This document shows positions 1 through 64,000 of a stretch of 64,000 nucleotides of DNA, one piece after another. The translations under genes and the position numbers were made by a program. How positions within the stretch are numbered: position 1 is the stretch's first letter; every line of letters starts with the position of its first letter. The stretch comes from Candidatus Saganbacteria bacterium (GTDB lineage Bacteria > Margulisbacteria > WOR-1 > O2-12-FULL-45-9). The DNA is taken from positions 479 to 64,478 of the forward strand of contig JACRKQ010000024.1 of the NCBI GenBank assembly GCA_016219705.1, read 5' to 3'. The notes beneath the pieces were generated by a model. The model was not told where the DNA came from. It ran no database searches and saw only the letters and a list, made by a program, of their open reading frames with translations.

Positions 1-617
1 GGCAGCGGGTCAAGCTAAGGCAAATTTTAGAAAAAGAATTCCACGTCCCGGTTTTTGTCGATAACGACGCCAACTGCGCGGCGCTGGCCGAAATGTGGTT
101 CGGAGCGGGAAAATTCGTGAAACATTTTATTTATATGACTATCTCCACGGGGATTGGCGGTGGGATTGTTATCGATAAGAAAATTTATCGCGGCGCCACC
201 GGTTCCGCCGGTGAATTCGGCCACATGAAAATCGAAATTAACGGTCCTCTCTGCGGCTGTGGACAGCGTGGCTGTCTGGAAACCTTAGCCTCGGGCAGCG
301 CCCTTAAACGGCAGACAGGGATGGACGCGCTCTCTCTTGAACTCGCCGCTCGTCAGGGAGATACCGCCGCTCTTGCCGCCATCAAACAGGCAGCGCATTA
401 TTTAGCTATTGGCGTGGCTAATCTGGTCAATATTTTTAACCCGGAGATGGTTATCCTGGGCGGCGGGGTTTCTAACATGAGAGAATTGCTCCTTCAGCCC
501 ATTCGGGATGAATTCAAAAATTACGCCCTGACCTTGCCGGCGAAAACAGTCAAGATTGTCCGGGCAAAACTGGGAACTAAAGCAGGGGTTTTGGGCGCGG
601 CGGCGTTATGTCTATAA
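1..617 (+). CDS. ROK family sugar kinase (glucokinase-like), 5' end cut by window edge
   Basis: Frame is open from nt 3. VFVDNDANCAALAE, GIGGG and the CGCGQRGCLE zinc motif are typical of ROK kinases. Confidence 0.85.
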   Translation, partial: QRVKLRQILEKEFHVPVFVDNDANCAALAEMWFGAGKFVKHFIYMTISTGIGGGIVIDKKIYRGATGSAGEFGHMKIEINGPLCGCGQRGCLETLASGSALKRQTGMDALSLELAARQGDTAALAAIKQAAHYLAIGVANLVNIFNPEMVILGGGVSNMRELLLQPIRDEFKNYALTLPAKTVKIVRAKLGTKAGVLGAAALCL

Positions 618-1234
618 TCATCATCGACTACGGCAGCGGCAATCTGCGCAGCGTGGAGAAAGCCTTCCAAAAGCTGGGGTTTGACGCCGCAGTCAGCCGA
701 GATAAAGCCGCCATCAGCCAGGCAAAAGGCGTGGTTCTCCCCGGTGTCGGTTCATTTGATGCCGCGTTAAGTGAGCTGCGGAAGAATGGCCTTGAGGGAG
801 CGATTGAAGCAGCCATCGCCATGGACAAACCTTTCCTGGGCATCTGCCTGGGGATGCAGCATCTTTTTGAAACTTCGGAGGAAGGGAAACAAAGAGGCTT
901 AAGTGTATTAAAAGGCCGCGTCAAGAAATTTAATTTTCACCAGACACCCTGGCAAAATTTAAGCGTGCCGCACATGGGCTGGAACCGTTTATTACTCAAA
1001 GATAACGTCCCTATTTTTGCCGGCATTGAAAACGGGAGCCAGGTTTATTTCGCCCATTCTTATTATGCGGCGCCGGAAGATAAGAAAGTCATTGCCAGCA
1101 GCACTGATTATGGTATAGAATTTACATCTGCAGTCTGGCGGGGAAATCTGTTCGGCATTCAATTTCATCCCGAGAAAAGCGGCGCGGTGGGATTAAGGAT
1201 CATTAAAAATTTTGGAGATTTATGTTTGAAATAA
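608..1234 (+). CDS. hisH: Imidazole glycerol phosphate synthase, glutamine amidotransferase subunit
   Basis: IIDYGSGNLRSV, PGVGSF, GICLGMQ (Cys nucleophile) and QFHPEKS motifs. Overlaps the upstream stop. Confidence 0.93.
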   Translation: MSIIIIDYGSGNLRSVEKAFQKLGFDAAVSRDKAAISQAKGVVLPGVGSFDAALSELRKNGLEGAIEAAIAMDKPFLGICLGMQHLFETSEEGKQRGLSVLKGRVKKFNFHQTPWQNLSVPHMGWNRLLLKDNVPIFAGIENGSQVYFAHSYYAAPEDKKVIASSTDYGIEFTSAVWRGNLFGIQFHPEKSGAVGLRIIKNFGDLCLK

Positions 1235-1926
1235 TACCGGCAATTGATTTATTAGACGGCAAGGTCGTGCGCCTGAAACAGGGCCGCTATGAAGCGGAAA
1301 CCGTCTACTCGCAGGCTCCCCTGGAGTTCGCCAAAAAATGGGCGGGATTTGGCGTGCCGCGCATCCATGTCGTCGATCTCGACGGCGCGAGGACCGGCAT
1401 ACCGAAAAATATTGTCATCATAAAAACGATCGCCCAGTCGATCAATGTCCCTATCCAGGTCGGCGGCGGCATCAGAAACTTTGATCTGATAAAACAATTG
1501 CTGGACGCCGGCGTTAATCGCGTGATCCTGGGGACAACCGCCGTTAATAATCCCAACACTTTGGAAAAATACTGCGCGGAGTATGGCGATAAGATCGCGG
1601 TGGCCATCGATTCAAAAGAAGGGCGCGCTGCAACCCACGGCTGGGCTAAACTTTCCCACAAAACACCGCTGGCCCTGGCCAAAGAAGCGTTGAAGTTTGG
1701 CGTCCGCCGTTTTATCTATACTGACATCAGCCGCGACGGAATGCTGGCGGGGCCTAATTTTGATGGGATCCGTAATTTTATTTTGGAGGTCCAGGCACCG
1801 GTCATCGCTTCCGGCGGTGTGACAACCAAAGAGGATATTGAAAAATTAAAAGATACCGGCGCGGAAGGTTGCATTATCGGCAAAGCCTTGTACGAAGGAA
1901 AAATTAAGTTGGAAGATATTCTATAA
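1222..1926 (+). CDS. hisA: ProFAR isomerase (HisA)
   Basis: IIPAIDLLDGKVVRLKQG, VGGGIR and YTDISRDGML motifs. Overlaps the hisH end. Confidence 0.9.
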   Translation: MFEIIPAIDLLDGKVVRLKQGRYEAETVYSQAPLEFAKKWAGFGVPRIHVVDLDGARTGIPKNIVIIKTIAQSINVPIQVGGGIRNFDLIKQLLDAGVNRVILGTTAVNNPNTLEKYCAEYGDKIAVAIDSKEGRAATHGWAKLSHKTPLALAKEALKFGVRRFIYTDISRDGMLAGPNFDGIRNFILEVQAPVIASGGVTTKEDIEKLKDTGAEGCIIGKALYEGKIKLEDIL

Positions 1927-1928
1927 TT

Positions 1929-2762
1929 ATGGATTCCGCCTTAGATCTTAGGCAAGATTACAAAGAAAAATATCGTGAGGCATTGGATCAAAATCTTTCC
2001 ACAATAACCGCCGCTCCATTTTTCAGTTATAAAACACAGACGATCAGAGCCTTGGCTAAAACCGATCCCGACATCCAGATCATCGATTTTCGCAATAATT
2101 TTATAGTCGGTTCCGCCCGACATATCTTTCTTGAATCTATTGAAATTGCCACGGCAGAAAACAGACAGACCACCTTAGACCTCTTGCGTCACAAGAAAAA
2201 GACAATCCACCTGATTACACATTTGTATTATTTTGAAGATGCAGCCATTCTCTTGCCTAACGCTCAATTGCTTTTCCCACAATTGCTCAATCATGAGGAC
2301 ATTACTGTCATCAGAAGAGTTTTTGCTGATTTGCCAGCGACAGACAAACAAATCGCTGAAAATCTTATTGATTATTTCGATGGTTGGCCGGCAATTGCAC
2401 ATTTATGTTTTTTACCAGATAAAATAAATATTACAATGAAATTAATTTCTGCTTTAGCCGCCAATCCTAAAGTTAACCAGAAAGAGTACTTTGGCAAATT
2501 TTCTGCACCATTATTTAAACAACATTTTGATCTTTTATCGACAACTAAACCTTTTGATCCGCAACTTGCAGAAAAATCGATTCAAATACCAGCACAAATC
2601 TGGCAAGATTATCAATCCCGCAAGATCGACATAAAGCTACTCTGTGATTCAGTAGCAAATAATTTATGGTATTCTGTCAAATACGGCTATCTCTGGCTTG
2701 ATGAAGAGAAAGGCCAATTTAAAGTTCCTAAAATTATCGCCGACCTCATTAACAATGACTAG
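1929..2762 (+). CDS. Hypothetical protein (277 aa), AT-rich
   Basis: Long ORF starting 3 nt after the hisA stop. No recognisable motif, signal peptide or TM segment. Confidence 0.6.
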   Translation: MDSALDLRQDYKEKYREALDQNLSTITAAPFFSYKTQTIRALAKTDPDIQIIDFRNNFIVGSARHIFLESIEIATAENRQTTLDLLRHKKKTIHLITHLYYFEDAAILLPNAQLLFPQLLNHEDITVIRRVFADLPATDKQIAENLIDYFDGWPAIAHLCFLPDKINITMKLISALAANPKVNQKEYFGKFSAPLFKQHFDLLSTTKPFDPQLAEKSIQIPAQIWQDYQSRKIDIKLLCDSVANNLWYSVKYGYLWLDEEKGQFKVPKIIADLINND

Positions 2763-3735
2763 CCGAGATGTAAAATGTTTGGCTGCCACCCCAGATGAAA
2801 ACCCCGCTTGTTATGCCATCTGGGAAGCGCTCATTAAGAAATTAGCCGTCCAATTTCAGTTTTTTTATAAATCTCTTCGAGTTTATTTTGCTGATGGCAG
2901 CAAGCCAGCTCCCTATCTTTTTCCCGACGGCTGTATCGGAGATTTTCATTTTTCCGGGGTTGAGCTGGGTAATTTGTTTCGTTTTGTCCCGGCCGATGAA
3001 TTCGCCTCGCTGATTTTTCCCAAGCAAAATTTTTATGAGGAATCGGTAAGTCAAACATTCCTAACCAATGCGCTTTATGATCAATGCCCTGTTTTTCCTG
3101 TTTATCATCCAACACATCAGGAAGTTTTTACTCCTGGCTACTTTTATAAAATCCTTAAATTATCACCGGATCTTTTAAGCGTTAACTTTAAGGCTGATGA
3201 TGCCGCTTTTAAACCGGCGATCAGGATGCTCAATTTTTCTCTAGCTCTGCTTTACGCAGTTTGCCTTTTGGAGAGCGCCTATATTGATATTTTCGGCAAA
3301 CACCGCGAACCATTGGCCATGATTAGAAAAATTGAGCATAACTGGCGGCTGGGCAGCGGCCGGATTGCCAGGGGGCTGAATAGTTTTCACCTTTATATTT
3401 TGAGCTTTTTAACAAGAATCACCCATGTCAGCGGCTATGGTCTGGCGGCATCATTATTTAGACTAAAAAACGGCGCCCACTCTTATAATCCAGGACATGG
3501 CACTTGGCAGATAGGCAACGATATTGATCATTTACCATTTAAATTATTTTTGGAAAAACAAATAAGATTATTAGTTGAACATTGGTGCAAAAATATTTCT
3601 CCGGAAAATCGCCAGCAAATTAAGCTCGCTGTCTGTTTGGGTGAACTTTTTGGCTTGGGTTATGAAACAGCTCCCGAAATAAGTAAAGCTGCGTATAAAA
3701 ACGCCCCCGTTAATTTTCGGCCAGACTTTGCCTAA
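2755..3735 (+). CDS. Hypothetical protein (about 326 aa), AT-rich
   Basis: Long ORF. ATG at 2755 gives an 8-nt ATGACTAG overlap with the upstream stop (the ORF track offers 2698 as the earliest start). No recognisable motif. Confidence 0.6.
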   Translation: MTSRDVKCLAATPDENPACYAIWEALIKKLAVQFQFFYKSLRVYFADGSKPAPYLFPDGCIGDFHFSGVELGNLFRFVPADEFASLIFPKQNFYEESVSQTFLTNALYDQCPVFPVYHPTHQEVFTPGYFYKILKLSPDLLSVNFKADDAAFKPAIRMLNFSLALLYAVCLLESAYIDIFGKHREPLAMIRKIEHNWRLGSGRIARGLNSFHLYILSFLTRITHVSGYGLAASLFRLKNGAHSYNPGHGTWQIGNDIDHLPFKLFLEKQIRLLVEHWCKNISPENRQQIKLAVCLGELFGLGYETAPEISKAAYKNAPVNFRPDFA

Positions 3736-4069
3736 GGCGATAAATTTAACGGTATCAATTTCACGGCCAAAATGAATATGGAAAGTCCGTTATGGCGGGT
3801 ATATTATTTATATTCCAGGAAAATGTGAAAGACTCGAGAGGAAAATCAAGCAATATTTGGTGGTTGCGGTGAGATTTGGCAGCTTAATAAAAATGAGCCA
3901 AGAGCCGTCCAATACAATATTGCTCATGAATATGAAGTTAAATTTCTGTGGGAACGCATGGCGGCTTTAGAACAAAACATAACTGACGAAGAGCCATTAA
4001 AACATTTGGCAGAAAGTAAAGCAGAACTTTTGGCTTCAATAAATGAGGAACGGCGAGGCTTTATCCTTA

Positions 4070-4192
4070 CCTTGCTAAAGCAACCGCTCCGAATACCCCC
4101 CCATCCTGACCCAAAGCCGAAGGGATAATTTTTATTCTCCCCGCCTGTTCCGCCGGCAAATTCCGCTTGACCAGATCGTTAAGCGATTTAAA
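4070..4192. repeat. 123-bp direct repeat, copy A (detached copy of the ROK gene 3' region)
   Basis: 121/123 identical to 4906-5028 (mismatches at 4080 and 4112). On the minus strand it reads FKSLNDLVKRNLPAEQAGRIKIIPSALGQDGGVFGAVALAR-stop. Confidence 0.95.
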
Positions 4193-4577
4193 ACAAGGTT
4201 TCGATTATTTTAGCTTTTATTATTTCATCATCTCTGGTAATGAGCTTGACTTTTTCTTTAAGGATGTCTCGATATACCATGGCAGTAGCGCAAATAATTG
4301 CATCATGTATTTCAAGATTCGGCGACATTTTTTCAACGACTGTCAGATCTAGAGGATAAATTCTGCAACGGGGATCGGATTCAATTGCCAAAATAACTGC
4401 TTGTAAATCCACATTTATTCGTTTTCTTGAAATAAGATGCTTTATTTCTGCCAGTGTAATGGAAGGGATAACCAGTAAATCTTGATTATTATTAAAAATC
4501 TCCTTACATTTTTTACCCAATTTTTCTCCGCCTTCAAAAAACCAGACTAGAATGTGAGTATCCAGGACATAATACAT
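4188..4577 (-). CDS. vapC: PIN-domain toxin (VapC-like)
   Basis: 129 aa with N-terminal YVLDTH, a conserved acidic residue pattern (D6, E in LAEIK, D in HDAI, TRDDE), and a small upstream partner gene. Confidence 0.85.
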   Translation of the reverse strand: MYYVLDTHILVWFFEGGEKLGKKCKEIFNNNQDLLVIPSITLAEIKHLISRKRINVDLQAVILAIESDPRCRIYPLDLTVVEKMSPNLEIHDAIICATAMVYRDILKEKVKLITRDDEIIKAKIIETLF

Positions 4578-4578
4578 G

Positions 4579-4773
4579 CTAAAATTCCTTGGATTTCATA
4601 TGGGAGAGTTGTATTTCTTCAAGTGAAAAATTTGTTTTACCTTTCCATATTCCATACAAAGTAGAAAAACCAGCTGGTTTCGTTTTTTCTATCGTATCTA
4701 GCTGAATCCTTAAAACTTTTACTTCCTCCTCTAACCCCTTCATTTTTGCCAGTACCGAAGAATAGGCACTCAT
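4579..4773 (-). CDS. Small antitoxin-like protein (64 aa) partnered with VapC
   Basis: 1-nt gap to vapC. Size and position are typical of type II antitoxins. Carries an LYGIWKG...FSLEEI motif. Confidence 0.65.
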   Translation of the reverse strand: MSAYSSVLAKMKGLEEEVKVLRIQLDTIEKTKPAGFSTLYGIWKGKTNFSLEEIQLSHMKSKEF

Positions 4774-4878
4774 ATTTTATCCTCCAAATTTTATAGTATT
4801 ACCAAACTCTACTTGAAATAGTATAGCAAATTTTAAATGCGAAATCTATGTAGAAAATTCCAAATCATAGGTAATTAT

Positions 4879-5880
4879 TCAGAAAATAATCTTATTATAA
4901 TACAGCCTTGCTAAATCAACCGCTCCGAATACCCCCCCATCCTGACCTAAAGCCGAAGGGATAATTTTTATTCTCCCCGCCTGTTCCGCCGGCAAATTCC
5001 GCTTGACCAGATCGTTAAGCGATTTAAATAATAATTCACCGGCATCTGACATTCCCCCGCCAATAATAATTGTTTCCAATTTATGGAGTCGGATCAGTTT
5101 AACAATACCATGCGCTAAATAATTTAAACTTTCGGCCAGAACTTCCTGGGCGGTTCGGTCGCCTAAAGCCGCCGCCTCATAAATAATTTCCGCATTAATT
5201 TTAGCGGCCAAATCGTGACCATCTTTGAAAGGTCCGATTAATTTTAAGATTTGAGAATTAAGATCTTTTTTCTCCGCAATTTTTTGCAGAGCGTTTCTGG
5301 CAATCGCTTCACCAGATGAATAAAGATGCAGACAGCCTTTCTGCCCGCAGCCGCATTGAACACCATCTGGAACAACAACCATATGGCCGAATTCAGTTTC
5401 TCTGCCGCTCTTGCCGTGATAAACCTGACCGTCCGTAACAAGCGCTCCCCCCACCCCTGTCCCCAAAATTAAATAGAGGAAATTTTTGATCTCGCGGCCG
5501 GCGCCGGAATGCAGTTCGCCGAGAGCGGCGGCATTGGCATCATTATCTGCGAAAACCGGGAGGCGAAATTGCTTTTGCAGTCGCTGCTGGATTAAACAGG
5601 GTAAAATTATTTTTTGATTTTCAAGTTCGACTGTCAAACTCGGCGCGCCAACGCCAATGGCTTTAATATCTTTTTGGTCGGTGTCAGTAGTTTTAAGAAG
5701 TTCACTAATTCCATTATTAAGCATAGTATTCCAGGTGCCATCATAAACTCCGCTGGGCAGGATTATTTGTTTGAGGATCTTGCCGGAATCATCAGCCAGA
5801 GCGAACGCCGTTTTGGTGCCGCCAACATCTATGCCGATATACATTGGTTTTGAGTTTAGCGCAGATAAGATTTTTAACAA
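4879..5880 (-). CDS. ROK family sugar kinase (glucokinase-like)
   Basis: YIGIDVGGTK, ADNDANAAALGE and CGCGQKGCL motifs. The maximal ORF starts with TTG at 5880; ATG at 5844 (MYIGIDVGG) is the more likely start. Confidence 0.88.
   Translation of the reverse strand: MLKILSALNSKPMYIGIDVGGTKTAFALADDSGKILKQIILPSGVYDGTWNTMLNNGISELLKTTDTDQKDIKAIGVGAPSLTVELENQKIILPCLIQQRLQKQFRLPVFADNDANAAALGELHSGAGREIKNFLYLILGTGVGGALVTDGQVYHGKSGRETEFGHMVVVPDGVQCGCGQKGCLHLYSSGEAIARNALQKIAEKKDLNSQILKLIGPFKDGHDLAAKINAEIIYEAAALGDRTAQEVLAESLNYLAHGIVKLIRLHKLETIIIGGGMSDAGELLFKSLNDLVKRNLPAEQAGRIKIIPSALGQDGGVFGAVDLARLYYNKIIF
4906..5028. repeat. 123-bp direct repeat, copy B (inside the 3' end of the ROK kinase gene)
   Basis: Matches 4070-4192 with 2 mismatches. 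Confidence 0.95.
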
Positions 5881-7472
5881 GCCTCTTTGATTGATAATTC
5901 TAGTTCATGTCCCGGCGTCTGAAAGCCAGATTCAGCCGCCACCCGTTCCAGCATCCCGTTGATTAATTTTCGCTTATTAGTCAGAAAGGCCATCTCTCCC
6001 TGCGCCTCAATCGCCGTATTAAGCAGAGAAAATTCATGCTCCGCTTCACGGAACATCTTTTCGTTCGCCTTATCACGGATCTGGTCCAGTTCTATTTGAC
6101 TTAAACTGACTCCGATTTTATCCAGGTTGCGCAAGACGGTTTTAAGTTTTCTCTCCGTCATCTGCCAAGCTGCGCCTTCTAGTTTAGCATAAGTCGCCCG
6201 CTCTTCAAACCCTTCGCGCAGCATTTCAAAGAGTTTGATTTTAGCGCAAGCCGTCGCCTCTTTTTCAATCCGGTCAAAGTTACTGACTCCTAATTTAATT
6301 AAACCGTTCTTAGACCTGATCATCTTAAACTGGGTTTCGAGCAAGGTGCGGGCATCGCCATAGACCGCTCGGCGCATGTATAAAGCGCGCAACTTATCGG
6401 TCAGAATATCTTTTTCTTCCTGGACCGTATACTGATATTGGTGGCGCTGTTTTTGATCGCTACTCGTCCCTGTGCCGGTATCAATATATTCAGTATAAAT
6501 TAATAGATTGAGACCAAGATTATCTGTTAGCTTGGGTAATTTTTCCATAAATTGCTGAACATCATAACCAACTTTTGTCCCAAGCTTAAGTAATTCATCG
6601 ATGGCTTTTTCGGTCTTAGCTGGATCATCAGAAGTAACCTTCTTAATAACTTCACCAGTTAAGGCGTCGTCAACAAAGTCGCGCAATAAGCCATGGATAT
6701 CCTCTTTTGCCTCATTAACAACGCCCTGCAATCCCCCTTTATAATTACCGAACCTGTGGCCGCCTAAATTCATCTTCTTCTCTGCGAAGAATAATAAATC
6801 CTGGGTTTCCGATTTAGCGATTAACCACTCCATCGATTTTGATTTGGCTAAAATAAGATTTAAATAGGCGTCTTTAACCTGCAAAGCCACTTCGCCGCGG
6901 ATGGAATTAGCTGCCTGGAGCTTTAAGTTTTTGACATCTTTGTAATTCATCTCATGCTCGGCCAGTAGTTTTTTTTCTAACTGCTCCATTTTTCGTTTAG
7001 CTTCCTGGCCGCCGCACACCAGTGTTTGCGAATAAGCCGCGAGATATTCTTTAACATCAGATTGGGCCGAGTCATCATCTTGCCCTAAATCAGTTCCCGT
7101 TTGTCCGCTGAATTGTTTTTTCTGCTTGCTTGAGCTGACCGCAGTAATCGGGTTATTAACATCAACAATATCGTTGGTGTTTTCCTGCCTGCCATCAAGA
7201 GCAAAGCCGTAATCTTTCGCCAGATTATTCAGCAGTTTTGCCTGACCAATTTGTTGCGCCAACTTATTAGCTAAATTGGCCAATATTTGCACTCCGGCTT
7301 TATCGGCCTGGCCATTGAGCGCTTTTTTGAGGACACTCTCTGCGACTTTGGCATTATTATTAGTATCAAGCTTGCGCTCAAATTCCGACTTTAAAATCTG
7401 GTCGAGACTTTGGGCGGCTGAAAGGTTGCCCAAAACCGCGCCTTGTTGTTGATTAACTTGTTCCAATCCCAT
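5874..7472 (-). CDS. Hypothetical helical/coiled-coil protein (532 aa)
   Basis: Long ORF 4 nt downstream of the GT2-TPR gene. Q/N-rich N-terminus, no signal peptide or TM segment, no recognised motif. Confidence 0.75.
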   Translation of the reverse strand: MGLEQVNQQQGAVLGNLSAAQSLDQILKSEFERKLDTNNNAKVAESVLKKALNGQADKAGVQILANLANKLAQQIGQAKLLNNLAKDYGFALDGRQENTNDIVDVNNPITAVSSSKQKKQFSGQTGTDLGQDDDSAQSDVKEYLAAYSQTLVCGGQEAKRKMEQLEKKLLAEHEMNYKDVKNLKLQAANSIRGEVALQVKDAYLNLILAKSKSMEWLIAKSETQDLLFFAEKKMNLGGHRFGNYKGGLQGVVNEAKEDIHGLLRDFVDDALTGEVIKKVTSDDPAKTEKAIDELLKLGTKVGYDVQQFMEKLPKLTDNLGLNLLIYTEYIDTGTGTSSDQKQRHQYQYTVQEEKDILTDKLRALYMRRAVYGDARTLLETQFKMIRSKNGLIKLGVSNFDRIEKEATACAKIKLFEMLREGFEERATYAKLEGAAWQMTERKLKTVLRNLDKIGVSLSQIELDQIRDKANEKMFREAEHEFSLLNTAIEAQGEMAFLTNKRKLINGMLERVAAESGFQTPGHELELSIKEAC

Positions 7473-7476
7473 TTTT

Positions 7477-8496
7477 TTATCCTCTTAACCGGTTATATTC
7501 AGCCAGACAAGCTTGGGCCATAAATTTTTCACCTTTTTGCTCATAGGCCTTGCTTAAAAATAGGTTAGGCAGAGCGTAATTAATGCCTAATTGGCCGTCA
7601 ATTTTATTAGTTAATATCTCTTTTAATAATTCAATCGACTGATCAACTTCTCCGCTTAAAAGATATATGCCGGCAAAAGTTGTTTTGGCCGAAATATTGT
7701 CTGGTTCCATAACCAACAGCGCTTGCGCCGCCTGGGCCGCTTCATTAAAACGTTTTGAACAAAAAAGTAAATTGATTTTTTTCTCCAATGCTTCCCGGCC
7801 AATGGGCTCATCAGGAACCAAGCCGTAAGCTTGATCGTAATGTTCTAAAGCTTCCGGCAGTCGGTTCAAGGCTTCCAGGCTGGCCGCCAGGCGAAAATGA
7901 TAGTATGGGTCATCCGGGGATTGAATTAAGGCCTGCGTAAAAAGACGGATATAATTTTCCTGCTTGACCTTGAAGCGCTCCGCCGCAATATATTTTCCCC
8001 AATGGTAAATTGCTAATGGAGAAAGATCTCCCCGGGCAATCTCACCGCGCGCATCGACTAATTGTTCATTGATCGGCCGGATAAAAGTATAACCGGCTTT
8101 ACGATGAAAGAGTTTGACGCGCTGATAACTAAAGTTTTTATCGCAAGTCCCGTACTTGGACTCGTAGATCGTCACGTTATAAGCGTTCACTTTTGCTTTC
8201 GCTAAAAACGTTTTTAGATTTTTTAGGTCGGCAGTCTCGATCAATTCATCCGCGTCGACCCACAGGACCCAGTCACCAATCGCGTATTGAAGCGACTCAT
8301 TGCGCGCCGCGGCGTAATCATCGCGCCAGATAAAATGATAAACTTTAGCCCCGTATTTTTTCGCCAGTTCAACCGTCCCGTCGGTTGAGCCGGTATCGAC
8401 TAAAATAATTTCATCAACCCCCTGGCTTAAACTCGGCAAAGTTTTCGCCAGATTGGCCTCTTCATTTTTTACAATCATGCAAGCAGATATTTTCAT
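7477..8496 (-). CDS. Family 2 glycosyltransferase with C-terminal TPR repeats
   Basis: N-terminal SACMIVKNEE...LVDTGSTDGT...DADE (GT2 DxD) followed by TPR-like A/Y/L repeats (YYHFRLAASLEALNR, EALEHYDQAYGL). Confidence 0.85.
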   Translation of the reverse strand: MKISACMIVKNEEANLAKTLPSLSQGVDEIILVDTGSTDGTVELAKKYGAKVYHFIWRDDYAAARNESLQYAIGDWVLWVDADELIETADLKNLKTFLAKAKVNAYNVTIYESKYGTCDKNFSYQRVKLFHRKAGYTFIRPINEQLVDARGEIARGDLSPLAIYHWGKYIAAERFKVKQENYIRLFTQALIQSPDDPYYHFRLAASLEALNRLPEALEHYDQAYGLVPDEPIGREALEKKINLLFCSKRFNEAAQAAQALLVMEPDNISAKTTFAGIYLLSGEVDQSIELLKEILTNKIDGQLGINYALPNLFLSKAYEQKGEKFMAQACLAEYNRLRG

Positions 8497-8504
8497 AGAT
8501 TCCT

Positions 8505-8891
8505 TTAAGCCGCCGCCTGGACATGGGCCGGAGTGATCTGGCGTACGGCGCGTCGGGTTTTCACCTGGTCCCCCGTCGCCTTCTCTAAAATATTTTCATA
8601 CTCTTTAACGTGCCGCTGCCGCAGGCTAACCGCCTTGCGCACATAAGCGTTTAAGCGTTCCAGTTTGATCATGACCTCTCTTTTATTGGAATCGATGGTC
8701 TGCAATTCATATTCCAGATTGGCCCGCTCCATATAAAATTCGGATAAGATTTTACTAACGGAATCTAATTTTGTCTCTTCAAAGTAGAGCGGCGTGTATT
8801 GCTCTTTAATGCCCAGACGTTCCGCCTGAACCACTAATTGGTTTTTTAATTCGTTGATTAATTTCTTCTGGGCGCTTTTTTTCTTGCTCAT
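8505..8891 (-). CDS. Hypothetical coiled-coil protein (128 aa)
   Basis: ORF with a 4-nt overlap to the upstream gene. Charged heptad-like sequence, no known motif. Confidence 0.7.
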   Translation of the reverse strand: MSKKKSAQKKLINELKNQLVVQAERLGIKEQYTPLYFEETKLDSVSKILSEFYMERANLEYELQTIDSNKREVMIKLERLNAYVRKAVSLRQRHVKEYENILEKATGDQVKTRRAVRQITPAHVQAAA

Positions 8892-9406
8892 CCGATTATC
8901 TCCAGCATCGTCTCATCATAAATTACCTGTTCCATGGAAGAGCGATTTTGATCGATTAAATCAGCCCGGACCTGGGTTTTAAGTTCATTTAATTCCTCAA
9001 GCGACATCCCCATTAAAGCCAGCTGTTCCATGACGTTACCGACCATCCATTCCGCCACCTTGGCCAGCAAGCGGTTGTGAGAGAAGACATTGCCGTAAGA
9101 GGAGACAAACATTTTCTGGAAACGGCTTTTTAAGTCGACCAGCATCTCCTGGGAGAAGAGGCCGGAGCGGGAGACACGGGCGGAAGTATCGGTGGCGGTT
9201 GAAGTTAAGAGAGATTCAAAGTCAGAGATATTGGCTTTTAAGGTGTGGTCAGCGTTATCAGTCGTCTGCCATTCAAAACCGGACTCGCGCAAAGCTTGCG
9301 TTAAACGGAGAGCTTCCTGCTGCGGCGGCGGTGCAGTTTGCGCTTTACGCGCCGCGTACTCCTTGGGCGCATTGCTAATTCCAACATTTAAAGATAGGTT
9401 ACTCAT
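8888..9406 (-). CDS. Hypothetical protein (172 aa)
   Basis: ORF with a GAGGG SD 5 nt upstream of the ATG. No signal peptide. Confidence 0.7.
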   Translation of the reverse strand: MSNLSLNVGISNAPKEYAARKAQTAPPPQQEALRLTQALRESGFEWQTTDNADHTLKANISDFESLLTSTATDTSARVSRSGLFSQEMLVDLKSRFQKMFVSSYGNVFSHNRLLAKVAEWMVGNVMEQLALMGMSLEELNELKTQVRADLIDQNRSSMEQVIYDETMLEIIG

Positions 9407-9458
9407 AGTTGCCCTCTACATTATATATCGAGATAAAGAGGGAAAAACTTGCAGTAAT

Positions 9459-11597
9459 TTATGCGGTATCTTTTTTATTTTTGGCCAGCAGGGCTTTACT
9501 GTTTTTCGAAAAATTGAGTAGACGCTGACTGTATTTTTGCAAAGATTGTTTGTACTCGTTTGAACCCATTCTATAATCTCGTTGGCGACTGGCAGTCTGA
9601 CGCGCTGGATTTTGACGTTGAGCGCTTCGATTTTGATTATTCCCTCGGACAACAGCTCTTTCTTCTTGAGCTTTCTCCGCTTCGATTTCTTCTTTGCGCT
9701 GATTATGGTCTGCCATATCACTCTTATATTCCACGGAAGCAACTCGACGTGAAGACGATCTTTGCATTAACTGAACAAAATCCAGGTTCTGTCCCCACCT
9801 TAGGAGCATCCCTTGAGCATAAATCGCCCAATTTTGATTATACCTTTCTCCCGCAATCATATCATTGTAAGACAATTGGCTAAACTGGGCAGTAACATAG
9901 TTGGGATGCGGCACCCCTTCGATAGCAGAATTAATGTTTGAGGCAATGCTTCCCTGCCGCCAAAGTTGGTCCATAATATCGGCCCAACCCGCGTCTCGAG
10001 GTGAAACCCATCTAACATCATATACGCCGCTTCCAATTTTTGCCAAAATATCCGGCCCCCATTTTCTGTCCCAGCCATAACTTGGAAAATAGTTTGGATG
10101 ATTGGCTCGCTGTGGTAAAAAGACCGCTAAGGCTGTTTCTCGACTGCCATGAATATTTATAAAACTGATGCGGTTTTCTGGAGCGAAGTTCGCCCAATCA
10201 CTCTCACGAATACTAGAAAAATTATAGACTATGCGCGCTCCTTCCCGCTGCATCTCTTCATTACTGCTATAGCCCTCCCAGGTCGGACGATTGTTTCTCA
10301 ACTCCGTCGCGCCAAACCAACCCTCGATTAAGCGGGAAACAGCATTGTAAGCAGGAAGATTGCTGATCGATCCATCTCGAGTATATCTCTGTCGATAATC
10401 GTATAAGAAACCTCTTCTGGCCGGCCTTTCCACGCCGTTATAACTTTCACGTCCTGCCCATAGAGAAAATTCCCAAAAGCGCTCACGATCTAAAATTGAT
10501 AATTCCGACCCATCGCCTTTTTGTCTCTCATAAAAGGTAGTCATCCTGTTAATGGCAGAGTGTATTATAGGCAAAAACATGGTAAATAATGAAAGCGCGT
10601 GATGGTTAGCTGCCGGATTACTTGAATTAATAAAACGATCAATATTGGTCATCATAGACCTATCATCACGGGTTTGGTTGACCGCCCCAAAAATTTCCGT
10701 CATCATCGCCCAGGCGCGCTCCCGCGATTCATACATAGCCGCGACTAATAATGTCGCGTCGCGCGAGGATAAAGATTGATAACTGCGGTTAATGACAATC
10801 TGATAAAAACTTTTGCCTCTTAAATTAGGATTATTTTCTAAAAGATCTTTTACTTGCTGCCAATTACTTCCAATGGCACCCAGAAAATTACCAACTCGTC
10901 CCGAAGGATCGTTGATAAAATAAGCTTGTTCACCGACAAAGTTGGCTAAAGAATCCAGATTGGTACTATCTTTTTGCCTGATATGGTTCCATTCTGCAGC
11001 TTCCGTTTCAAAATCAAGGTTGCGAAAGGCAGTACCTTGTCCTTGTCCATCAATCATACCGGTTTCACCAGTGCGGTGATGCTGTCCCGCAATCCAGGTT
11101 GGTTGCCGACGGAACCTTGCAAACCCATCCGGATCACCACTACTCATAAGTTCTGGATGTCTTTCCGCCCAAATAATGGTGTCGGCATTAGTATATCGAG
11201 TATCGCCATTTTCATCATGGATATCTCTGATCACGTCTTCGCTCAAACCGATACCACTGGTACGAAAAGCTGTCCGCGCTTCTTCTGCAGAAGAGAAACC
11301 TTCCTCATTAAAAGCCTCCCACCATTGACTGGAAACAGTTGAGGATGTGCGGCCGTGAGCAAAGGTTACCCCGGAATCACCAGCAGGAAGAGCAGCGACA
11401 TTAGTGCTATACATTTTTTGCTCAAACCGGGGTAGAAATTTCATCATTTCCAAACCAAAATTAGCAAGACGCTTAAGATTTGGATCGTACGTTTGAAAAT
11501 TAGTAAAATCAGGACTTTGAGGAAGCAGGCGTTTTCTGGGACGACTGCCCTTTAATTGTTCAAGAGTTGAAGCGCTCGCGTATTTATTACCGAACAT
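9459..11597 (-). CDS. Large hypothetical protein (712 aa), Trp/Arg-rich with a charged C-terminal tail
   Basis: Uninterrupted 2.1-kb ORF, 19 Trp by my count, no signal peptide or TM segment, last ~90 aa Q/R/K/E-rich. Confidence 0.8.
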   Translation of the reverse strand: MFGNKYASASTLEQLKGSRPRKRLLPQSPDFTNFQTYDPNLKRLANFGLEMMKFLPRFEQKMYSTNVAALPAGDSGVTFAHGRTSSTVSSQWWEAFNEEGFSSAEEARTAFRTSGIGLSEDVIRDIHDENGDTRYTNADTIIWAERHPELMSSGDPDGFARFRRQPTWIAGQHHRTGETGMIDGQGQGTAFRNLDFETEAAEWNHIRQKDSTNLDSLANFVGEQAYFINDPSGRVGNFLGAIGSNWQQVKDLLENNPNLRGKSFYQIVINRSYQSLSSRDATLLVAAMYESRERAWAMMTEIFGAVNQTRDDRSMMTNIDRFINSSNPAANHHALSLFTMFLPIIHSAINRMTTFYERQKGDGSELSILDRERFWEFSLWAGRESYNGVERPARRGFLYDYRQRYTRDGSISNLPAYNAVSRLIEGWFGATELRNNRPTWEGYSSNEEMQREGARIVYNFSSIRESDWANFAPENRISFINIHGSRETALAVFLPQRANHPNYFPSYGWDRKWGPDILAKIGSGVYDVRWVSPRDAGWADIMDQLWRQGSIASNINSAIEGVPHPNYVTAQFSQLSYNDMIAGERYNQNWAIYAQGMLLRWGQNLDFVQLMQRSSSRRVASVEYKSDMADHNQRKEEIEAEKAQEERAVVRGNNQNRSAQRQNPARQTASRQRDYRMGSNEYKQSLQKYSQRLLNFSKNSKALLAKNKKDTA

Positions 11598-11626
11598 AAA
11601 GGCTAATTCCCTTCATTATAAATAAG

Positions 11627-11947
11627 CTACCCGCTATTAACAACGTTATTAAGTTTGTTAGGTAGAGTGAGTAAGTCAAATTTGAAATTTTCCAATAACA
11701 AATTATATGCGGTTTCTTGTTCGTTTCGCCAAAGTTCCTGCCACATAGTCGCCGCAACGCCAAATTTTTCTTCTTTCGAGAAAGTTTTTCCGCCTAATTC
11801 TAAAGGCGAAGAAGTATCTGTCAACGATAGTAATAATTTGCCCAATTCAGCTTGAAAATTTCCATAAAATCTTTGTAATTGATTCCGCTGGCCAAAATTA
11901 CGTTCAATCCCAAAATCAGCGACCTGCTCAAATCCTATTGTTGCCAT
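11627..11947 (-). CDS. Hypothetical protein (106 aa)
   Basis: ORF with an AAGGAG SD 9 nt upstream of the ATG. Sits directly downstream of the terminator of the 110-aa gene. Confidence 0.65.
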   Translation of the reverse strand: MATIGFEQVADFGIERNFGQRNQLQRFYGNFQAELGKLLLSLTDTSSPLELGGKTFSKEEKFGVAATMWQELWRNEQETAYNLLLENFKFDLLTLPNKLNNVVNSG

Positions 11948-11988
11948 AATTAATTTCTCCTTTTTCCCATCTTTTCATCTTATTAGTT

Positions 11989-12021
11989 AAAATAAAAAGA
12001 TGGTCCGCCTAACGGCGGACC
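11989..12021 (-). terminator. Intrinsic terminator after the 110-aa gene
   Basis: Perfect 8-bp stem GGTCCGCC/GGCGGACC (12002-12021) with a 4-nt loop, followed on the minus strand by AUCUUUUUAUUUU. Confidence 0.75.
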
Positions 12022-12026
12022 ATTTA

Positions 12027-12359
12027 TTATGATTGTTGGAGCTTAGCTTGCGTACTTTTTCTCGCGTTAATCCAACCCGTTATAACACCAGTTGCGTTGG
12101 CAAGAATATTTTGAATCTTGTCTTTCACTGCTTCAATCAAGGTAACACCACTGGTTCCCCCGATATTGGCTACTTTTCCATCAAGGGTAAAATCGCCCAG
12201 TTGATACCTCGTACCGTCAGGATTCAAAGAAGTATCAGTGGCTGTTGTATTGCTTGAGATTGCACGTGATGCGTTGATAATGGTTGTCAACATATTAAGC
12301 TGTTCATTATCCATCATTCTGGCATTATTTACCGCGTCTCCTATAATTTGTGATACCAT
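12027..12359 (-). CDS. Small hypothetical protein (110 aa), S/T/N-rich centre, helical ends
   Basis: Very strong SD GAGGAGGTGA 7 nt upstream of the ATG, plus its own terminator. Confidence 0.75.
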   Translation of the reverse strand: MVSQIIGDAVNNARMMDNEQLNMLTTIINASRAISSNTTATDTSLNPDGTRYQLGDFTLDGKVANIGGTSGVTLIEAVKDKIQNILANATGVITGWINARKSTQAKLQQS

Positions 12360-12450
12360 ATTGTTTCACCTCCTCTTTTTCTAAATTTTCTTTCCATCTT
12401 CTTCCCCATCCACTTCTACTATCGCATCAACCAACCAGAAACTTGCATGC

Positions 12451-12705
12451 TTAAACGAGGGAATTAAAATTTACTCCCGGTAGCTGCTGGCCGGAAATGT
12501 TAGACATGTAGTTCGTGACATCCTGCGGATTTATTTTTTGCGCCGCAGCCATCTGTCCGCCATCGCCTAAGGGATTATTTTTTTGGCCTAACGTTTGGTC
12601 AACACGGTTGGCTAGTTGCTCGAGTAAATTATTAGCGCCGGAGGCTTCATCTGAACCGCGGCCGATTTGATTCGTGTTGTTGTTATAAGAGGTATTGATG
12701 TTCAT
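12451..12705 (-). CDS. Small hypothetical protein (84 aa), N/Q/G-rich
   Basis: ATG at 12705 is preceded by an AGGTGA SD at 8 nt. The GTG start at 12717 in the ORF track lies inside that SD. Confidence 0.65.
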   Translation of the reverse strand: MNINTSYNNNTNQIGRGSDEASGANNLLEQLANRVDQTLGQKNNPLGDGGQMAAAQKINPQDVTNYMSNISGQQLPGVNFNSLV

Positions 12706-12811
12706 AATGTTCTTCACCTATATTATCGTAGTGAGAAAAAAAAAACTTGCGCCGACTTAACTCAAAATGCCAAACAGCCTAATTTTGTGTTAGAATATCA
12801 GCAAGTAAGAT

Positions 12812-13612
12812 ATGCCTATCCAAGAAAAGCGCCGGATTCTGGAACACCAGCAGATTGCTCCCCAGCAGTACAAATTAACTATTTCGTCCCCCTACATTTC
12901 AGCCAACGCTCAACCAGGTCAATTCGTTCAGGTTCGCATCTCTTCCGAATTTGATCCTCTCCTGCGCCGCCCTTTATCAATCCATCGCCATTCAATTAAA
13001 CATAAAAGTTTTGAGCTTCTATACGAAGTTATCGGTAAGGGAACAGAACTATTGTCGCAAGCCAGCGTCGGCTCTGAACTGGATATTCTGGGTCCTCTTG
13101 GTAAAAGTTTTATGATTAATCAATCTGAAGTCGCCATTCTGGTCGGCGGCGGCATGGGTTCAGCCCCTCTCCTTATGTTAGCTGAAACTTTAAAAGCCGG
13201 ACCAAAGAAAAAAGCTATCTACGTAATTTTAGGCGCCAAAACCAAAGAGAGAATCATAGAAGAAAATATTTTTCGCGAGGCTGCCAACGAAGTCGTCATC
13301 GCCACCGATGATGGCAGTTATGGTCAGCATGGTTTTGTCTCCGACGTCTTAATTAATCTGCTGGAAAATGTCGTGACTCCCAACCACTATTCACAAACAA
13401 CTATTTATGCTTGTGGCCCGCACGTGATGCTGCACGCTATCGCTGATCTAACCTTTCAAAAACAAATTGCTTGCCAGGTCTCGATGGAACAAAAGATGGC
13501 CTGCGGCATTGGGACCTGTCTTGGCTGTGTGATTAAAACTCGATCGGGATATAAAAAAGTTTGTGATGAAGGCCCCGTCTTTGACGCCAAGGAGATTGAA
13601 TGGCAGGTTTAG
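12812..13612 (+). CDS. pyrK: Dihydroorotate dehydrogenase (class 1B) electron-transfer subunit
   Basis: FAD/NAD-binding fold motifs (RRPLSI, GGGMGSAPL) and a C-terminal 2Fe-2S cluster, CGIGTCLGC. Adjacent to pyrD. Confidence 0.9.
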   Translation: MPIQEKRRILEHQQIAPQQYKLTISSPYISANAQPGQFVQVRISSEFDPLLRRPLSIHRHSIKHKSFELLYEVIGKGTELLSQASVGSELDILGPLGKSFMINQSEVAILVGGGMGSAPLLMLAETLKAGPKKKAIYVILGAKTKERIIEENIFREAANEVVIATDDGSYGQHGFVSDVLINLLENVVTPNHYSQTTIYACGPHVMLHAIADLTFQKQIACQVSMEQKMACGIGTCLGCVIKTRSGYKKVCDEGPVFDAKEIEWQV

Positions 13613-14511
13613 AGTTAGAATTCGCAGGGATCAAGATGAAAAATCCGGTCATGGTTGCGTCAGGGACCTTTGGTTACGGAGAAGAAGCGGCTAATTTTGT
13701 TGATCTGGATAAGCTGGGAGCAATCGTCACCAAAACCATCACGCTAAATTCGCAGGAAGGCAATCCACCGCCACGAATTTGTGAAACTGCTTCCGGAATG
13801 TTGAACTCCATCGGTCTGCAAAATAAAGGGATCAAAGATTTTATTGAACAACGTCTCCCCTTTCTTGCTAAATTCAAAACTCCGGTCATCGCCAATATCG
13901 CCGGAGAAACGGTGAAGGAATTTATCGAGCTGGCCAGAATCTTAAATAAAGAACCATTGGTCAAGGGTTTAGAGATTAATATCTCCTGCCCCAACGTCAG
14001 CCACGGCGGTATGTTCTTCTGCTTTGATCCAAAAGCCACGTTTGCCGTTATTGAAGCTATTCGCAAAGCCACTAGCCTGCCCCTAATCGCCAAACTTTCG
14101 CCCAACGTTACCGATATTGCCATGATTGCTAAAGAGGCAGAGAAAGCTGGGGCTGATGCGATTTCCTTAATCAACACCCTCTGGGGAATGGCAATCGATA
14201 TTAACACCTGGAAACCAAAACTGGGAATGCCGACGGGGGGGCTTTCCGGTCCGGCGATAAAACCGGTCGCCATCCGTCAGGTTTGGCAAGTGGCTAAAGC
14301 AGTTAAAATCCCAGTGATCGGAGTAGGTGGAATTATGACAGGAGATGATGCAATTGAATTCTTCCTGGCTGGAGCAACCGCCGTTCAAGTCGGCACAGCC
14401 AATTTTGTCGATACCCAAGCGCCAATTAGGATTGTTGAAGAGATAAAAGCTTATTTAGCCAAGAATAATCTGGAAGATTATAAAGAATTGATTGGGAAGG
14501 TTATTGTTTAG
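13600..14511 (+). CDS. pyrD: Dihydroorotate dehydrogenase catalytic subunit (class 1B)
   Basis: NPVMVASGTFGYG, INISCPNV, GGLSGPAIKPVA and GVGGI motifs. Confidence 0.93.
   Translation: MAGLELEFAGIKMKNPVMVASGTFGYGEEAANFVDLDKLGAIVTKTITLNSQEGNPPPRICETASGMLNSIGLQNKGIKDFIEQRLPFLAKFKTPVIANIAGETVKEFIELARILNKEPLVKGLEINISCPNVSHGGMFFCFDPKATFAVIEAIRKATSLPLIAKLSPNVTDIAMIAKEAEKAGADAISLINTLWGMAIDINTWKPKLGMPTGGLSGPAIKPVAIRQVWQVAKAVKIPVIGVGGIMTGDDAIEFFLAGATAVQVGTANFVDTQAPIRIVEEIKAYLAKNNLEDYKELIGKVIV
14463..14505. repeat. Direct repeat copy 1 (3' end of pyrD)
   Basis: 43 bp. Matches 15329-15370 with one substitution and one 1-nt indel; the last 27 bp are identical. Confidence 0.9.
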
Positions 14512-14701
14512 AAGCTCTCTTACTTTGTCTTACTTTATCAACAATTTTACCATTAGGCATTAAATAAACAATTTTCCCGTTTTGCATAAATACAGCTGGA
14601 ACCCCCAATCGCTGATGTTCTTTAAGCGCTTTTTTGACCGCTTCTTTGAAGGCTTTTTCCGCCATTAAGCTATATTTATCCATTTTTTGCTTACTAATCA
14701 T
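14501..14701 (-). CDS. Small protein (66 aa) partnered with the zeta-like ATPase
   Basis: 8-nt overlap with the upstream ATPase gene. Basic ends, no known motif. Confidence 0.55.
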   Translation of the reverse strand: MISKQKMDKYSLMAEKAFKEAVKKALKEHQRLGVPAVFMQNGKIVYLMPNGKIVDKVRQSKRASKQ

Positions 14702-15290
14702 TGATCATTCCCTGCGCTAAAGAAGTTAAAAAATATTCGTAATAATCAGTATTATACACTTTTAACCCCTCTTTCGTATGATTGGCCACTATTTTTGGCG
14801 CTTGGCTGGAATTATCAAAAAGAGACCAATTATCAGCCAAATTTTTGTAAACGTGCCAGAAGTTGCCGCGGGCTCTTTTATATCTTCTGCGAATTGTCTC
14901 TTCAGGAATATCGTGCCCGCCCGTTTCCACTCGATATTTTACTCGAGAGACAGATAAATCATCTGAAGTTAAATCCAGAAAAAAAACATAAATTTTATAC
15001 CCGGCATTTTTAAGCTCATCAATCAAAGTTAACCATTTTCTTCCGGCCAACGTAGTTTCAAAACCAAACGATTCCTCGTTTTTCTTATACTCAGCAATAA
15101 GTTCCAACATCAATCGCCCTGACTTAATATTCATGGCAGAATAATCAAAAGGGGAAAGACCAACTGCAATATCATCGGCATTCACAAAGTTTTTTACATT
15201 GACATATTTTGGAAGAAACTGCTTTACAAAAGTGGTTTTTCCAGAACCATTGGGCCCGCCGACTATATAAACCTCTCTGCTTCCATTCAC
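14694..15290 (-). CDS. Zeta-toxin-like / AAA-type P-loop kinase (198 aa)
   Basis: Walker A GGPNGSGKTT near the N-terminus. Size and layout match zeta-toxin/COG4185-like ATPases. AT-rich. Confidence 0.7.
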   Translation of the reverse strand: MNGSREVYIVGGPNGSGKTTFVKQFLPKYVNVKNFVNADDIAVGLSPFDYSAMNIKSGRLMLELIAEYKKNEESFGFETTLAGRKWLTLIDELKNAGYKIYVFFLDLTSDDLSVSRVKYRVETGGHDIPEETIRRRYKRARGNFWHVYKNLADNWSLFDNSSQAPKIVANHTKEGLKVYNTDYYEYFLTSLAQGMIND

Positions 15291-15328
15291 ACAGTAATTA
15301 TACCCTATTTTTATTGATCAAAAAATCA

Positions 15329-15370
15329 GAATAATCTGGAACATATAAAGAATTGATTGGGAAGGTTATT
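15329..15370. repeat. Direct repeat copy 2 (abuts the pyrG stop codon)
   Basis: Matches 14463-14505. Confidence 0.9.
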
Positions 15371-17004
15371 TACTTCGCCTTAAACAGCGCCACTTGCTCT
15401 TCCAGTCTATCCGCTGCGGCTTTCACAAAACCGGCAAACAGAGGATGCGGACGAGTCGGCCGCGATTTAAATTCCGGATGATACTGCGTCGCTAAAAACC
15501 AGGGGTGCGTTGGTAATTCTACAACTTCCACCAAATTCATCTCCGGATTAATTCCAGAGAGAACTAACCCTGCCCCAGTAATCTCTTGAGTATAAGCGTT
15601 ATTAAATTCATAGCGGTGGCGATGACGCTCTTCAATTTTATCGACTTTGTAAAGTTTATGAAGCAGCGTATCCTTTTTGATCTTACAAGCGTAAGCCCCC
15701 AGCCTCATTGTCCCACCCTTATCAGAGATTTTTTTCTGCTCTTCCATAATATCAATCACCGGATATTTGGTTTGTGGATCAAACTCCGCCGAATGGGCCC
15801 CTTTCATCTTACAAACATTGCGGGCAAACTCGATAACCGCGCATTGCATCCCCAAACATAAACCTAAAAACGGAATATTATTTTCCCGCGCGTAGCGGAT
15901 TGCCCGAATCTTCCCCTCAATTCCCCGGGCGCCAAAGCCCCCGGGAATAACCAGACCGTTAACATCTCGAAAAATAGGCTCTAAATCTTCTATCGACTCT
16001 AATTCTTCGGCATTAATAAATTTTAATGCTACTTTAGTATTATGCAAAACCCCTCCATGTTTTAACGCTTCCACAATGCTAATGTAGGAATCTTCCAGGG
16101 CCGTATATTTACCAACAATGGCAATTGTCACTTTCTTATCCGGATTCTTCATCTTCTGGACCATTTCCGCCCACTCAGACAGTTCCCCCTTCTTAACCGG
16201 CAGGGCTAAATATTTCAGCACGATATCATCGAGCCCTTGGCGTTCTAGCACAAGAGGGACATCATAAAGGAAAGGCACATCGGCCAAACCGACCACGGCC
16301 TCTTTATCAACATCACAAAAGAGGGAAATTTTTTCTTTCAATTCCAGGCTGACCGGATCACGCGAGCGGCAAATAATAATATCTGGTTGGATCCCAATTT
16401 CGCGTAATTTCATCACACTGTGCTGGGTCGGCTTGGTTTTAAATTCATGTGTCGTATCCAAAAAAGGAATTAGTGTCACATGAAGATTAATACAATTATC
16501 ACGACCAACTTCTTTGCGGAATTGACGGATCGCTTCTAGAAACGGCAAGCTTTCAATATCGCCGACGGTCCCCCCAATCTCACAAATGATAACATCAAAT
16601 TTATTAGTTTTAGAAACCGCTCTGATACGATCTTTTATTTCGTTAGTAATATGTGGCACAACTTGAATCGTGCCGCCTAAATAATCACCACGTCGCTCAC
16701 GGGTAATGACTTCCCAATAGACAATCCCGGTAGTAACGTTATTTGACCGCCCCATGTTCACGTCAATAAAACGCTCGTAATGGCCTAAATCCAGATCCGT
16801 TTCCGCTCCATCTTCGGTCACAAAAACTTCTCCGTGTTGATAAGGGTTCATTGTTCCAGGATCAACATTAAGATAGGGATCAAGCTTTTGGATCGTCACA
16901 CTAATCCCGCGCGCCTTTAATAAGCGGCCCAGTGAAGCGGCCGTAATCCCTTTACCTAAAGAGCTGACTACTCCACCAGTTATAAAAATATATTTCGCCG
17001 TCAT
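15370..17004 (-). CDS. pyrG: CTP synthase
   Basis: [16 protein letters not shown], a GATase GLCLGMQ Cys and a full-length 544 aa. Confidence 0.97.
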
Positions 17005-18287
17005 CCACCAACTCCTTCCTCACTGGCTGTGTGCTCTAATTTGACAATCCTGACCCTGGTGATGCGGCGCCGATGGATCCGTTCTACGCTTAATAAAAGT
17101 TTCTCCAGCCGAATGTTTTGTCCAACCGACGGAGCTTTGCCAAGCTGCGCGAACACAAAACCGCCCAGCGTATCAACTGCCTGCTCTTCAACCGGCAAAG
17201 CAATCTGCAAACGCTCATTAACATCGCTCAAGGACATTCGTCCATCGACGATAAAAATATTCGGCTCTATCTTTTCAATCATTTTTTCTTCCCGTTCAAA
17301 TTCATCATGAATCTCTCCGATAATCTCTTCAATCAGGTCTTCCATAGTCACCAGCCCGGCAGAGACGCCATACTCATCAACAATAACCGCCATATGGGTG
17401 CGAGCAACCTGCATCTCATGTAAAAGTTCAGAAACTTTTTTGGTTTCAGGAACAAAAATTGCCGGACGCATAATGTCTTTGAGGCTTGTTTCCGGCGCAG
17501 ATTTCAAGACATCTTTTGCATAAATCACGCCAATAATATTGTCGAGGTTGCTCTCATAGATTGGCAGGCGCGAATGCCCCGATTCAATAATTAAATTTTT
17601 TGCCTCATCCAAATTATTATCTGATGAGATGGCCGCGATATCAGGTCGCGGAGTCATCACTTCCCTGGCAATGGTATCGCCAAACTCAAAAATAGAGGTG
17701 ATCATCTGGCGCTCTTCCTCTTCAATCACCCCTTCTTTCTCGCCAGCCGCCAGGATCAGGCGAATTTCTTCTTCGGTGATAAACGGTCCATGTTCCGGCG
17801 CCTGTCCGCCAAAGAGATAGATAAAAGGACGGATAAAAAAACCGATAGTGTAAGCAACCGGCCGGATGATAATTTCTAAGACTAAAATAACCGGCGCCAC
17901 AGAAAGAGAAACCTTTTCGGCCCGATGGAGGGCAATAGTTTTCGGGATAATCTCGCCAAACGCCAGGATTAAAAGGGTCATTATCCCTGTAGCAATACCG
18001 ACAGCCAGACCAATACGCTGCCAGCCGTGCTGTTCACAGAATTGAATGACCAGCGCTGTCGCCAGCGCCGAAGCAGTGATATTGGCGACATTATTGCCGA
18101 TCAGGATCGTCGAGAGCATTTCAGCCGGCTTGGCTTTAATCTCGCTTAAAATCTTCGCCCCCCGCACCTTTTGTTCAATGAGGCGGTTGACGCGCAGCCG
18201 CGACAGACTAACAATCGCCGTCTCTGACAGCGAAAAGAAAGCTGATAAAGCAATGAGAATCGCTAATAAAATTAATCCGGTTGCCAT
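17001..18287 (-). CDS. CNNM/TlyC-family transporter-associated protein (DUF21 + CBS pair + CorC_HlyC)
   Basis: N-terminal TM helices, a CBS-pair region and a C-terminal CorC/HlyC-like domain. ATGA overlap with pyrG. Confidence 0.85.
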
Positions 18288-18288
18288 T

Positions 18289-18639
18289 TTAAATTATCCT
18301 CGGCCAAAAAATTACCCCCCCAACGACGATCGCCCCCGCCGCCGCCAGCAAGACCGCCGCCGCTGACAGATTTTTTACCAATCCCGCCTGCTCATGCTGG
18401 TCAGGCGAAACCAGGTCGACCAGGACCTCGAGCGCCGTGTTAAATATCTCCGCCACCACCACTCCAAAAATCGTCAGAACCAGAATAGCCAGTTCCAGGC
18501 GGTTAAGTTTTAAGCAGACCGCTGCGACTAAGACAATTCCCCCGATACTAAGATGGATCCAAATATTGCGCTGGGTTTGCAGCGCATGTTTGACCCCAAC
18601 CTGGGCATATTTAAAACTTTTGATAAATTTTTTCGGCAT
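18289..18639 (-). CDS. dgkA: Diacylglycerol/undecaprenol kinase family membrane protein
   Basis: 116 aa with three TM segments and a motif pattern around FNTALE typical of DgkA. Confidence 0.8.
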   Translation of the reverse strand: MPKKFIKSFKYAQVGVKHALQTQRNIWIHLSIGGIVLVAAVCLKLNRLELAILVLTIFGVVVAEIFNTALEVLVDLVSPDQHEQAGLVKNLSAAAVLLAAAGAIVVGGVIFWPRII

Positions 18640-18946
18640 GGCGCATTTTTACTCCATGATCGTAACCTAATAAATGCAGAACCCCATGTATGACCAAACG
18701 TTTCACTTCTGTTTTGTAACTTACCCCATACTTTTTGGCATTACGTTTTGTCGTTTCGGTCGAAATCACCAGGTCGCCAAGAATGCCATCTTCGTCCATC
18801 AAAAAAGACAAGACATCGGTCGGCTTATCTTTTTTGCGAAAGCGCCGGTTCAACCCTCTCATTTCCTCATCAGAAACAAAAGACAGATTTATTGTACCTT
18901 TTCCCTTTTCTCTGGTCAAAATATTTTTCATCAAACGATCAAACAA
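18611..18946 (-). CDS. ybeY: rRNA maturation endoribonuclease YbeY (short form)
   Basis: HGVLHLLGYDH zinc motif and PTDVLSF. The ORF cannot extend beyond 111 aa because of a stop at 18950-18952. Confidence 0.85.
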   Translation of the reverse strand: MFDRLMKNILTREKGKGTINLSFVSDEEMRGLNRRFRKKDKPTDVLSFLMDEDGILGDLVISTETTKRNAKKYGVSYKTEVKRLVIHGVLHLLGYDHGVKMRHAEKIYQKF

Positions 18947-20195
18947 TTTTTATCTCCGCGCCCAAAGCCATTAATTTTTTTTGTAAATTCTCATAGCCCC
19001 GCTCAACATGATGGTCACGGTCCTCAATTTGCGTTTCTCCCTTGGCCGCCAAGCCGGCAATGATCAAGGCCGCTCCCGCCCGTAAATCAGAGACCTTGAC
19101 CGGCGCGCTGGACAGGAAGGGCACTCCGGTTATAATAGCACTTTGGCCTTCCAGCTTAATGTCTGCTCCCATCCGCTTCAATTCATTGACAAAAATAAAT
19201 CGGTTTTCAAAGACTGTTTCCGTCACGACCGAGGTCCCCTGAGCCAGCGCCAGTAAAGCGCAAAATTGCTGTTGCATGTCAGTCGGAAACCCAGGATAAG
19301 GGAGTGTCTTAACATCCGTTGCTTTAATCCCATTGCGGACAGAAATTGTCAGCCAATCCGACCCAATATCGATGAGCAAGCCGGCCTCTTTTAATTTAAC
19401 AATTGTCGCCTCAAGATGATCGGGGATAATATTCTTGAGCAATAAATTGCCCCCCGTAGCTGCAGCTACCACCATAAAAGTTCCCGCTTCAATCCGGTCA
19501 GGGATAATACGATATTCAACCGGATTGAGAGAGCGCACCCCTTGAATATGAACCTCTTCCGTCCCGGCCCCGGTGATTTTGGCTCCTGCCCGATTTAAGA
19601 ACCCAGCCAGGTCACTGACTTCCGGCTCACGGGCGGCATTTTCAATGATTGTCTCGCCTTCTGCCAAGGTTGCCGCCATCATCACCGTTTCCGTTGCTCC
19701 AACTGAAGGAAAATCAATATAGACTTTTGTGCCAATTAATTTTCTGGCGCTGACAATGACAAAACCATGTTCCATTTCTACCCTGGCGCCCAAAGCCTCC
19801 AAACCTTTAAGATGCAAATTCACCGGACGTGAACCAATCGCACAACCACCGGGCAGCGGCACTTTGGCCAAACCTTTGCGGGCCAGGATGGGGCCAATAA
19901 TAAAAAACGAAGCCCGCATCTTGGTCACCAGTTCGTAGGGAGCGACATGGCGGACATCTTCGTTCCATATCTCCACCGTGTTGGGCTGAGAGGCGGAATA
20001 TTCTGCTCGCAAACCCAATGCCCGCAACACCCTAAGCATCGTTTTGACGTCGAGTAAATTAGGGGTATTACGGATAACAGTTTTTCCCGGCAGAAGAATC
20101 GCTGCTGCTAAAATTGCCAGCGCAGAATTTTTTGCTCCCGAGATTTTCACTTCACCATTCAAGGGCTGGCCACCGACCACAACAATTTTCCTCAC
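18939..20195 (-). CDS. murA: UDP-N-acetylglucosamine 1-carboxyvinyltransferase
   Basis: ISGAKNSALAILAA, the active-site GGCAIGSRPV and a full-length 418 aa. Confidence 0.96.
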   Translation of the reverse strand: MRKIVVVGGQPLNGEVKISGAKNSALAILAAAILLPGKTVIRNTPNLLDVKTMLRVLRALGLRAEYSASQPNTVEIWNEDVRHVAPYELVTKMRASFFIIGPILARKGLAKVPLPGGCAIGSRPVNLHLKGLEALGARVEMEHGFVIVSARKLIGTKVYIDFPSVGATETVMMAATLAEGETIIENAAREPEVSDLAGFLNRAGAKITGAGTEEVHIQGVRSLNPVEYRIIPDRIEAGTFMVVAAATGGNLLLKNIIPDHLEATIVKLKEAGLLIDIGSDWLTISVRNGIKATDVKTLPYPGFPTDMQQQFCALLALAQGTSVVTETVFENRFIFVNELKRMGADIKLEGQSAIITGVPFLSSAPVKVSDLRAGAALIIAGLAAKGETQIEDRDHHVERGYENLQKKLMALGAEIKIV

Positions 20196-21358
20196 TGTTT
20201 CACCGTTTTTCTGGCCACAAATTCCGCCGGTTTACTGTTAGCCCGGCCAAAGCGATAAAGAATGACTCGAATAATCCGCTCGGCCGCCAGTCCATCTCCA
20301 TAAGGATTGACCGCCTGCGACATCCTGTCATAGGCCGCCCTGTCAGTCAATAATTCATTGGCTTCAGAAAAAATCAATTTATCATCTGCGCCTACCAGTT
20401 TTACCGTCCCCGCCGTCACAGCCTCAGGACGTTCTGTCTTTTCCCTCATAACCAGGACTGGTTTACCCAGTGCCGGGGCCTCCTCCTGAACTCCTCCGGA
20501 ATCTGTCAAAATAATGTAAGCTGCCTTCATCAAATGGACAAACGGTTCATAATCAAGAGGCTCCACCAGTTTTATATTTGCTACCTTGCCTAAAAGTTTT
20601 TTAATAACATCGCGCACTTGAGGATTGCGATGAACGGGTAAAACAATTTCGATTGAGGCAACGTGCACCTGTGCCAGTTGCAAAAGTGCGTGGCAGATAT
20701 TTTCCAGCGGCGGGCCAAGATTTTCCCGGCGATGGCAGGTTACCAGCACCAATTTCCTGGTCGGGTCCAATTGTATCCCGGTTTTGGCCAAGTCATAATC
20801 CATCTCGGCAGTCATCAATAAAGCATCGATGACGCTATTCCCCGTCAGGAAAATTGTTTCCCGGGAAACTTTTTCGGCTACAAGATTATCCACCGACGTT
20901 TGGGTCGGGGCGAAATGGAGATCAGCCAGAGCCGTCAGCAATTTTCGATTAATTTCTTCGGGATATGGTTGCCACTTATCGAAAGTTCGCAAACCGGCCT
21001 CAACATGACCAATATGGACTTTTTGGTAGAACGCAGCTAACCCCGCCGCAAAGGCGGTTGAAGTATCGCCTTGCACCAGCAACATATCAGGTTTTTCCCG
21101 CTCAATTATTTTCGTCAAACCTGTTAACGTCCGGTTGACAATATCACTTAGCGTCTGGTTATCGCTCATAATTTCCAGATCATATTTTGGCTTGATAGCA
21201 AAAAGCCGCAGCACCTGGTCAAGCATTTGACGATGCTGGCCGGTCACTACAATTATCGGATTAAGATGATCGGGCTGTTTTTGGCAGGCCATAATTACCG
21301 GGACCATTTTGATCGCTTCCGGCCGGGTACCAAAGACAAACATTAGCTTCTTCTTCAT
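20192..21358 (-). CDS. wecB: UDP-N-acetylglucosamine 2-epimerase (non-hydrolysing)
   Basis: FGTRPEAIKM, VTGQH, HVEAGLRT and DSGGVQEEAP motifs. Confidence 0.92.
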   Translation of the reverse strand: MKKKLMFVFGTRPEAIKMVPVIMACQKQPDHLNPIIVVTGQHRQMLDQVLRLFAIKPKYDLEIMSDNQTLSDIVNRTLTGLTKIIEREKPDMLLVQGDTSTAFAAGLAAFYQKVHIGHVEAGLRTFDKWQPYPEEINRKLLTALADLHFAPTQTSVDNLVAEKVSRETIFLTGNSVIDALLMTAEMDYDLAKTGIQLDPTRKLVLVTCHRRENLGPPLENICHALLQLAQVHVASIEIVLPVHRNPQVRDVIKKLLGKVANIKLVEPLDYEPFVHLMKAAYIILTDSGGVQEEAPALGKPVLVMREKTERPEAVTAGTVKLVGADDKLIFSEANELLTDRAAYDRMSQAVNPYGDGLAAERIIRVILYRFGRANSKPAEFVARKTVKQ

Positions 21359-22302
21359 AGCGCCATGACCAATGCGGCCAAACTTAAAATAAAACAGACA
21401 ATGTAGATGGCAAAAACTGCTTCCCGCTGGTTAAAACCCGCCCGCAACAACATATGATGAATATGTTTATTATCAGCTTCAAAAGGATTTTTCCCTGCCT
21501 GCAAACGTCTAACGATAGCAAAGAGCGTGTCAAAGATCGGCACGCCTAAAACCAGGATGGGCACAAACAGCGCCACTACCAGTGTTGTTTTAAAAACCCC
21601 AACAATGGAAGCCACCGCCAGGACAAACCCCAAAAACATCGAGCCGGAATCGCCCAGAAAAATCTTCGCCGGGAAAAAATTATAACGGATGAAACCCAGC
21701 GCCGTTCCCGCCAGCGCCAACATTAAGATAGCGGCGCTCAACTGATGTGTTCTCACTGCTACAAAAAACAAGCTGAAGGCGGAGATGGCCGTCACCCCTG
21801 CCGCCAGGCCATCTAAACCATCAATTAAATTGATGGCATTGGTCAAGCCGACCACCCAAAACAAAGTCAGCGGAATAGCCAGAAAACCAATGGCTAAAAT
21901 ACCATTAAAAGGGTTGGAGACAAAAGAAATTTCCAGGCCAAAACCAATCAAGAGTATGGCGGCGGCAATTTGCCAAAAAAGTTTTGTCAGCGGCCGCAAG
22001 GGCCTGATATCATCCCAAATTCCCGCCAACACCAGCAATGTCCCCCCTAGTGTGATCCCCAGCCCAACTTTAGGGTTAAGATTAATGCCAAAAAATCCCG
22101 CCAAAAAATAGGCGCAGCTTATGGCAATGATAAAACCGGCCCAGATGGCCACCCCCCCCAGCCGCGGGATTGGGAAAGCGTGAATTTTACGGTCACCGGG
22201 GAGATCAACAGCATTGATCTTAACGGCAATTTTTTTGATTATGGGGGTGACAAAGTAGGTGATAAGAAAAGCCAGCAAAAACGTCAAGAAGTATATGACC
22301 AT
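21355..22302 (-). CDS. Polyprenyl-phosphate N-acetylhexosamine-1-phosphate transferase (WecA/TagO/MraY family, GT4)
   Basis: Multi-TM protein with NLIDGLDGLA and LGDSGSMFLG motifs. Confidence 0.88.
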   Translation of the reverse strand: MVIYFLTFLLAFLITYFVTPIIKKIAVKINAVDLPGDRKIHAFPIPRLGGVAIWAGFIIAISCAYFLAGFFGINLNPKVGLGITLGGTLLVLAGIWDDIRPLRPLTKLFWQIAAAILLIGFGLEISFVSNPFNGILAIGFLAIPLTLFWVVGLTNAINLIDGLDGLAAGVTAISAFSLFFVAVRTHQLSAAILMLALAGTALGFIRYNFFPAKIFLGDSGSMFLGFVLAVASIVGVFKTTLVVALFVPILVLGVPIFDTLFAIVRRLQAGKNPFEADNKHIHHMLLRAGFNQREAVFAIYIVCFILSLAALVMAL

Positions 22303-22383
22303 TACGGGATTTTATTTTATCATAGTTGAAAAACAAAATAAAGTGCTATAATATCTCCCATCATGATATCATAAAAGCAGCGT

Positions 22384-22460
22384 GGTGGTTGTAGCTCAGT
22401 TGGTTAGAGCATCAGATTGTGGATCTGAGGGTCGTGGGTTCAAATCCCATCAGCCACCCA
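22384..22460 (+). tRNA. tRNA-His (anticodon GTG)
   Basis: Hand-folded cloverleaf: genome-encoded G-1, acceptor GTGGTTG/CAGCCAC, D arm GCTC..GAGC, anticodon stem TCAGA/TCTGA with loop TTGTGGA, T arm GTGGG-TTCAAAT-CCCAT. Confidence 0.9.
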
Positions 22461-22866
22461 TTTTTTCCTGTGCGGCTAAATAGACGACATCATGTTCCCG
22501 CACTTTGTCCTTAACTTTTATCCCGATATCCTCGCCTTTTGTCGCTTGCGCTAAGCTTTCGTGTTCTATCTGGATCGAGTCAACCGGCTGGGTAAAATCT
22601 GTCGTGTGTCCCTTAATATGTACAATATCCCCAACCTTAAGCGGCGCAGTCAACTTTATTGCCGCCACAGACAGATGACCAAAAAAATGGTCGACTTTGC
22701 CTAGCTGCTTTTCTTTTGGCCTTTTAATCTTCAGCGCCTTTTGCCCTTTCAACGCCTTATGGGTCTTTACGGGCCTTTTTTTCTTCACAACTTTTCCCGA
22801 TTTCTTTTTGATTACAATTTTTTTTGTTTTTTTAACGTTTTTAACTTTTTTTACCATGTTTATCAC
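22450..22866 (-). CDS. EF-Tu domain-II-like beta-barrel protein with a Lys-rich N-terminal tail
   Basis: The C-terminal ~85 aa (GKVDHFF...LKVGDIVHIKGHTTDF...IQIEH...GEDIGIKV) resemble the small 'translation elongation factor-like' proteins. The N-terminal ~55 aa are K/V/R-rich. Confidence 0.6.
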   Translation of the reverse strand: MINMVKKVKNVKKTKKIVIKKKSGKVVKKKRPVKTHKALKGQKALKIKRPKEKQLGKVDHFFGHLSVAAIKLTAPLKVGDIVHIKGHTTDFTQPVDSIQIEHESLAQATKGEDIGIKVKDKVREHDVVYLAAQEKMGG

Positions 22867-22893
22867 CCCTCGTTTTGGCTATTTTAACACTTA

Positions 22894-23484
22894 TCAAAAT
22901 AATTTTGCAACCCGATTCGTTAAGTTCTTGGGGCTAGAATTATTATCAATCACTACGTCAGCTAAATCCAAATATTTTTTTTGTCCCGGTTGCGCTTTTA
23001 TGCGCTGCCAGGCTTTCTTTTTTTTCACTCCTTTTTTCAATAGCCGCCGCAAGCGATTAGCTAAAGTCGCTCTCACCAGCCAAACCTCACTGACATCATC
23101 CAGCAAACCAATTTCTTGGAGCAGCGCTGCATTGACGACAATGAGGGAAGCGGCGGGAGCCTCTTCTTTTGATTTTTTAATCAGCTCCAGGATCGCTGTT
23201 TTCAGATAAGGATGCGCGATTGCATTAAGCCTCTGCCGCTTAACAGGATCGGCAAAAACGATATCGGCCAATTTCCTGCGGTTGATTATTCCGCCACGCT
23301 CAAGGATGCGAGAGCCAAAAGCCGCCACAAGTTTTTGCCAAACCATTGATTGAGGAATATAAATGGCATGGGCTATCTTATCAGCGTCAATGACAATTGC
23401 CCCGCGACGCTGTAAAATTTTAGCGACAGTATCTTTACCGGCGGCAATTGGTCCAGTCAACCCTATGATTTTAACCGCAGACAT
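22894..23484 (-). CDS. coaE: Dephospho-CoA kinase
   Basis: IIGLTGPIAAGKDT P-loop. Length and overall pattern match CoaE. Confidence 0.88.
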   Translation of the reverse strand: MSAVKIIGLTGPIAAGKDTVAKILQRRGAIVIDADKIAHAIYIPQSMVWQKLVAAFGSRILERGGIINRRKLADIVFADPVKRQRLNAIAHPYLKTAILELIKKSKEEAPAASLIVVNAALLQEIGLLDDVSEVWLVRATLANRLRRLLKKGVKKKKAWQRIKAQPGQKKYLDLADVVIDNNSSPKNLTNRVAKLF

Positions 23485-23520
23485 AATTGTAAGTGTTTAT
23501 TATATCACCGAAATTCTACC

Positions 23521-23550
23521 TTGACAAAAAACTAGAGAATAAAATACAAT
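23521..23550 (+). promoter_or_regulatory. Sigma70-like promoter candidate (TTGACA-N18-TACAAT)
   Basis: TTGACA at 23521-23526 and TACAAT at 23545-23550. The -10 element overlaps the first ATG (23549), so the second ATG (23558) could be a leaderless start. Confidence 0.3.
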
Positions 23551-25480
23551 GCCCTTAATGAAGTCTAGCGCTGTCGGGGTTCTGTTTTTTGCCGCTTTAT
23601 TTTTACTAAGCACCAGTAGCGCTGCCGCTGTCATCACTGGCTCTGATTTTCCTTACGGCCGTTTCCAATTACGCACCCCGCCCCAGGAAAACCCTTTCCC
23701 CGGACTGGGGAGTTATTATGCGACATTATCCGACGGGATCTCAACTGTCATGTGGAATCCGGCTTCCCTGGGAAAACTTAAAACTGCCCAACTGAATTTT
23801 GCCGCCTTTAATGAGCTTGCCCCTGGTGCTTTTTCCTATAAATATCAGACAAAAGATACCCAGCAAAGCCTTGGCTCTTCGAATAACATGAGTATCGGAC
23901 TTTATGTCACCCCGGATATTAATGTGACTAACGCCGCCACGCGGGAACATACCGCCCATGCCAGTTATCGGACACAAAGCAGCGGGCTTAATTTTCGGCA
24001 AGGGTTGAGGATCAACGACTGGTTGAGCCTCGGCGCGATTGAAAGAGGCGACAGCGGCGCGGCCATTGATCTGTCAGGCTCTTCAACTATCGTCAGTAAA
24101 TTCACGACTAATTTTCTCAACTCTTCAATAAGCTTCGGCAGTCGTTTAACGGTTACTGTCGATAATTCTGGTTTTGCCAGCATTCTCGTGACGCCGGAAG
24201 CCGGTCTGACTTACACCAGCAATTTAACAGAAAAGATTTGGCGCGGTTTCACTCAACAAAATTCCACCGTCCCTTTTACTTCACTGCTTGAAGCCCGAAA
24301 CGACGTTTCTTTGAGCGCGCCGTACACATTAGCCGGAGCGGCAAATTACGGTAAATTCTGCTTCGGCGCCGCTTTTACCCCAATTACGGCCAGCGCCAAC
24401 ATTAATAATAATGTAAAAATTATAATTAATGAGGGGACCAAAGATATGTTTTTATACCTTCCTAACATTGATCCTAATGACGAACAGAGCTTTCTTAATT
24501 GGGTCGATAATCCTAATCAATATGCTACGGAACTTGGCTATCGCAAAAATACTGTCAGAGTTCCGGCCGGAGAGACCATTGCTGAAGCAAGATACAAGGG
24601 CTTTTACCAGGCCAGCACGGCGCGTCTCGATCTTGGCGGCACTTATGACTTTGGCGAGGCTATGACTGTTGGTTTAGCGCTGGAGAATATTGGCGGCGCA
24701 GCCCTCGATTTTCGCGGCGCCGGCCGCGTGGCTTACGCTAATTCCCGCATCGGGACGCTGGAAGCGCCGTCTCTTGATCTCACCCAAACTTTTAACTGGT
24801 CGCCATTTAAAGAAACCTTCGTTCCGATCAGCGGTTCAGAAAATATGTCCCTGGAAGAACAGCTTAATGGCCCCCTGCCCAAACGAACACGTCTCGGATT
24901 TGTCCTCCATAAACCATTTTTGATCGCCATAGATTATGAAACGAATCAAACACCGATAAGATATAAATACAAAGATGAAACAACGCAATTAACCACAGTT
25001 GGTGAAATTAGCAATCTCAATTTTTTACGCGCCGGTTTAGAATCCAGTTTATTTGGGCTCCCTTGTCTCTTGCGCACAAATTTCATTTTTATGCTTAAGC
25101 CAACCTTAACGAATTTTCCGGCCGATATACAAAGTCAGGTTAACAGCTTATTTAAATATAAGGTCTTGCTGGCGCCAGTCGGTTTTGATCTGGGAACGGA
25201 GTTAAATTTGCAAGGGACTATTATTGGGGCTAGCGGTGGATATAACGCCACGTCGCTCCTCTCCCTGGCACAATTGGATTCCCTGAATGTCGACTTGGGA
25301 AAAATTTCATATTACAATATCTATGGCAGTCGCGGACCCTGGCGCGTAAGTTATCTGGCCGCTTTTGACGCCGGCTCGACCGGCCTGGCGTACGCCAATC
25401 GCGCCGATAAAAGCGCAAAAAATTTCGACCTATCTATTTTAAGATATGTGCAAACTTTGACTGTGGGGTATGCTTTTTAA
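23549..25480 (+). CDS. Secreted outer-membrane beta-barrel-like protein (643 aa), PorV-like N-terminal motif
   Basis: Sec signal peptide (…STSSAAA). GLGSYYATLSDGISTVMWNPASLG motif. Alternating beta-strand-like sequence. C-terminal ...LTVGYAF (terminal Phe). Confidence 0.7.
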   Translation: MPLMKSSAVGVLFFAALFLLSTSSAAAVITGSDFPYGRFQLRTPPQENPFPGLGSYYATLSDGISTVMWNPASLGKLKTAQLNFAAFNELAPGAFSYKYQTKDTQQSLGSSNNMSIGLYVTPDINVTNAATREHTAHASYRTQSSGLNFRQGLRINDWLSLGAIERGDSGAAIDLSGSSTIVSKFTTNFLNSSISFGSRLTVTVDNSGFASILVTPEAGLTYTSNLTEKIWRGFTQQNSTVPFTSLLEARNDVSLSAPYTLAGAANYGKFCFGAAFTPITASANINNNVKIIINEGTKDMFLYLPNIDPNDEQSFLNWVDNPNQYATELGYRKNTVRVPAGETIAEARYKGFYQASTARLDLGGTYDFGEAMTVGLALENIGGAALDFRGAGRVAYANSRIGTLEAPSLDLTQTFNWSPFKETFVPISGSENMSLEEQLNGPLPKRTRLGFVLHKPFLIAIDYETNQTPIRYKYKDETTQLTTVGEISNLNFLRAGLESSLFGLPCLLRTNFIFMLKPTLTNFPADIQSQVNSLFKYKVLLAPVGFDLGTELNLQGTIIGASGGYNATSLLSLAQLDSLNVDLGKISYYNIYGSRGPWRVSYLAAFDAGSTGLAYANRADKSAKNFDLSILRYVQTLTVGYAF

Positions 25481-28122
25481 TGACAAATAATAAAATCCAA
25501 TGCGTTTTGTCACTTATTATTTATTGTTCGATGGTTTCTACTTGTTTTGCCTCTCCCATTATTTCCAATGAAGAATTAGTCTCCGTCGCCGACAATCACA
25601 TCGTCATTACCTGGCAGACAACCAATGAAGCGGCTAACTCCGGCGTCAAATGGGGTTATAGCTCTACGCCTGATAATATTTATGTAACAGATGAAGCCAG
25701 GACCATGGATCATTATCTGGTTTTAACCAACCTCTACCCAAACACTATTTACTATTACAAAGTTTTCAGCTATTCGGCGGCCGGGACGACCGAAAGTGTG
25801 CTGCATTCCGTGACCACGCTAGCGCGACCCAGCGGCAATTATCTTTTCAGTTTCGCCACCCTGACAGATCTTCATTATGCGCCCAATCGCGCCAGTACGA
25901 CGAATGTCCGCGGCCGCCCCTATGCTTCCAGCGAAGCGCTTATCGACGCTCTGGTCAGCAACATTAATCAGCACTCTCCCGCCTTCACTATAATTAAAGG
26001 CGATATGATGGACGTCGGGGTTGACACTCCACTCATCCGGATTGCCCAATTGAAAAGCCGTCTTGATAATTTAACCGGCAGCGGCAGTACAAAATATTAT
26101 CCTATCCCCGGCAATCATGATAAGGGGATAACTTATGATTCTGGCAATAATTGGGTAACCGGCAATCTGGGAGTGCTCTATCCCGCAAAGGCAGGACTAC
26201 CGGCCGGCAATTCTACTTTCAATTATGGTTTTAATTATAGCGGTTATCGCTTCATTCTTCTTGATTCTTCCGTCAGCAACGGGACAACAGCTGAAGTTAA
26301 TATTACTTCGTTGGAAGCGGAATTAACGATCGCCAGGACAGCGGGCCAAAAAGCTTTTATCTTTATGCACCATGAAACGAGTGAGGAATCGGATATCCCT
26401 ATTGATTTTTTTCGTACGGTTTTAGACGAATCAAGCTGGGAAGAGAGTGACTGGAATAAAATTAGATTAATCAACAAAACCGCTTTCATGAGTTCGCTTG
26501 AGGCTTATAAATTAGCTAATGGCGAACCAGTTGCGGCGGGAGTATTTTCGGGACATATCCATGACAACCGCAAACGTGTTTTCAATAATATTCCCTATGT
26601 ACGCACGGCTTCCGGCCTGCAATTTCCCACTGGTTTTAATATTTATAAAGTCTACAGCAACGGTTATATTCAGACTTTCTATAAGCTGCCTGGTTTTTCC
26701 GAAGAAATTGCCCGCGACCTTGTAACCGGCACCGCTGAAATTACCGCCGCCCGCGCCCAGCAATTTTATCTCGGCGGCGCTTCTAGCCGTAATTTCACTT
26801 TCACTTATACCACCAGCACCACCATCGCACCAACAATCGAATCACTTCAACCAGCCAGCGAGAGCAGCAGCGTTGCCTTAAACCAACCTATCATCATTAC
26901 TTTTACTAAAACCATGAGTCGAGAAACAGCTGTCCAGAGCTGGTTAAATATTACAGCCAACAGCACGCCCCTAACTCTAACAAGTTCCGATTGGAGCTGG
27001 AATGCCGCCAGGACAATTTTAACGATCAATAAAACGTTGTCCGCCTCTACAAATTATATCGTCACGATCAGCGGCGGGGCCAGCGGCGCCGTTGCCGCTG
27101 ACAACACCTATTTTAGTTCCGATTACAGTTTTAGTTTTGCCAGCGGCGCTGCACCATCGACAACAGCGCCATTGGCTGTTTTCCACAACATCAAAAATGA
27201 GCAGGGCTCCGTAACCGACGTTACCACTAACTCCAAACCAACATTAACCGGTGTAGCGACCGATGCCAGCGGCTCAACAATCACCGATGTTGAATGCCGC
27301 TATGCCAGCGGTAGTTTCAGCGCCTGGCTCCCGGCCACGCCTCTTGATGGCGCTTTTAATTCATCCCAGGAAGCTTTCTCCTTTACTGTAACCAGTGAAA
27401 TTGTCCGAGGACAGCATGAAATCCAGGTCCGCTCAACTAACGCGGCCGGTCTTACCTCAACCGGATCTTCAACCGCTTATTCTTTTTGGGTCATCAGCAA
27501 TAAACCAGAGCTCACATTGAAAGCTAATGGCACCAGCCTAATTAACGGCGACCCGCTTGATACCTCCCCTTCGCTGGAAATCTCTGTCATTACAGATGTC
27601 ACTCTTGATCAACTTTGGCTAACCATTGATACCGATCGAATTAATCTCAAACCCGCCAGCCCCAGTTTTGTGAATACAATCTTTTATCGCCCCACTCTGG
27701 CCGCGGGGACGCATAACTTGAAAGTCGAGACTGTTGACATAACTGCCAGCGGTGTCAGCCGCGCTAGCACAAAGGAAGCTGTTAATTTATTGGTGCAGAC
27801 TGCCGGCGATCCCAATCTTTTTGGCCCGCCCCTTAATTATCCCAATCCCTTTGATCCCTCATCTCAAAGCACAATCATCAGTTACACGTTATCGAAAGAT
27901 TCTGATATTAACTTAAAAATTTTTGATTTAGGCGGAAATCTTTTGGTTAATCAAAGTTTCACATCAGGCCAGAGCGGCAGCAAAGCCGGTTACAACGAAA
28001 TCACGTGGGATGGCAAGAGCAATGGGAACTTAGTCGGCAACGGTCTTTACCTCTATCTGCTCATTAGCGACGGCAAAGTCCTGCAGAACGGGACCGGGAA
28101 GATTACGGTGTTCAAACTATGA
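25480..28122 (+). CDS. Secreted metallophosphoesterase with FN3/PAP-N-like, Ig-like and T9SS-type (FlgD-Ig/Por_Secre_tail-like) C-terminal domains
   Basis: Signal peptide. Calcineurin-like motifs TDLH, GDMMD, GNHD, MHHE and GHIHDN. The C-terminus LNYPNPFDP...ISYTL...INLKIFDLGGNLL...ITWDGKSNGNLVGNGLYLYLL matches the CTD pattern. 1-nt TAATG overlap with the upstream gene. Confidence 0.8.
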   Translation: MTNNKIQCVLSLIIYCSMVSTCFASPIISNEELVSVADNHIVITWQTTNEAANSGVKWGYSSTPDNIYVTDEARTMDHYLVLTNLYPNTIYYYKVFSYSAAGTTESVLHSVTTLARPSGNYLFSFATLTDLHYAPNRASTTNVRGRPYASSEALIDALVSNINQHSPAFTIIKGDMMDVGVDTPLIRIAQLKSRLDNLTGSGSTKYYPIPGNHDKGITYDSGNNWVTGNLGVLYPAKAGLPAGNSTFNYGFNYSGYRFILLDSSVSNGTTAEVNITSLEAELTIARTAGQKAFIFMHHETSEESDIPIDFFRTVLDESSWEESDWNKIRLINKTAFMSSLEAYKLANGEPVAAGVFSGHIHDNRKRVFNNIPYVRTASGLQFPTGFNIYKVYSNGYIQTFYKLPGFSEEIARDLVTGTAEITAARAQQFYLGGASSRNFTFTYTTSTTIAPTIESLQPASESSSVALNQPIIITFTKTMSRETAVQSWLNITANSTPLTLTSSDWSWNAARTILTINKTLSASTNYIVTISGGASGAVAADNTYFSSDYSFSFASGAAPSTTAPLAVFHNIKNEQGSVTDVTTNSKPTLTGVATDASGSTITDVECRYASGSFSAWLPATPLDGAFNSSQEAFSFTVTSEIVRGQHEIQVRSTNAAGLTSTGSSTAYSFWVISNKPELTLKANGTSLINGDPLDTSPSLEISVITDVTLDQLWLTIDTDRINLKPASPSFVNTIFYRPTLAAGTHNLKVETVDITASGVSRASTKEAVNLLVQTAGDPNLFGPPLNYPNPFDPSSQSTIISYTLSKDSDINLKIFDLGGNLLVNQSFTSGQSGSKAGYNEITWDGKSNGNLVGNGLYLYLLISDGKVLQNGTGKITVFKL

Positions 28123-30236
28123 GAACAAAAAGGCCCGTAATGGCCCATAGTGGTCAAAACGGCAAAGGACGAAAATGGCTAAAACGAGAAAAAGGTAAAA
28201 GTCTTTTTAGCCTTTATTGCCTTTTGCCCTTTATCGCTTTATGGGCCTTTATGGGCCCTTCATTTTTTGTCAGCGTTTCATTCGCTAGCGACGGTTATTC
28301 CTTCGACCCTTCCAGCCGGCCTTTTTCCGCCCGGCAATTAGGCCTGGGTGGTGTGGGAGTAGCGTTTGCCAACGATGCCAATAGCCTTTTCACCAATACA
28401 GCTAGCCTGGCCAATATAAAGTTCCCTCAATTAGTCGGTTCTTCCCGTAAAATCTTATTGGAAGCTTCCCAATATACCCAGGCAGCCGTGGCTGTGCCGA
28501 CAGAATGGGGAATATTTGGTTTAGGCTATACCGGACTTAACGCCAGCGGTTCACTGCCCACCACGCGCGACCCCGCCAACGGTCGAATTATCATCGATGC
28601 CAGCCGTGAAGCAATTGGCAATGGAAACAATGTCTTGTCTTTCAGCTACGCGAAGAAAATCAGGCCAAACCTGGCTTGGGGCGCCAGTTATAAAATATTC
28701 AACCAATCATTAAGCGGCGGTTTTGTCAGCCAGGCTAATGCCGCCGGACTCGACCTTTCAGCTGTTTATAAACCTTTCAACTGGTTAACCGCCAGCATGA
28801 ATTTACAAAATTTGCTGGAAGGCAGCCTGCAGTGGTCCGGCAGCGGCAGCGGCGATAAAATCGGCGGCTTTTACAGTATTAGCTGTCAGGTAAATTTATT
28901 AGGCGGCAGTTGGGAGGCCATACGACCCAATAAGCAAAAATTAGATGTCGGGATAGATATTAATCTCCCCCACAACCGCCTCTCTTCCTCCCCAACTTAC
29001 GGCTTGGGCCTGGAATATTTTCCTCTGCCGAAGTTAGCTCTGCGAACTGGATTTAATGCAAATGGTCTGACCTGGGGACTGGGATTGACCAGCAGTGGTT
29101 TCCGTTTTGATTACGCTTTTCTGCAGCAGGCTGACATCCCCGGCGATTCCCCGCATTATTTTTCCCTAGCCTATGTCGGAGAGTTGATCACCAATGTTTA
29201 CTATAAGCTTAAAAAGAAAATTGCCGGCATCGTGTTATTACAACCTAAAGAGCGCTTTATTACCGACCAGCCGGAGATAAAAATCAATTTTCAGGCCAAG
29301 GAAAAACGTATTGTTGAAGAAAAAACTGTTTGGACAGTTTCGGCTTTGTCGGAAACTTTCGAGACGAAAGAATTGACCGAGGAAGCAAACTTACCTTTGG
29401 TTTATTTGAATGGCTTCAAATTTGACCAAACGGGGACGATCGAGACAGCGGTGCCGCTGCAGTTCGGCCGCAATGTCCTGGAATTAGTCGCCTTTAGCAC
29501 GCCGGAAACAGTCAGCGGCCGCCTCACGGCAGAAGTCTCCAGCGCTTCCACTGAAGTAAAAGTCTTACGCATCAAGCCCTTCAGCGACACGCCGTTAACC
29601 CATTGGGCGCTGGAACCGATCGCCCTTAATGTGACGCTTGGCCTGGTGACCGGCTATCCCGACGAAAGTTTTAAACCGGAAAAGGGAATCTCCAGAGCGG
29701 AGCTGGTGGCTTTATTGGTCAGAACTCTGCCTCCCCCGCAATCTGAAGAAGCGGCCGCGGCCGGGAAATTTAAAGATGTCCCGGCAAACCATTGGGCGGC
29801 AGAATTCATAATCACCGGTGTTGACAAAGGTTTTGTCACCGGTTATCCTGGTAATTTATTTAAGCCTAATAAAATCCTTTCTCGCGCTGAAGGGGTAACA
29901 ATCATGACCCGTTATGCCAGTTTAGCGGGGGAAACTATTTTGCCGGCGCCTTTCGCTGATTTGCCGGAAAATTTTTGGGCCAATAAATTTATTGCGGCGG
30001 CAAAAAGCGGCGGCTTGCTTCAATATTTAGAGGGGAAGAATTTCGCTCCGGCGGCTGATTTTAGCCGGGCGGAAGCCTGTGAAATCCTTTATCGCACGCC
30101 GGAGATCCGCGATCGCGTTGAACGTTTCTGGGAGACTGGCATTATCGGTGAAGCCCCGCCGCCAAGTTTCACGACAACACAGGAAATCATTCCTCTTTCT
30201 CCGCCGCCAGCGAAAAGCCCCACCCGTTGGTTTTAA
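28119..30236 (+). CDS. PorV/PorQ-like beta-barrel protein with three C-terminal SLH domains (705 aa)
   Basis: ATGA overlap with the upstream gene. ARQLGLGGVGVAFANDANSLFTNTASLA motif. Three tandem repeats carry the SLH consensus (F.D.P..HWA...I......G...GY....F.P....SRAE) at 29580-30094. Confidence 0.75.
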   Translation: MRTKRPVMAHSGQNGKGRKWLKREKGKSLFSLYCLLPFIALWAFMGPSFFVSVSFASDGYSFDPSSRPFSARQLGLGGVGVAFANDANSLFTNTASLANIKFPQLVGSSRKILLEASQYTQAAVAVPTEWGIFGLGYTGLNASGSLPTTRDPANGRIIIDASREAIGNGNNVLSFSYAKKIRPNLAWGASYKIFNQSLSGGFVSQANAAGLDLSAVYKPFNWLTASMNLQNLLEGSLQWSGSGSGDKIGGFYSISCQVNLLGGSWEAIRPNKQKLDVGIDINLPHNRLSSSPTYGLGLEYFPLPKLALRTGFNANGLTWGLGLTSSGFRFDYAFLQQADIPGDSPHYFSLAYVGELITNVYYKLKKKIAGIVLLQPKERFITDQPEIKINFQAKEKRIVEEKTVWTVSALSETFETKELTEEANLPLVYLNGFKFDQTGTIETAVPLQFGRNVLELVAFSTPETVSGRLTAEVSSASTEVKVLRIKPFSDTPLTHWALEPIALNVTLGLVTGYPDESFKPEKGISRAELVALLVRTLPPPQSEEAAAAGKFKDVPANHWAAEFIITGVDKGFVTGYPGNLFKPNKILSRAEGVTIMTRYASLAGETILPAPFADLPENFWANKFIAAAKSGGLLQYLEGKNFAPAADFSRAEACEILYRTPEIRDRVERFWETGIIGEAPPPSFTTTQEIIPLSPPPAKSPTRWF
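28127..28260. repeat. Long imperfect palindromic repeat element, copy A (inside the 5' end of the 705-aa ORF)
   Basis: The A/G-rich arm (AAAAGGCCCGTAATGGCCCATAG...) is roughly 70% complementary to the T/C-rich arm (...CTTTATGGGCCTTTATGGGCCC). Shares GGCCCGTAATGGC, CTTTTTAGCCTTT, TTTGCCCTTTA and TATGGGCCTTTA blocks with 33162-33290. Confidence 0.85.
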
Positions 30237-32511
30237 TCGTAATCGCCCCGTGCTGATCGGTGCGGAGATAATTAACGCCGGCAGAGATTAACCGGTCCAA
30301 GGCGCTTTTATGAGGATGATGGTATTTATTATGTCGGCCGCAGGAGATCAAACCAAGTTTTGGTTTAACCGCCTCGAGAAAATCAGTTGAAGAAGCTGTC
30401 GCGCTCCCATGATGACCAATTTTTAATACATCAGCTCGTAAACTGCCAGGACCAAACATCCCCAGTAGTTCTCTTTCTTCCTCAATCTCCTCATCACCAA
30501 CGAAAAGCATCCGGAAGCGGCGGAAAGCCAGACGAAAAACAATCGAAGCATTATTAACATTATCTTCTCCCATAACCAGATTGTCTGCCGATGGCGCCAG
30601 GACTAAACCCAATGTTTCCTGATCAAAATTAATCCGCTCGCCCGCTCGCGCTAAATAATATTTAATTTGGTTCACCGCGATCAATTGGCGAAATCTTTGG
30701 TAGGCCAAAGAATCATAAATCAAGCCGGGTTCCATAACCGCTTTAATTTTAATTTTTCCGATTAATTCTAAAAGGCCGCTCAGGTGATCGTCATGCGGGT
30801 GGGTTAAAATGACCAGATCTAGCTGGCTGATTCCCTGACGCCGTAAATAAGGTAAAACAACTTTTTTCCCCAGCCCCTTACCCCCGCCATCAATTAAAAT
30901 ATTTTTACCATTAATTGTTTTAACAAATATTGAGTCCCCCTGCCCAACATCGAGCATGGTGATGGTTAACTGTCGAGCGTTAAAAGTCGCAGCTGAATGC
31001 CAGACAAATATGGCCACTACGGCCAAAGCCATGATTATCTTTGAGTACCTCTTAATTATCACCTTATTGCGCAGCCAGGCGACAAATAAAATTAAAGCGA
31101 GATAATAACCAATCAACAATGGTAAACTTGGCGTCGGTAAAAATATTACGGCCAGAGGACAGTTGGCCAAAGTTATTACCATTTTATCAGCCAGGAACAA
31201 AAGAATAAGATTCGCATTGGCCAGGACCGCCGCCAGCGGCAGATAAATTAATCCAATCAAGGTAGCGGCTCCGCCCAGGATAGTCAGGAGATCAATCCAC
31301 GGCAGTAAAAATAAATTTGTGACGCTGCCAATGATCGAGACCTGGTTAAAATGAAAAAGCGTAATTGGCGTCGTCGCCAATGTCGGGGCTAAAGCCACCG
31401 CCAAAATAGTCGTCGTGAAATGGGGGATTTTTGGCCAGAGGTCATTGATTTTTTGGCTGATGGCCGGCGCAATGTAAAAGAGCGACCAGGTAGCCGCAAA
31501 AGTGAGCTGGAAACCGATATCAAACAGAAAATGCGGCTGCCAGAGCAGGAGGACAAAGACGGAAATAGCTAATGAAACATAAGCCTCTCCTTCACGCTCA
31601 AACAACCAAGCCAGCAGCATAATTTCCGACATAACCAGCGCCCGCAGAACTGACGCGCCCCACCCCACCATCAAAGCATAAATTATGTTGACCAGGCTAA
31701 TGATCAAAGCGCCCGGCCAAAGCGGCAAAGTTAAACTCTTAATAAAAAACATCCCAACATTGCTTAGTAAACTGATTTGCATGCCGGAGGCCACCAGCAA
31801 ATGCGCGACTCCCGCTTGTTTATAGGTCTCTTTGACGGAACTCGCCAGCTGCGCCGCTTGCGAACCAAAGACAATACTGTTTGACAGGGCGGCATAATAC
31901 TCTGGCAGAGTTTGTCGATTGATCGCTGCCAGTCGGGCGATTAAATCGAGACTAAAACGGACAAGAGGATTGCCGCCGTCGGAAGAAACAACGGTCACCG
32001 CCCCGTTGTTTGCTCTCATCTGGCAGGATATCCCCCGGCTCTTCAAATAATCAGCAAAAGTCGATAAACCGGGATTGGACAAGAAATCGAGATCAAGGAG
32101 AGGGCCGGTGACAACAACTTTATCGCCATAGGCAATTTTTTCCGCCGGCGCATTGATTAATACCAGGCCAGCCGCTGACTGATGATTGACAGCGGTAACC
32201 CGGACAATAAAATTTATCCGATCGGACTGGATCCCGGGCGGCTCACACACCCAGCCATGCAATTCAACAAAAGCCGGCTTCGGCAGAGCGGCGATATCAT
32301 TATTTAATGGCCCGAGCATCCGAATCTGATAATTTATAAAACCGAGAAGAAATAAAATCGTTAAAAGCATTAAGCCGCGATGAGACTTGATGAAACTTGC
32401 CGCAATTAAAGCAAATATAAATAATACCAGCAGACAGAGAAAATAAATATTGACTGGTAAAAGATAAGCAACGGCAATACCGATAACATAAGCGGTAATC
32501 AAGGGGATCAC
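30187..32511 (-). CDS. comEC: DNA internalisation competence protein ComEC/Rec2 with a metallo-beta-lactamase domain
   Basis: Many TM helices. C-terminal LTHPHDDHLSG and GHHGS motifs. Confidence 0.9.
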   Translation of the reverse strand: MIPLITAYVIGIAVAYLLPVNIYFLCLLVLFIFALIAASFIKSHRGLMLLTILFLLGFINYQIRMLGPLNNDIAALPKPAFVELHGWVCEPPGIQSDRINFIVRVTAVNHQSAAGLVLINAPAEKIAYGDKVVVTGPLLDLDFLSNPGLSTFADYLKSRGISCQMRANNGAVTVVSSDGGNPLVRFSLDLIARLAAINRQTLPEYYAALSNSIVFGSQAAQLASSVKETYKQAGVAHLLVASGMQISLLSNVGMFFIKSLTLPLWPGALIISLVNIIYALMVGWGASVLRALVMSEIMLLAWLFEREGEAYVSLAISVFVLLLWQPHFLFDIGFQLTFAATWSLFYIAPAISQKINDLWPKIPHFTTTILAVALAPTLATTPITLFHFNQVSIIGSVTNLFLLPWIDLLTILGGAATLIGLIYLPLAAVLANANLILLFLADKMVITLANCPLAVIFLPTPSLPLLIGYYLALILFVAWLRNKVIIKRYSKIIMALAVVAIFVWHSAATFNARQLTITMLDVGQGDSIFVKTINGKNILIDGGGKGLGKKVVLPYLRRQGISQLDLVILTHPHDDHLSGLLELIGKIKIKAVMEPGLIYDSLAYQRFRQLIAVNQIKYYLARAGERINFDQETLGLVLAPSADNLVMGEDNVNNASIVFRLAFRRFRMLFVGDEEIEEERELLGMFGPGSLRADVLKIGHHGSATASSTDFLEAVKPKLGLISCGRHNKYHHPHKSALDRLISAGVNYLRTDQHGAITIKTNGWGFSLAAEKEE

Positions 32512-33128
32512 AAAGTAATCTGCCCCTTCATCTTCTCGAACTTCCCCTTGCCAATCCCTTTCACTTTCATCAGATCTTCAACTTTGGTGAATGGGCCATG
32601 AGTCCCGCGATACTCGATAATTTTTTTCGCGGTGGCCGGACCAATCCCCTTGACTTGGCGCAAGCTCGCTGCGGTCGCGGTGTTTAAACTAACTGGTCCT
32701 GAGTTAGCTTGAGGATGGCTTTTGGTTTGCGTCGATGGTTGATCGGCAGAGACAGGAGAAGGAAAAACTTTTTCCGGGACAATAATTTTTTGGCCGTCCT
32801 TTACTTTTTCGGCTAAATTTATGTTGTGCAAATCGGCTGTCGGCCGCGCCCCGCCCGCTAATTTAAGGACATCAAGGATGCGATCGTCAGGCGCCAGACG
32901 ATAGACGCCAGCGCGCCTTACCGCTCCGGAAATATGGACTAAAATCTTGGCTGGTTCTTCCTGGGCGACGGGCAGATGATCAGTGATTGGCGCTGGAGCT
33001 AGAATTTCATTGGCAGTTTGGGGAGCCAAATGACGAAAAAGCAGGACCAACAGACCAGCAGTGATTATCAAAATTAAACCGAGAATAATTAATAGTTGTT
33101 TACGATTGGCGGCTAACTCATCCAACAT
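32508..33128 (-). CDS. comEA: Competence protein ComEA (SLBB + helix-hairpin-helix DNA binding)
   Basis: N-terminal TM segment. LNTATAASLRQVKGIGPATAKKIIEYR HhH motif. 4-nt overlap with comEC. Confidence 0.88.
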   Translation of the reverse strand: MLDELAANRKQLLIILGLILIITAGLLVLLFRHLAPQTANEILAPAPITDHLPVAQEEPAKILVHISGAVRRAGVYRLAPDDRILDVLKLAGGARPTADLHNINLAEKVKDGQKIIVPEKVFPSPVSADQPSTQTKSHPQANSGPVSLNTATAASLRQVKGIGPATAKKIIEYRGTHGPFTKVEDLMKVKGIGKGKFEKMKGQITL

Positions 33129-33161
33129 ACCCGGCTTGTAGCAATTTTATTGCCAGAGAAA

Positions 33162-33290
33162 GAAAATGGCCCGTAATGGCAAAAAAGGCAAAGGGCTTAA
33201 AAGGTTGAAAAGTTAAAAAGGGCGGAAGCCTTTTTAGCCTTTCCACCCCTTTGCCCTTTAACTCTTTATGGGCCTTTACGGGCCTTTTCC
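33162..33290. repeat. Long imperfect palindromic repeat element, copy B (intergenic)
   Basis: Same sequence blocks as copy A. Fills the gap between the SLT-gene stop (33291) and the comEA start (33128). Confidence 0.85.
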
Positions 33291-33908
33291 CTAAATCTTA
33301 CGGTAAAGGGTAAGAATATCCTGCACATATCCGGCAGTTTTAGCGCTGTAGCCTTTTTTGCGTTCAATCCCGTTGGGACCTTCAAGATAACCGGCCAAGG
33401 CGAACATTACCGGATCGCTGTAATCTTTGAATTTATCCAGCAAATATTTCATATAACGGACAGTGCCTTTAGTATTATCATCAATATCAAAAGGATCGGT
33501 GACCCCAGTAGTCTTACAAGTTGCGGGCAAGAGCTGTCCCAAACCAACCGCCCCGCTGGAAGAGAGCGCCCGCGGATTGAATCCCGATTCGCGGCGCATT
33601 AACGCTGTCACCAGTTTAGGATTAACGCCATTGGCCCGGCTGTGCTTTATTATCGCGTCGGTCACTTCAGCGGCCTGTGCTGGTTGGCGGAAACGAAGGA
33701 TAAATTGGAGAATATCATGGCGGATCTTATCATCAACAATTTCAACTTTTGGTTCAATGCTGGAGACAGTAGTCGGCCTGATAATGCCATCAGAAGAAAT
33801 TGAGCTGATCGGCGGAAATGTCGTCGTCGAAGTCTGGTGACTGCCGCCGAGGCTGGAAAAAATCACAAAGACAAATAAAAGGGCTACTCCCGCGGCAGTT
33901 GGGTCCAT
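33291..33908 (-). CDS. Lytic transglycosylase (SLT domain) with N-terminal membrane anchor/signal
   Basis: MRRESGFNPRALSSSGAVGLGQLLPAT...ALAGYLEG matches the SLT E-S...GLxQ...AYNxG pattern. Confidence 0.85.
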   Translation of the reverse strand: MDPTAAGVALLFVFVIFSSLGGSHQTSTTTFPPISSISSDGIIRPTTVSSIEPKVEIVDDKIRHDILQFILRFRQPAQAAEVTDAIIKHSRANGVNPKLVTALMRRESGFNPRALSSSGAVGLGQLLPATCKTTGVTDPFDIDDNTKGTVRYMKYLLDKFKDYSDPVMFALAGYLEGPNGIERKKGYSAKTAGYVQDILTLYRKI

Positions 33909-33919
33909 CTCCCACCTAC

Positions 33920-36043
33920 TTAGTGAATTTTAGCTTCGTCTTCAGCCGTTACGGCTTTACGGGAAAGGTTGAGGCGCCCCATATCGTCGACTTCAACCAG
34001 CTTAACGACAATTTCATCGCCAACGGAGAGCTCATCCTCAACTTTAGCAATACGGCGCTGGGAAATTTGTGAAATATGGACCAACCCTTCTTTGCCGGGA
34101 ACTATTTCAACAAAAGCGCCAAAAGGCAGGATACGCGTCACTTTGCCGCGGAAAACATTGCCGACTTCCGGCTCAAACGTAATGTCCTCAATCATCCTGC
34201 GCGCCTGCCTCGCCCCTTCCTGGTCGCTGGAAGTGATCAAAACCCGGCCATCGTCTTCAATATCAATTTGGGCTTTGGTCTCTTCCACAATTTTCTTGAT
34301 CATCTTGCCGCCCGGACCGATGACCATGCCGATCTTTTCTGGATCAATCTGGATAACCGTCACTCGCGGCGCAAAAGGAGATAGCTCCGTACGCGGCGCC
34401 GCGATCGCCGCGATCATTTTCTGCAAAATGCTCAAGCGGGCAATTTTTGCTTTTTCTAAAATCTTTTCAATCAGGTCCAAAGCTAAGCCATCTGTCTTCA
34501 CGTCAACCTGAATAGCGGTAATCCCGCTGTCCGTCCCAGCGACTTTAAAGTCCATATCGCCGAGAAAATCTTCCAGCCCCTGGATATCCGTCAGTAAAAT
34601 TTCTTTTTTATCAGATTGGACCAGGCCAATGGAGATGCCAGCCACTGGTTTGCTGATCTTTACTCCGGCATCCATCAACGCCAGCGTGCTGGCGCAGGTC
34701 GAAGCCATCGAAGTCGAACCATTGGAAGCTAAGACCTCGGAAACCAGACGGATCGCATAGGGGAATTTGTCGTCGCCTGGGATAACAGGAACCAGGGCTT
34801 TTTCCGCCAAAGCTCCGTGGCCGATTTCCCGCCGGCCCGGTCCTCTCATCGGACGGACCTCACCGACAGAGAACGCCGGAAAATTATAATGGTGCATGTA
34901 GCGCTTGCCTTCTTCAGGACTAATGCCATCTAACTTCTGGCTTTCACCCAAACCGCCCAGCGTCGCCACGGTCAAAACCTGGGTCTGCCCGCGCGAAAAG
35001 AGCGCCGACCCATGGACGCGCGGTAAAATATTAACTTCGCAATTAATTTCGCGGATCTCTTCAAAAGAGCGCCCATCAGGACGTTTGCCTTCTTCCAAAA
35101 TCAGGCGGCGGACGAATTCTTTTTCAATTGCGGCCATAACATAATTAATATCAGCAGGGGAATCGACCAAAGCTTTTTTAAGTTCTTCATCACAGCCATC
35201 TCTGATTAAAACCTTAATTTCTTCTTTGAGCCGCGCGATCTCATCAATGCGCTTTTCTTCTTCAGCTAAATAAACCGCCTTCTTCAACCGATCAGCGGCA
35301 TGATCATTGATGAATTTTTCCAAACGTTCATTCGGTTTATGCAGTTTCACTGCTACCCGGGGCTTACCAGCCACTTTGATTAATTCCTGCTGTAATTTAA
35401 TGATCTCTCTGATCCGTTTGTGGGCTTCAGCCAGAGCATTAAGGATATCGGCTTCTGATACCTGGTTCGAGCCGCATTCTATCATTAGTATTTTTTCTAT
35501 CGTCCCGGCAGCGACAAGATCCATCGTCGCCGCAGCCATTTCTGAAGTTGGCGGGTCAACGACAAATTTGCCAGCGATCTTGGCCACACGGGCGGCCGCC
35601 ACCGGCCCCTTAAAAGGGATGCCGGAAATTGCTAGGGCGGCCGAGGCGCCGATAATCGCTAAAATGTCGGGAGGATTTTCCTGGTCAACAGACAATGGCG
35701 TGATGACAATCTGCACATCATTAAGGAAACCTTTGGGAAATAAAGGCCTAATCGGCCGGTCAATGCGTCGGGCGGTCAGGATTGCCGCTTCGGTCGCCTT
35801 CCCTTCACGTTTAAAAAATCCACCAGGAATCCGACCAACCGAATAAAGTTTTTCTTCAAAATCAACCAGAAGAGGGAAAAAATCGATCCCCGGACGCGGC
35901 GTTTCCGCCATGACGGCCGTGGCCAGAACCATCGTATCACCCAGGCGGACGATAACGGAACCATCAGCTTCTTTGGCTAAACGGCCGGTCTCCATAGAAA
36001 GAATCTTGCCGGATCCAAGATCTAATTCAACTTTTTTGATCAT
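33920..36043 (-). CDS. pnp: Polyribonucleotide nucleotidyltransferase (PNPase)
   Basis: Full-length 707 aa with two RNase PH domains, KH and a C-terminal S1 ([15 protein letters not shown]). Confidence 0.97.
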
Positions 36044-36306
36044 CTAATCCCTAATCCAGACAAGAGGTTGGTATAGCGGAGGCTATCCTCTCTTTGAAGA
36101 TAGATCAATAATTTTTTGCGCTGGCTGACCAATAACAGCAGGCCGCGGCGGCTATGATTATCCTTATTGTTTTTTTTCAAATGCTCAACCAATTGGTTGA
36201 TTCGTTCCGTCAAAAGCGCCACCTGAACTTCCGGAGAACCGGTATCGCCTTTTGACCGTGAATATTTTTTAATTACCTCGTTTTTAATTTCTTTTTTTAA
36301 TACCAT
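36040..36306 (-). CDS. rpsO: 30S ribosomal protein S15
   Basis: 88 aa with [17 protein letters not shown]...HLK.NKKD.HSRRGLL. Confidence 0.96.
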
Positions 36307-36338
36307 GATTGTTTGATTATAACATAGCCGATAATAAC

Positions 36339-37199
36339 TTACAACAATTTTACTCTGTTTATGTCCCGACTAATCTGTTTTTTTAATTGGGCGGCATCAG
36401 CAAATTGTTTTTCCGCGCGCAATCTTTTAAAAAGCGCAACAGTGATCTTTTTTCCTCTCAAGCTGCCGTGGAAATCAAGCAGGTGCGCTTCCACCAGCGT
36501 CTGGCCGGCGCCAAAAGTCGGTCGGCGGCCGATATTGACAGCGCATTTTTTATCTCCCGCCAATCCAGCATAAACGCCAGGCGCCGGAAGCAATTTATCA
36601 GGAGAAATCCGCATATTAGCCGTCGGAAAACCCAGTTTTGTCCCCCGCCCCGCCCCGCGCACGACTTTACCGCTCAACTGGTAAGGATGCCCCAGAAGTT
36701 TAATCGCTTGAGTAAAGCCGCCTTGACTGATTAATTGCCGAATAACGCTCGACTTAACGGGATAATGGCCAACTTTTACGGCGGGGACAACATGAACTTG
36801 AAAACCATATTTTTGGCCAAGATGCTTCAAGCTGGCGACATCCCCGCCCCGCGCTTGGCCAAAAGCAAAATCGAACCCGACAAAGACTTGACGCACCCCC
36901 AGGCGATCGACCAGGCAGCGCTTGACAAAAGCGGCCGCGGAGAGACGACGCAAATGCCGACTAAATTTCATTACGACGACTTTAGCCACGCCCAATTGAC
37001 AGAGAAGAATTTTTCGCTCTTTGATATCTGTTAAGAGCTTAAGCCCCCGCTCCGGGGCGATAACTTGCTGCGGATGAGGAGCAAAAGTCATGGCTAAACA
37101 AATTGTTTTTAATTTTTTTGCGCTGGTGATCGCTTCATTGATCACTTTCTGATGGCCAAGATGGACGCCATCAAACGTCCCCAACGCAACAATACTCAT
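36339..37199 (-). CDS. ribF: Bifunctional riboflavin kinase / FAD synthetase
   Basis: [17 protein letters not shown] and a C-terminal kinase domain (GFPTAN, E.H.LDF). Confidence 0.92.
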
Positions 37200-38017
37200 T
37201 GCACAAAAACGCTTTTCACCCAGAACGTCACTGACTGGATATAATAAGCTCCGGGTCCAAACAATAATTGAGAGAGAATTAACGTGCCAAAAACCCGTCC
37301 CATGACAATATAGAACACTACAGTGCGGACATCGGCTTCTCTTCTTTGGCCGCGCGCCGCCTGGTCCGTAATATGGGCCGCAATTGGATCAACCATTAAA
37401 GTAAAAAGAATCGTCGCCAGGCCGTTGACAATACCAGAAAGCTGGGTCGCGGTGGTGCGAAATTCCGGGACCAAAGCTCCCGCCATGAGGGAACAGAGAA
37501 CGCCGATTGCGTAAATTGAGACCATGAACAAATTTAGCCAGAGGAAAAGAATCGGTATTCCTTTAAGGGAAATCCCTTTAAATGAATCTAACGTCGGCAG
37601 GCGGAAGCTGACAGCAATTTTGGCCAGATTTTTCGGCTTTAAGCCGTAGAAGATCAGGCCGGGGACATGACCAATTTGGTCAAAGCGTTTGATAGCTTTG
37701 GTAAAGATCGCGACGGCAAAAGGAACCAGCAACGCCCCGATCAAATTACCAACAAAAGCCGCCAGGATAATGAAACGGAAATTAAGCCAAAGGATAGAGA
37801 TATCATTGTGTAAGATCGCGGCGTCGACCATGCCCCCCAAAAGCGGCGCCTGGAGCATATTGGACATGCGGGAAATCAGAAGCGAGGCATTAACAAAAGA
37901 GAGCGAAAGCGCCAGCTGTTTGGTCCGCACTCCGGTCAGACGCATCGAGGAAGAAATCGTTTCGGTAAAATGGATCAAGGCGGTAAAGCAGCAGACAACC
38001 AACAAAGGGATACTCAT
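37196..38017 (-). CDS. amj: Polytopic membrane protein, probable lipid II flippase Amj family (DUF2837)
   Basis: 273 aa with about 6-7 TM segments. The N-terminal LIHFTETISSSMRLTGVRTKQLALSLS...ISRMSNMLQAPLLG resembles Amj/YdaH as I remember it. Confidence 0.5.
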   Translation of the reverse strand: MSIPLLVVCCFTALIHFTETISSSMRLTGVRTKQLALSLSFVNASLLISRMSNMLQAPLLGGMVDAAILHNDISILWLNFRFIILAAFVGNLIGALLVPFAVAIFTKAIKRFDQIGHVPGLIFYGLKPKNLAKIAVSFRLPTLDSFKGISLKGIPILFLWLNLFMVSIYAIGVLCSLMAGALVPEFRTTATQLSGIVNGLATILFTLMVDPIAAHITDQAARGQRREADVRTVVFYIVMGRVFGTLILSQLLFGPGAYYIQSVTFWVKSVFVQ

Positions 38018-38037
38018 ATATTTTTAATTATACTATA

Positions 38038-38916
38038 TCAAACATTGCCCAGGTAAACAAATTTTAAACCAACGGCTAAACCGATTTGTTCCGCTTTTTT
38101 CAGCGTTGCAATTGGCGTCGGCGGCAGATGCGCCAGTTGTAAACAAGGAAAAAACCTGGTCACATGCCAGACGGTGTCCGCGCCCAGGCTATTAACAATC
38201 CATCGGGCTATGGCTTGCAGCTGCAGCTCATCATCATTCATTGTCGGAATGATTAAAGTGATCACTTCTACATGCATCTTCCACTTTTTCTTAGCGCGCA
38301 CAGCGGCGTCCAGCACCGGCTGAAAATCTCTGATGCCGGCTAACTTAAAATAAAAATCCGCAGTAAAACCTTTGATGTCGACGCGAAAAACATCGAGGTA
38401 CGGCCCGATCATATCCAGGGGTTCGGGATTAATATAACCGTTGGTCACCCAAATCGTGTACAAACCGGCAGCTTTCGCCGCGATCGCCCCTTCCAGCGCA
38501 TACTCAAACCAGATCGTCGGCTCGTTGTAAGTCCAGGCGATGCTCGGACAACTATTTTCTTGCGCTTCTTTGATTAATTTTTCAACCGGCAAATCACGCA
38601 GTAAATCGTCATCCATTCCCGCTTTGGCAAAAGCGATCTGCCAGTTTTGGCAGTGGGCGCAATGGAGGTTGCAGCCGATCGTTCCGATGGAATAAATATT
38701 TGTCCCGGGATGAAAATGACGCAGCGGTTTTTTTTCGATCGGATCAATGGCAACAGAGGAGACCTTATTGTAAATCAGCGAGAATAATTTTCCATCGATA
38801 TTTTTCCGCACACCGCAGAGGCCGAATTTCCCCGGTTGAACATAACACGAGCGCGGACAAAGAGAACAATGAACGCGGCCAGCGGATAAAGATTCATAAA
38901 AAAGGGCTTCCTTCAT
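38038..38916 (-). CDS. Radical SAM enzyme (AmmeMemoRadiSam / PflA-like activase family)
   Basis: N-terminal CSLCPRSC...GLCGVRKN and the radical SAM triad GCNLHCAHCQNW. The start at 38916 has a GGAGG SD at 8 nt and an ATGA overlap with the upstream stop. Confidence 0.8.
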   Translation of the reverse strand: MKEALFYESLSAGRVHCSLCPRSCYVQPGKFGLCGVRKNIDGKLFSLIYNKVSSVAIDPIEKKPLRHFHPGTNIYSIGTIGCNLHCAHCQNWQIAFAKAGMDDDLLRDLPVEKLIKEAQENSCPSIAWTYNEPTIWFEYALEGAIAAKAAGLYTIWVTNGYINPEPLDMIGPYLDVFRVDIKGFTADFYFKLAGIRDFQPVLDAAVRAKKKWKMHVEVITLIIPTMNDDELQLQAIARWIVNSLGADTVWHVTRFFPCLQLAHLPPTPIATLKKAEQIGLAVGLKFVYLGNV

Positions 38917-39545
38917 AGCAACGACCTCCGTTGACATTGGTTAATCCGCAAAATTTTAGTGAATCCCTCAATCAGCGCTTCACTCATTACTCTAAAATCA
39001 ATAGCCGGCTCCAAGATTATTGAACCTTGCTGGAGCAGAGCGCGACGCCCTCTCTTTTGGGCGCTGCCGACGATCTTTTTTCCGTTGCAGACTATTTCAT
39101 ATTCGGCAGGGTAAGAAAAACATAATGACGAATGCCTAATGCCTAATGACGAATTATTGATTTCCGCCAAAACTCCGATTTTAGTTAAAGCCCAAACAAT
39201 TGCTTCAGAAATTTTTTTGTACGAAGGGATTAAACCTTTTGGCAGGATGGGATCATCTTTGTCCATCACTAAGGAATAAGTAACTTCTGTTGCGCTGTGA
39301 AAAACAATCCCACCGCCAGTTGGGCGCAGCACCGTCTCCCAGCTGGATTTTTTCGCCTCATGCCTCATCCTCTCTCTTTCCCTTTTCTGCGCATAGCCAA
39401 ACGATATACACCGCGGCGCCCAGGAATAAATTCGTAAAGTTGGAGAAATTTTGCCGGCTTCAAAATCGTTAAAAAGCTTAATATCAGCCGCCATGTGATA
39501 AGAGCCAGCCTTTTGTGGCTCGAGGATTAATTGCCAGGCGCCCAC
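38913..39545 (-). CDS. Lipoate/octanoate-protein ligase family protein (BPL/LPL catalytic domain)
   Basis: [10 protein letters not shown] and [10 protein letters not shown]....LLQQGSI motifs. Confidence 0.8.
39123..39157. repeat. Heptanucleotide tandem repeat (TAATGAC GAATGCC TAATGCC TAATGAC GAATTAT)
   Basis: Five 7-nt units read directly from the sequence. Lies inside the lipoate ligase gene and encodes [12 protein letters not shown]. Confidence 0.85.
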
Positions 39546-40987
39546 CGCAAATTCAACTCCCGGGCGGCTTTAGCTTCGTCTAAACGACCTACAACTGTGG
39601 TATGCGGAGCTGTTTTAACCAACTTAGGATCAGTTTCGCACTCTTTAGCAATCTTAATCATTACATCACAGAAAGCATCCAATGTTTCCTTAGCTTCTGT
39701 CTCGGTCGGCTCAATCATTAAGGCTTCTTCCACAATTAAGGGGAAGTAAATGGTCGGCGGATGAAAACCGTAATCAAGGAGACGTTTAGCAATATCCAGA
39801 GCCTTGATCCCGTATTTTTCCTTCTGCCATTTAGCGGAAATAACAAATTCATGCTGACAGGTTTGATCATAAGGCAGATAATAATAATCTTTCAGGCGGC
39901 TCTTGATGTAGTTAGCGTTAAGCACCGCGTCTTCCGCGACTTCGCGCAGGCCAGCACCGCCTAGCGCTCTTAAATAAGCATAAGCTTTAATTATGACATT
40001 GATATTGCCGTGCCAACCGTGCACTCTCCCAATGGAATTAGGGTAATTAGTAGTTTGTAGTTTGTAGTTTGTTCCAGCTTTCATCACCCTCGGGACAGGA
40101 AGAAACGGCTCAAGTTTCTTGTTTACTCCCACCGGACCAGCTCCCGGCCCACCACCGCCATGCGGGGTGGCAAACGTTTTGTGGAGATTAAAATGGGCGA
40201 CATCAAAACCAAGGTCAGCGGGACGGCAAATTCCCAGGGTCGCATTCGCGTTGGCCCCATCGTAATAAACCAGGCCGCCGGCTTTATGAACAATATCAGC
40301 TACTTCCAAAATATGCTCGTCAAATAAACCAAGAGTATTAGGATTGGTCAGCATTAAGGCCGCGGTATCTTTTCCCACGGCTTTTCTTAATTGGTCTAAA
40401 TCGACATTGCCCCGTTCATTGGATTTGATAACAATCGTCCCAAAACCTACCATCGAAACAGAAGCAGGATTTGTTCCATGCGAAGAATCAGGGATAATCA
40501 CCTTGACCCTTGACCCTTGACCCTTGGATTGGTGATAAGCTTTGATCATCAGCAGAGCCGTTAGCTCGCCATGCGCCCCCGCTGCTGGCTGAAAGGTAAA
40601 AGCATCAAAGCCAAAAAGAGCGCACAAATATTGTTCAAAATTATAAAGAAGCTCTAACATTCCTTGAACATCTTTGTCCTCTTGATCGGGATAAATGTCG
40701 GTAAATCCAGGCAAACGGGCAATATCCTCATTAATTTTGGGATTATATTTCATCGTGCAGGAACCAAGAGGATAAAAACCGCTGTCGACGCCAAAATTGC
40801 GCTGGGAGAGACGAGTAAAATGACGGACAACTTCAATTTCCGAAAGTTCCGGTAGGTTTAACTCCCGCCGTAATAATTCGACTGGAATAAGCTGACTAAG
40901 TTTTTCAGCCGGGACGTCAAGTTTAGGTAAAGAAAAAGCTTCTCTACCCGGTCCGCCTAATTCAAAAATTAATTTTGTTTCAGCCAG
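39527..40987 (-). CDS. gcvPB: Glycine dehydrogenase (decarboxylating) subunit 2
   Basis: The conserved N-terminus ([11 protein letters not shown]...[40 protein letters not shown]) continues upstream of the ORF-track ATG (40753). There is no in-frame ATG/GTG/TTG there. CTG at 40987 is the only plausible start, so the 5' end is uncertain. Confidence 0.85.
40044..40071. repeat. Heptanucleotide tandem repeat (TAATTAG then TAGTTTG x3)
   Basis: Three perfect 7-nt units at 40051-40071 inside gcvPB, encoding [10 protein letters not shown]. Confidence 0.9.
40501..40528. repeat. Heptanucleotide tandem repeat (CCTTGAC x3 + CCTTGGA)
   Basis: Three perfect units plus one variant inside gcvPB, encoding KGQGSRVKV. 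Confidence 0.9.
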
Positions 40988-42078
40988 GTTATTATCCTTT
41001 TCGCAATCGTGCTCAAAGCACCTTTGCCGCCATTAGTTTTAATCCCAATATCACTCATCTCTTGCATTTTAGCTGGATCCGACAAAAGAGACAAGACCTT
41101 TTCGGCTGCTAATTTGGCATCAGGCGGCACTACGGCGGTTGACCCTTTCATAAAAAATTTTGTGTGCCATTTGACAAATTCTTCACTCCGGCTGATATGT
41201 CCCCCGCCCCAAAACGTGACAAGCGGTTTGCCCAACCCCGCCGCCTGCTCGTTGCCGGAGGCAGACAGCCCAAGAACTAAATCAGAAACATTTAGCACGT
41301 CGCCAAATTTATCAGTAAAAACAATTCTATCAGAAAAATGGGGCTGCGCCTTTGCCAATGAGATGAATTTTTCCCGATCAATCTTGGGGCTAATGGCAAA
41401 AACAATATTAACTGGCTGTTGCTTGGCAATAACGGCTAAGGTTTCAATTAAAATTGGTAAATTATTATAAGCTGGCACACGACTGCCGGGTAATACACCT
41501 ATTGTTTTAAAATTTTTATCCAAACCAAAAGTTTCGCCTGTGGTTTCAATCATATCGAGTAACGGATTGCCGACCCATTCGACCGGAAATTCCGGCAGAT
41601 GCTCCCATTGAGGAAAACGGCAGAAGATCATGACCGCATATTTTTTTAAATAATGTTTGGCAATGTTATCAAAATGAGAAGCCATGGTCCAGACATAAAT
41701 ATAAGGTTTTTTAACCAATAGACCGGAAATCACACTGCTTAAAAAATCACCAACACCAATAACCAGGTCAGCCCGGCGGCGAAACCAGAATAGCGCCCAG
41801 ATCTTGCCTAAATACAATTGAATGGCTCCGGCCCGAATTTCTCTCCACACATCAAAATCCGGCCCGTAAGTAATGCCCTGGCTGGGTAAATCCCAGTGCG
41901 GGCCAATCAGGGGAATATTTAATTGTTGATAGGGTTCGCCATGACCGACAATGGGAAGAGCAAAAAAAGATAATTGAGGTTCAAGCTTGAGCAACTCTCG
42001 GGCTAACTCTGCCCCAACCATATCCTCGGCAAAACCGTTAGTGATAAAGAGAATTCTCTTCTGACCGGTCTTAATCAA
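40969..42078 (-). CDS. LpxB-like (GT19) lipid-A-disaccharide synthase-related glycosyltransferase
   Basis: VGNPLLD and LPGSR motifs with LpxB-like spacing. [16 protein letters not shown]-terminus. The assignment is tentative. Confidence 0.5.
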
Positions 42079-42081
42079 GAT

Positions 42082-43182
42082 TTAGATGACGGCCTTTTGA
42101 GTGATTGGATCAAAGAAATGTATCTTGCGCAAATTAATGACAATATTAAATTTACTTCCCGGCGCCGCATCACAGAGACCATTAACTCGGGAAGTTAAGG
42201 CCACTTTTCCGACATGAACATAAACGTATGTTTCAGCGCCAATAATCTCTCGAAAATCCACTGTGCTTTCAAAAGAAACTCTTTCTTTTATCCAATCAGA
42301 TGAGATGACATCCCAAATATCCTCGGGACGGATGCCGAAATTAATTTCTTTACCAACGTAATCAGCTAAAAACGGCGCTAAGTCCGCCGGCACCTTTATT
42401 GCAAAGCTTGCGGTCTGAAAAAGATAATCATCATCTTTTCTCATAATTAACCCGGCGACAAAATTCATCGGCGGACTGCCGATAAACCCGGCCACAAAAC
42501 GATTGGTCGGTTTTTCATAGACGGTTAAGGGCGAGGCTAATTGCTGCAATTCGCCGTTCAAAATAACCGCTACCCGCTGTCCCAGCGTCATTGCTTCCAC
42601 TTGGTCGTGGGTAACATAAATAACTGTGGCGTTAAGCGTCTTATGTATTCGCTGCAGTTCCGCGCGCATTTGCACCCGCAGTTTGGCGTCCAAATTTGAA
42701 AGAGGCTCATCCATCAAAAAAACTGCCGGCCGGCGCACGATCGCGCGCCCTAAGGCAACCCGCTGCCTCTGTCCGCCGGACAATTGTTTCGGATAGCGGC
42801 TCAGCAAATCGGCTAAACCCAAAATTTCGGCCGCTTCGCGGACCCGATCATTGATCTGTTTTTTTTGCATGCCGCGAAGTTTTAACCCAAAAGCCATATT
42901 GTCATAAACTTTCATGTGAGGATATAAAGCATAGTTTTGAAAAACCATGGCAATATTTCTGTCTTTAGGCGGCACATCATTAATCAATGTTTCGCCGATA
43001 TAGATCTTGCCCTCGGTAATCTCCTCCAAACCAGCGACCATGCGTAAAGTCGTGGTCTTGCCGCAGCCTGAAGGACCAACCAGTACGACAAATTCCTGGT
43101 CTTTAATTTCCATATTGATATTTTTAACCGCGACGACGTCGTCAAATTTTTTAGTGATGTTTTCAATTAATACTCTGGCCAA
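42082..43182 (-). CDS. ABC transporter ATP-binding protein, MalK/MsmX/UgpC type
   Basis: Walker A GPSGCGKTT, signature LSGGQRQR, Walker B FLMDEPLS and a C-terminal TOBE-like domain. No permease gene is adjacent. Confidence 0.9.
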   Translation of the reverse strand: MARVLIENITKKFDDVVAVKNINMEIKDQEFVVLVGPSGCGKTTTLRMVAGLEEITEGKIYIGETLINDVPPKDRNIAMVFQNYALYPHMKVYDNMAFGLKLRGMQKKQINDRVREAAEILGLADLLSRYPKQLSGGQRQRVALGRAIVRRPAVFLMDEPLSNLDAKLRVQMRAELQRIHKTLNATVIYVTHDQVEAMTLGQRVAVILNGELQQLASPLTVYEKPTNRFVAGFIGSPPMNFVAGLIMRKDDDYLFQTASFAIKVPADLAPFLADYVGKEINFGIRPEDIWDVISSDWIKERVSFESTVDFREIIGAETYVYVHVGKVALTSRVNGLCDAAPGSKFNIVINLRKIHFFDPITQKAVI

Positions 43183-43185
43183 GAT

Positions 43186-43644
43186 TTATAACTCCTTACT
43201 TAAATTTGCCAGCTCAATGGCTGATAAAGCGGCGGCAAAACCTTTGTTGCCGGGTTTCGCGCCAGCGCGCTCCAGCGCCTGTTCAAAATTGTCCGTTGTC
43301 AGTATGCCGAAGATCACCGGAATGCCGGTATCGAGCGAAACTTTGGCGATCCCTTTGGCAGCCTCGGACGCCACATATTCAAAATGAGGGGTACTGCCGC
43401 GAATAACTGCTCCCAAGCAGATAACCGCATCGTATTGTTTGGCGATTTTTTGCGCGATCAGCGGCGTTTCAAAAGCCCCGGGGACCCAAACAACTTCGAT
43501 GGCCGCTTCTTTCGCTCCGTGGCGCTTTAAACAATCCAGCGCCCCCTCAAGCAGACCTTTGGAAACTAACTCATTGAAACGCGAAACAATAATCCCAAAA
43601 TTCAATTTACCCGCATCTAAATTTCCTTCGATTATTTTTACCAT
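43186..43644 (-). CDS. ribH: 6,7-dimethyl-8-ribityllumazine synthase
   Basis: [15 protein letters not shown] and HFEYV motifs. ATG at 43644 is preceded by GAGGGGGAGGG; the TTG start in the ORF track lies inside that SD. Confidence 0.93.
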
Positions 43645-43666
43645 GGCTACCCTCCCCCTCAAATAT

Positions 43667-43701
43667 TTGTCATTTGGATTTTGTCATTTGTCATTTCGTA
43701 A
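43667..43701. repeat. Heptanucleotide tandem repeat (TTTGTCA TTTGGAT TTTGTCA TTTGTCA TTTCGTA)
   Basis: Five 7-nt units spanning the ribBA stop codon and the ribBA-ribH spacer. Confidence 0.85.
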
Positions 43702-44910
43702 GATGTGGCCCATTTTCGCTCGCTTGGTTTCTAAATATTTTTTATTATGTTGGTTGGGATCGATCAATAATGGCATCCGTTCGACCACATTAAGGCCATA
43801 GCCGTCAAGGCCAATAATCTTTTTCGGGTTATTGGTCAATAAGCGAATAGTCGACAGGCCAAGGTCCGCCAGGATCTGAGCGCCAATGCCATAGTCACGC
43901 AGGTCGACCGCGTAGCCCAGGGCTTTGTTGGCTTCAACAGTATCCAACCCTTGCTCCTGAATTTCATAAGCTTTCAATTTTGCCGCCAGGCCAATTCCCC
44001 GCCCCTCCTGCCGCATATAAAGGACCACTCCCTGTCCCACAAATTCAATCTTTTCCAAAGCCTTATCAAGCTGTTCCCCGCAATCACAGCGGCGCGAGCC
44101 AAAGACATCGCCGGTTAGACATTCCGAGTGAACCCGGACTAAAACGTTCTGCTCACCGGCAACTTTGCCTTTCACCAGGGCGACATGGGTATCGCCGGTC
44201 AACAGGTCTTCGTAACCATAAGCCGTAAAAGCTCCATGATAAGTGGGCAAATGCGAGGTTGAAGTCCGTTTGATTAATTTCTCTTTACTTAAACGATAAG
44301 CGATAAGGTCAGCGATGGTAATAATTTTTAATTGGTGCGCCGCCGCAAAAGCAAAAAGTTGTTCCGTGCGAGCCATGGATCCATCATTATTGATAATTTC
44401 GCAAATTACCGCCCCGGGATAAAGCCCGGCTAATTTGGCCAGGTCAACCGCGGCTTCTGTGTGCCCCGCCCGTTTGATTACTCCACCTTCACGGACCTGG
44501 AGAGGAAAAATGTGTCCCGGACGGACAAGATCATCTTTCCTGGTTTGCGGATTGATGAGCACCTCAATCGTCTTCGCCCGGTCAGCGGCAGAGATTCCGG
44601 TGGTGACGCCAAAGCGCGGCGCGGCATCGACTGAAACGGTAAAAGCGGTTTTCATCGCTTCCCGGTTGCGGTCCACCATTTGCGGCACGGCTAATGCTTC
44701 AAGACGTTCAGCCGTTAGCGGGACGCAGACTAAACCGCGGCCAAAAGAGATCATGAAATTAATGGCTTCGGGGGTAATTTTTTCCGCCGCTAAAACCAGG
44801 TCACCTTCATTCTCCCGCCCATGGTCATCAAGAACAACAACCATACGGCCGTTGGCAATCTCATTGAGCGCTTCTTCTATGGCGCTAAATTTGTTAAGGG
44901 TTACATTCAT
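43684..44910 (-). CDS. ribBA: Bifunctional 3,4-dihydroxy-2-butanone-4-phosphate synthase / GTP cyclohydrolase II
   Basis: [20 protein letters not shown], and the GCH-II Cys motif [18 protein letters not shown]. Confidence 0.95.
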
Positions 44911-44931
44911 TTGACATTGGTCATTTGTAAT
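44911..44931. repeat. Heptanucleotide repeat (TTGACAT TGGTCAT TTGTAAT) in the ribE-ribBA spacer
   Basis: Three 7-nt units immediately upstream of the ribBA ATG. Contains TTGGTCA. Confidence 0.7.
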
Positions 44932-45587
44932 TAATTATCGATCCACCCCATGGGTAAATAACCAAGCATGGGCATTGGGGATTCATTGGGAGGAGAAAGT
45001 TCCTGCCTTAAATGCCGCTCAATATATTTGGAGAGCATATCAACTTCAATATTAACGCGATCACCGACATTTTTGCCGTCGAGCATAGTGGTTTTCGCCG
45101 TATGGGGCACAATCGTCACCACAATCAACCCCTGCTGGACATCAACAACCGTCAGGCTTACTCCATCAACAGCAATTGATCCTTTCGGGACCAGATAACA
45201 GAGCAAGTCGCTGGGAATAGAAATAAATAAATCAAAATCACTGCCGCGATTGACTTTTTGGCGGATTTCCCCTGTGCCATCAACATGCCCGGAGACGAGA
45301 TGCCCGCCTAAACGAGAGGAGAATTGCAGCGCCTGTTCCAAATGGACGCGATCGCCGACTTTGAGATCGGCAAGCGCGGAATATTTCAGAGTGGCTGCGG
45401 AAAGGTCAAATTCAATAAAATTGCGGCGAATATTTGTTACGGTCAGACAGACGCCATTCACGGCAATGCTGTCGCCGATCTTCGCAGCCGTTAGATTTTT
45501 ACTGACGGAGGCGATCAACTTACCGGCGGAAGCAGCACGCACGAGAGAAGTGACGATGCCCAATTCTTCAACAAGACCGGTGAACAT
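44931..45587 (-). CDS. ribE: Riboflavin synthase alpha chain
   Basis: [10 protein letters not shown], duplicated [13 protein letters not shown] / [12 protein letters not shown] lumazine-binding repeats. Confidence 0.94.
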
Positions 45588-45650
45588 AAAGTATGGTTAT
45601 TCTACCATGTTTTGAGAAGAAAAACAATTATCGCGCGGGAAAGTTTAGAG

Positions 45651-47168
45651 TTAAGCCATTAAACGCGGAAAGAGCGGTTGGCCTTTATTAATTTTAACAC
45701 CGGATAAATTGCTGGCTAAATTAAGCGGCAGAGTTAACCCCAATTGTTCCCAGATTTTTTCGGCGGTCGATGGCATAAAAGGCAAAATTAAGACCGCCAC
45801 GGTTTTTAAAACCTCACAGAGATTGTAAAGAACGGCTTTTAATTTTTCCATTTCATTTGCTTTAGCTAATTTCCAAGGCGCTTCTTGTTCAATATAATAA
45901 TTGGAAATACTAATTAATGACCAGACACTAATCAAAGCGAGTGAAAAAGATAATGAATCCATTTCAGTTTTCAATCTTCGTTTTTGTAAATTGTTTTTTT
46001 GTTGGATATTTTGCTTACTTAATTCGTCAAAATCAAGATTAATTGACTCGGGGATCACTCCATTAAAATATTTCTCCACCATCGTCAACGTTCTGCTTAA
46101 TAAATTCCCCAAATCATTAGCTAAATCTGCATTGTAACGATTAATAAAAGCTTGCCGTGAAAAATCTCCATCATTCCCAAAAGCCACTTCCCTCATTAAA
46201 AAATATCTAACTGCATCAACACCAAACTCTGTACTCATAGCTACCGGGTCGACAACATTCCCTTTTGACTTGCTCATCTTTTGGCCTTCCACCGTCCACC
46301 AGCCGTGCCCAAAAACCATCTTAGGCAGTTCAAGTCCCAAGGCCAAGAGAATAGCCGGCCAAATGATTGCGTGAAAACGGACAATTTCCTTGCCCATTAA
46401 ATGAACATCAGCCGGCCAATATTTCTTAAACTTTTCCCCATCAGGGTAATCTAAGGCAGAAATATAGTTTAATAAAGCATCAAACCAGACATAAATAACA
46501 TGTTGGGAATCATTGGGGACTGCGATTCCCCAGGGAAAAGTTGTTCTAGTAATCGATAGATCTTTCAAACCCTGCTTAATGAAATGAAGTATTTCGTTAC
46601 GGCTTGATTCTGGTTGCAGGAATCTTTGATTATCAGCAAAATGCTTAAGCAGACGATCTTGATATTTAGAGAGCCGGAAGAAGTAACTTTCTTCTTTCAA
46701 CCACTTTGTTTCCCGACCGCAATCCGGACAAAGCCAGCGCTCGCCGTCTTTTTTCATCTCCCCTTCAGTCCAAAAAGATTCGCAGGGGACACAATACCAA
46801 CCGCTATACTCACCCTTATAAATATCATCTTGAATCTTTAACTGTTGAAAAATTCTTTGCACCACAGTCTGGTGTCTAGGTTGCGTGACCCGGATAAAGT
46901 CATCATTAGTAATGCCTAAGGCCTGCCAGGCAGATTGAAACCCCTTGACGATGTTATCGACAAATTTTTGTGGATCCTCATTTTTCGCCCGCGCCGCTTC
47001 CCAGATCTTCTGCCCATGTTCGTCAGTCCCTGTCAAGAAGAAAACGTCATCGCCTTTCTGCCGATGATAGCGAGCTAAAACATCAGCAGCGACTGTCGTG
47101 TAAGCATGGCCAATGTGCGGAACATCGTTAACATAATAAATGGGCGTGGTTAGATAAAATTTGCTCAC
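45651..47168 (-). CDS. metG: Methionyl-tRNA synthetase (short form)
   Basis: HIGHAY (HIGH), KMSKSKGN (KMSKS) and zinc knuckles CVPC...CPDC. Confidence 0.96.
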   Translation of the reverse strand: MSKFYLTTPIYYVNDVPHIGHAYTTVAADVLARYHRQKGDDVFFLTGTDEHGQKIWEAARAKNEDPQKFVDNIVKGFQSAWQALGITNDDFIRVTQPRHQTVVQRIFQQLKIQDDIYKGEYSGWYCVPCESFWTEGEMKKDGERWLCPDCGRETKWLKEESYFFRLSKYQDRLLKHFADNQRFLQPESSRNEILHFIKQGLKDLSITRTTFPWGIAVPNDSQHVIYVWFDALLNYISALDYPDGEKFKKYWPADVHLMGKEIVRFHAIIWPAILLALGLELPKMVFGHGWWTVEGQKMSKSKGNVVDPVAMSTEFGVDAVRYFLMREVAFGNDGDFSRQAFINRYNADLANDLGNLLSRTLTMVEKYFNGVIPESINLDFDELSKQNIQQKNNLQKRRLKTEMDSLSFSLALISVWSLISISNYYIEQEAPWKLAKANEMEKLKAVLYNLCEVLKTVAVLILPFMPSTAEKIWEQLGLTLPLNLASNLSGVKINKGQPLFPRLMA

Positions 47169-47192
47169 AACTTAATTATAGCAAAAAAATGG

Positions 47193-48365
47193 TTATTCGA
47201 CAGGAAATAATATGCGGATATGACTAACCTTATCTAAGGCGGTATCCGCCCACGCCGGCAGGGGCAAACTGCGATTCAAAGCAAAAACCGGCATTGGCTG
47301 CCACTGATTATTTCCTGCAAATTTAACCTGCACAAGATAACGTCCCAGTAATTTTTCCTGCCAATCAGCGGTTTGCAAGGCATCGGGAGTGTAATTTGGC
47401 TGAATAAAATATTTAAATAACGGACCTATTCCCTCCAGCGAATGCTCACTGGAAGAGACTGGACCAATAACCAGCCATTGAGTTTTTAATTTAACATAGC
47501 CCATCTCCTGCCCATGTAAAGCTGGCACGATTTGAAATCCACCAACACTACCCCGAGGAGCACAGGAAACATCAATGACTCCGGGATGATTGGCCCTAAT
47601 CCTGCCAGGCGAGGCATAAACGCCTCCTGCAAAACGCCCAACCCCGCTGACCGGTCGCAAAACCTCTCCAATTATCCTCTGGCTGCCATTAATGGCTGTC
47701 AGGGTAATGTGCCCGCCAAAGCGATTTTCAAAAATAATTTCTTTGGGTAAAGGCAGCGGACGATCCACAACAATAATTAGCGTGTCGCCTATTTTCGGAA
47801 TGTAACTATCTGGTAAATCGACCATTGGTTGTGAGAAACGGGTTAGAAAAACCTGATTGCCAACATAAGGGGCCTGGCCACCGCCAAAAATTTCTGTGCC
47901 AGCGGTAATATCGGTATAAATGGAAGAATTAGGGCTATTATAGGGACGAGAATAAGTCTCCGACTGTAACATCTCCCGAGGCAAAATAGAAAAAATAGTT
48001 TTATCTTTATCCAGCTGGCCAGTTTTTATATGAATGGCATTGACCGCTGTGGCGGCAACCTGTCCCCCATCGACCCATTTAGCGGCGGCAAACCCACCTT
48101 GACTGATTTTTTCCGTCGGATAAAGAACATGTCCCAATAATTGCCAGCTAAATCCACCGTCGGAGCTAACTTCGATTGAACCATCAACCTGATTGACAAT
48201 TTTTAGGCGATAAAGTTCCTGGAAAAAAGGCGGGTTGTCATTTTTAACGGCTGGGGAGATACCGCGTTCATAATCAGTGGCAAAAACATAAGTCGCAGTA
48301 ATTATCGTCAGAAAGATAACAATAATTGCTACTCGTTTTATCATTTTATGAACGTAAATATTCAA
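47193..48365 (-). CDS. Hypothetical membrane-anchored/secreted protein (about 383-390 aa)
   Basis: Long ORF with an N-terminal hydrophobic anchor (VAIIVIFLTIITATYVFA). No known motif. The start is probably ATG at 48344. Confidence 0.7.
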   Translation of the reverse strand: MNIYVHKMIKRVAIIVIFLTIITATYVFATDYERGISPAVKNDNPPFFQELYRLKIVNQVDGSIEVSSDGGFSWQLLGHVLYPTEKISQGGFAAAKWVDGGQVAATAVNAIHIKTGQLDKDKTIFSILPREMLQSETYSRPYNSPNSSIYTDITAGTEIFGGGQAPYVGNQVFLTRFSQPMVDLPDSYIPKIGDTLIIVVDRPLPLPKEIIFENRFGGHITLTAINGSQRIIGEVLRPVSGVGRFAGGVYASPGRIRANHPGVIDVSCAPRGSVGGFQIVPALHGQEMGYVKLKTQWLVIGPVSSSEHSLEGIGPLFKYFIQPNYTPDALQTADWQEKLLGRYLVQVKFAGNNQWQPMPVFALNRSLPLPAWADTALDKVSHIRILFPVE

Positions 48366-49824
48366 TGAACGTTCTCACCATAACCCCCGTCGCCCCTTTG
48401 ACCAAATAGCCGCGCTCGGAATCCAGATAAGCCGTCCCGGCAATATCGATGTGAGCCCATTTAGTATCTTCAGCAAAAAGCTGTAAAAATAACCCCCCAA
48501 TAGATGTGCTGGCTTTCCCCTGCTCGGTGCAATTTTTAATATCGGCAATATCGCTCTTAGAATATTCTTTATACTCATCAAACAGCGGCAATTGCCATAG
48601 TTTTTCCCCGCTCCGTTTACCGGCGGAGATCAAAAGCTCGACTAATGGTTGGTCGTTACCCATGATGCCTGAAGCGACGTCCCCTAAAGCAATAACGCAC
48701 GCCCCAGTGAGAGTGGCCACATCAATGATTTGCTTCACTCCAAGTTTTTTAGCGTAGGTAATAGCATCCGCCAAAACCATCCGGCCTTCAGCATCAGTGG
48801 AGAGGATTTCAATCGTTTTGCCGGAAAGCGAGCCAACGACATCTCCCGGTTTTTGGGCGTCGCCAGCGGGCATATTTTCGGTGCAAGGTAAAAGACCGAC
48901 AACATTTTTTCTGATCCCAAGTTTGGCTATGGCCCGCATCGTCTCCAAAACTGCGGCCGCACCAGACATGTCGGTTTTCATCTGCCACATTTTATTAGCC
49001 GGTTTTATAGAAATCCCGCCGGAATCAAAGGTAATACCTTTGCCAACCAGAGCTATCTCCGGTTTCCCCTGGCCATATTTGATCGCGATAAATTTTGCGG
49101 GCTCTTTTGAACCCTTGGAAACAGAATAATAAGCATCCATCCCCAATTTCTTCGCTTCAGCCAAGCCCAACACCTGCACCTCTACTCCGGCAATCTTCTT
49201 GGCTTGATTTGCTAAATATGTGGGGGTAACGACGTTGGCCGGAGCATTAATCAGATCTCGCGCATTATTGACCGCCTGGGAAATTATTTCTCCAACTTTC
49301 AGGCCAGACACAATCGCTTTGATTTTGGCTGGAGCCAGTTCAATAACGCTTAAGTCCTGAACCTGAAAAAATGAATCATCTTTTTCTTTGGCGTAGCCTG
49401 GAAAATGGTAAGCCCCGAGCAAGCTTCCTTCTACTAAAGCTTGAGCTGCCGCCGGAAGTTCTAATCCACCCAAGCCGGCGCCATGAACAATCGTCGCCAC
49501 TTTTTTGGCCTTGATCCGTTTAGCTTCGCGAATTACAGCCGAAGCCGCAATTCTGACCCGATCTAAATCAAAATCTTTGCTCTCGCCTAAACCGACAACA
49601 ATTACCTGGGTCGCAGGTAATTTACCTTGAGTATGGATAAGATTGACTTCCCCTAATTTACCGGTTATTTCACCGCTTTTGATCAAAGCGGAAATTGCGC
49701 CATGCAAAGATTTGTCGACCACTCCAGTTGCTCCGCCGGGACTTTTTACCCCCGAAAACAAATTAATAGCTAAAAGGTCACATTTAAACTTGCTGACGGA
49801 ACCTGATTTGACAAGTATTTTCAT
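48346..49824 (-). CDS. pepA: Leucyl aminopeptidase (M17)
   Basis: VGKGITFDSGG and NTDAEGR-type STDAEGRMVLAD motifs. Confidence 0.94.
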   Translation of the reverse strand: MKILVKSGSVSKFKCDLLAINLFSGVKSPGGATGVVDKSLHGAISALIKSGEITGKLGEVNLIHTQGKLPATQVIVVGLGESKDFDLDRVRIAASAVIREAKRIKAKKVATIVHGAGLGGLELPAAAQALVEGSLLGAYHFPGYAKEKDDSFFQVQDLSVIELAPAKIKAIVSGLKVGEIISQAVNNARDLINAPANVVTPTYLANQAKKIAGVEVQVLGLAEAKKLGMDAYYSVSKGSKEPAKFIAIKYGQGKPEIALVGKGITFDSGGISIKPANKMWQMKTDMSGAAAVLETMRAIAKLGIRKNVVGLLPCTENMPAGDAQKPGDVVGSLSGKTIEILSTDAEGRMVLADAITYAKKLGVKQIIDVATLTGACVIALGDVASGIMGNDQPLVELLISAGKRSGEKLWQLPLFDEYKEYSKSDIADIKNCTEQGKASTSIGGLFLQLFAEDTKWAHIDIAGTAYLDSERGYLVKGATGVMVRTFIEYLRS

Positions 49825-49838
49825 TAGAATTACCTCCG

Positions 49839-50264
49839 TTATTTATCAAAAAATATCACGCTTTCGCGCTTGGCCGCTTCAGGGCTATCGGAACCATGAA
49901 TCAGATTTTTAATGCTGCCATCGGCCGTAAAAATGTTCTCCTCTTTCAAGTCGCCCCGAATAGTTCCTGCTTGCGCCTGTCGCGGATCGGTTGCTCCCAT
50001 AATCTGACGCAAATGATTAATCGCCTCTTCCCCCTGCAGCTGGCAAGCGAGAACCGGCCCGGAGATGATAAAATTAAGCAGACCCGGATAAAAATTTTTT
50101 CCGAAATGAGGAGCATATAAGTCGGCCGCCATTTCTGGTGTAACGGATAACTGTTTGGTTTGAATTATTTTTAAACCTGCTTTAGTAATGCGGTCAAGAA
50201 TTTCTTCCGTTAGACCGCGGGCTACTCCATCAGGCTTGATCATGCAGAAGGTGTGTTCTGGCAC
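49839..50264 (-). CDS. ndk: Nucleoside diphosphate kinase
   Basis: EHTFCMIKPDG and NLIHGSDS (active-site His). GTG start. Confidence 0.93.
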   Translation of the reverse strand: MPEHTFCMIKPDGVARGLTEEILDRITKAGLKIIQTKQLSVTPEMAADLYAPHFGKNFYPGLLNFIISGPVLACQLQGEEAINHLRQIMGATDPRQAQAGTIRGDLKEENIFTADGSIKNLIHGSDSPEAAKRESVIFFDK

Positions 50265-51681
50265 GTTTAATTGCTTCCTTTACTCGATTTGGAGCTGTTC
50301 CTCCGGGTAGATCTTTGGCGGCCACAGAGCTTTGGGCCGAAAGAATCCTGGTCGCATCATAGCCAAACTCGGGAGAAAAATCCTTCAATTGTTTTAGCGA
50401 AAGATATTCCAGTTCCATGTTCGATTCTTCACAATACGCCACAATTTCTCCCACAATTCGATGCGCTTCTCTAAAGGGAACATTATGACGAACAAGGTAA
50501 TAAGCTAGGTCTGTTGCCGTTAAATAACCTTTTTTGGCGGATTGAGTCATGCGGTCTCCATGAAAGGTTGTCGTCTTAATCATCTCGGCAAAAATTCCCA
50601 GGCAGGGCTTAACAGTATCAATCGCCCCAAAAAGCTGCTCTTTATCCTCTTGTAAATCGCGATTGTAGGTCAGGGGCAATCCTTTCATTATTGTTAACAA
50701 CGCCATTAAATGACCATAAACCCGTCCCGTTTTCCCGCGGACAAGTTCGGCCATATCAGGATTTTTCTTCTGCGGCATGATGGAAGAACCAGTCGCGTAT
50801 TGATCTGAAAGTTCGATGTAATCAAACTCCCAGGTCGACCAGATCATAATCTCTTCCGCAAAACGCGATAAATGCATCATTAAGATTGAACAGGCCGTCA
50901 AAAAGGCAATGGCAAAGTCACGGTCAGAAACCGCGTCCATGCTGTTGGCAGAAATCCTGGCAAACCCCAGATCTTTAGCGAGCTGTTCCCTCTCTATCGA
51001 GAAACTTGTCCCAGCCAAAGCAGCAGAACCAAGCGGCATAACATCGATCTCTTCCCCAACTGAAAAAAATCGTTTTTTATCCCTCTTCAGCATTTCAAAA
51101 TAAGCCATCAGATGATGCGATAAAAGGACCGGCTGGGCGCGCTGCATATGGGTATAACCGGGAACAATAACTTTAATATTGATTTCTGCTAAATCAAGCA
51201 ATATTTCCTGGAATTTATGGATCAAAACCGTTATTTCCGTCACTTCATATTTCAGGTACATGCGCAAATCGGTTACAACCTGATCGTTGCGCGAACGACC
51301 AGAATGTAGTTTTTTACCCATGTCCCCCACCTCGGCAATCAACAGCGCTTCAATATTCATATGGGCATCTTCCAGCGCCACATTGAGTTTAATTTTTCCG
51401 GCCGCAAATTCTTTTAAAATTGCTTCTAGCGCCTTGATGATTTTTTGACATTCACTGCCGGTTAAGATTTTGGCCCGAACTAGCGCCCGAGCATAAGCAA
51501 TATTCTGGACAATATCCTGTTTAAATAAACGGACATCAAAATGAATCGAGCTGGAAAATTCCTCGGCTGATTTAGCCAGGGGCTGACGAAATCTCCCTGC
51601 CCAGGGCTTCTGTGACTTTGAACTTTGAACTTTGGGTTTTGAGTTTTGAAATTTGGGATTTGATGTAAGATGTTTAGCCAT
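50230..51681 (-). CDS. argH: Argininosuccinate lyase with a repeat-encoded N-terminal extension
   Basis: WAGRF...FDVRL, GYTHMQRAQP and the GSSIMPQKKNPD signature. ATG at 51681 has a GGAGG SD 9 nt upstream. The ORF-track start at 51813 is unlikely. Confidence 0.93.
   Translation of the reverse strand: MAKHLTSNPKFQNSKPKVQSSKSQKPWAGRFRQPLAKSAEEFSSSIHFDVRLFKQDIVQNIAYARALVRAKILTGSECQKIIKALEAILKEFAAGKIKLNVALEDAHMNIEALLIAEVGDMGKKLHSGRSRNDQVVTDLRMYLKYEVTEITVLIHKFQEILLDLAEINIKVIVPGYTHMQRAQPVLLSHHLMAYFEMLKRDKKRFFSVGEEIDVMPLGSAALAGTSFSIEREQLAKDLGFARISANSMDAVSDRDFAIAFLTACSILMMHLSRFAEEIMIWSTWEFDYIELSDQYATGSSIMPQKKNPDMAELVRGKTGRVYGHLMALLTIMKGLPLTYNRDLQEDKEQLFGAIDTVKPCLGIFAEMIKTTTFHGDRMTQSAKKGYLTATDLAYYLVRHNVPFREAHRIVGEIVAYCEESNMELEYLSLKQLKDFSPEFGYDATRILSAQSSVAAKDLPGGTAPNRVKEAIKRARTHLLHDQA
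51614..51662. repeat. Heptanucleotide tandem repeat (GACTTTG AACTTTG AACTTTG GGTTTTG AGTTTTG AAATTTG GGATTTG)
   Basis: Seven 7-nt units inside the 5' end of argH, encoding NPKFQNSKPKVQSSKSQ. Confidence 0.9.
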
Positions 51682-51861
51682 GATTATATTGCCTCCAATA
51701 TTGCAGCTACCGACTAATTTTGCTTGTTTGACAATTCCCTGACTGATTATTTCTTTATGCTCAACTTCTTCTACCTTTCCTCTAGTTACCATTTGGTGTA
51801 AACATTTTAACACATCTAAAAACCTGTTAACAACGGCTGTAATTAGAAATTTTACCGTCCA

Positions 51862-52308
51862 TTACCAGCATCTAAAATCATTTGGCCAATAATCACCGTC
51901 AAAAACAGACACAATATATTTTCCCGATTGACCACTAATTTTCTCAACATCTATAAAATTCGGATCGTGAGTCCCCAATCCCCTAAATTGCGATGTGAAC
52001 ATATTATCTATTTCCGGCACTTCAATACTATATTGGCTATAGAATTTTTTTAACTGATTAAAAGTCAACGAAGAAACAATTTTGAATTCCGCATAATAAT
52101 CACCATGTTTACTGCAAGGCCCAAGATTACCAAATTGTTTAATAAATTTACCCGCCCTCTTTGTCTCGGGTGGCAGAGGAATTTTGATTAATTGGTCTGC
52201 AAAAGAATTTAACCGATAATTATTTATGAAATAAGGAAAAGGAAAGCCAGCGACCCATAAAATCCAGCCGACAAAAATAATAATAATTAGTTGTAAAATT
52301 TTTCTCAT
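51862..52308 (-). CDS. Hypothetical membrane-anchored protein (148 aa), AT-rich
   Basis: N-terminal TM segment (LQLIIIIFVGWILWVAGF). 4-nt overlap with the upstream gene. Confidence 0.65.
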   Translation of the reverse strand: MRKILQLIIIIFVGWILWVAGFPFPYFINNYRLNSFADQLIKIPLPPETKRAGKFIKQFGNLGPCSKHGDYYAEFKIVSSLTFNQLKKFYSQYSIEVPEIDNMFTSQFRGLGTHDPNFIDVEKISGQSGKYIVSVFDGDYWPNDFRCW

Positions 52309-53177
52309 TTCAATGTTGATCTCGCAATTTGATAAAATTCAGTTGAAACCTGAAGGCATCTTTTCGTTTCGGCTTCCTTTAAGTCTCTGGCATAGCCAGC
52401 TGAATAGAGATAAGCTAAAATTTTAGGCTGTTTCGATGTGTCAATTCTCTTTTTCTGCCAATAATCTATTGACAATTTGATTGCAGCCGCCGCGAACTGA
52501 ACGGAATGCTTTGGCTGATACAAATAAAAACTGATAAGCAAAGAAGTCGATTTGTCATCTAATTTGCCTGGTGCGGGGTTATAATATTGCTTTTTGATAA
52601 TCTCTCTGGCCGTGCTTATTTTGATTTGGGCGATACCAATCGAGGTGTTTTTTATATCCAATGCTCCCAGCCAATCCAACCAGTCATCCCAGCCTTTTCG
52701 GCAGAACTCGTCAATTAAAATCGCACCAAGTATATATTTATCAATCTTTTGTTTTTGAGCGGCCTCTCGAACAAGACCTTTAAACTTTTTGAGATGAGCC
52801 CCGACATCATCATATGTTCTAGTTGAGAAAAAGTCACCTTGATCGTCTCTGACTAGGACTTTTTGTTTTAATTGCTGTTTCCGGCGAAGATCATCGTATA
52901 ATTTAATTTTTTTATTCGAGGTCGCATTGATATAGTTTTTATACAAGGAAAATAATTCATTGCTTGAAATTGATTGATTAGAGATGTTATCAATGGTTTT
53001 TGTGTTTGGTCTAGTTTTAATGAAGATTTTATTATTTCTTTTTGCTAAGAATAAATTATTAATTCTTTCCTTTTTTATGAGCGCAATAATTTCTTCTTTA
53101 GAATATATTTTCAGCTTATCATCGACAAATAATTCTTTATTCGACGGTTTATTGGCAACCCTAAGAATAATATTCAC
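52305..53177 (-). CDS. Hypothetical protein (290 aa) with lysozyme/SLT-like C-terminal motif order, AT-rich
   Basis: The ILIDEF (Glu) ... TSIGIAQIKISTA ... ILAYLYSAGY order resembles the SLT E...GLxQ...TA...AYNxG pattern. No signal peptide. Confidence 0.6.
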   Translation of the reverse strand: MNIILRVANKPSNKELFVDDKLKIYSKEEIIALIKKERINNLFLAKRNNKIFIKTRPNTKTIDNISNQSISSNELFSLYKNYINATSNKKIKLYDDLRRKQQLKQKVLVRDDQGDFFSTRTYDDVGAHLKKFKGLVREAAQKQKIDKYILGAILIDEFCRKGWDDWLDWLGALDIKNTSIGIAQIKISTAREIIKKQYYNPAPGKLDDKSTSLLISFYLYQPKHSVQFAAAAIKLSIDYWQKKRIDTSKQPKILAYLYSAGYARDLKEAETKRCLQVSTEFYQIARSTLK

Positions 53178-53215
53178 AAAGTAATAGTAGCATGGCAGAT
53201 TGAGGATAACAACAA

Positions 53216-53236
53216 GATGAAGAATGATTCTTCATC
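53216..53236 (-). terminator. Palindrome GATGAAGAAT-G-ATTCTTCATC downstream of argG (terminator or operator)
   Basis: Perfect 10-bp inverted repeat. On the minus strand it is followed by CUUGUUGUUAUCC (only moderately U-rich). Confidence 0.35.
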
Positions 53237-53282
53237 CCGGACGATCTTATCCCGCAGTCACAACTGATAGGAGAAGCTAGTT

Positions 53283-54479
53283 TCACTTTTTCTTCAGTTT
53301 AGCCTGCACTTTAATGGGCAAGCCAAACAGATTAATAAAGCCTTCAGCGTCTTTTTGATTGTAGATCTCTTCCCGCTCAAACGTCGCCAAATCCGGTCGA
53401 TAAAGCGATTGTGCTGATTGACGTCCGACAACAATACAATTTCCTTTATATAATTTCAGACGGACCGCTCCACTTACACTTTGCTGTGTCTTATTGATGA
53501 ACGCATCCAATGATTCTTTAAGCGGCGTAAACCAGAGACCGTTATAGACTACTTCAGCATATTTGGCCGCGAGTTGTTGTTTATAATGCCAGGTGTCACG
53601 ATCAAGAGTGATAGATTCTAAAGCGTGATGAGCCAGGTAAATTAACGTACCGCCAGGCGTTTCGTAAACCCCGCGCGACTTGATCCCGACCAGGCGATTT
53701 TCAACGATATCTACCCGACCAATGCCATGTTTTCCGCCAATTTTATTCAACAATTTAATTAATTCAACCGGCGAAAAAGCGTCCCCATTAATGCCAACAG
53801 GTTCGCCTTTTGAAAATTTAATTTCAATATATTCCGGTTTTCCTGGCGCTTCCTCCGGAGAATTGGAAAGAAGAAACATCTCTTCGTTCGGTTCAAACCA
53901 GGGATCTTCCAAAATTCCGCCCTCATAACTAATATGCCAGAGATTACGGTCTGATGAATAAGGCTTGCTTTTGCTGACGGGGACAGGAATATTGCGTTCT
54001 TTAGCGTATTCAAGCTCTTCTTCTCGTCCTTTAATCTCCCACTCCCGCCAGGGAGCGATAATCTTAAGATCGGGTGCTAAAGCCTTATAAGTTAATTCAA
54101 ATCGGACCTGATCGTTGCCTTTGCCCGTTGATCCATGGGCCACCGCATCCGCTTTTTCTTTTTTGGCAATCTCGACCTGACGTTTAGCAATTAACGGCCG
54201 GGCGATAGAGGTCCCGAGCAGATATCGCCCTTCATAAATCGCGCCGGATTTAATCATCGGCAATAGAAAGTCTTTGGCAAACTCTTTGGTTAAATCTTCA
54301 ATGTAAATTTTCGAGGCCCCGGTATTTAGCGCTTTAGTTCTTAGGTTCTTTAGTTCTTCCTCCTGCCCGACATCAGCCGCAAAAGCCACAACTTCACAAT
54401 GATAATGTTCCTTGATCCAGGGAATCATAACGGAAGTATCTAAACCACCGGAATAAGCGAGCACAACTTTCTTAATCAT
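53283..54479 (-). CDS. argG: Argininosuccinate synthase
   Basis: AYSGGLDTS, the [12 protein letters not shown]-type [14 protein letters not shown], and a full-length 398 aa. Confidence 0.96.
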
Positions 54480-54480
54480 T

Positions 54481-54879
54481 TTATTTACTCCCTACTAAAT
54501 TACGAATTAATTGACATATTTTTTCTGCGATTATTAAGCTCTTGTGAGCCTCTTCTGATGTTACTTTTTCTCCGGTTGGATATATCAATTGTGGCAATAG
54601 ATCGTCAAGAAAATAAATATCCTCAAAAATATCTTTTGTGCCCTTAATGGAAACAACTTCGCAGGCCAGACGGAAAAGCTCCTTTAAGTCGTGGATAAAA
54701 GGGAATCTTCTGTCGTTTTTCAGTAAAACCCATTTGAATATTTTTTCAACCGCCTGGTGAGAATGGTAAACAGAGATATGATAGTTATCGCTTTTTTCTA
54801 ATATCAGCTTGGCCGATTCCAGATCATCAATCGCATATTGCAACCATTCATCAATAACCAGAGACTTTTCATCTTCCAT
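54481..54879 (-). CDS. HEPN domain protein (toxin of a HEPN-MNT pair)
   Basis: 132 aa with an R-x4-H motif (RRFPFIHDL). Overlaps the upstream MNT gene by 11 nt. Confidence 0.8.
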
Positions 54880-55183
54880 AGACTTTTATACCTTTATTAA
54901 ATATTTCATATTGAATACTACCCCAAATATTACTCCGTTTATTAAAATTGACTTTATTAAACAAAAGCAAATCAATAGGAACACCAATATTAAATAAACT
55001 TTTCTTGGCTTTTAATAACAATTGATGCTTATCAGCAATCTCATTTTTGATAATACAGACATCCAAATCGCTATGTTCCTTTGTCTTACCAGAGACATAA
55101 CTGCCAAACAAATATATTTCATCAGGTTCGATGGATTTTTTAATGTTTTCTACAACTTCTTCCGCTTTTTCTCTAGTAATCAT
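54869..55183 (-). CDS. Minimal nucleotidyltransferase (MNT) domain protein
   Basis: LFGSYVSGKTKEHSDLDVCII (GS-x-G...DxD) motif. Confidence 0.85.
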   Translation of the reverse strand: MITREKAEEVVENIKKSIEPDEIYLFGSYVSGKTKEHSDLDVCIIKNEIADKHQLLLKAKKSLFNIGVPIDLLLFNKVNFNKRSNIWGSIQYEIFNKGIKVYGR

Positions 55184-55280
55184 TAGTGTTTTTAACCTGT
55201 TTGTTCTATTTTACTCAATATTTACAAAACAAGCAATAACTGAAATTTCCCCCAATTTCTGTCGATAATATTATAGCTGA

Positions 55281-55337
55281 ACATTAACCAGTCCGCAAAA
55301 CATTAACCAGTTCGCAAAACATTAACCAGTCCGCAAC
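55281..55337. repeat. Three contiguous 19-bp tandem repeats (ACATTAACCAGTCCGCAAA)
   Basis: Units at 55281, 55300 and 55319. The middle unit has one substitution (T for C). Confidence 0.9.
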
Positions 55338-55372
55338 GGCGCGAGGTCCTAGGAATTAAGGGGGAAATAATA

Positions 55373-55456
55373 ATGCAAGCGTCACAAATAAAAAGGTTGG
55401 TGAGAAGTTTAACAGCTGCTTTAAGTAGCGGGGATCAAATGGGACAATCAGTATAA
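55373..55456 (+). CDS. Candidate small ORF (27 aa)
   Basis: ATG is preceded by an AAGGGGG SD at 8 nt. MQASQIKRLVRSLTAALSSGDQMGQSV. No homology evidence. Confidence 0.3.
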   Translation: MQASQIKRLVRSLTAALSSGDQMGQSV

Positions 55457-55619
55457 GCTGGTTTCGTCTCATTTATATACCAGGAGCTAACAATATAAAA
55501 ATCAAGTGATTTTTGGTTTCTGCAATTAGAACTGACGGGAGGTTCGAAGCCCTCCATCGAAGGGCAGCGATTGACAATACCGTCCAAACAACCCGCAGCT
55601 TTTTCCCTTTCAATCTTTT

Positions 55620-55648
55620 TTGATAAGTGTCGCAGAAACGGTTATAAT
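55620..55648 (+). promoter_or_regulatory. Sigma70-like promoter (TTGATA-N17-TATAAT)
   Basis: Near-consensus hexamers with a 17-nt spacer. The predicted TSS falls at about 55655. Confidence 0.4.
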
Positions 55649-55655
55649 ATTTACA

Positions 55656-55841
55656 GTGAACAAAATTATTCTGGCTTTAGCGATTGTTTCTTCTATCAGT
55701 TTTTTCGATGCGGCACAGGCTTTCGATTCTCCCAAATTAATCGGCGAAACAGATATGATAATCTCAAAAGAATTCCGCGACGCTAATCCGGTAAACTGGG
55801 GCGCGGGCAGCGACCCTTCTGACTGGGTAACGCTTAATTGA
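55656..55841 (+). CDS. Candidate small secreted protein (61 aa), possibly leaderless GTG start
   Basis: The in-frame GTG at 55656 gives the signal-peptide-like NKIILALAIVSSISFFDAAQA followed by a ~40-aa mature part. The longer ORF-track start (55620) overlaps the promoter. Confidence 0.35.
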   Translation: MNKIILALAIVSSISFFDAAQAFDSPKLIGETDMIISKEFRDANPVNWGAGSDPSDWVTLN

Positions 55842-55907
55842 TTTAGCAAAAGTGTTGGCTCTTTCTATACAGCCAACAAAAGCTAGATAACATAGGGAGG
55901 TGATATC

Positions 55908-56015
55908 ATGGCAAATAAAGAACATGGCAACAGCAAGAACGTTAAAAAAGTGGCAAAATTATCCCTTAAAGAAAAGCGCGCGTTAAAGAGAGAAAAACAG
56001 GCCCATAAAATTTAA
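55908..56015 (+). CDS. Small basic protein / upstream ORF (35 aa) 4 nt before the ABC-F gene
   Basis: Strong SD GGGAGGTGA 6 nt upstream of the ATG. MANKEHGNSKNVKKVAKLSLKEKRALKREKQAHKI. Confidence 0.45.
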   Translation: MANKEHGNSKNVKKVAKLSLKEKRALKREKQAHKI

Positions 56016-56019
56016 TTTA

Positions 56020-57819
56020 ATGCTGCAAATTAATAATGTCTCTTTATCTTTTGGCGCCCAAACCCTGCTTGATGATATCAGTTTTACCGTCCATAGCGGA
56101 GAAAGGATCGGCTTAGTTGGCCGTAATGGATCGGGAAAAACCACGCTCTTTAAGCTCATTACCGGTGAAATAGAACCCGATTGCGGCCGCATTACCCTGC
56201 CAAAAAATTATACTATTGGATATCTTAAACAGCATTTGCAGTTTACCGAATCAACTGTGCTGGCGGAAGCCTGCCTCGGGCTAAAAGCTGATGAGAAGGA
56301 CCAAGGTTGGAAAGCGGAAAAGATTTTAAGCGGCTTGGGCTTTAGCGAAGAAGAATTTCACAAATCACCGGCGGAATTTTCCGGCGGCTTCCAGGTCCGT
56401 TTGAACCTGGCGAAGGTCCTGCTGGCTGAACCGCATCTTTTACTGCTCGATGAACCGACAAATTATCTGGACATTCTCTCGATACGCTGGCTGGCGCGTT
56501 TTTTACAACGCTGGGGCAACGAGCTGATGATTATCACCCATGACCGCGATTTTATGAACAGCGTTACGACACACACTGTCGCCATCCATCGACAAAAAGT
56601 TAAAAAAGTTGCCGGGGATACGATAAAGCTTTTTGAACAGATTACCGTGGAAGAAGAAATTTATGAAAAGACCCGCAGTAAAGAGCGGAAAAAGCGCGAA
56701 GAAACCATGGAATTTATCAATCGCTTTCGGGCTTCGGCCGCGCGCGCCAGCTTGGTCCAATCAAGAGTCAAGGCGCTGGAGAAAATGAGCGACAAAAAAG
56801 AGCTGGCAGCGGTGGCGGATTTAGGGTTCAGATTTAACGCCGTGGCCTTTGAAGCGCAAAATCTAATGAGGATTAAGAATTTAACTTTTGGCTATACTCC
56901 TGACCGCATTTTAATTAGTGATCTTTCGATTGATATCGGCAAAAATGACCGCATCTGCGTCATCGGCAAAAATGGCAAAGGCAAATCGACCCTATTGCGC
57001 TTGCTGGCGCATGAACTGACGCCGGTCGGAGGCGAAATTGCCGCGCATCCAAATTGCCGGATTGGGTATTTTGGCCAGACAAATATTGAACGTTTGCACC
57101 CAAAACTTACAATCGAGCAGGAATTCGCCCAATTACGGCCTGATATGAGTTACACTGATATTCGCAAAACCTGCGGGGCAATGATGTTCTCGGGAGACCT
57201 GGCGTTAAAAAAGATATCTGTCCTATCTGGCGGCGAAAAAAGCCGCGTTTCCCTGGGGAAAATTCTGCTTTCTCCAACGAACATCCTCCTCCTTGATGAG
57301 CCGACAAACCATTTGGATGTCGAATCGTGCGATTCCATGATTGCCGCGCTTGATGAATTTTCTGGAGCGGTGGTGATCGTCACCCACAGCGAAATGTTCC
57401 TCCATCATTTGGCCAATAAGCTTATTGTCTTTAATGAAGGGCGCGTTTTTGTTTTTGCAGGGATATATCAGGACTTTTTAGATCGGATTGGCTGGGAAGA
57501 AGATGCCAAGAAGGCAAAAAAAACGAAAAAAGTTGATCTGTCAAAAAAACGGCAGGAAGCGCTGGAAGCAGAATATAATAAAAAACATAAAGCTCTGCAC
57601 GATAAGATTGCCATTATTGAAAAGCGTGTCGATAAAGAAGAATTGGCGCTGGAAGAGATTAATCGCCAATTAACGGAGGCGGTTGTTGAGTCCCGCGGAG
57701 AAGAGGTTCAGAAATTACAAATCGTTGCTCATAAGAAACTGCAAGCGCTCGATCTTGCTTATAAAGAACTTGAAGCCCTAATTGGCGAACTAGATTTGCT
57801 GGATAAAGATAAACTATAA
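56020..57819 (+). CDS. ABC-F family ATPase (translation-associated, Uup/EttA-like)
   Basis: Two ABC cassettes (GRNGSGKTT / GKNGKGKST; LSGG signatures), a charged inter-domain linker, a C-terminal coiled-coil tail and no TM domain. Confidence 0.92.
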   Translation: MLQINNVSLSFGAQTLLDDISFTVHSGERIGLVGRNGSGKTTLFKLITGEIEPDCGRITLPKNYTIGYLKQHLQFTESTVLAEACLGLKADEKDQGWKAEKILSGLGFSEEEFHKSPAEFSGGFQVRLNLAKVLLAEPHLLLLDEPTNYLDILSIRWLARFLQRWGNELMIITHDRDFMNSVTTHTVAIHRQKVKKVAGDTIKLFEQITVEEEIYEKTRSKERKKREETMEFINRFRASAARASLVQSRVKALEKMSDKKELAAVADLGFRFNAVAFEAQNLMRIKNLTFGYTPDRILISDLSIDIGKNDRICVIGKNGKGKSTLLRLLAHELTPVGGEIAAHPNCRIGYFGQTNIERLHPKLTIEQEFAQLRPDMSYTDIRKTCGAMMFSGDLALKKISVLSGGEKSRVSLGKILLSPTNILLLDEPTNHLDVESCDSMIAALDEFSGAVVIVTHSEMFLHHLANKLIVFNEGRVFVFAGIYQDFLDRIGWEEDAKKAKKTKKVDLSKKRQEALEAEYNKKHKALHDKIAIIEKRVDKEELALEEINRQLTEAVVESRGEEVQKLQIVAHKKLQALDLAYKELEALIGELDLLDKDKL

Positions 57820-57865
57820 TAAGGGTCATTTTTTAGGGTTTTGAAAAAAATTCACATTATTTTGA

Positions 57866-57930
57866 GGAAAACAGAAAAGGCCCATAATGGCCCATAAAGT
57901 GTCGAAAAGCTGAAAAGGCCCAAAAGTTTT
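57866..57930. repeat. Partial copy (A/G-rich arm) of the palindromic repeat family, copy C
   Basis: AAAAGGCCCATAATGGCCCATAAAGTG...GAAAAGGCCCAAAAG matches the left arm of copies A and B. Confidence 0.7.
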
Positions 57931-57932
57931 TT

Positions 57933-57967
57933 GTTGGAGTTTTGAGTTTTGAACTTTGAGTTTTAAA
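57933..57967. repeat. Heptanucleotide tandem repeat (GTTGGAG TTTTGAG TTTTGAA CTTTGAG TTTTAAA)
   Basis: Five 7-nt units, the same family as the argH repeat. Intergenic. Confidence 0.85.
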
Positions 57968-58069
57968 CTAGATTTTATAGACTATTATCGTTAACAAAAC
58001 GACAATGATGGCCAGTAAAGCCATGGAAACGAGACTGGCTTCATTGGAAAGTTCCTGTGTAAGTTTCAT
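57968..58069 (-). CDS. Candidate small membrane peptide (33 aa) coupled to the peptide-transporter operon
   Basis: GGAGG follows the TGA of the upstream ATPase gene immediately and sits 8 nt before the ATG. MKLTQELSNEASLVSMALLAIIVVLLTIIVYKI has one TM helix. Confidence 0.45.
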   Translation of the reverse strand: MKLTQELSNEASLVSMALLAIIVVLLTIIVYKI

Positions 58070-58082
58070 TATTTATTCCTCC

Positions 58083-58865
58083 TCAACGTTTTAAGGCCCG
58101 TAAACAATTTACCAGGTTCCTAGTATACTCGTCTTTGGGGCTCTCCACAATCTGTACAACAGTCCCCTCTTCTACTAAATTCCCCTTATGCATCACAATC
58201 ACCCGCTGGCAAAGCGTTTTTATTATGCCAAAGTTGTGCGTGATGTAAATTACTGACAGGTTTAATCTGGTCTGGAGGTCTTTAATCAATTTGAGTATCT
58301 CGGACTGTACAGTAACATCAAGAGCCGTTGTCGGCTCATCCGCCAATAAAAGGTCAGGCTTGCCTGAAAGCGCCATAGCCAACATGACCCTCTGCCTCAT
58401 TCCCCCGGAAAATTGATGCGGATAATCGTGAATGCGTTGAGCCGCATTATGAATTTGCACTGTTTCCAGCATAGCGATGGCTTTGGTCCAAGCCTCTTTT
58501 TTCCCGCCAGACTGATGCAGCTGAATGGCTTCAGCAATCTGCTCACCAACAGTGAAAACAGGATTTAGGAAAGTAAAAGGGTCCTGAAAAACCATAGCAA
58601 TTTTTGCCCCGCGGATTTTAATCATCTCTGACTCCGACAGCTGTAATAAATTTGTCCCGTTAAAAATAATTTCTCCTCTAACAATCCTGCCTGGTGGCGG
58701 CACCAGCCGCAGAATCGCATGAGCAATCGTCGATTTTCCAGAGCCGGATTCGCCCAAGATCCCCAAGATATCCCCTCGCCCCACGCTAAAGCTAACGTTG
58801 TCTACAGCTTTAATCAGCCCATCATCTTTGGAAAAATAGGTTGATAGATTTTTAACTTCCAGCAT
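58083..58865 (-). CDS. Oligopeptide/dipeptide ABC transporter ATP-binding protein (OppD/DppD type)
   Basis: GESGSGKST, FSGGMRQR and LLLADEPTTALD. ATG at 58865 has a GAGGAAA SD. Confidence 0.9.
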   Translation of the reverse strand: MLEVKNLSTYFSKDDGLIKAVDNVSFSVGRGDILGILGESGSGKSTIAHAILRLVPPPGRIVRGEIIFNGTNLLQLSESEMIKIRGAKIAMVFQDPFTFLNPVFTVGEQIAEAIQLHQSGGKKEAWTKAIAMLETVQIHNAAQRIHDYPHQFSGGMRQRVMLAMALSGKPDLLLADEPTTALDVTVQSEILKLIKDLQTRLNLSVIYITHNFGIIKTLCQRVIVMHKGNLVEEGTVVQIVESPKDEYTRNLVNCLRALKR

Positions 58866-59685
58866 AATCTTTCCTCGGATCAAGCGCTTGACGCAACCCT
58901 TCACCAATTAAATAAAATGAGAGAACAGTTATTAAAATTAGAATGCCTGGAATGATCGCCAGCCAGGGAGCATCACGCATGTAGGCTTGAGCGTCCATTA
59001 ACATATTACCCCACGATGGTGTCGGTGGCTGAACCCCCATGCCTAAAAAAGATAACGAGGATTCGGTTAAAATGGCGCCCGCCATTCCTAATGTCGCCGC
59101 CACAATAATGGGCGCCTGGGCATTTGGCAAAATATGGCGAAAAATTATTCGCCAGTGTGAACACCCAATGGCTTGGGCGGCCTCAACATATTGCAATTCG
59201 CGGATTTTTAAATATTCTCCCCTTACTAACCGCGCCACTCCCATCCAGGAAGTCAATCCGATCACTAACATTACATTATATATATTGGGAGTTAGCATCG
59301 CTTGAATTGCCAAAATTAAGAAAATTGACGGAAACGAGAGCATAATATCAACAAAGCGCATAATTGAGCTATCGAGCCAGCCGCCGAAGTACCCCGCCAA
59401 TGCTCCCAGTAAAATTCCAATTATTAATGATAGTGAAACCGCAACCAACCCGACGGTCAAAGATATCCTGGCGCCGTAAACCGCCCGACTGAAAATATCG
59501 CGGCCTAAATCGTCGGTGCCAAAGAGGTGCTGGGTACTTGGGGCGATGGTCTCGATATTGACGATTGCATTGGAGTCGTAGGGTGCGATGACTGGGGCCA
59601 AGATAGCTGCGCACACAAAGGCGCCCAAAATCAAAAGAGGAAATAAAAGCCTCACCCCTTTCTTCCGACTGGTGTCGGAATTCAT
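58852..59685 (-). CDS. Oligopeptide/dipeptide ABC transporter permease (OppC/DppC type)
   Basis: N-terminal ...ILAPVIAPYD, an EAA-like loop and 6 TM segments. ATG at 59685 sits just after the hairpin-embedded SD. The ORF-track start (59781) would overlap the upstream gene by 41 nt. Confidence 0.88.
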   Translation of the reverse strand: MNSDTSRKKGVRLLFPLLILGAFVCAAILAPVIAPYDSNAIVNIETIAPSTQHLFGTDDLGRDIFSRAVYGARISLTVGLVAVSLSLIIGILLGALAGYFGGWLDSSIMRFVDIMLSFPSIFLILAIQAMLTPNIYNVMLVIGLTSWMGVARLVRGEYLKIRELQYVEAAQAIGCSHWRIIFRHILPNAQAPIIVAATLGMAGAILTESSLSFLGMGVQPPTPSWGNMLMDAQAYMRDAPWLAIIPGILILITVLSFYLIGEGLRQALDPRKDYAGS

Positions 59686-59686
59686 T

Positions 59687-59713
59687 CCCCTCTCCATCGA
59701 AGATGGAGAGGGG
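59687..59713 (-). promoter_or_regulatory. Perfect 12-bp hairpin sequestering the SD of the OppC-type permease gene
   Basis: CCCCTCTCCATC-GAA-GATGGAGAGGGG. In the mRNA the 3' arm, GAUGGAGAGGGG, ends 1 nt before the AUG. Confidence 0.7.
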
Positions 59714-59740
59714 GGTCGGTTTGATGTCAGAGGGTGAGGT

Positions 59741-60712
59741 TTATTTTTTAGCATAACGGATCCTGGGATCAACCCAAGCATAGGCTAAATCAGCCAATAA
59801 ATTACCCAACATAATCAAAAGAGCGGAAAAGACGACAATGCCCATAATCAGCGGATAGTTGCGCTGAAAAATCGCCATGACCCCCAGCCGTCCCATTCCC
59901 GGCCAGGCAAAAATTGTTTCAATAATAAAGGCTCCGCCAAAGAGATCGGGCAGAGAAAGTCCGATAATCGTAACAATTGGAATCAGGGCATTCTTCAAAG
60001 CATGTTTATAAATTACCATTCGCTCCGGCAAACCTTTGGCTCGCGCCGTACGAATATAATCCTGGTTAAGGACTTCAAGCATGGCTGCCCGCTGATAACG
60101 AGTAATTCCCGCTAAACTTAAAAGAACCATCGTCGACAACGGTAAAATTAAATGCCGGAGAAAATCGATTCCACGGGCCAACATCGATTGATTAGTCGCC
60201 GAGATTTCACTTATGCCAACAGCCGGCAGCCAATGAAGCTGAACCGCAAAGATTAACATTAAAACGAGACCTAACCAGAAAGATGGAGTCGCCATGCCCG
60301 CAAAAGAGAAAATTGTGATCAGATTATCAAACCAACTGTCTTTTTTTACTGCACAGATCACTCCCAGCGGAATTGTAATTAACAATGTTAAAATATAAGC
60401 GGGAATCATCAGCATCAAGGTGGCCGGCAAACGAGCTAATATTTCCTGGAGAACCGGCTGTCCAGTCGTATAGCTCGTTCCAAGGTTGCCCCGCAAAAGA
60501 TTTCCCAGCCAGTAAAAATATTGCAGATAAATCGGCTGGTCCAGCCCCCAATTCGCGCGGATGCGAGCAAGTTCTCTGGGATCAATATTAGGATTTGTAA
60601 ATAAAGAGGTTGGATCTCCTGGCGCCAAATGCATAACGAAGAACGATAAAAGTGAAACGCCGAAAATTAAAGGGATAAATTGAATTATTCTACGCCACAA
60701 AAAGGTTTTCAT
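59741..60712 (-). CDS. Oligopeptide/dipeptide ABC transporter permease (OppB/DppB type)
   Basis: 323 aa, 6 TM segments, DYIRTARAKGL EAA motif. Confidence 0.9.
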   Translation of the reverse strand: MKTFLWRRIIQFIPLIFGVSLLSFFVMHLAPGDPTSLFTNPNIDPRELARIRANWGLDQPIYLQYFYWLGNLLRGNLGTSYTTGQPVLQEILARLPATLMLMIPAYILTLLITIPLGVICAVKKDSWFDNLITIFSFAGMATPSFWLGLVLMLIFAVQLHWLPAVGISEISATNQSMLARGIDFLRHLILPLSTMVLLSLAGITRYQRAAMLEVLNQDYIRTARAKGLPERMVIYKHALKNALIPIVTIIGLSLPDLFGGAFIIETIFAWPGMGRLGVMAIFQRNYPLIMGIVVFSALLIMLGNLLADLAYAWVDPRIRYAKK

Positions 60713-62286
60713 TTGGTGACAAATATTTTTTCAAGATGCAGCATTAATCCGGCGGGACCTGGCCGCGATAAGCCTCCTACCCTCTCCCGTATCGCTTCGA
60801 TACTCTTCGGATACCAGAGAAAAAGATAAGGCTGGTCGGCCGCAATAATTTGCCAAAGCTTAGCATATATTTTCTTTCGTTCCGCCTGATTAAGCGTTGT
60901 TCTTCCTCGAGCTAAGAGCCTGTCTACTGCGGTATTTCTATAATCGATAAAATTAAAACCAACTGGGTATTGTGATGAATGCCAGATTGAATAGGCGTCA
61001 GGATCAAGGCCTAAGGACCAACCCATTAACACCGCATCAAAATCTTTTGGTCCTTTGGGCGCGTTTATGATTTTTAGCAATGCTGACCATTCCATCACCC
61101 GAACGTTGACTTCAATACCGACTTTCTCAAATTGCTGCTGGAGAATGACTGCCGCTTTTTCTCGCTCTTTATTTCCCTGATTTGTTAGTATTGTGAAGGA
61201 AAGATTCTCTGTTCCGGCCTCTTTCAACAATTGTCTGGCTTTCTCTGGATTATAAGGATATTTTTCAACTGCATCCGAATACGCCCAGGAGATGGGCACT
61301 GATGGAGCATAAGCTGGCGAAGCAAGTCCTTTGAAAATTAATTTTACTAATTGTTCTTTATTTGTGGCATAAGCTAAGGCTTGGCGCACTCTTTTATCCT
61401 GAAATTTTGGATTGGCTAGATTGAAAGCCAGATATGTGTAGGTTAAGGCATCGTATTCAAAAACATTAAGCCCCTCTTTGGCTTTCAGGCGCCTATAATC
61501 TTTAGGTGGAACGCCAGCAGAATCAACTTCGCCAGCCTCCAAAGCAACTAACATAGAATTTTCATCGGGAATAATTTTGAAAATAATTTGCGCTAGTTTT
61601 GGTTTGCCCAAATAATAATTATCATTTCTGACAACAATAACATGGTCGCCGGTTACCCACTCCTTAAACTTAAATGGTCCCGTCCCTACTGGTCGACGAT
61701 TAAATTCCGCTGTGTTGATATCTTTCCCCTCAAGCAGATGTTTGGGAATCAGGCTCATTCCCGTATGCGTCAGAAAGGGAGCGAAAGGTCTGGGCAGGAA
61801 GGCTTGAACCGTCAAATTATCCAAGGCACGGAACTTAATCGGCTCACCATCGATAATAAAATCGCTCCGGCGGACAGAATTGACTTTGGGGTTTAAGATC
61901 GAATTAAAAGTGAAAACAACGTCATCCGCGGTAAAAGGTTGTCCGTCATGCCATTTAACATCGGAACGGAGATGAAATGTCCAGATTTTTCCGTCGGCCG
62001 AAACGTCCCATGATTTGGCCAGATCCGGCACCACTTCCAGTTTTTCATTAATGGTCGTCAAGCCAGTAAAAATCGTTCCTTCAATTGCCGAAGAAGATGT
62101 ATCGGTTAAAAGAATCGGATTGATAATGGAAACTTCTCCGCCCAGAGAGAGAATTAAGCTCCCGTTAAGATCGGCTTGAGCGGGATCGGGTAATTTGATC
62201 GGTTTGGCTGATAAACTGCCTGACCCCGCGCAACCGGTTAAACAAACTAATAAAAAGAGAAAAATGACCACTGCATTTTTATACAT
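60709..62286 (-). CDS. Family 5 peptide/nickel substrate-binding lipoprotein (OppA/DppA type)
   Basis: Lipobox LVCLTGC. 525 aa with family-5 SBP pattern. 4-nt overlap with the permease gene. Confidence 0.88.
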   Translation of the reverse strand: MYKNAVVIFLFLLVCLTGCAGSGSLSAKPIKLPDPAQADLNGSLILSLGGEVSIINPILLTDTSSSAIEGTIFTGLTTINEKLEVVPDLAKSWDVSADGKIWTFHLRSDVKWHDGQPFTADDVVFTFNSILNPKVNSVRRSDFIIDGEPIKFRALDNLTVQAFLPRPFAPFLTHTGMSLIPKHLLEGKDINTAEFNRRPVGTGPFKFKEWVTGDHVIVVRNDNYYLGKPKLAQIIFKIIPDENSMLVALEAGEVDSAGVPPKDYRRLKAKEGLNVFEYDALTYTYLAFNLANPKFQDKRVRQALAYATNKEQLVKLIFKGLASPAYAPSVPISWAYSDAVEKYPYNPEKARQLLKEAGTENLSFTILTNQGNKEREKAAVILQQQFEKVGIEVNVRVMEWSALLKIINAPKGPKDFDAVLMGWSLGLDPDAYSIWHSSQYPVGFNFIDYRNTAVDRLLARGRTTLNQAERKKIYAKLWQIIAADQPYLFLWYPKSIEAIRERVGGLSRPGPAGLMLHLEKIFVTK

Positions 62287-62298
62287 GCCGCCATCTTA

Positions 62299-62706
62299 TC
62301 ACAAATTGGACAATTCTTGAATTTTGCGTAAGCTGGAGCGACCATAAGCGGTCAAGGTATATTTACCAATGGCTTGATCGTAATCATAAATGATACGTCC
62401 GGTGATATTGCTATCTTTATACTCTTGGCCGGTAAAAGGATTCTTGGGCACGGAAGCAATATAACCGCCGGACATTAAATAATTACGGCAGAGGCTCTCC
62501 AGAGACAAATTATTGGCAATTGGATAAACTTCATTCTCCATTTCGTATGCCTCAACAGCTAACTGAACCGAATGCATTACAGCTTTAACCGCTGCCTCTC
62601 TCGCTCGATCTTTTGCACCCAATAAATTCGGCACCAGGAAGACAGCCAGCAACCCTATAATGCCGATTACAACCAGGATTTCCATTAACGTAAAACCTTT
62701 TCTCAT
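62299..62706 (-). CDS. Type IV pilin / T2SS pseudopilin-like protein (prepilin N-terminal methylation motif)
   Basis: MRKGFTLMEILVVIGIIGLLA class III signal. Confidence 0.88.
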   Translation of the reverse strand: MRKGFTLMEILVVIGIIGLLAVFLVPNLLGAKDRAREAAVKAVMHSVQLAVEAYEMENEVYPIANNLSLESLCRNYLMSGGYIASVPKNPFTGQEYKDSNITGRIIYDYDQAIGKYTLTAYGRSSLRKIQELSNL

Positions 62707-62740
62707 TTTCTCACCCCCTTTATTATAACATTTCTTGGGG

Positions 62741-62754
62741 AATTACGAATTACG
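62741..62754. repeat. Heptanucleotide repeat AATTACG x2
   Basis: Two perfect units in the pilin-transposase spacer. Confidence 0.6.
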
Positions 62755-62768
62755 TAAACATCCCAAAA

Positions 62769-63278
62769 TCACAAACCCAGTTCGGACAACCCTTGTGGTT
62801 GTCCTTCAATAAGCGCCCTTCCCGAATATGGCCATTTATCCCAGCTTTTTACCAATCCTTTTTTCACAGGATTATTAAATATATATTTAGCAATCCTGCT
62901 AAATGACTGACTTGCCCCTTGAGGCCACAGAATGCGATCATGAAAGCACCCCTGCCATAATTTGCCATTAATCCCGAAGCTCCAAGCAACTTTCGTGCTT
63001 TTACTTTTAAAACCGCCAACAAAATCAGAGACGCTGATTTCATTGCCTGGCGCAGAAAGAAGCAGATGCATATGGTCCGGCATCAGACAGTAGGCATAAA
63101 CCCTAAAGCCTGTCCGTTTTTGCTCTTCGATTAAGCAGTCGATTACCTGTTTATTAAACGCATCATTGGTGAAACGAGGAATTCTATGTTTTGTATTTGT
63201 GGTGATGAAGTAGTAGCCATGGGTTGTGTAGTCATAACCCTTTAGGCGCGGATTTTTTCGCTTTGGGAGCTTTTTCAT
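62769..63278 (-). mobile_element. IS200/IS605 Y1-transposase-like protein, RAYT-like (169 aa)
   Basis: YHITTNT-like YFITTNTKHR and YAYCLMPDHMHLLL (HUH-type motif). Single gene flanked by hairpins at 62784-62804 and 63346-63366. Confidence 0.8.
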
Positions 63279-63345
63279 TTTTTAGGTGGGTTCCTCTTTT
63301 TTCGGACAGGGACTAGTTTTGTCTTGGAATCCAGGTCTCGGTATA

Positions 63346-63366
63346 GGACAGGGATAAACCCTGTCC
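63346..63366. repeat. Hairpin GGACAGGG-ATAAA-CCCTGTCC upstream of the RAYT-like gene
   Basis: Perfect 8-bp stem. Related hairpin GGACAACC-CTTGT-GGTTGTCC at 62784-62804. TTCGGACA also occurs at 63301. Confidence 0.8.
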
Positions 63367-63378
63367 TTGAAAAGTTTT

Positions 63379-64000
63379 TCATTGTAGTTTAGATGCCATA
63401 TTCACCAGCGGGAGAAAGACCGTCATCACTATCAGGCCAACGATCAGGCCAACTACTAAGGTTAGTATTGGTTCAAGGAGCGAGGTAAACTTTTTCAAAC
63501 TATATTCACGTTCCTTTTCATATATATCAGCTGCCGCCAAAAGCATTTGCGCTAAATGTCCGCAATTTTCGCCAACCTTGATCATCTGTATCGTTTCGTC
63601 TGATAAAAGCCACTGAGCGCTTAATACATCACTTAACCGTTTTCCATTACTAATTTCTTGTTTAATTTTATTTATTTTTTCTCGCAAGATCTGATTTGGT
63701 GTTGTAGCCGCAATCGTGCTCAAAGCGCTAATTATTGGCACCCCGCCTTGTAATAGAATTCCCAAATTTCGCAACACTTCCGCCATTAAACTCCGTTTAA
63801 TAAAATCGATTTTTAATAACGCGTTATCAATAACCAGAGAACCCTTAACCGAACGTCGATAATAAAACAGCCCTACCCCCGCGGCTATCAGCAAAATCGA
63901 CGCGTATGGAAAAATCACCACAGATCGATCTGCATTCAAAATGACGAATTGGGTCAGCCAAGGTAAATCAGCGCCCAGATCCGCAAACAGATCCTTAAAA
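63379..64000 (-). CDS. Type IV pilus/T2SS platform protein (PilC/GspF family), 5' end beyond window
   Basis: GspF-domain motifs (LLQGGVPI, GENCGHL...). The frame stays open to nt 64000 (…FKDLFADLGADLPWLTQFVILNADR…). Confidence 0.88.
   Translation of the reverse strand, partial: FKDLFADLGADLPWLTQFVILNADRSVVIFPYASILLIAAGVGLFYYRRSVKGSLVIDNALLKIDFIKRSLMAEVLRNLGILLQGGVPIISALSTIAATTPNQILREKINKIKQEISNGKRLSDVLSAQWLLSDETIQMIKVGENCGHLAQMLLAAADIYEKEREYSLKKFTSLLEPILTLVVGLIVGLIVMTVFLPLVNMASKLQ

Follow-up and report, generated by a model that had tools for sequence, protein, structure and literature searches.

An eight-gene set of Margulisbacteria behind sigma-28-like promoters as a candidate flagellar-regulon module

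Introduction

Eight consecutive minus-strand genes, here called A to H, occupy positions 5874-12705 of the window (the whole 64-kb stretch of DNA that was analysed), and nearly all of their products resemble nothing described. The locus raises the question of whether such a set builds a system of its own or belongs to a known one.

Results

The locus contains eight intact ORFs of 84, 110, 106, 712, 172, 128, 339 and 532 aa, with all coordinates and lengths listed in a first-pass annotation of this DNA borne out, and public gene calls yield an identical set of eight proteins. A to H are far beyond chance ORFs because collinear orthologs of all eight are found in dozens of genomes. The tight junctions described in that annotation were also recovered as stated (a 4-nt overlap between E and F, an 8-nt gap between F and G, and a 4-nt gap between G and H), as was the native composition (G+C of 0.42-0.46, similar to the remaining window). 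None of the A to H orthologs scanned contains a signal peptide, a TM segment or a hydrophobic stretch at the N-terminus, in agreement with the claimed absence of Sec signals and TM helices. The claim that the proteins are undescribed holds for the seven other than G, which have no Pfam or NCBIfam match even at E<=1 and no PDB match apart from de-novo designs in the case of E.

Directly 3' of H lies a gene for a ROK-family sugar kinase (4879..5880, minus strand; Pfam ROK, 2.1e-60), which overlaps H by 7 nt if its start codon is TTG. A ROK gene is likewise found directly 3' of the cluster in one relative (L010). There is also a second block, ROK-HisH-HisF, beside the cluster, at 93-1926 in the window and likewise in most of the relatives inspected. 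It is uncertain whether the ROK gene is part of the module; it might serve a sugar donor pathway or be a mere neighbour.

Gene A (12451..12705, minus strand) encodes an acidic, N/Q/S/T-rich protein of 84 aa (pI 4.5, no TM) that consists of a helix, a Gly-rich loop and a second helix and ends in a conserved PGM-x-N-x-VV; its orthologs (76-93 aa) keep their position in relatives. Gene B (12027..12359, minus strand), a candidate for an abundant structural subunit, is preceded by a perfect Shine-Dalgarno sequence (AGGAGGTGA) and encodes an acidic protein of 110 aa with conserved N- and C-terminal helices around a variable Ser/Thr/Asn/Asp-rich centre. Within the B family (50 members, 102-187 aa) the C-terminal ~40 aa are very conserved and the N-terminal helix is conserved, the centre is hypervariable with insertions of 0 to ~80 aa, and the Ser/Thr fraction is slightly higher in the centre (0.20) than in the termini (0.17). 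Neither A nor B has a family match, a PDB match or a conserved Cys. A by-eye likeness of the C-terminal tail of B to the flagellin tail was tested and rejected. An intrinsic terminator (12000..12023, minus strand; ATGGTCCGCC-GTTA-GGCGGACCAT then CTTTTTATTT) lies 3' of B and forms a 10-bp hairpin (7 G-C) followed by a T-run (12023-12000); in all relatives examined the space between B and C is likewise taken up by one strong hairpin or two (-29 to -49 kcal/mol). This B-C gap contains no promoter motif in the window or in relatives, and gene C (11627..11947, minus strand), which has orthologs and encodes an acidic, helical, chaperone-sized protein of 106 aa, probably owes its expression to read-through of the terminator.

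The largest product is encoded by gene D (9459..11597, minus strand; 712 aa), for which an exhaustive HMMER search returned 114 representatives; the eight distant ones that were scanned contain no Pfam domain. The alignment displays many invariant His, Trp, Asp, Glu and Arg residues and an EF-hand/dockerin-like loop (D128-W143, consensus DxNGDGRITNADTIxW). Loops of the Ca-binding type occur more typically in extracytoplasmic proteins. The AlphaFold2 model of D (pLDDT 78.7, pTM 0.80) has a globular alpha/beta body, a long C-terminal helix and a basic tail, with helices at residues 590-661 and 680-709. A Foldseek search of the model gave no match in the PDB (best E 0.49), where it was unlike any solved axial protein, and none in BFVD; D has no sequence relative in the PDB either.

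Genes E, F and H encode helical proteins. In E (8888..9406, minus strand; 172 aa, with orthologs) the N-terminal half is variable and the C-terminal half is conserved and helical (HNRLLAKVAEW...YDETMLEI); its sole matches among PDB profiles are the de-novo designs mentioned above, which are helical repeat proteins. Gene F (8505..8891, minus strand; 128 aa, pI 9.7) encodes a basic coiled-coil protein without Pfam or PDB match that is the most conserved member of the set, with orthologs of constant length, a near-invariant C-terminal AAA, a mean pairwise identity of 0.66 and a sequence that is still recognisable in the deepest branches. Gene H (5874..7472, minus strand; 532 aa) is the cluster's anchor gene across the phylum: the protein is highly conserved, its C-terminal E-A-C is invariant, it has 56 homologs, all named ones from Margulisbacteria, and it is present in 29 GTDB species. 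The AlphaFold2 model of H is all helical at low confidence (pLDDT 62), and there is no Foldseek or PDB match. The long helical stretches claimed previously are accordingly found in the tail helices of D and throughout the H model.

The only member of the set with family matches is G (7477..8496, minus strand; 339 aa), a predicted cytoplasmic protein glycosyltransferase with a GT2 (GT-A) domain at residues 1-175 (Pfam GT2, 6.9e-24) and TPR repeats at 180-335. A W-x-D-A-D-E motif is invariant, as is the DxD among orthologs; no G was detected in several deep-branching clusters. The closest solved structure is the GT domain of GmaR (E 2.3e-32, residues 3-174), followed in the PDB by SunS (5.5e-16) and a ThuS-like enzyme, and these matches establish G as a predicted GmaR-type GT2-TPR protein glycosyltransferase. 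GmaR, the flagellin O-GlcNAc transferase and MogR anti-repressor of Listeria monocytogenes, carries its GT domain before the TPR and transfers GlcNAc to flagellin (PMC9638930). G shares the homologous GT-A domain, the DxD and the TPR directly after it, and is likewise encoded among flagellar-regulon genes, but it is much shorter (339 vs 637 aa) and lacks the linker and the anti-repressor domains; no regulatory moonlighting is therefore expected. Binding of the flagellin substrate by the TPR has been proposed for GmaR and demonstrated for FlmG of Caulobacter (PMC7591256), whose domains are arranged the other way round and whose catalytic domain is of the GT-B type. In contrast to both systems, no canonical flagellin is encoded near G.

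The transcription of the locus was reconstructed from a fixed-spacing motif, TGCAAGTTTT-N13-CGATA(A/T)AT, that resembles the sigma-28 consensus. The published consensus, TAAAGTTT-n11-GCCGATAA (PMC2859248), has AAGTTT and CGATA(A/T) in common with the motif, whose spacer is 1 nt longer than that of E. coli. The 64-kb window contains exactly three matches (0.09 expected), which are also the only three sites with a PWM score >12, and all three lie on the coding strand in intergenic gaps upstream of A, B and E. P1 (12716..12752, minus strand; GCGCAAGTTTTTTTTTTCTCACTACGATAATATAGGT) is an exact match directly 5' of A (PWM 35.5) and has counterparts 5' of the A orthologs in relatives. P2 (12412..12448, minus strand; ATGCAAGTTTCTGGTTGGTTGATGCGATAGTAGAAGT, PWM 29.4) is kept 5' of B in relatives, where the AAGGAGGTGAAA leader is nearly identical too, and P3 (9418..9454, minus strand; CTGCAAGTTTTTCCCTCTTTATCTCGATATATAATGT) precedes E-F-G-H with a PWM score of 38.6, the median of the training sites, and is kept 5' of E in 12 relatives. 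Across related loci (663 kb) 85 out of 85 motif matches lie on the cluster's coding strand, 5' of g0, g1, g4, A, B, E and H, and the spacing is constant in 80 out of 80 sites. These data establish three predicted sigma-28 (FliA/WhiG)-like promoter copies from which A to H would be transcribed. What had been read as a single ~7-kb operon is in fact organised as three transcription units within a larger conserved cluster, and the suggestion of separate, strong expression of A and B finds support at the sequence level in a conserved promoter for each and in the Shine-Dalgarno sequence and terminator of B.

A to H form the downstream two-thirds of a collinear cluster of 14-15 genes that is found only in Margulisiibacteriota/Saganbacteria (29 GTDB species and many metagenomes). 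Failure to co-occur outside this genome had been named as grounds for refutation; the set is collinear in dozens of other genomes, and this rigid co-occurrence therefore does not refute it. The upstream part (g1-g5) is absent from the window. In relatives it includes the membrane proteins g2 and g4, the latter a multi-TM protein of ~1,850 aa with four repeated modules, and the full cluster comprises at least 13 orphan families. No ATPase or other energy-coupling protein was found in any version of the cluster examined.

No flagellar gene lies within the 64-kb window, and the seven orphans with all their orthologs show no similarity to flagellin, hook, junction, cap or chaperone families (no match to Flagellin_N/C, Flg_bb_rod, FliD, FliS, FlgN, FliT or FlgM for the seven). 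The flagellar link comes from promoter identity and from relatives. A scan of metagenomes for the motif led to cluster genes in 27 loci and to a FliK-like family in six, a representative of which matches Flg_hook above the cutoff (8.2e-13); Flg_hook matches 4 out of 80 promoter-proximal proteins scanned. In one locus (L082) the motif heads an operon encoding FliK-like, FlhB-like, FlgF, FlgG, FlgA, FlgH, FlgI, FliA/WhiG, FlgB, FlgC, FliE, FliF and FliG. In two others (L086 and L011) the flagellar operon begins after mreBCD-PBP2-L25, ~9 kb from the cluster, and the FliK-like fragment of L011 is 71.5% identical to that of L086 and 41% identical to that of L082. The same predicted promoter type is thereby established at the head of a canonical flagellar basal-body operon that encodes a FliA-family sigma factor. 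The motif also lies 5' of early basal-body genes and is therefore no specific marker of "late" or "distal" genes. Other orphan families sit behind the motif as well, one of them beside a LysM-domain gene (L085).

Discussion

The first-pass annotation had noted a resemblance to flagellin/chaperone/glycosylation loci, which proved real, and had seen no flagellar signature, which is overturned by the sigma-28-like promoters in the regulatory DNA and by the GmaR-like glycosyltransferase. Late sigma-28 (FliA/SigD) flagellar loci encode flagellin, the anti-sigma factor, hook-associated proteins, the cap, export chaperones and the flagellin glycosyltransferase. The present locus shares with them a sigma-28-like promoter common to the FliA-encoding flagellar operon, several promoters per cluster, a small gene of predicted high expression followed by a terminator, small acidic helical proteins beside large ones without Sec signals, and a cytoplasmic protein glycosyltransferase. 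It differs in that the seven non-GT proteins match no flagellar or other family, the ~1,850-aa multi-TM protein of the full cluster has no flagellar counterpart, and the candidate subunit B has only ~110 aa. Canonical flagellins are much longer. The conserved ends and variable centre of the B family recall the flagellin architecture, in which terminal helices form the filament core and the hypervariable centre is exposed, but B, known here from sequence alone, has no sequence similarity to flagellin and is 2-4 times smaller than known flagellins.

The best explanation, to which we assign a probability of roughly 0.5, is that A to H are a lineage-specific flagellar-regulon module of Margulisbacteria in which B is a glycosylated abundant subunit and the others are exported components or chaperones. 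The products, which lack Sec signals and several of which are small and acidic, would leave the cytoplasm by way of the type III export gate of the flagellum or accompany other proteins on that route. B would polymerise, as the abundant subunit, into an extracellular structure associated with the flagellum (a filament or a coat on one), because it has its own promoter, a perfect Shine-Dalgarno sequence, a terminator and terminal helices that are conserved on either side of a hypervariable centre; A would be a second small component, expressed separately. G would O-glycosylate B (or A) in its exposed, Ser/Thr-rich centre while the protein is still in the cytoplasm, prior to export, its TPR domain holding the substrate. 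Its substrate could also be a canonical flagellin instead of B; such flagellins have been reported in some Margulisbacteria (PMC7018530). C, E and F would act as export chaperones or adaptors, and D and H as large exported or assembly components, D being enzyme-like with a Ca-binding-type loop.

A possible though doubtful alternative keeps the products of the flagellar-regulon module inside the cell. Much like lineage-specific polar landmark and scaffold proteins, they would then build a scaffold in the cytoplasm or at the inner membrane that serves to place the flagellum, supports the motor or the export gate, or has a part in regulation. The membrane proteins g4 and g2 of relatives would be the anchor, F, H and the D tail the scaffold, and A, B or g5 anti-sigma-like small regulators. 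The missing secretion signals of A to H, the prevalence of coiled coils and helical bundles, a conservation of F and H equal to that of core machinery, and a motif that drives early basal-body genes, so that the regulon extends beyond exported late proteins, all fit this arrangement. However, the hypervariable centre, terminator and very strong Shine-Dalgarno sequence of B suit an abundant exposed subunit better than a regulator, and a GmaR-type protein glycosyltransferase in the operon and the Ca-binding-type loop of D also speak against it.

It is rather unlikely that the cluster encodes non-flagellar cargo co-regulated with motility, such as adhesins, effectors or wall-modifying enzymes that leave through the flagellar gate or another route. 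Elsewhere, autolysins and secreted non-flagellar proteins do belong to sigma-D/sigma-28 regulons, D is enzyme-like with invariant His/Trp/Asp/Glu/Arg and a novel fold, the orphans resemble no flagellar family, and the further orphan families behind the motif, with their LysM-domain neighbour, would fit as well. Effectors usually vary, whereas a phylum-wide collinear cluster with fixed small partners is the pattern of a structural assembly, and the glycosyltransferase is of the flagellin-modifying kind.

A system unrelated to flagella, with g4 and g2 as its membrane machine and a common promoter that reflects just one alternative sigma factor, would account for the at least 13 orphan families including the multi-TM protein, for the lack of similarity to flagellar components and for the matchless fold of D. 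Such an independent new appendage or secretion system is nevertheless decidedly unlikely because of the GmaR-like G and the sigma-28-like promoters common to the basal-body/FliA operon, to which the cluster lies adjacent in cluster-bearing relatives, and it would come without an ATPase or other energy-coupling protein in any cluster version. A glycocin/RiPP-like locus, with A and/or B as precursor peptides modified by G as a SunS-type peptide glycosyltransferase, is highly improbable: two small genes do lie upstream, SunS and ThuS share the order of GT2 and helical TPR-like substrate-binding region with G, take second and third place in the PDB, and a SunS-family S-glycosyltransferase is the best NCBIfam match (4e-17), but that match reaches 62 bits against a cutoff of 350 and the GmaR match is far better, A and B have no conserved Cys or glycocin-type precursor character, there is neither a leader peptidase nor an ABC exporter, and the locus is phylum-wide, on the core chromosome and in the flagellar regulon.

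Of the undescribed filament, appendage or secreted-substrate system originally proposed, the undescribed gene set stands and its independence is unlikely, a flagellar-regulon module being the more probable reading. As such a module, A to H may specify an outer part of the Margulisbacteria flagellum that is non-standard and coated with sugar.

Gene Content and Conservation of the Cluster

The locus comprises eight consecutive minus-strand open reading frames, designated A (12451-12705, 84 aa), B (12027-12359, 110 aa), C (11627-11947, 106 aa), D (9459-11597, 712 aa), E (8888-9406, 172 aa), F (8505-8891, 128 aa), G (7477-8496, 339 aa), and H (5874-7472, 532 aa), with a ROK kinase gene (4879-5880) directly after H. 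Coordinates and lengths are identical to those proposed in the first-pass annotation, and the public gene calls contain the same eight proteins, all of which are singletons at 90% identity. Family matches in Pfam and NCBIfam were confined to G (GT2, 6.9e-24, and several TPR families); the window proteins A, B, C, D, E, F, and H matched nothing even at E ≤ 1. The proteins had been described as free of Sec signal peptides and transmembrane (TM) helices and the locus as native in composition, and both descriptions hold for A-H, the orthologs of which all lack signal-peptide-like and TM segments. The A, B, and C proteins change more rapidly, with a mean identity of 0.42-0.52, against 0.61-0.66 for F, G, and H. 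F proteins (8505-8891) are uniformly 128 aa long and end almost invariably in Ala-Ala-Ala, which recalls ssrA-like degradation tags, and H (5874-7472) carries an invariant C-terminal Glu-Ala-Cys. Orthologs of A begin with MNINTS, MQVINSSNS, or MKTGLNINSQL; by eye these N-termini may resemble M-x-x-INTN, the start of flagellins and other axial proteins, and such a resemblance could arise by chance in N/S-rich sequence.

Homologs are few and phylogenetically confined. Only 16 homologs of D (31-43% identity) and 56 of H (down to 29% identity) were found, and all those with a name come from Candidatus Margulisiibacteriota/Saganbacteria MAGs. A scan of one genome per GTDB species identified H in 29 species, assigned to Margulisiibacteriota, Saganbacteria, or WOR-1 or represented by MAGs without a taxon label, with a single exception labelled Omnitrophota. 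When every family was mapped by HMMs on the contigs of relatives, a rigid collinear order became apparent (g1, g2, g3, g4, g5, A, B, C, D, E, F, G, H, I). The additional genes encode g1 (~120 aa), the first cluster gene in relatives, g2 (75 aa, one TM), g3 (~380 aa), g4 (~1,850 aa, with several TM segments, four repeat modules, and a coiled-coil tail), g5 (97 aa, directly before A), and the trailing gene I (~100 aa) after H. A signal-bearing protein, g0, often precedes g1. The deepest branches retain g4, D, E, F, and H, and G was undetected in several of them. The eight genes are real and conserved across the phylum, and the possibility raised in the first-pass annotation that they fail to co-occur outside this genome can clearly be set aside because the cluster is collinear in relatives phylum-wide.

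The copy in the window is shorter than its counterparts. Family searches of all 64 kb failed to find g1-g5 and I, and no trailing gene I follows H. Instead, pyrK/pyrD adjoin gene A on the opposite strand, and among the loci with enough flanking sequence the window alone (12706-12811) lacks g4 and g5 before A (compare L003 8644-8937 and others). The cluster appears, from this comparison, to be split or truncated in this genome exactly at the promoter of A. The other side is syntenic, with a ROK-HisH-HisF block (93-1926) that flanks the cluster in most relatives. An origin as a mobile element or island was rejected based on the native composition, the fixed site by hisHF-ROK-mreBCD in most of the relatives examined, and the lack of a viral structural match for D.

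Several neighboring features were recorded separately. Two overlapping plus-strand ORFs (277 and 345 aa, 1929-3735) between hisF and the cluster have no Pfam match; relatives carry variable methyltransferase, APH-kinase, radical-SAM, or GT1 genes at this position, and these may tailor glycans like genes of flagellin glycosylation islands. Between the ROK kinase and the hisF side, a 129-aa ORF with a 64-aa ORF directly upstream (4188-4773) reads, from size and arrangement only, as a candidate PIN-like toxin with its antitoxin. Small 23S_rRNA_IVP/bAvd-like genes encoding four-helix bundles lie within or beside the cluster in some relatives (L007 8152-8583, between g5 and A; L012 4240-4740 and 13385-13801); proteins of this kind can serve diversity-generating retroelements as accessory proteins. 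Elsewhere in the window, a 705-aa protein with C-terminal SLH domains (28119-30236, 8e-27), the N-terminal part of which is weakly related to g0 (~25% identity, E 1e-14 to 1e-17), is encoded on the plus strand as one of three genes in a row, the other two specifying an orphan protein of 643 aa and a metallophosphatase/Big_5 protein. A HEPN-domain protein is encoded at 54481-54879, and an IS200/IS605-type Y1 transposase gene (62769-63278) lies beside a T2SSF/PilC-type gene (63379-63939) at the window edge.

Promoter Motif and Transcription Units

A comparison of the intergenic gaps of relatives revealed a conserved element, TGCAAGTTTT-N13-CGATA(A/T)AT. In the window the motif occurs exactly three times (0.09 expected), always on the minus strand, before A (P1, 12716-12752), before B (P2, 12412-12448), and before E (P3, 9418-9454), and these are the only sites within the 64 kb that score >12 with a matrix built from the sites of relatives. 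In 663 kb of related loci, all 85 matches fall on the coding strand of the cluster, and the spacing is invariant in 80/80 sites. The motif precedes g0, g1, g4, A, B, and E in relatives, and H in deep branches. The published sigma-28 consensus is TAAAGTTT-n11-GCCGATAA (PMC2859248). The similarity is strong, with AAGTTT and CGATA(A/T) common to both, whereas the motif starts with GC rather than TA and has a spacer that is 1 nt longer, the consensus being that of E. coli. Judged by sequence, the element is a putative promoter of the sigma-28 (FliA/WhiG) type.

A strong intrinsic terminator (12023-12000) directly follows B, and the B-C gap contains one or two strong hairpins in every relative examined. 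Because motif sites precede A, B, and E and a terminator follows B, three transcription units are predicted in the window: P1 would drive A, P2 would drive B and, past the terminator, C-D, and P3 would drive E-F-G-H. Expression of C-D probably depends on read-through past the B terminator.

Relatives carry, behind the promoter of A, a leader of ~70 nt that is conserved among them and has a terminator-like hairpin (CACCAGAGCCTGACTGG...AGTCAGGCTTTTTTT) just before the Shine-Dalgarno sequence of A (L001 2100-2212, L008 8789-8899, L010 8787-8894, L011 4592-4713, L016 4649-4752). This leader looks like an attenuator or regulatory RNA element, and no RNA family in Rfam matches it. The window copy (12706-12752) lacks the leader, and A begins 7 nt past the motif.

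The Same Promoter Type Precedes a Flagellar Operon

A scan of metagenomes for the motif returned at least 120 loci, of which 27 contain cluster genes. The remaining promoter-proximal genes fall into recurrent orphan families, one of which (~410 aa, six loci) is FliK-like. A FliK-like representative matches Pfam Flg_hook above the cutoff (8.2e-13) with a weaker match to HpaP, and among 80 promoter-proximal proteins scanned Flg_hook was the sole family that matched more than one (four members).

The loci were then probed with E. coli flagellar proteins to find flagellar genes. In L082, the motif heads an operon encoding a FliK-like protein, an FlhB-like protein, FlgF, FlgG, FlgA, FlgH, FlgI, a FliA/WhiG-family sigma factor, FlgB, FlgC, FliE, FliF, and FliG, and the FliK-like, FlhB-like, FlgF, FlgG ... 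FliA ... FliF, FliG operon stands behind the motif in L086 and L144 as well. NCBIfam models placed FlgG of L082 above the equivalog cutoff and confirmed FlgA and the FlhB-like protein. The sigma factor (L082 3133-3894) matches FliA_WhiG best among NCBIfam models (1.2e-40, under the subfamily trusted cutoff and ahead of other sigma families) and E. coli FliA at 1.5e-21 (phmmer). The location of this sigma gene within a motif-headed operon implies positive autoregulation and suggests a hierarchy in which the early basal-body genes and the orphan cluster have one promoter type.

The operon can be connected to the cluster by gene order. L086 displays the order SPOR-MreBCD-PBP2-L25, the motif, and the FliK-like and FlhB-like genes, and in L011 the order SPOR-MreBCD-PBP2-L25-FliK-like recurs about 9 kb downstream of the cluster, where the partial FliK-like gene is 71.5% identical to that of L086 and 41% to that of L082. 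Because of this gene order and the identity of the FliK-like genes, cluster-bearing genomes are taken to encode a canonical flagellar basal body. Judged by the conserved element, the cluster and the basal-body operon have the same promoter type, and A-H are very probably members of the flagellar regulon.

No canonical flagellin, hook, junction, cap, or FliS gene appeared in the ~1.4 Mb of loci examined or after any of the 80 motif sites scanned, and the 64 kb of the window contain no flagellar gene. Flagellins and FlgV are reported for some Margulisbacteria (PMC7018530, PMC11607428); no Margulisbacteria genome is named in the supplements of the flagellin-diversity paper. The motif also stands before further recurrent orphan families of ~257 aa (nine loci), ~850 aa, and ~90 aa and before giants of >2,600-3,000 aa. 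Orphan families behind the motif are found in L067 (36-809), L085 (3302-4111), L096, L115, L070, L084, and L151, and further ones in L075 (1434-4040), L100 (1099-1368), L081 (2-7864), and L125 (1-9003), with no Pfam or NCBIfam match for any of the families that were scanned. A search of the window for the non-cluster families of the regulon found none. The flagellar regulon of the phylum appears, from these loci, to consist largely of unknown proteins.

A GmaR-Like Glycosyltransferase and a Putative Structural Subunit

The closest solved structure to G is the GmaR catalytic domain (22ao_A, E 2.3e-32, residues 3-174, phmmer against PDB), with SunS far behind (5.5e-16). The W-x-D-A-D-E sequence containing the DxD motif is invariant in eight orthologs of G, and residues 184-297 match several TPR families (e.g., TPR_19, 3.1e-10). 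GmaR is the Listeria enzyme that adds GlcNAc to flagellin, for the recognition of which its TPR has been proposed (PMC9638930); flagellin binding by a TPR domain was shown for Caulobacter FlmG (PMC7591256). G and GmaR share a homologous GT-A (GT2) domain with the DxD motif and the order GT-then-TPR (PMC9638930), whereas G is shorter (339 vs 637 aa) and ends after the TPR. Since the linker and the anti-repressor (MogR-binding) domains are missing, G is classified by its domain content as a GmaR-like transferase and not as a GmaR ortholog.

Gene B has its own promoter and a perfect Shine-Dalgarno sequence, AGGAGGTGA, in a leader conserved across relatives. A profile search identified a family of 50 proteins, 102-187 aa in length. 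Conservation is extreme over the last ~40 residues and moderate in the N-terminal helix, and between them lies a hypervariable center that takes insertions of 0 to ~80 residues. Polymerising subunits whose middle is exposed, such as flagellin, have this layout, but there is no sequence similarity to flagellin. Neither A, B, nor 9-11 orthologs of each matched any Pfam family, Flagellin_N and Flagellin_C included, at E ≤ 0.1, and the B profile found nothing in E. coli FliC and nothing meaningful in PDB. A likeness by eye of the B tail QVAAQLLSTANNIAKTASRVLS to the flagellin C-terminus was rejected by both hhalign and HMMER.

Searches for Known Families and Folds

A Pfam search with 88 orthologs at E ≤ 0.1 returned generic coiled-coil families only and nothing flagellar, and profiles of A, B, C, D, E, F, H, and g4 found nothing meaningful among PDB sequences: E and B matched only de-novo designed helical proteins and g4 only coiled coils. 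The early impression that most of these proteins cannot be placed was thereby strengthened, as seven orphans lack a family or PDB sequence relative in profile searches. Structure comparison by Foldseek, suggested in the first-pass annotation, covered D and H. The AlphaFold2 model of D, based on a 16-sequence alignment, is confident (pLDDT 78.7, pTM 0.80) and shows a mixed alpha/beta body with a ~70-residue C-terminal helix; it has no match in PDB (best E 0.49) or among the BFVD viral models. For H, the model is all-helical and of low quality (pTM 0.35), and no meaning attaches to its matches. In D, numerous His/Trp/Asp/Glu/Arg positions are invariant, and one loop (DxNGDGRITNADTIxW) is EF-hand/dockerin-like. 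Exhaustive searching by HMMER with the profile of D yielded 114 representatives and no link to a known domain; the eight distant ones scanned displayed no Pfam domain. Paralogy within the cluster was rejected: A, B, and C are mutually unrelated, and H shows no relationship to the repeat modules of g4.

Comparison of all families with E. coli flagellar proteins by hhalign gave probabilities of <3% throughout; these negatives are weak because the positive control, the FliK-like family against E. coli FliK, was unmatched too. C, E, F, g5, and I are similar to export chaperones and FlgM in size, charge, and helicity only, and no ortholog of these five families matched FliS, FlgN, FliT, or FlgM in Pfam or NCBIfam. 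Injectisome needle or translocator proteins and type VII WXG100 substrates were rejected for A-F and H, which have no such Pfam or NCBIfam match. The only T3SS-chaperone matches were generic TPR ones in G, under cutoffs.

Possible Functions of the Cluster

The preferred reading, to which we assign a probability of about 0.5 based on promoters, gene order, and homology, is that A-H form a flagellar module of exported products and proteins that serve them. The signal-less products would either pass along the flagellar type III export route or assist it; B would be a structural subunit that is glycosylated and abundant, D and H would be large exported or assembly components, and the other small proteins C, E, and F would be chaperone-like.

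The main rival, a cytoplasmic or membrane scaffold, is unlikely on present evidence. It retains the flagellar link given by the promoter and fits proteins devoid of signal peptides; the GmaR-like G and the flagellin-like layout of B speak against it. Less likely still is non-flagellar cargo that is co-regulated with motility; the enzyme-like look of D and the lack of resemblance of the orphans to flagellar families fit this explanation, and the collinearity of the cluster throughout the phylum and the GmaR-like G speak against it. A fully independent new system, close to the undescribed filament, appendage, or secreted-substrate system first proposed, is improbable: the absence of known relatives agrees with it, and the promoter shared with the basal-body operon and the lack of a secretion ATPase in the cluster do not. 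A glycocin-like locus, to which the SunS similarity of G might point, is very improbable, as G reaches 62 bits against a SunS equivalog cutoff of 350, A and B lack a conserved Cys, and no version of the cluster contains an exporter or protease.

The flagellar module reading can be extended. The extracellular flagellum of cluster-bearing Margulisbacteria might be built from the orphan set instead of canonical flagellin, HAPs, and cap, with B as a ~110-aa helical-hairpin "mini-flagellin" O-glycosylated by the GmaR-like enzyme. D, H, and g4 would then be novel components of the assembly or the junction, and new export chaperones would be found in C, E, and F. This extension is speculative and we regard it as doubtful.

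Few bacterial machines have been studied as thoroughly as flagella, the distal parts of which (hook, junction, filament, cap, and chaperones) are considered to be conserved universally. The analysis places at least 13 families without detectable relatives, one of which (D) has a confidently predicted fold with no PDB match, in the flagellar regulon of an entire phylum, the sister group of the Cyanobacteria. The motif TGCAAGTTTT-N13-CGATAWAT is a practical tool with which the full motility regulon of uncultured Margulisbacteria could be read from metagenomes. If the products are cytoplasmic, they would represent a new flagellar scaffold; if they are structural, they would point to a filament, a coat, or an accessory structure of an unknown kind, and flagellin-type glycosyltransferases would gain a new class of substrates. 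Should the "mini-flagellin" reading be true, it would describe the first bacterial flagellum in which the distal structure is replaced and the basal body conserved.

Follow-up and report, generated by a model that had tools for sequence, protein, structure and literature searches.

In Porphyromonas gingivalis, the surface proteins PorU and PorZ keep their type IX secretion system (T9SS) C-terminal domain (CTD) and are held by 14-strand barrels of the PorV/PorQ family, with PorU anchored via PorV and PorZ via PorQ (PMC12365241), and with porU and porV as adjacent genes (PMC5445135). Moreover, the loops of PorV become ordered only upon CTD binding (PMC10994853). In a related arrangement, type B substrates, such as those of Flavobacterium johnsoniae, are genetically linked to their cognate PorP/SprF shuttles (PMC12618676), the carrier also anchoring its cargo. 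The CTD proteins of Bacteroidota, even PorU and PorZ, require Sov and the motor (PMC12365241), and reports of the T9SS are confined to Bacteroidetes (PMC4793230). As for other barrels, BamG of the FadL family anchors the surface protein BamH (PMC12611786), which sets a precedent for FadL-type barrels as docking platforms, while in OmpM, SlpA, and the cyanobacterial SLH-porins, a periplasmic SLH part and an outer-membrane beta-barrel share one polypeptide.

Here, we analyzed a 64-kb stretch of DNA (the window) with three adjoining genes that had earlier been read, from the letters alone, as two PorV-like barrels flanking a cargo with a T9SS-type CTD. The window comes from a Margulisbacterium, and homologue searches placed the relatives of all three proteins almost only in Margulisiibacteriota, Saganbacteria, and WOR-1 MAGs. 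Candidatus Margulisiibacteriota / Saganbacteria / WOR-1 is an uncultured phylum, a sister group of the Cyanobacteria, and does not belong to the Bacteroidota, and the Bacteroidota frame of the sequence-only reading is thus misplaced for this organism. On the other hand, its remark that PorK/L/M/N and Sov genes are missing from the window was correct, with PorU likewise not found within these 64 kb, and our literature search found no paper linking Margulisbacteria with the T9SS. The explanation we favor, and to which we give about an even chance, is a Margulisbacteria-specific envelope complex in which a wall-tethered PorV-type anchor holds a CTD surface protein, with the gene 1 product as a partner barrel.

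Organization and conservation of the locus

The features of the locus are as follows.

23521..23550, + strand: promoter-like TTGACA-18-TACAAT (11 of 12 consensus matches; a consensus match only)
23549..25480, + strand: gene 1, 643-aa ORF, outer-membrane beta-barrel
25480..28122, + strand: gene 2, 880-aa ORF, secreted multidomain protein with signal peptide
25576..25800, + strand: gene 2 aa 33-107, FN3 / purple-acid-phosphatase N-terminal-like domain (Pur_ac_phosph_N, fn3)
25852..26562, + strand: gene 2 aa 125-361, calcineurin-like metallophosphoesterase (Metallophos, 27.9 bits, cut-off 21.5)
26821..27474, + strand: gene 2 Ig-like domains, Big_5 (aa 448-553) and Big_13 (aa 580-665) (Pfam)
27820..28119, + strand: gene 2 aa 781-880, CTD of T9SS type A / FlgD-Ig type (FlgD_ig/Por_Secre_tail-like profile match)
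28119..30236, + strand: gene 3, 705-aa ORF, PorV-like barrel fused to SLH domains
28296..29174, + strand: gene 3 aa 60-352, N-terminal hatch and 14-strand PorV-like barrel (PorV_fam, Foldseek, DSSP)
29184..29570, + strand: gene 3 aa 356-484, beta-rich spacer (all-beta, pLDDT ~90; putatively periplasmic)
29574..30143, + strand: gene 3 aa 486-675, three SLH domains (Pfam SLH, E 8.2e-27, three stretches)

The three ORFs are laid out as the sequence-only reading had described them, and both of the overlaps it named (TAATG and ATGA) are present, though the second hinges on the true start of gene 3, because gene callers begin this gene at the ATG at 28140 (698 aa). Their start for gene 1 is the ATG at 23558 (640 aa). 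The promoter-like site falls within a 64-bp divergent intergenic region common to gene 1 and coaE, and its -10 element abuts the first ATG of gene 1.

Wherever a Margulisbacteria locus extends far enough (~30 loci), the three genes are adjacent and in the same order, and their order, overlap, and co-occurrence are retained down to 29-34% identity. More broadly, a CTD gene lies directly upstream of a PorV-like gene in ~40 loci. CTD genes in Margulisbacteria are few, and all but two (L032 and L036) have a PorV-like gene directly downstream of them, whereas CTD genes in FCB loci from the same scan are without such direct pairing. In some of these genomes, there are also genes for giant enzymes or adhesins with a CTD (GH9, beta-helix, PKD, cadherin-like), and a PorV-like gene of its own directly follows each of them; the pairing recurs in paralogues without SLH. 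The adjacency in ~40 loci fits the earlier idea of a cargo-plus-carrier module, which is modified by what the domains of genes 2 and 3 suggest, namely a fixed anchor and an optional passenger.

Domains of the three proteins

Gene 3 proved PorV-like in both sequence and fold, as had been proposed. The PorV_fam match runs from end to end, over model positions 12-324 of 326 (E 3e-21), with a score of 76.3 bits for the window's protein that is below the curated cut-off of 90, and two relatives (L033 and L034) pass this cut-off. With Foldseek, the top hits were PorV chains of the F. johnsoniae type IX SprA translocon (8gl6_F and 6h3i_F; TM-score 0.61-0.66), followed by SLH trimers, and the strand count that the earlier reading had called for gave 14 by DSSP on the predicted model. 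The loops L2, L1, and L7, predicted to be extracellular, are conserved to the same degree as the membrane strands (their outward position, as well as the SLH orientation, follows FadL-family topology). Here, L2 (aa 144-164) combines high conservation with low pLDDT, which matches the behavior of the PorV loops.

What the sequence-only reading had overlooked are the beta domain and the C-terminal SLH triplet of gene 3. The former is kept in orthologues ('mid' HMM), while each SLH domain has an invariant Trp and an R-x-E (TRAE-type) motif. This SLH part matches the Sap/SpaA SLH trimers with a TM-score of ~0.8, and its PDB profile matches are Sap, OmpM, and SlpA. Its fusion to SLH domains makes the PorV-like barrel a probable fixed anchor rather than the mobile shuttle that a PorV-style role had implied. 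Like OmpM and SlpA, which occur in the same broad lineage, gene 3 has an SLH part and a barrel in one polypeptide, but here the barrel precedes the SLH part, the SLH domains number three instead of one, the place of the coiled-coil stalk is taken by a beta-sandwich spacer, and the barrel is of PorV/FadL type rather than a porin and is co-encoded with a CTD partner.

In gene 2, Pfam profiles recovered the FN3-like, metallophosphoesterase, Ig-like, and C-terminal domains previously assigned along with a signal peptide, which is also present, the FN3 region scoring 27.9 bits with Pur_ac_phosph_N (cut-off 30) and 18 bits with fn3. The phosphoesterase motif set is complete, as claimed, with five of five motifs intact, and six core metal ligands are retained in 37 of 41 close homologues. 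However, the motifs are wrecked in six loci (L012, L014-L017, and L022), and this part is missing from ~13, which makes it degenerate or absent in ~19 of ~32 loci (among which a species may in some cases be represented twice). Only the Ig domain and CTD are constant phylum-wide, and gene 2 therefore looks like a constant structural partner with an optional passenger, as judged from the orthologues.

The T9SS-type CTD assigned to gene 2 finds its best solved match in the P. gingivalis PorU CTD (E 2.6e-5), with the PorZ and RemA CTDs as weaker PDB matches. Its NCBIfam matches are the PorU/PorZ C-termini and TIGR04183, for which the window's protein scores 20.0, below the curated cut-off of 23 that two orthologues pass. 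The motifs NYPNPF, WDG, and GxYxY precede a C-terminal GKITVFKL, of which the Lys motif (GK..V.K) is conserved among orthologues. As unrelated surface proteins (L054, L063, and L065) also contain FlgD-Ig-like domains as internal repeats, this fold alone is not diagnostic. The arrangement of CTD protein and then barrel as adjacent genes recalls PorU-PorV, though here the CTD protein carries a metallophosphoesterase or no passenger at all, and no sortase domain, the barrel is SLH-fused, a third, double-length barrel belongs to the set, and the host is a Margulisbacterium with no Sov or PorKLMN gene within the window. Cargo genes linked to their own carriers also recall the type B/SprF pairs, but the carriers here are of the PorV/PorQ family and the window's CTD is of the type A / FlgD-Ig kind; at one related locus (L037), the CTD passes the CHU_C type B model.

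Gene 1 has the signal peptide and terminal Phe ascribed to it, the latter almost invariant (34 homologues), and its AF2 model is all-beta (pLDDT 86.4). Its N-terminus is a FadL/PorV-type hatch with an invariant W-N-P-A-S-L motif, and the FadL-type NPA hatch motif is common to genes 1 and 3. The top fold matches are FadL transporters, and among the others are 9n2d_B and 9hiv_F, chains of Bacteroidota BAM complexes (putative BamG). However, likeness to PorV/PorQ/BamG/FadL is confined to the N-terminal ~160 residues (hatch and first strands); the PorV/PorQ family model hits residues 52-140 only (E 9e-4), just the hatch can be aligned with gene 3, and beyond the N-terminus there is no Pfam or NCBIfam family match. 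Hence, of the two PorV-like barrels once proposed, gene 3 stands, and gene 1 does so for this N-terminal part only. Its relatives number just 74 among 1.84 billion proteins, with PorV/PorQ/BamG proteins as the nearest outsiders. Going by sequence, gene 1 is a separate, double-length barrel family (~640 aa) restricted to Margulisbacteria, ~1.5-2 times longer than FadL or BamG.

Alternative explanations and the proposed complex

An ordinary T9SS cargo locus, with canonical Sov/SprA, PorKLMN, and PorU/Z elsewhere, gene 3 as PorV, and gene 2 as substrate, would agree with CTD and PorV similarities that are real and with the reliance of Bacteroidota CTD proteins, PorU/PorZ included, on the full machine (PMC12365241), the DNA examined being 64 kb of a genome. 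Nevertheless, we consider this unlikely for a phylum outside the FCB group, since surveys find the T9SS in Bacteroidetes only (PMC4793230), the window has no T9SS core gene, the CTD genes are few and, but for L032 and L036, directly followed by a PorV-like gene, unlike those of the FCB loci of our scan, and an SLH-tethered PorV is unfit as a mobile shuttle. Very unlikely, in turn, is that gene 3 is mainly an OmpM-kind tether of outer membrane to wall with genes 1 and 2 as unrelated neighbors. While tethers of SLH plus barrel typify diderm Terrabacteria, are reported in Margulisbacteria and Saganbacteria, and would suit the invariant SLH motifs of gene 3, the conserved gene order, overlap, and co-occurrence speak against unrelated neighbors, as does the pairing of CTD and PorV-like genes in SLH-less paralogues.

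It is also improbable that the locus is a nutrient module, with both barrels as FadL-type channels for the import of hydrophobic or phosphorylated compounds and with gene 2 as a surface phosphoesterase that frees phosphate or nucleosides, the substrate possibly being extracellular DNA given the adjoining comEC and comEA. The FadL fold matches of gene 1, the NPA motif on both barrels, the window's complete phosphoesterase motifs with metal ligands kept in close homologues, and the conservation of ComEC and ComEA as neighbors would all agree with this. Yet both barrels and the CTD are conserved where the enzyme is degenerate or absent, gene 3 is nearer to PorV than to FadL, comEC is convergent to the operon and not co-transcribed, and neither barrel matches Pfam FadL (Toluene_X). 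We give only a slight chance to an outer-membrane biogenesis accessory like BamG/BamH, in which an extracellular protein, docked on a FadL-family barrel, would form a canopy above the site of assembly. Apart from the BamG precedent (PMC12611786), conservation and synteny extend to all loci of the phylum in which the set was found, a pattern that essential genes would show, gene 1 has the putative BamG chains among its fold matches, and one of its distant relatives scores on the BamG model. However, scores with the BamG model stay well under its cut-off, no bamA or bamD adjoins the operon in the window, gene 2 has a CTD and is not a lipoprotein, unlike BamH, and the paralogous CTD/PorV pairs bear hydrolases, which points to surface display.

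In the wall-tethered complex that we favor, the SLH domains would bind the wall polymer, a pyruvylated secondary cell-wall polymer on peptidoglycan as in Cyanobacteria, thereby fixing the PorV-like barrel and contributing to the attachment of the outer membrane to the wall. By analogy with PorV–PorU and PorQ–PorZ, the conserved flexible outer loops of gene 3 would keep the gene 2 CTD permanently bound, so that this Sec-exported protein is displayed on the cell surface. To judge by its motifs, it probably bears an active metallophosphoesterase in the window's lineage, and a dead one or none in others. Gene 1 may be a scaffold or the route of gene 2 across the outer membrane, and its role as partner barrel is the weakest step of the explanation. 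In some genomes, the combination of a CTD protein with its own PorV-like anchor would have been reused to anchor glycoside hydrolases and adhesins of giant size. Probably, the system is independent of the Bacteroidota PorKLMN/Sov machinery, and the operon suggests that the "tag plus carrier" principle of type IX secretion also holds beyond the Bacteroidota.

Layout of the operon and its host lineage

The three-gene + strand operon described in the sequence-only reading was borne out by the window sequence, in which we found the following open reading frames (ORFs) together with their TAATG and ATGA overlaps.

Genes of the operon
23549-25480, + strand: gene 1, ORF in the window (outer-membrane barrel)
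25480-28122, + strand: gene 2, ORF in the window (secreted protein with a C-terminal domain, CTD, of the kind found in type IX secretion, T9SS)
28119-30236, + strand: gene 3, ORF in the window (PorV-like barrel with SLH domains)

The gene 1 stop and the gene 2 start have one base in common (TAATG), and the gene 2 stop is overlapped by the ATG at 28119 (ATGA). The public gene calls begin genes 1 and 3 further in, at ATG 23558 (640 aa) and ATG 28140 (698 aa), respectively, so that the ATGA overlap, one of the two from which translational coupling had been proposed, depends on the true start. Genes 1-3 are tightly packed under either start choice. The 64-bp divergent gap common to gene 1 and coaE contains a promoter-like site with 11/12 matches. 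In the best promoter-like site, the -10 element and the first ATG of gene 1 overlap (23521-23558), and the called start is the second ATG, 8 nt further downstream; a transcript with no leader, or almost none, is possible. Terminator-like sites in the operon were not commoner than in shuffled sequence. The translations contain the signal peptides, the terminal Phe of gene 1, and all the motifs that had been quoted for them.

Our searches found about 60 homologues of gene 3, 37 of gene 1, and 44 of gene 2, with identities of 34-58%, and nearly all of these belong to metagenome-assembled genomes of Candidatus Margulisiibacteriota, Saganbacteria, or WOR-1 (the label Omnitrophota is borne by one genome, and several carry no label). 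Moreover, when GTDB species genomes were scanned, once with the CTD alignment and once with that of gene 1, Margulisbacteria-type taxa came up both times. By the homologue labels for all three genes, the host is therefore a Margulisbacterium and lies outside the Bacteroidota and the FCB group, where a canonical T9SS would belong, and the Bacteroidota frame in which the locus had been read was abandoned. Margulisbacteria are related to the Cyanobacteria and fall on the Terrabacteria side of the tree.

The order of gene 1, CTD protein, and PorV-SLH protein is found in every related locus with enough flanking DNA, amounting to about 30 loci (a few of which may be the same species sampled twice) and extending down to 34% identity. 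At L009, a 29%-identical PorV-SLH gene is likewise preceded by a gene ending in a gene 2-type CTD. The usual neighbours are coaE upstream and comEC, comEA, an SLT lytic transglycosylase, PNPase, and S15 downstream. Elsewhere in the window, all on the minus strand, there are a REP-associated tyrosine transposase (RAYT/IS200-like; 62769-63278, 100.6 bits against a cut-off of 80), a small nucleotidyltransferase and HEPN pair (a toxin-antitoxin-like MNT/HEPN module; about 54481-55183) beside argG and within a low-GC stretch (52-56 kb, GC 0.38), and a Zeta-toxin/AAA_33-like kinase gene (14694-15290) between the pyrG and dihydroorotate dehydrogenase genes, with a 66-aa ORF adjoining it downstream. 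Two further minus-strand proteins, of 712 aa (9459-11597) and 532 aa (5874-7472), have no Pfam or NCBIfam family and no obvious signal peptide, and one of them is rich in charged coiled-coil-like sequence.

The gene 3 barrel and the gene 2 C-terminal domain

Gene 3 aligned with the NCBIfam PorV/PorQ model NF033709 over positions 12-324 of 326 (76.3 bits, E 3e-21), a score under the curated cut-off of 90 that is passed by the related proteins of two loci fetched for comparison, L034 (94.1) and L033 (91.6), with others at 50-87. Its AF2 model (pLDDT 82.6) consists of an N-terminal hatch (a FadL/PorV-type segment with an NPA-type motif), 14 strands, a beta-rich domain, and three helical SLH units.

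Parts of gene 3 in the predicted structure
aa 104-352: barrel of 14 strands (DSSP of the AF2 model)
aa 356-484: beta-rich domain (AF2 model)

In the Foldseek search, the top two hits were PorV chains from the SprA translocon of F. johnsoniae (8gl6_F and 6h3i_F; E 2e-10, TM-score 0.61-0.66), with FadL lower at 0.52. Both the whole-model alignment and the top fold match thus agree with the PorV-like character proposed for gene 3, and its predicted barrel is a 14-stranded, FadL-type fold closest to the solved PorV. Only one gene 3 homologue is labelled as PorV/PorQ family in the sources.

The three SLH domains (Pfam, E 8.2e-27), which the sequence-only reading had missed, each carry the invariant Trp and R-x-E. 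After PorV, the next Foldseek hits were the SLH trimers of Sap and SpaA (TM-score about 0.8), and structurally the SLH units resemble trimers bound to pyruvylated polymer; the gene 3 profile also matches Sap, Veillonella OmpM, and Deinococcus SlpA in their SLH regions. SLH domains bind pyruvylated secondary wall polymers in Cyanobacteria and Deinococcus, and those of gene 3 would fix the barrel to the cell wall. On the opposite strand, past coaE and tRNA-His, the operon is closely preceded by genes (18939-22302) that include a TagO/WecA-type glycosyltransferase gene (Glycos_transf_4), one for a UDP-GlcNAc 2-epimerase, and one that is MurA-like. The product of UDP-GlcNAc 2-epimerase is the ManNAc precursor of SLH-binding wall polymers; the TagO/WecA-type and epimerase genes are compatible with binding of such a polymer but not specific for it, and no csaB was seen in the 64-kb window.

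On the assumption of FadL-family topology, which sets the sidedness of the loops, the predicted extracellular loops L2 (aa 144-164, modelled at low confidence), L1, and L7 of gene 3 are conserved as strongly as the membrane strands, while several periplasmic turns are poorly conserved. This pattern of conservation is unusual for outer-membrane proteins and is what would be expected if the loops grip a conserved partner. PorV loops become ordered around a CTD (PMC10994853), and the extracellular loops of gene 3 would likewise hold the CTD of gene 2, by which gene 2 would remain permanently on the surface. Such a hold would match the anchoring of PorU and PorZ by PorV and PorQ (PMC12365241). The porU and porV genes themselves lie side by side (PMC5445135), and their order is that of genes 2 and 3. 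Type B substrates offer a second parallel to the hold proposed here, each being anchored by a cognate carrier whose gene is its neighbour (PMC12365241, PMC12618676).

The T9SS-type CTD claimed for gene 2 was corroborated, with the window copy itself scoring under all cut-offs (TIGR04183, 20.0 vs 23; PF18962, 15.2 vs 27; FlgD_ig, 19.9 vs 27). It also matches the C-terminal region of the PorU model. Among the orthologues, the short ones of L026 (24.8) and L023 (25.6) pass the TIGR04183 cut-off, with L025 (22.8) and L018 (18.0) below it. A profile of six CTDs, when searched against the PDB, gave as its best match the PorU CTD of P. gingivalis (residues 1061-1139 of 1156, E 2.6e-5); FlgD Ig domains ranked next, ahead of PorZ at E 0.11 and the CTD of RemA at E 0.55. 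Like a type A CTD, the domain takes up the extreme C-terminus (the last 100 aa, against about 80-100 aa for this type). A near-invariant Lys close to the end is a criterion for type A (PMC10994853), with which the C-terminal motif GK(L/I)TV(L/F)K(R/L), conserved in 41 gene 2 homologues, agrees. More distant CTD matches in the genome-wide scan came from Bacteroidetes, Ignavibacteria, Calditrichaeota, Latescibacteria, Cloacimonadales, WOR-3, Zixibacteria, and Gemmatimonadetes, and in these the CTD genes have no PorV-like gene next downstream. Because the FlgD-Ig-like fold also occurs as internal repeats, namely eight in tandem in a Thermincola protein (L054, 4582-8253) and, followed by SLH domains, in Gracilibacteria proteins (L063 and L065), the FlgD-Ig/CTD fold alone is not diagnostic.

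The variable middle protein and the first barrel

Gene 2 comprises an N-terminal FN3/purple-acid-phosphatase domain, Metallophos, Big_5, Big_13, and the CTD; against the PDB, its sequence gave only weak FN3 matches. The complete calcineurin-type motif set reported for it (DxH, GD, GNHD, H, and GHxH) was found in full, and PF00149 scores 27.9 bits, above the cut-off of 21.5. These motifs are not kept in every orthologue. Among the related loci, the middle protein takes a long form (about 19 loci, 850-950 aa) or a short one (about 13 loci, 208-335 aa), the short form being made up of a signal peptide, a single Ig-like domain, and the CTD. In the 15 long forms compared, the catalytic motifs are intact in three (the window, L004, and L006), six have Gln in place of the motif I His, and in another six the motifs are grossly degenerate. 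The six core ligands are kept in 37 of the 41 closest full-length gene 2 homologues, and, judging from its residues, the phosphoesterase is probably active in the window's own clade. As the purpose of the operon, the enzyme was ruled out on account of its degeneration or absence in many orthologues. Only the Ig domain and CTD are constant across the phylum, which argues that the middle protein serves the barrels as a structural partner, with the phosphoesterase part as an optional passenger, rather than being a typical cargo.

Gene 1 is PorV-like in its first 160 residues or so, but not in the remainder. Its sole family match spans residues 52-140 against the PorV/PorQ family model (E 9e-4, 18.9 bits), falling short of full-length similarity, and hhalign of gene 1 with gene 3 paired the hatch motif only (33 columns, probability 91%). 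The NPA-type hatch motif is present. The predicted structure is all-beta (pLDDT 86.4, pTM 0.72), with about 33 beta segments by DSSP, which are segments and not a barrel strand number. Its best fold matches were FadL transporters and two chains of Bacteroidota BAM complexes, with TM-scores of only 0.43-0.47. A profile search of 1.84 billion representative proteins recovered only 74 relatives, about 59 of which belong to the family itself, whole or as fragments (full-length members have about 620-660 aa); most of the remainder are 270-390 aa long and match chiefly positions 1 to about 160. True PorV/PorQ proteins are reached by this profile only over positions 4-163. Ten outlying relatives were checked, and most are bona fide PorV/PorQ (four at 162-210 bits), with one BamG-like and one without a family match. 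From the profile search together with the fold and hatch matches, we regard gene 1 as a divergent member, of roughly double length and confined to this phylum, of the PorV/PorQ/BamG/FadL superfamily. A weak hint of an internal repeat was seen by local hhalign (aa 139-178 against 352-391, probability 70%). A tandem of two complete PorV barrels was dropped as unsupported, given the hatch-only alignment and the weak repeat signal. Gene 1 would be a partner barrel, and its role, whether that of a scaffold or of an export route, is the part of our interpretation with the least support.

Recurring pairs, rival explanations, and significance

CTD and PorV-like genes also pair outside the three-gene locus. 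L033 and L037 each combine a CTD protein and a PorV-SLH protein but have no gene 1. Very large CTD proteins, whose beta-helix, GH9, FN3, He_PIG, PKD, and cadherin-like domains are typical of extracellular enzymes and adhesins, are encoded in some of the Margulisbacteria genomes that carry the operon; at L029, L031, L034, and L035, the giant CTD gene is directly followed by a PorV-like barrel gene without SLH domains (50-94 bits on the PorV/PorQ family model). Together, the giant-protein loci and L033/L037 indicate that a CTD gene with its own PorV-like gene is a recurring unit. Not every CTD gene directly adjoins a barrel gene, since at L032 and L036 the giant CTD gene is followed by another giant surface-protein gene and no PorV-like gene; at L032, where the CTD protein occupies 6252-11258, this following gene runs off the contig. 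A genome scan with a narrower PorV-like alignment recovered only four paralogues already known. In the window and the locus flanks, the CTD HMM found no other CTD proteins.

The PorV-like paralogues without SLH domains have other C-terminal extensions, presumably periplasmic. Those of L034 (3425-4867) and L035 (6478-8100) are two basic helical repeats (…YINLLDSKIK…KAKGNTAKVKEL…), and that of L031 (6297-7526) is a hydrophobic helix followed by RKR, which looks as if anchored in the inner membrane. The CTD of L037 (919-2841), directly upstream of its PorV-SLH gene, passes the Pfam cut-off of the type B model CHU_C (35.4 vs 27), and this blurs the split between type A and type B in such modules.

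Four rival explanations were considered, and each is weakened by the evidence of this analysis. An ordinary T9SS locus, with its machine encoded elsewhere in the genome, would account for the CTD and its PorV-like neighbour and appears unlikely. Among the window ORFs of at least 150 aa, screened by precomputed Pfam matches or new NCBIfam/Pfam scans and consisting of housekeeping genes and seven proteins without a family, there was no GldK/L/M/N, SprA, PorU, PorZ, PorP, or PorT, in line with the PorK/L/M/N and Sov genes having earlier been read as absent; nor did the window contain a PorU-like sortase. A published survey found T9SS only in Bacteroidetes (PMC4793230), and our literature search found no work linking Margulisbacteria with type IX secretion, none joining PorV, SLH, and the outer membrane, and nothing relevant on secretion systems in Margulisbacteria. 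A FadL-type uptake module with a surface phosphoesterase, to which the FadL fold matches of gene 1 and the motif set of gene 2 might point, is similarly doubtful, with no FadL family match for gene 1 in the Pfam and NCBIfam scans and the enzyme decayed in many orthologues.

We consider it quite improbable that the locus is a BamG/BamH-like accessory of outer-membrane biogenesis, although the two BAM-complex chains matching gene 1, at the low TM-scores already mentioned, are probably the FadL-family subunit BamG. Just as improbable is a plain OmpM-like tether with unrelated neighbours. Gene 3 does join SLH domains with conserved ligand motifs to an outer-membrane barrel, as OmpM does, but OmpM has an N-terminal SLH domain, a coiled-coil stalk, and a C-terminal porin, whereas gene 3 has the reversed order, a beta spacer, and a PorV-type barrel, and its two partners accompany it in strict synteny.

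Our results establish the domain architectures, fold similarities, one-phylum restriction, strict synteny, variable passenger, and recurring CTD/PorV-like pairs, and the description that fits the locus best is that of a PorV-type anchor tethered to the wall, accompanied by a CTD partner and a phylum-specific second barrel. As such, it is a variant form of the carrier/anchor principle known from T9SS, in a phylum without a reported T9SS. What survives of the original cargo-plus-carrier idea is the CTD/PorV-like pairing, while the Bacteroidota frame, PorV-likeness of gene 1 over its full length, and a typical cargo were not supported. Candidates for bringing gene 2 across the outer membrane are gene 1, a type II system, and co-assembly with a barrel at the BAM complex. 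At the window end (63379-63939, minus strand), the C-terminal (3') part of a GspF/PilC-type inner-membrane platform gene runs off the sequence, indicating that a system for type II secretion or for type IV pili is nearby, a possible alternative export route for surface proteins. More tentatively, the locus may be a self-contained display or secretion module that uses the CTD/PorV principle without Sov or PorKLMN, in which gene 1 (possibly an expanded, partly duplicated PorV-like barrel) would be the export route and the tethered barrels cargo-specific fixed anchors, the tag-carrier pair being older or wider than the Bacteroidota T9SS.

To our knowledge, PorV and T9SS CTDs have been regarded as parts of a Bacteroidota-only machine. 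Here, the tag-plus-barrel pair forms a syntenic operon in Margulisbacteria, on the other side of the bacterial tree, with the PorV-like barrel fused to an SLH wall anchor typical of that side. For three families of an uncultured phylum, so far hypothetical, Ig-like, or SLH-domain proteins, this provides a concrete annotation. We regard the finding as of moderately high importance because it is conserved across the phylum, is testable, and bears on the origin of T9SS parts and on the connection of wall, outer membrane, and surface in diderm Terrabacteria. Were the pair to act without Sov and PorKLMN, it would show how the T9SS carrier/anchor half can operate and evolve by itself, and it would point to an unknown outer-membrane export route and to a new wall-outer membrane-surface link in a lineage beside the Cyanobacteria. 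Should the self-contained module prove real, wall, outer membrane, and surface proteins would be physically joined in a relative of the Cyanobacteria.
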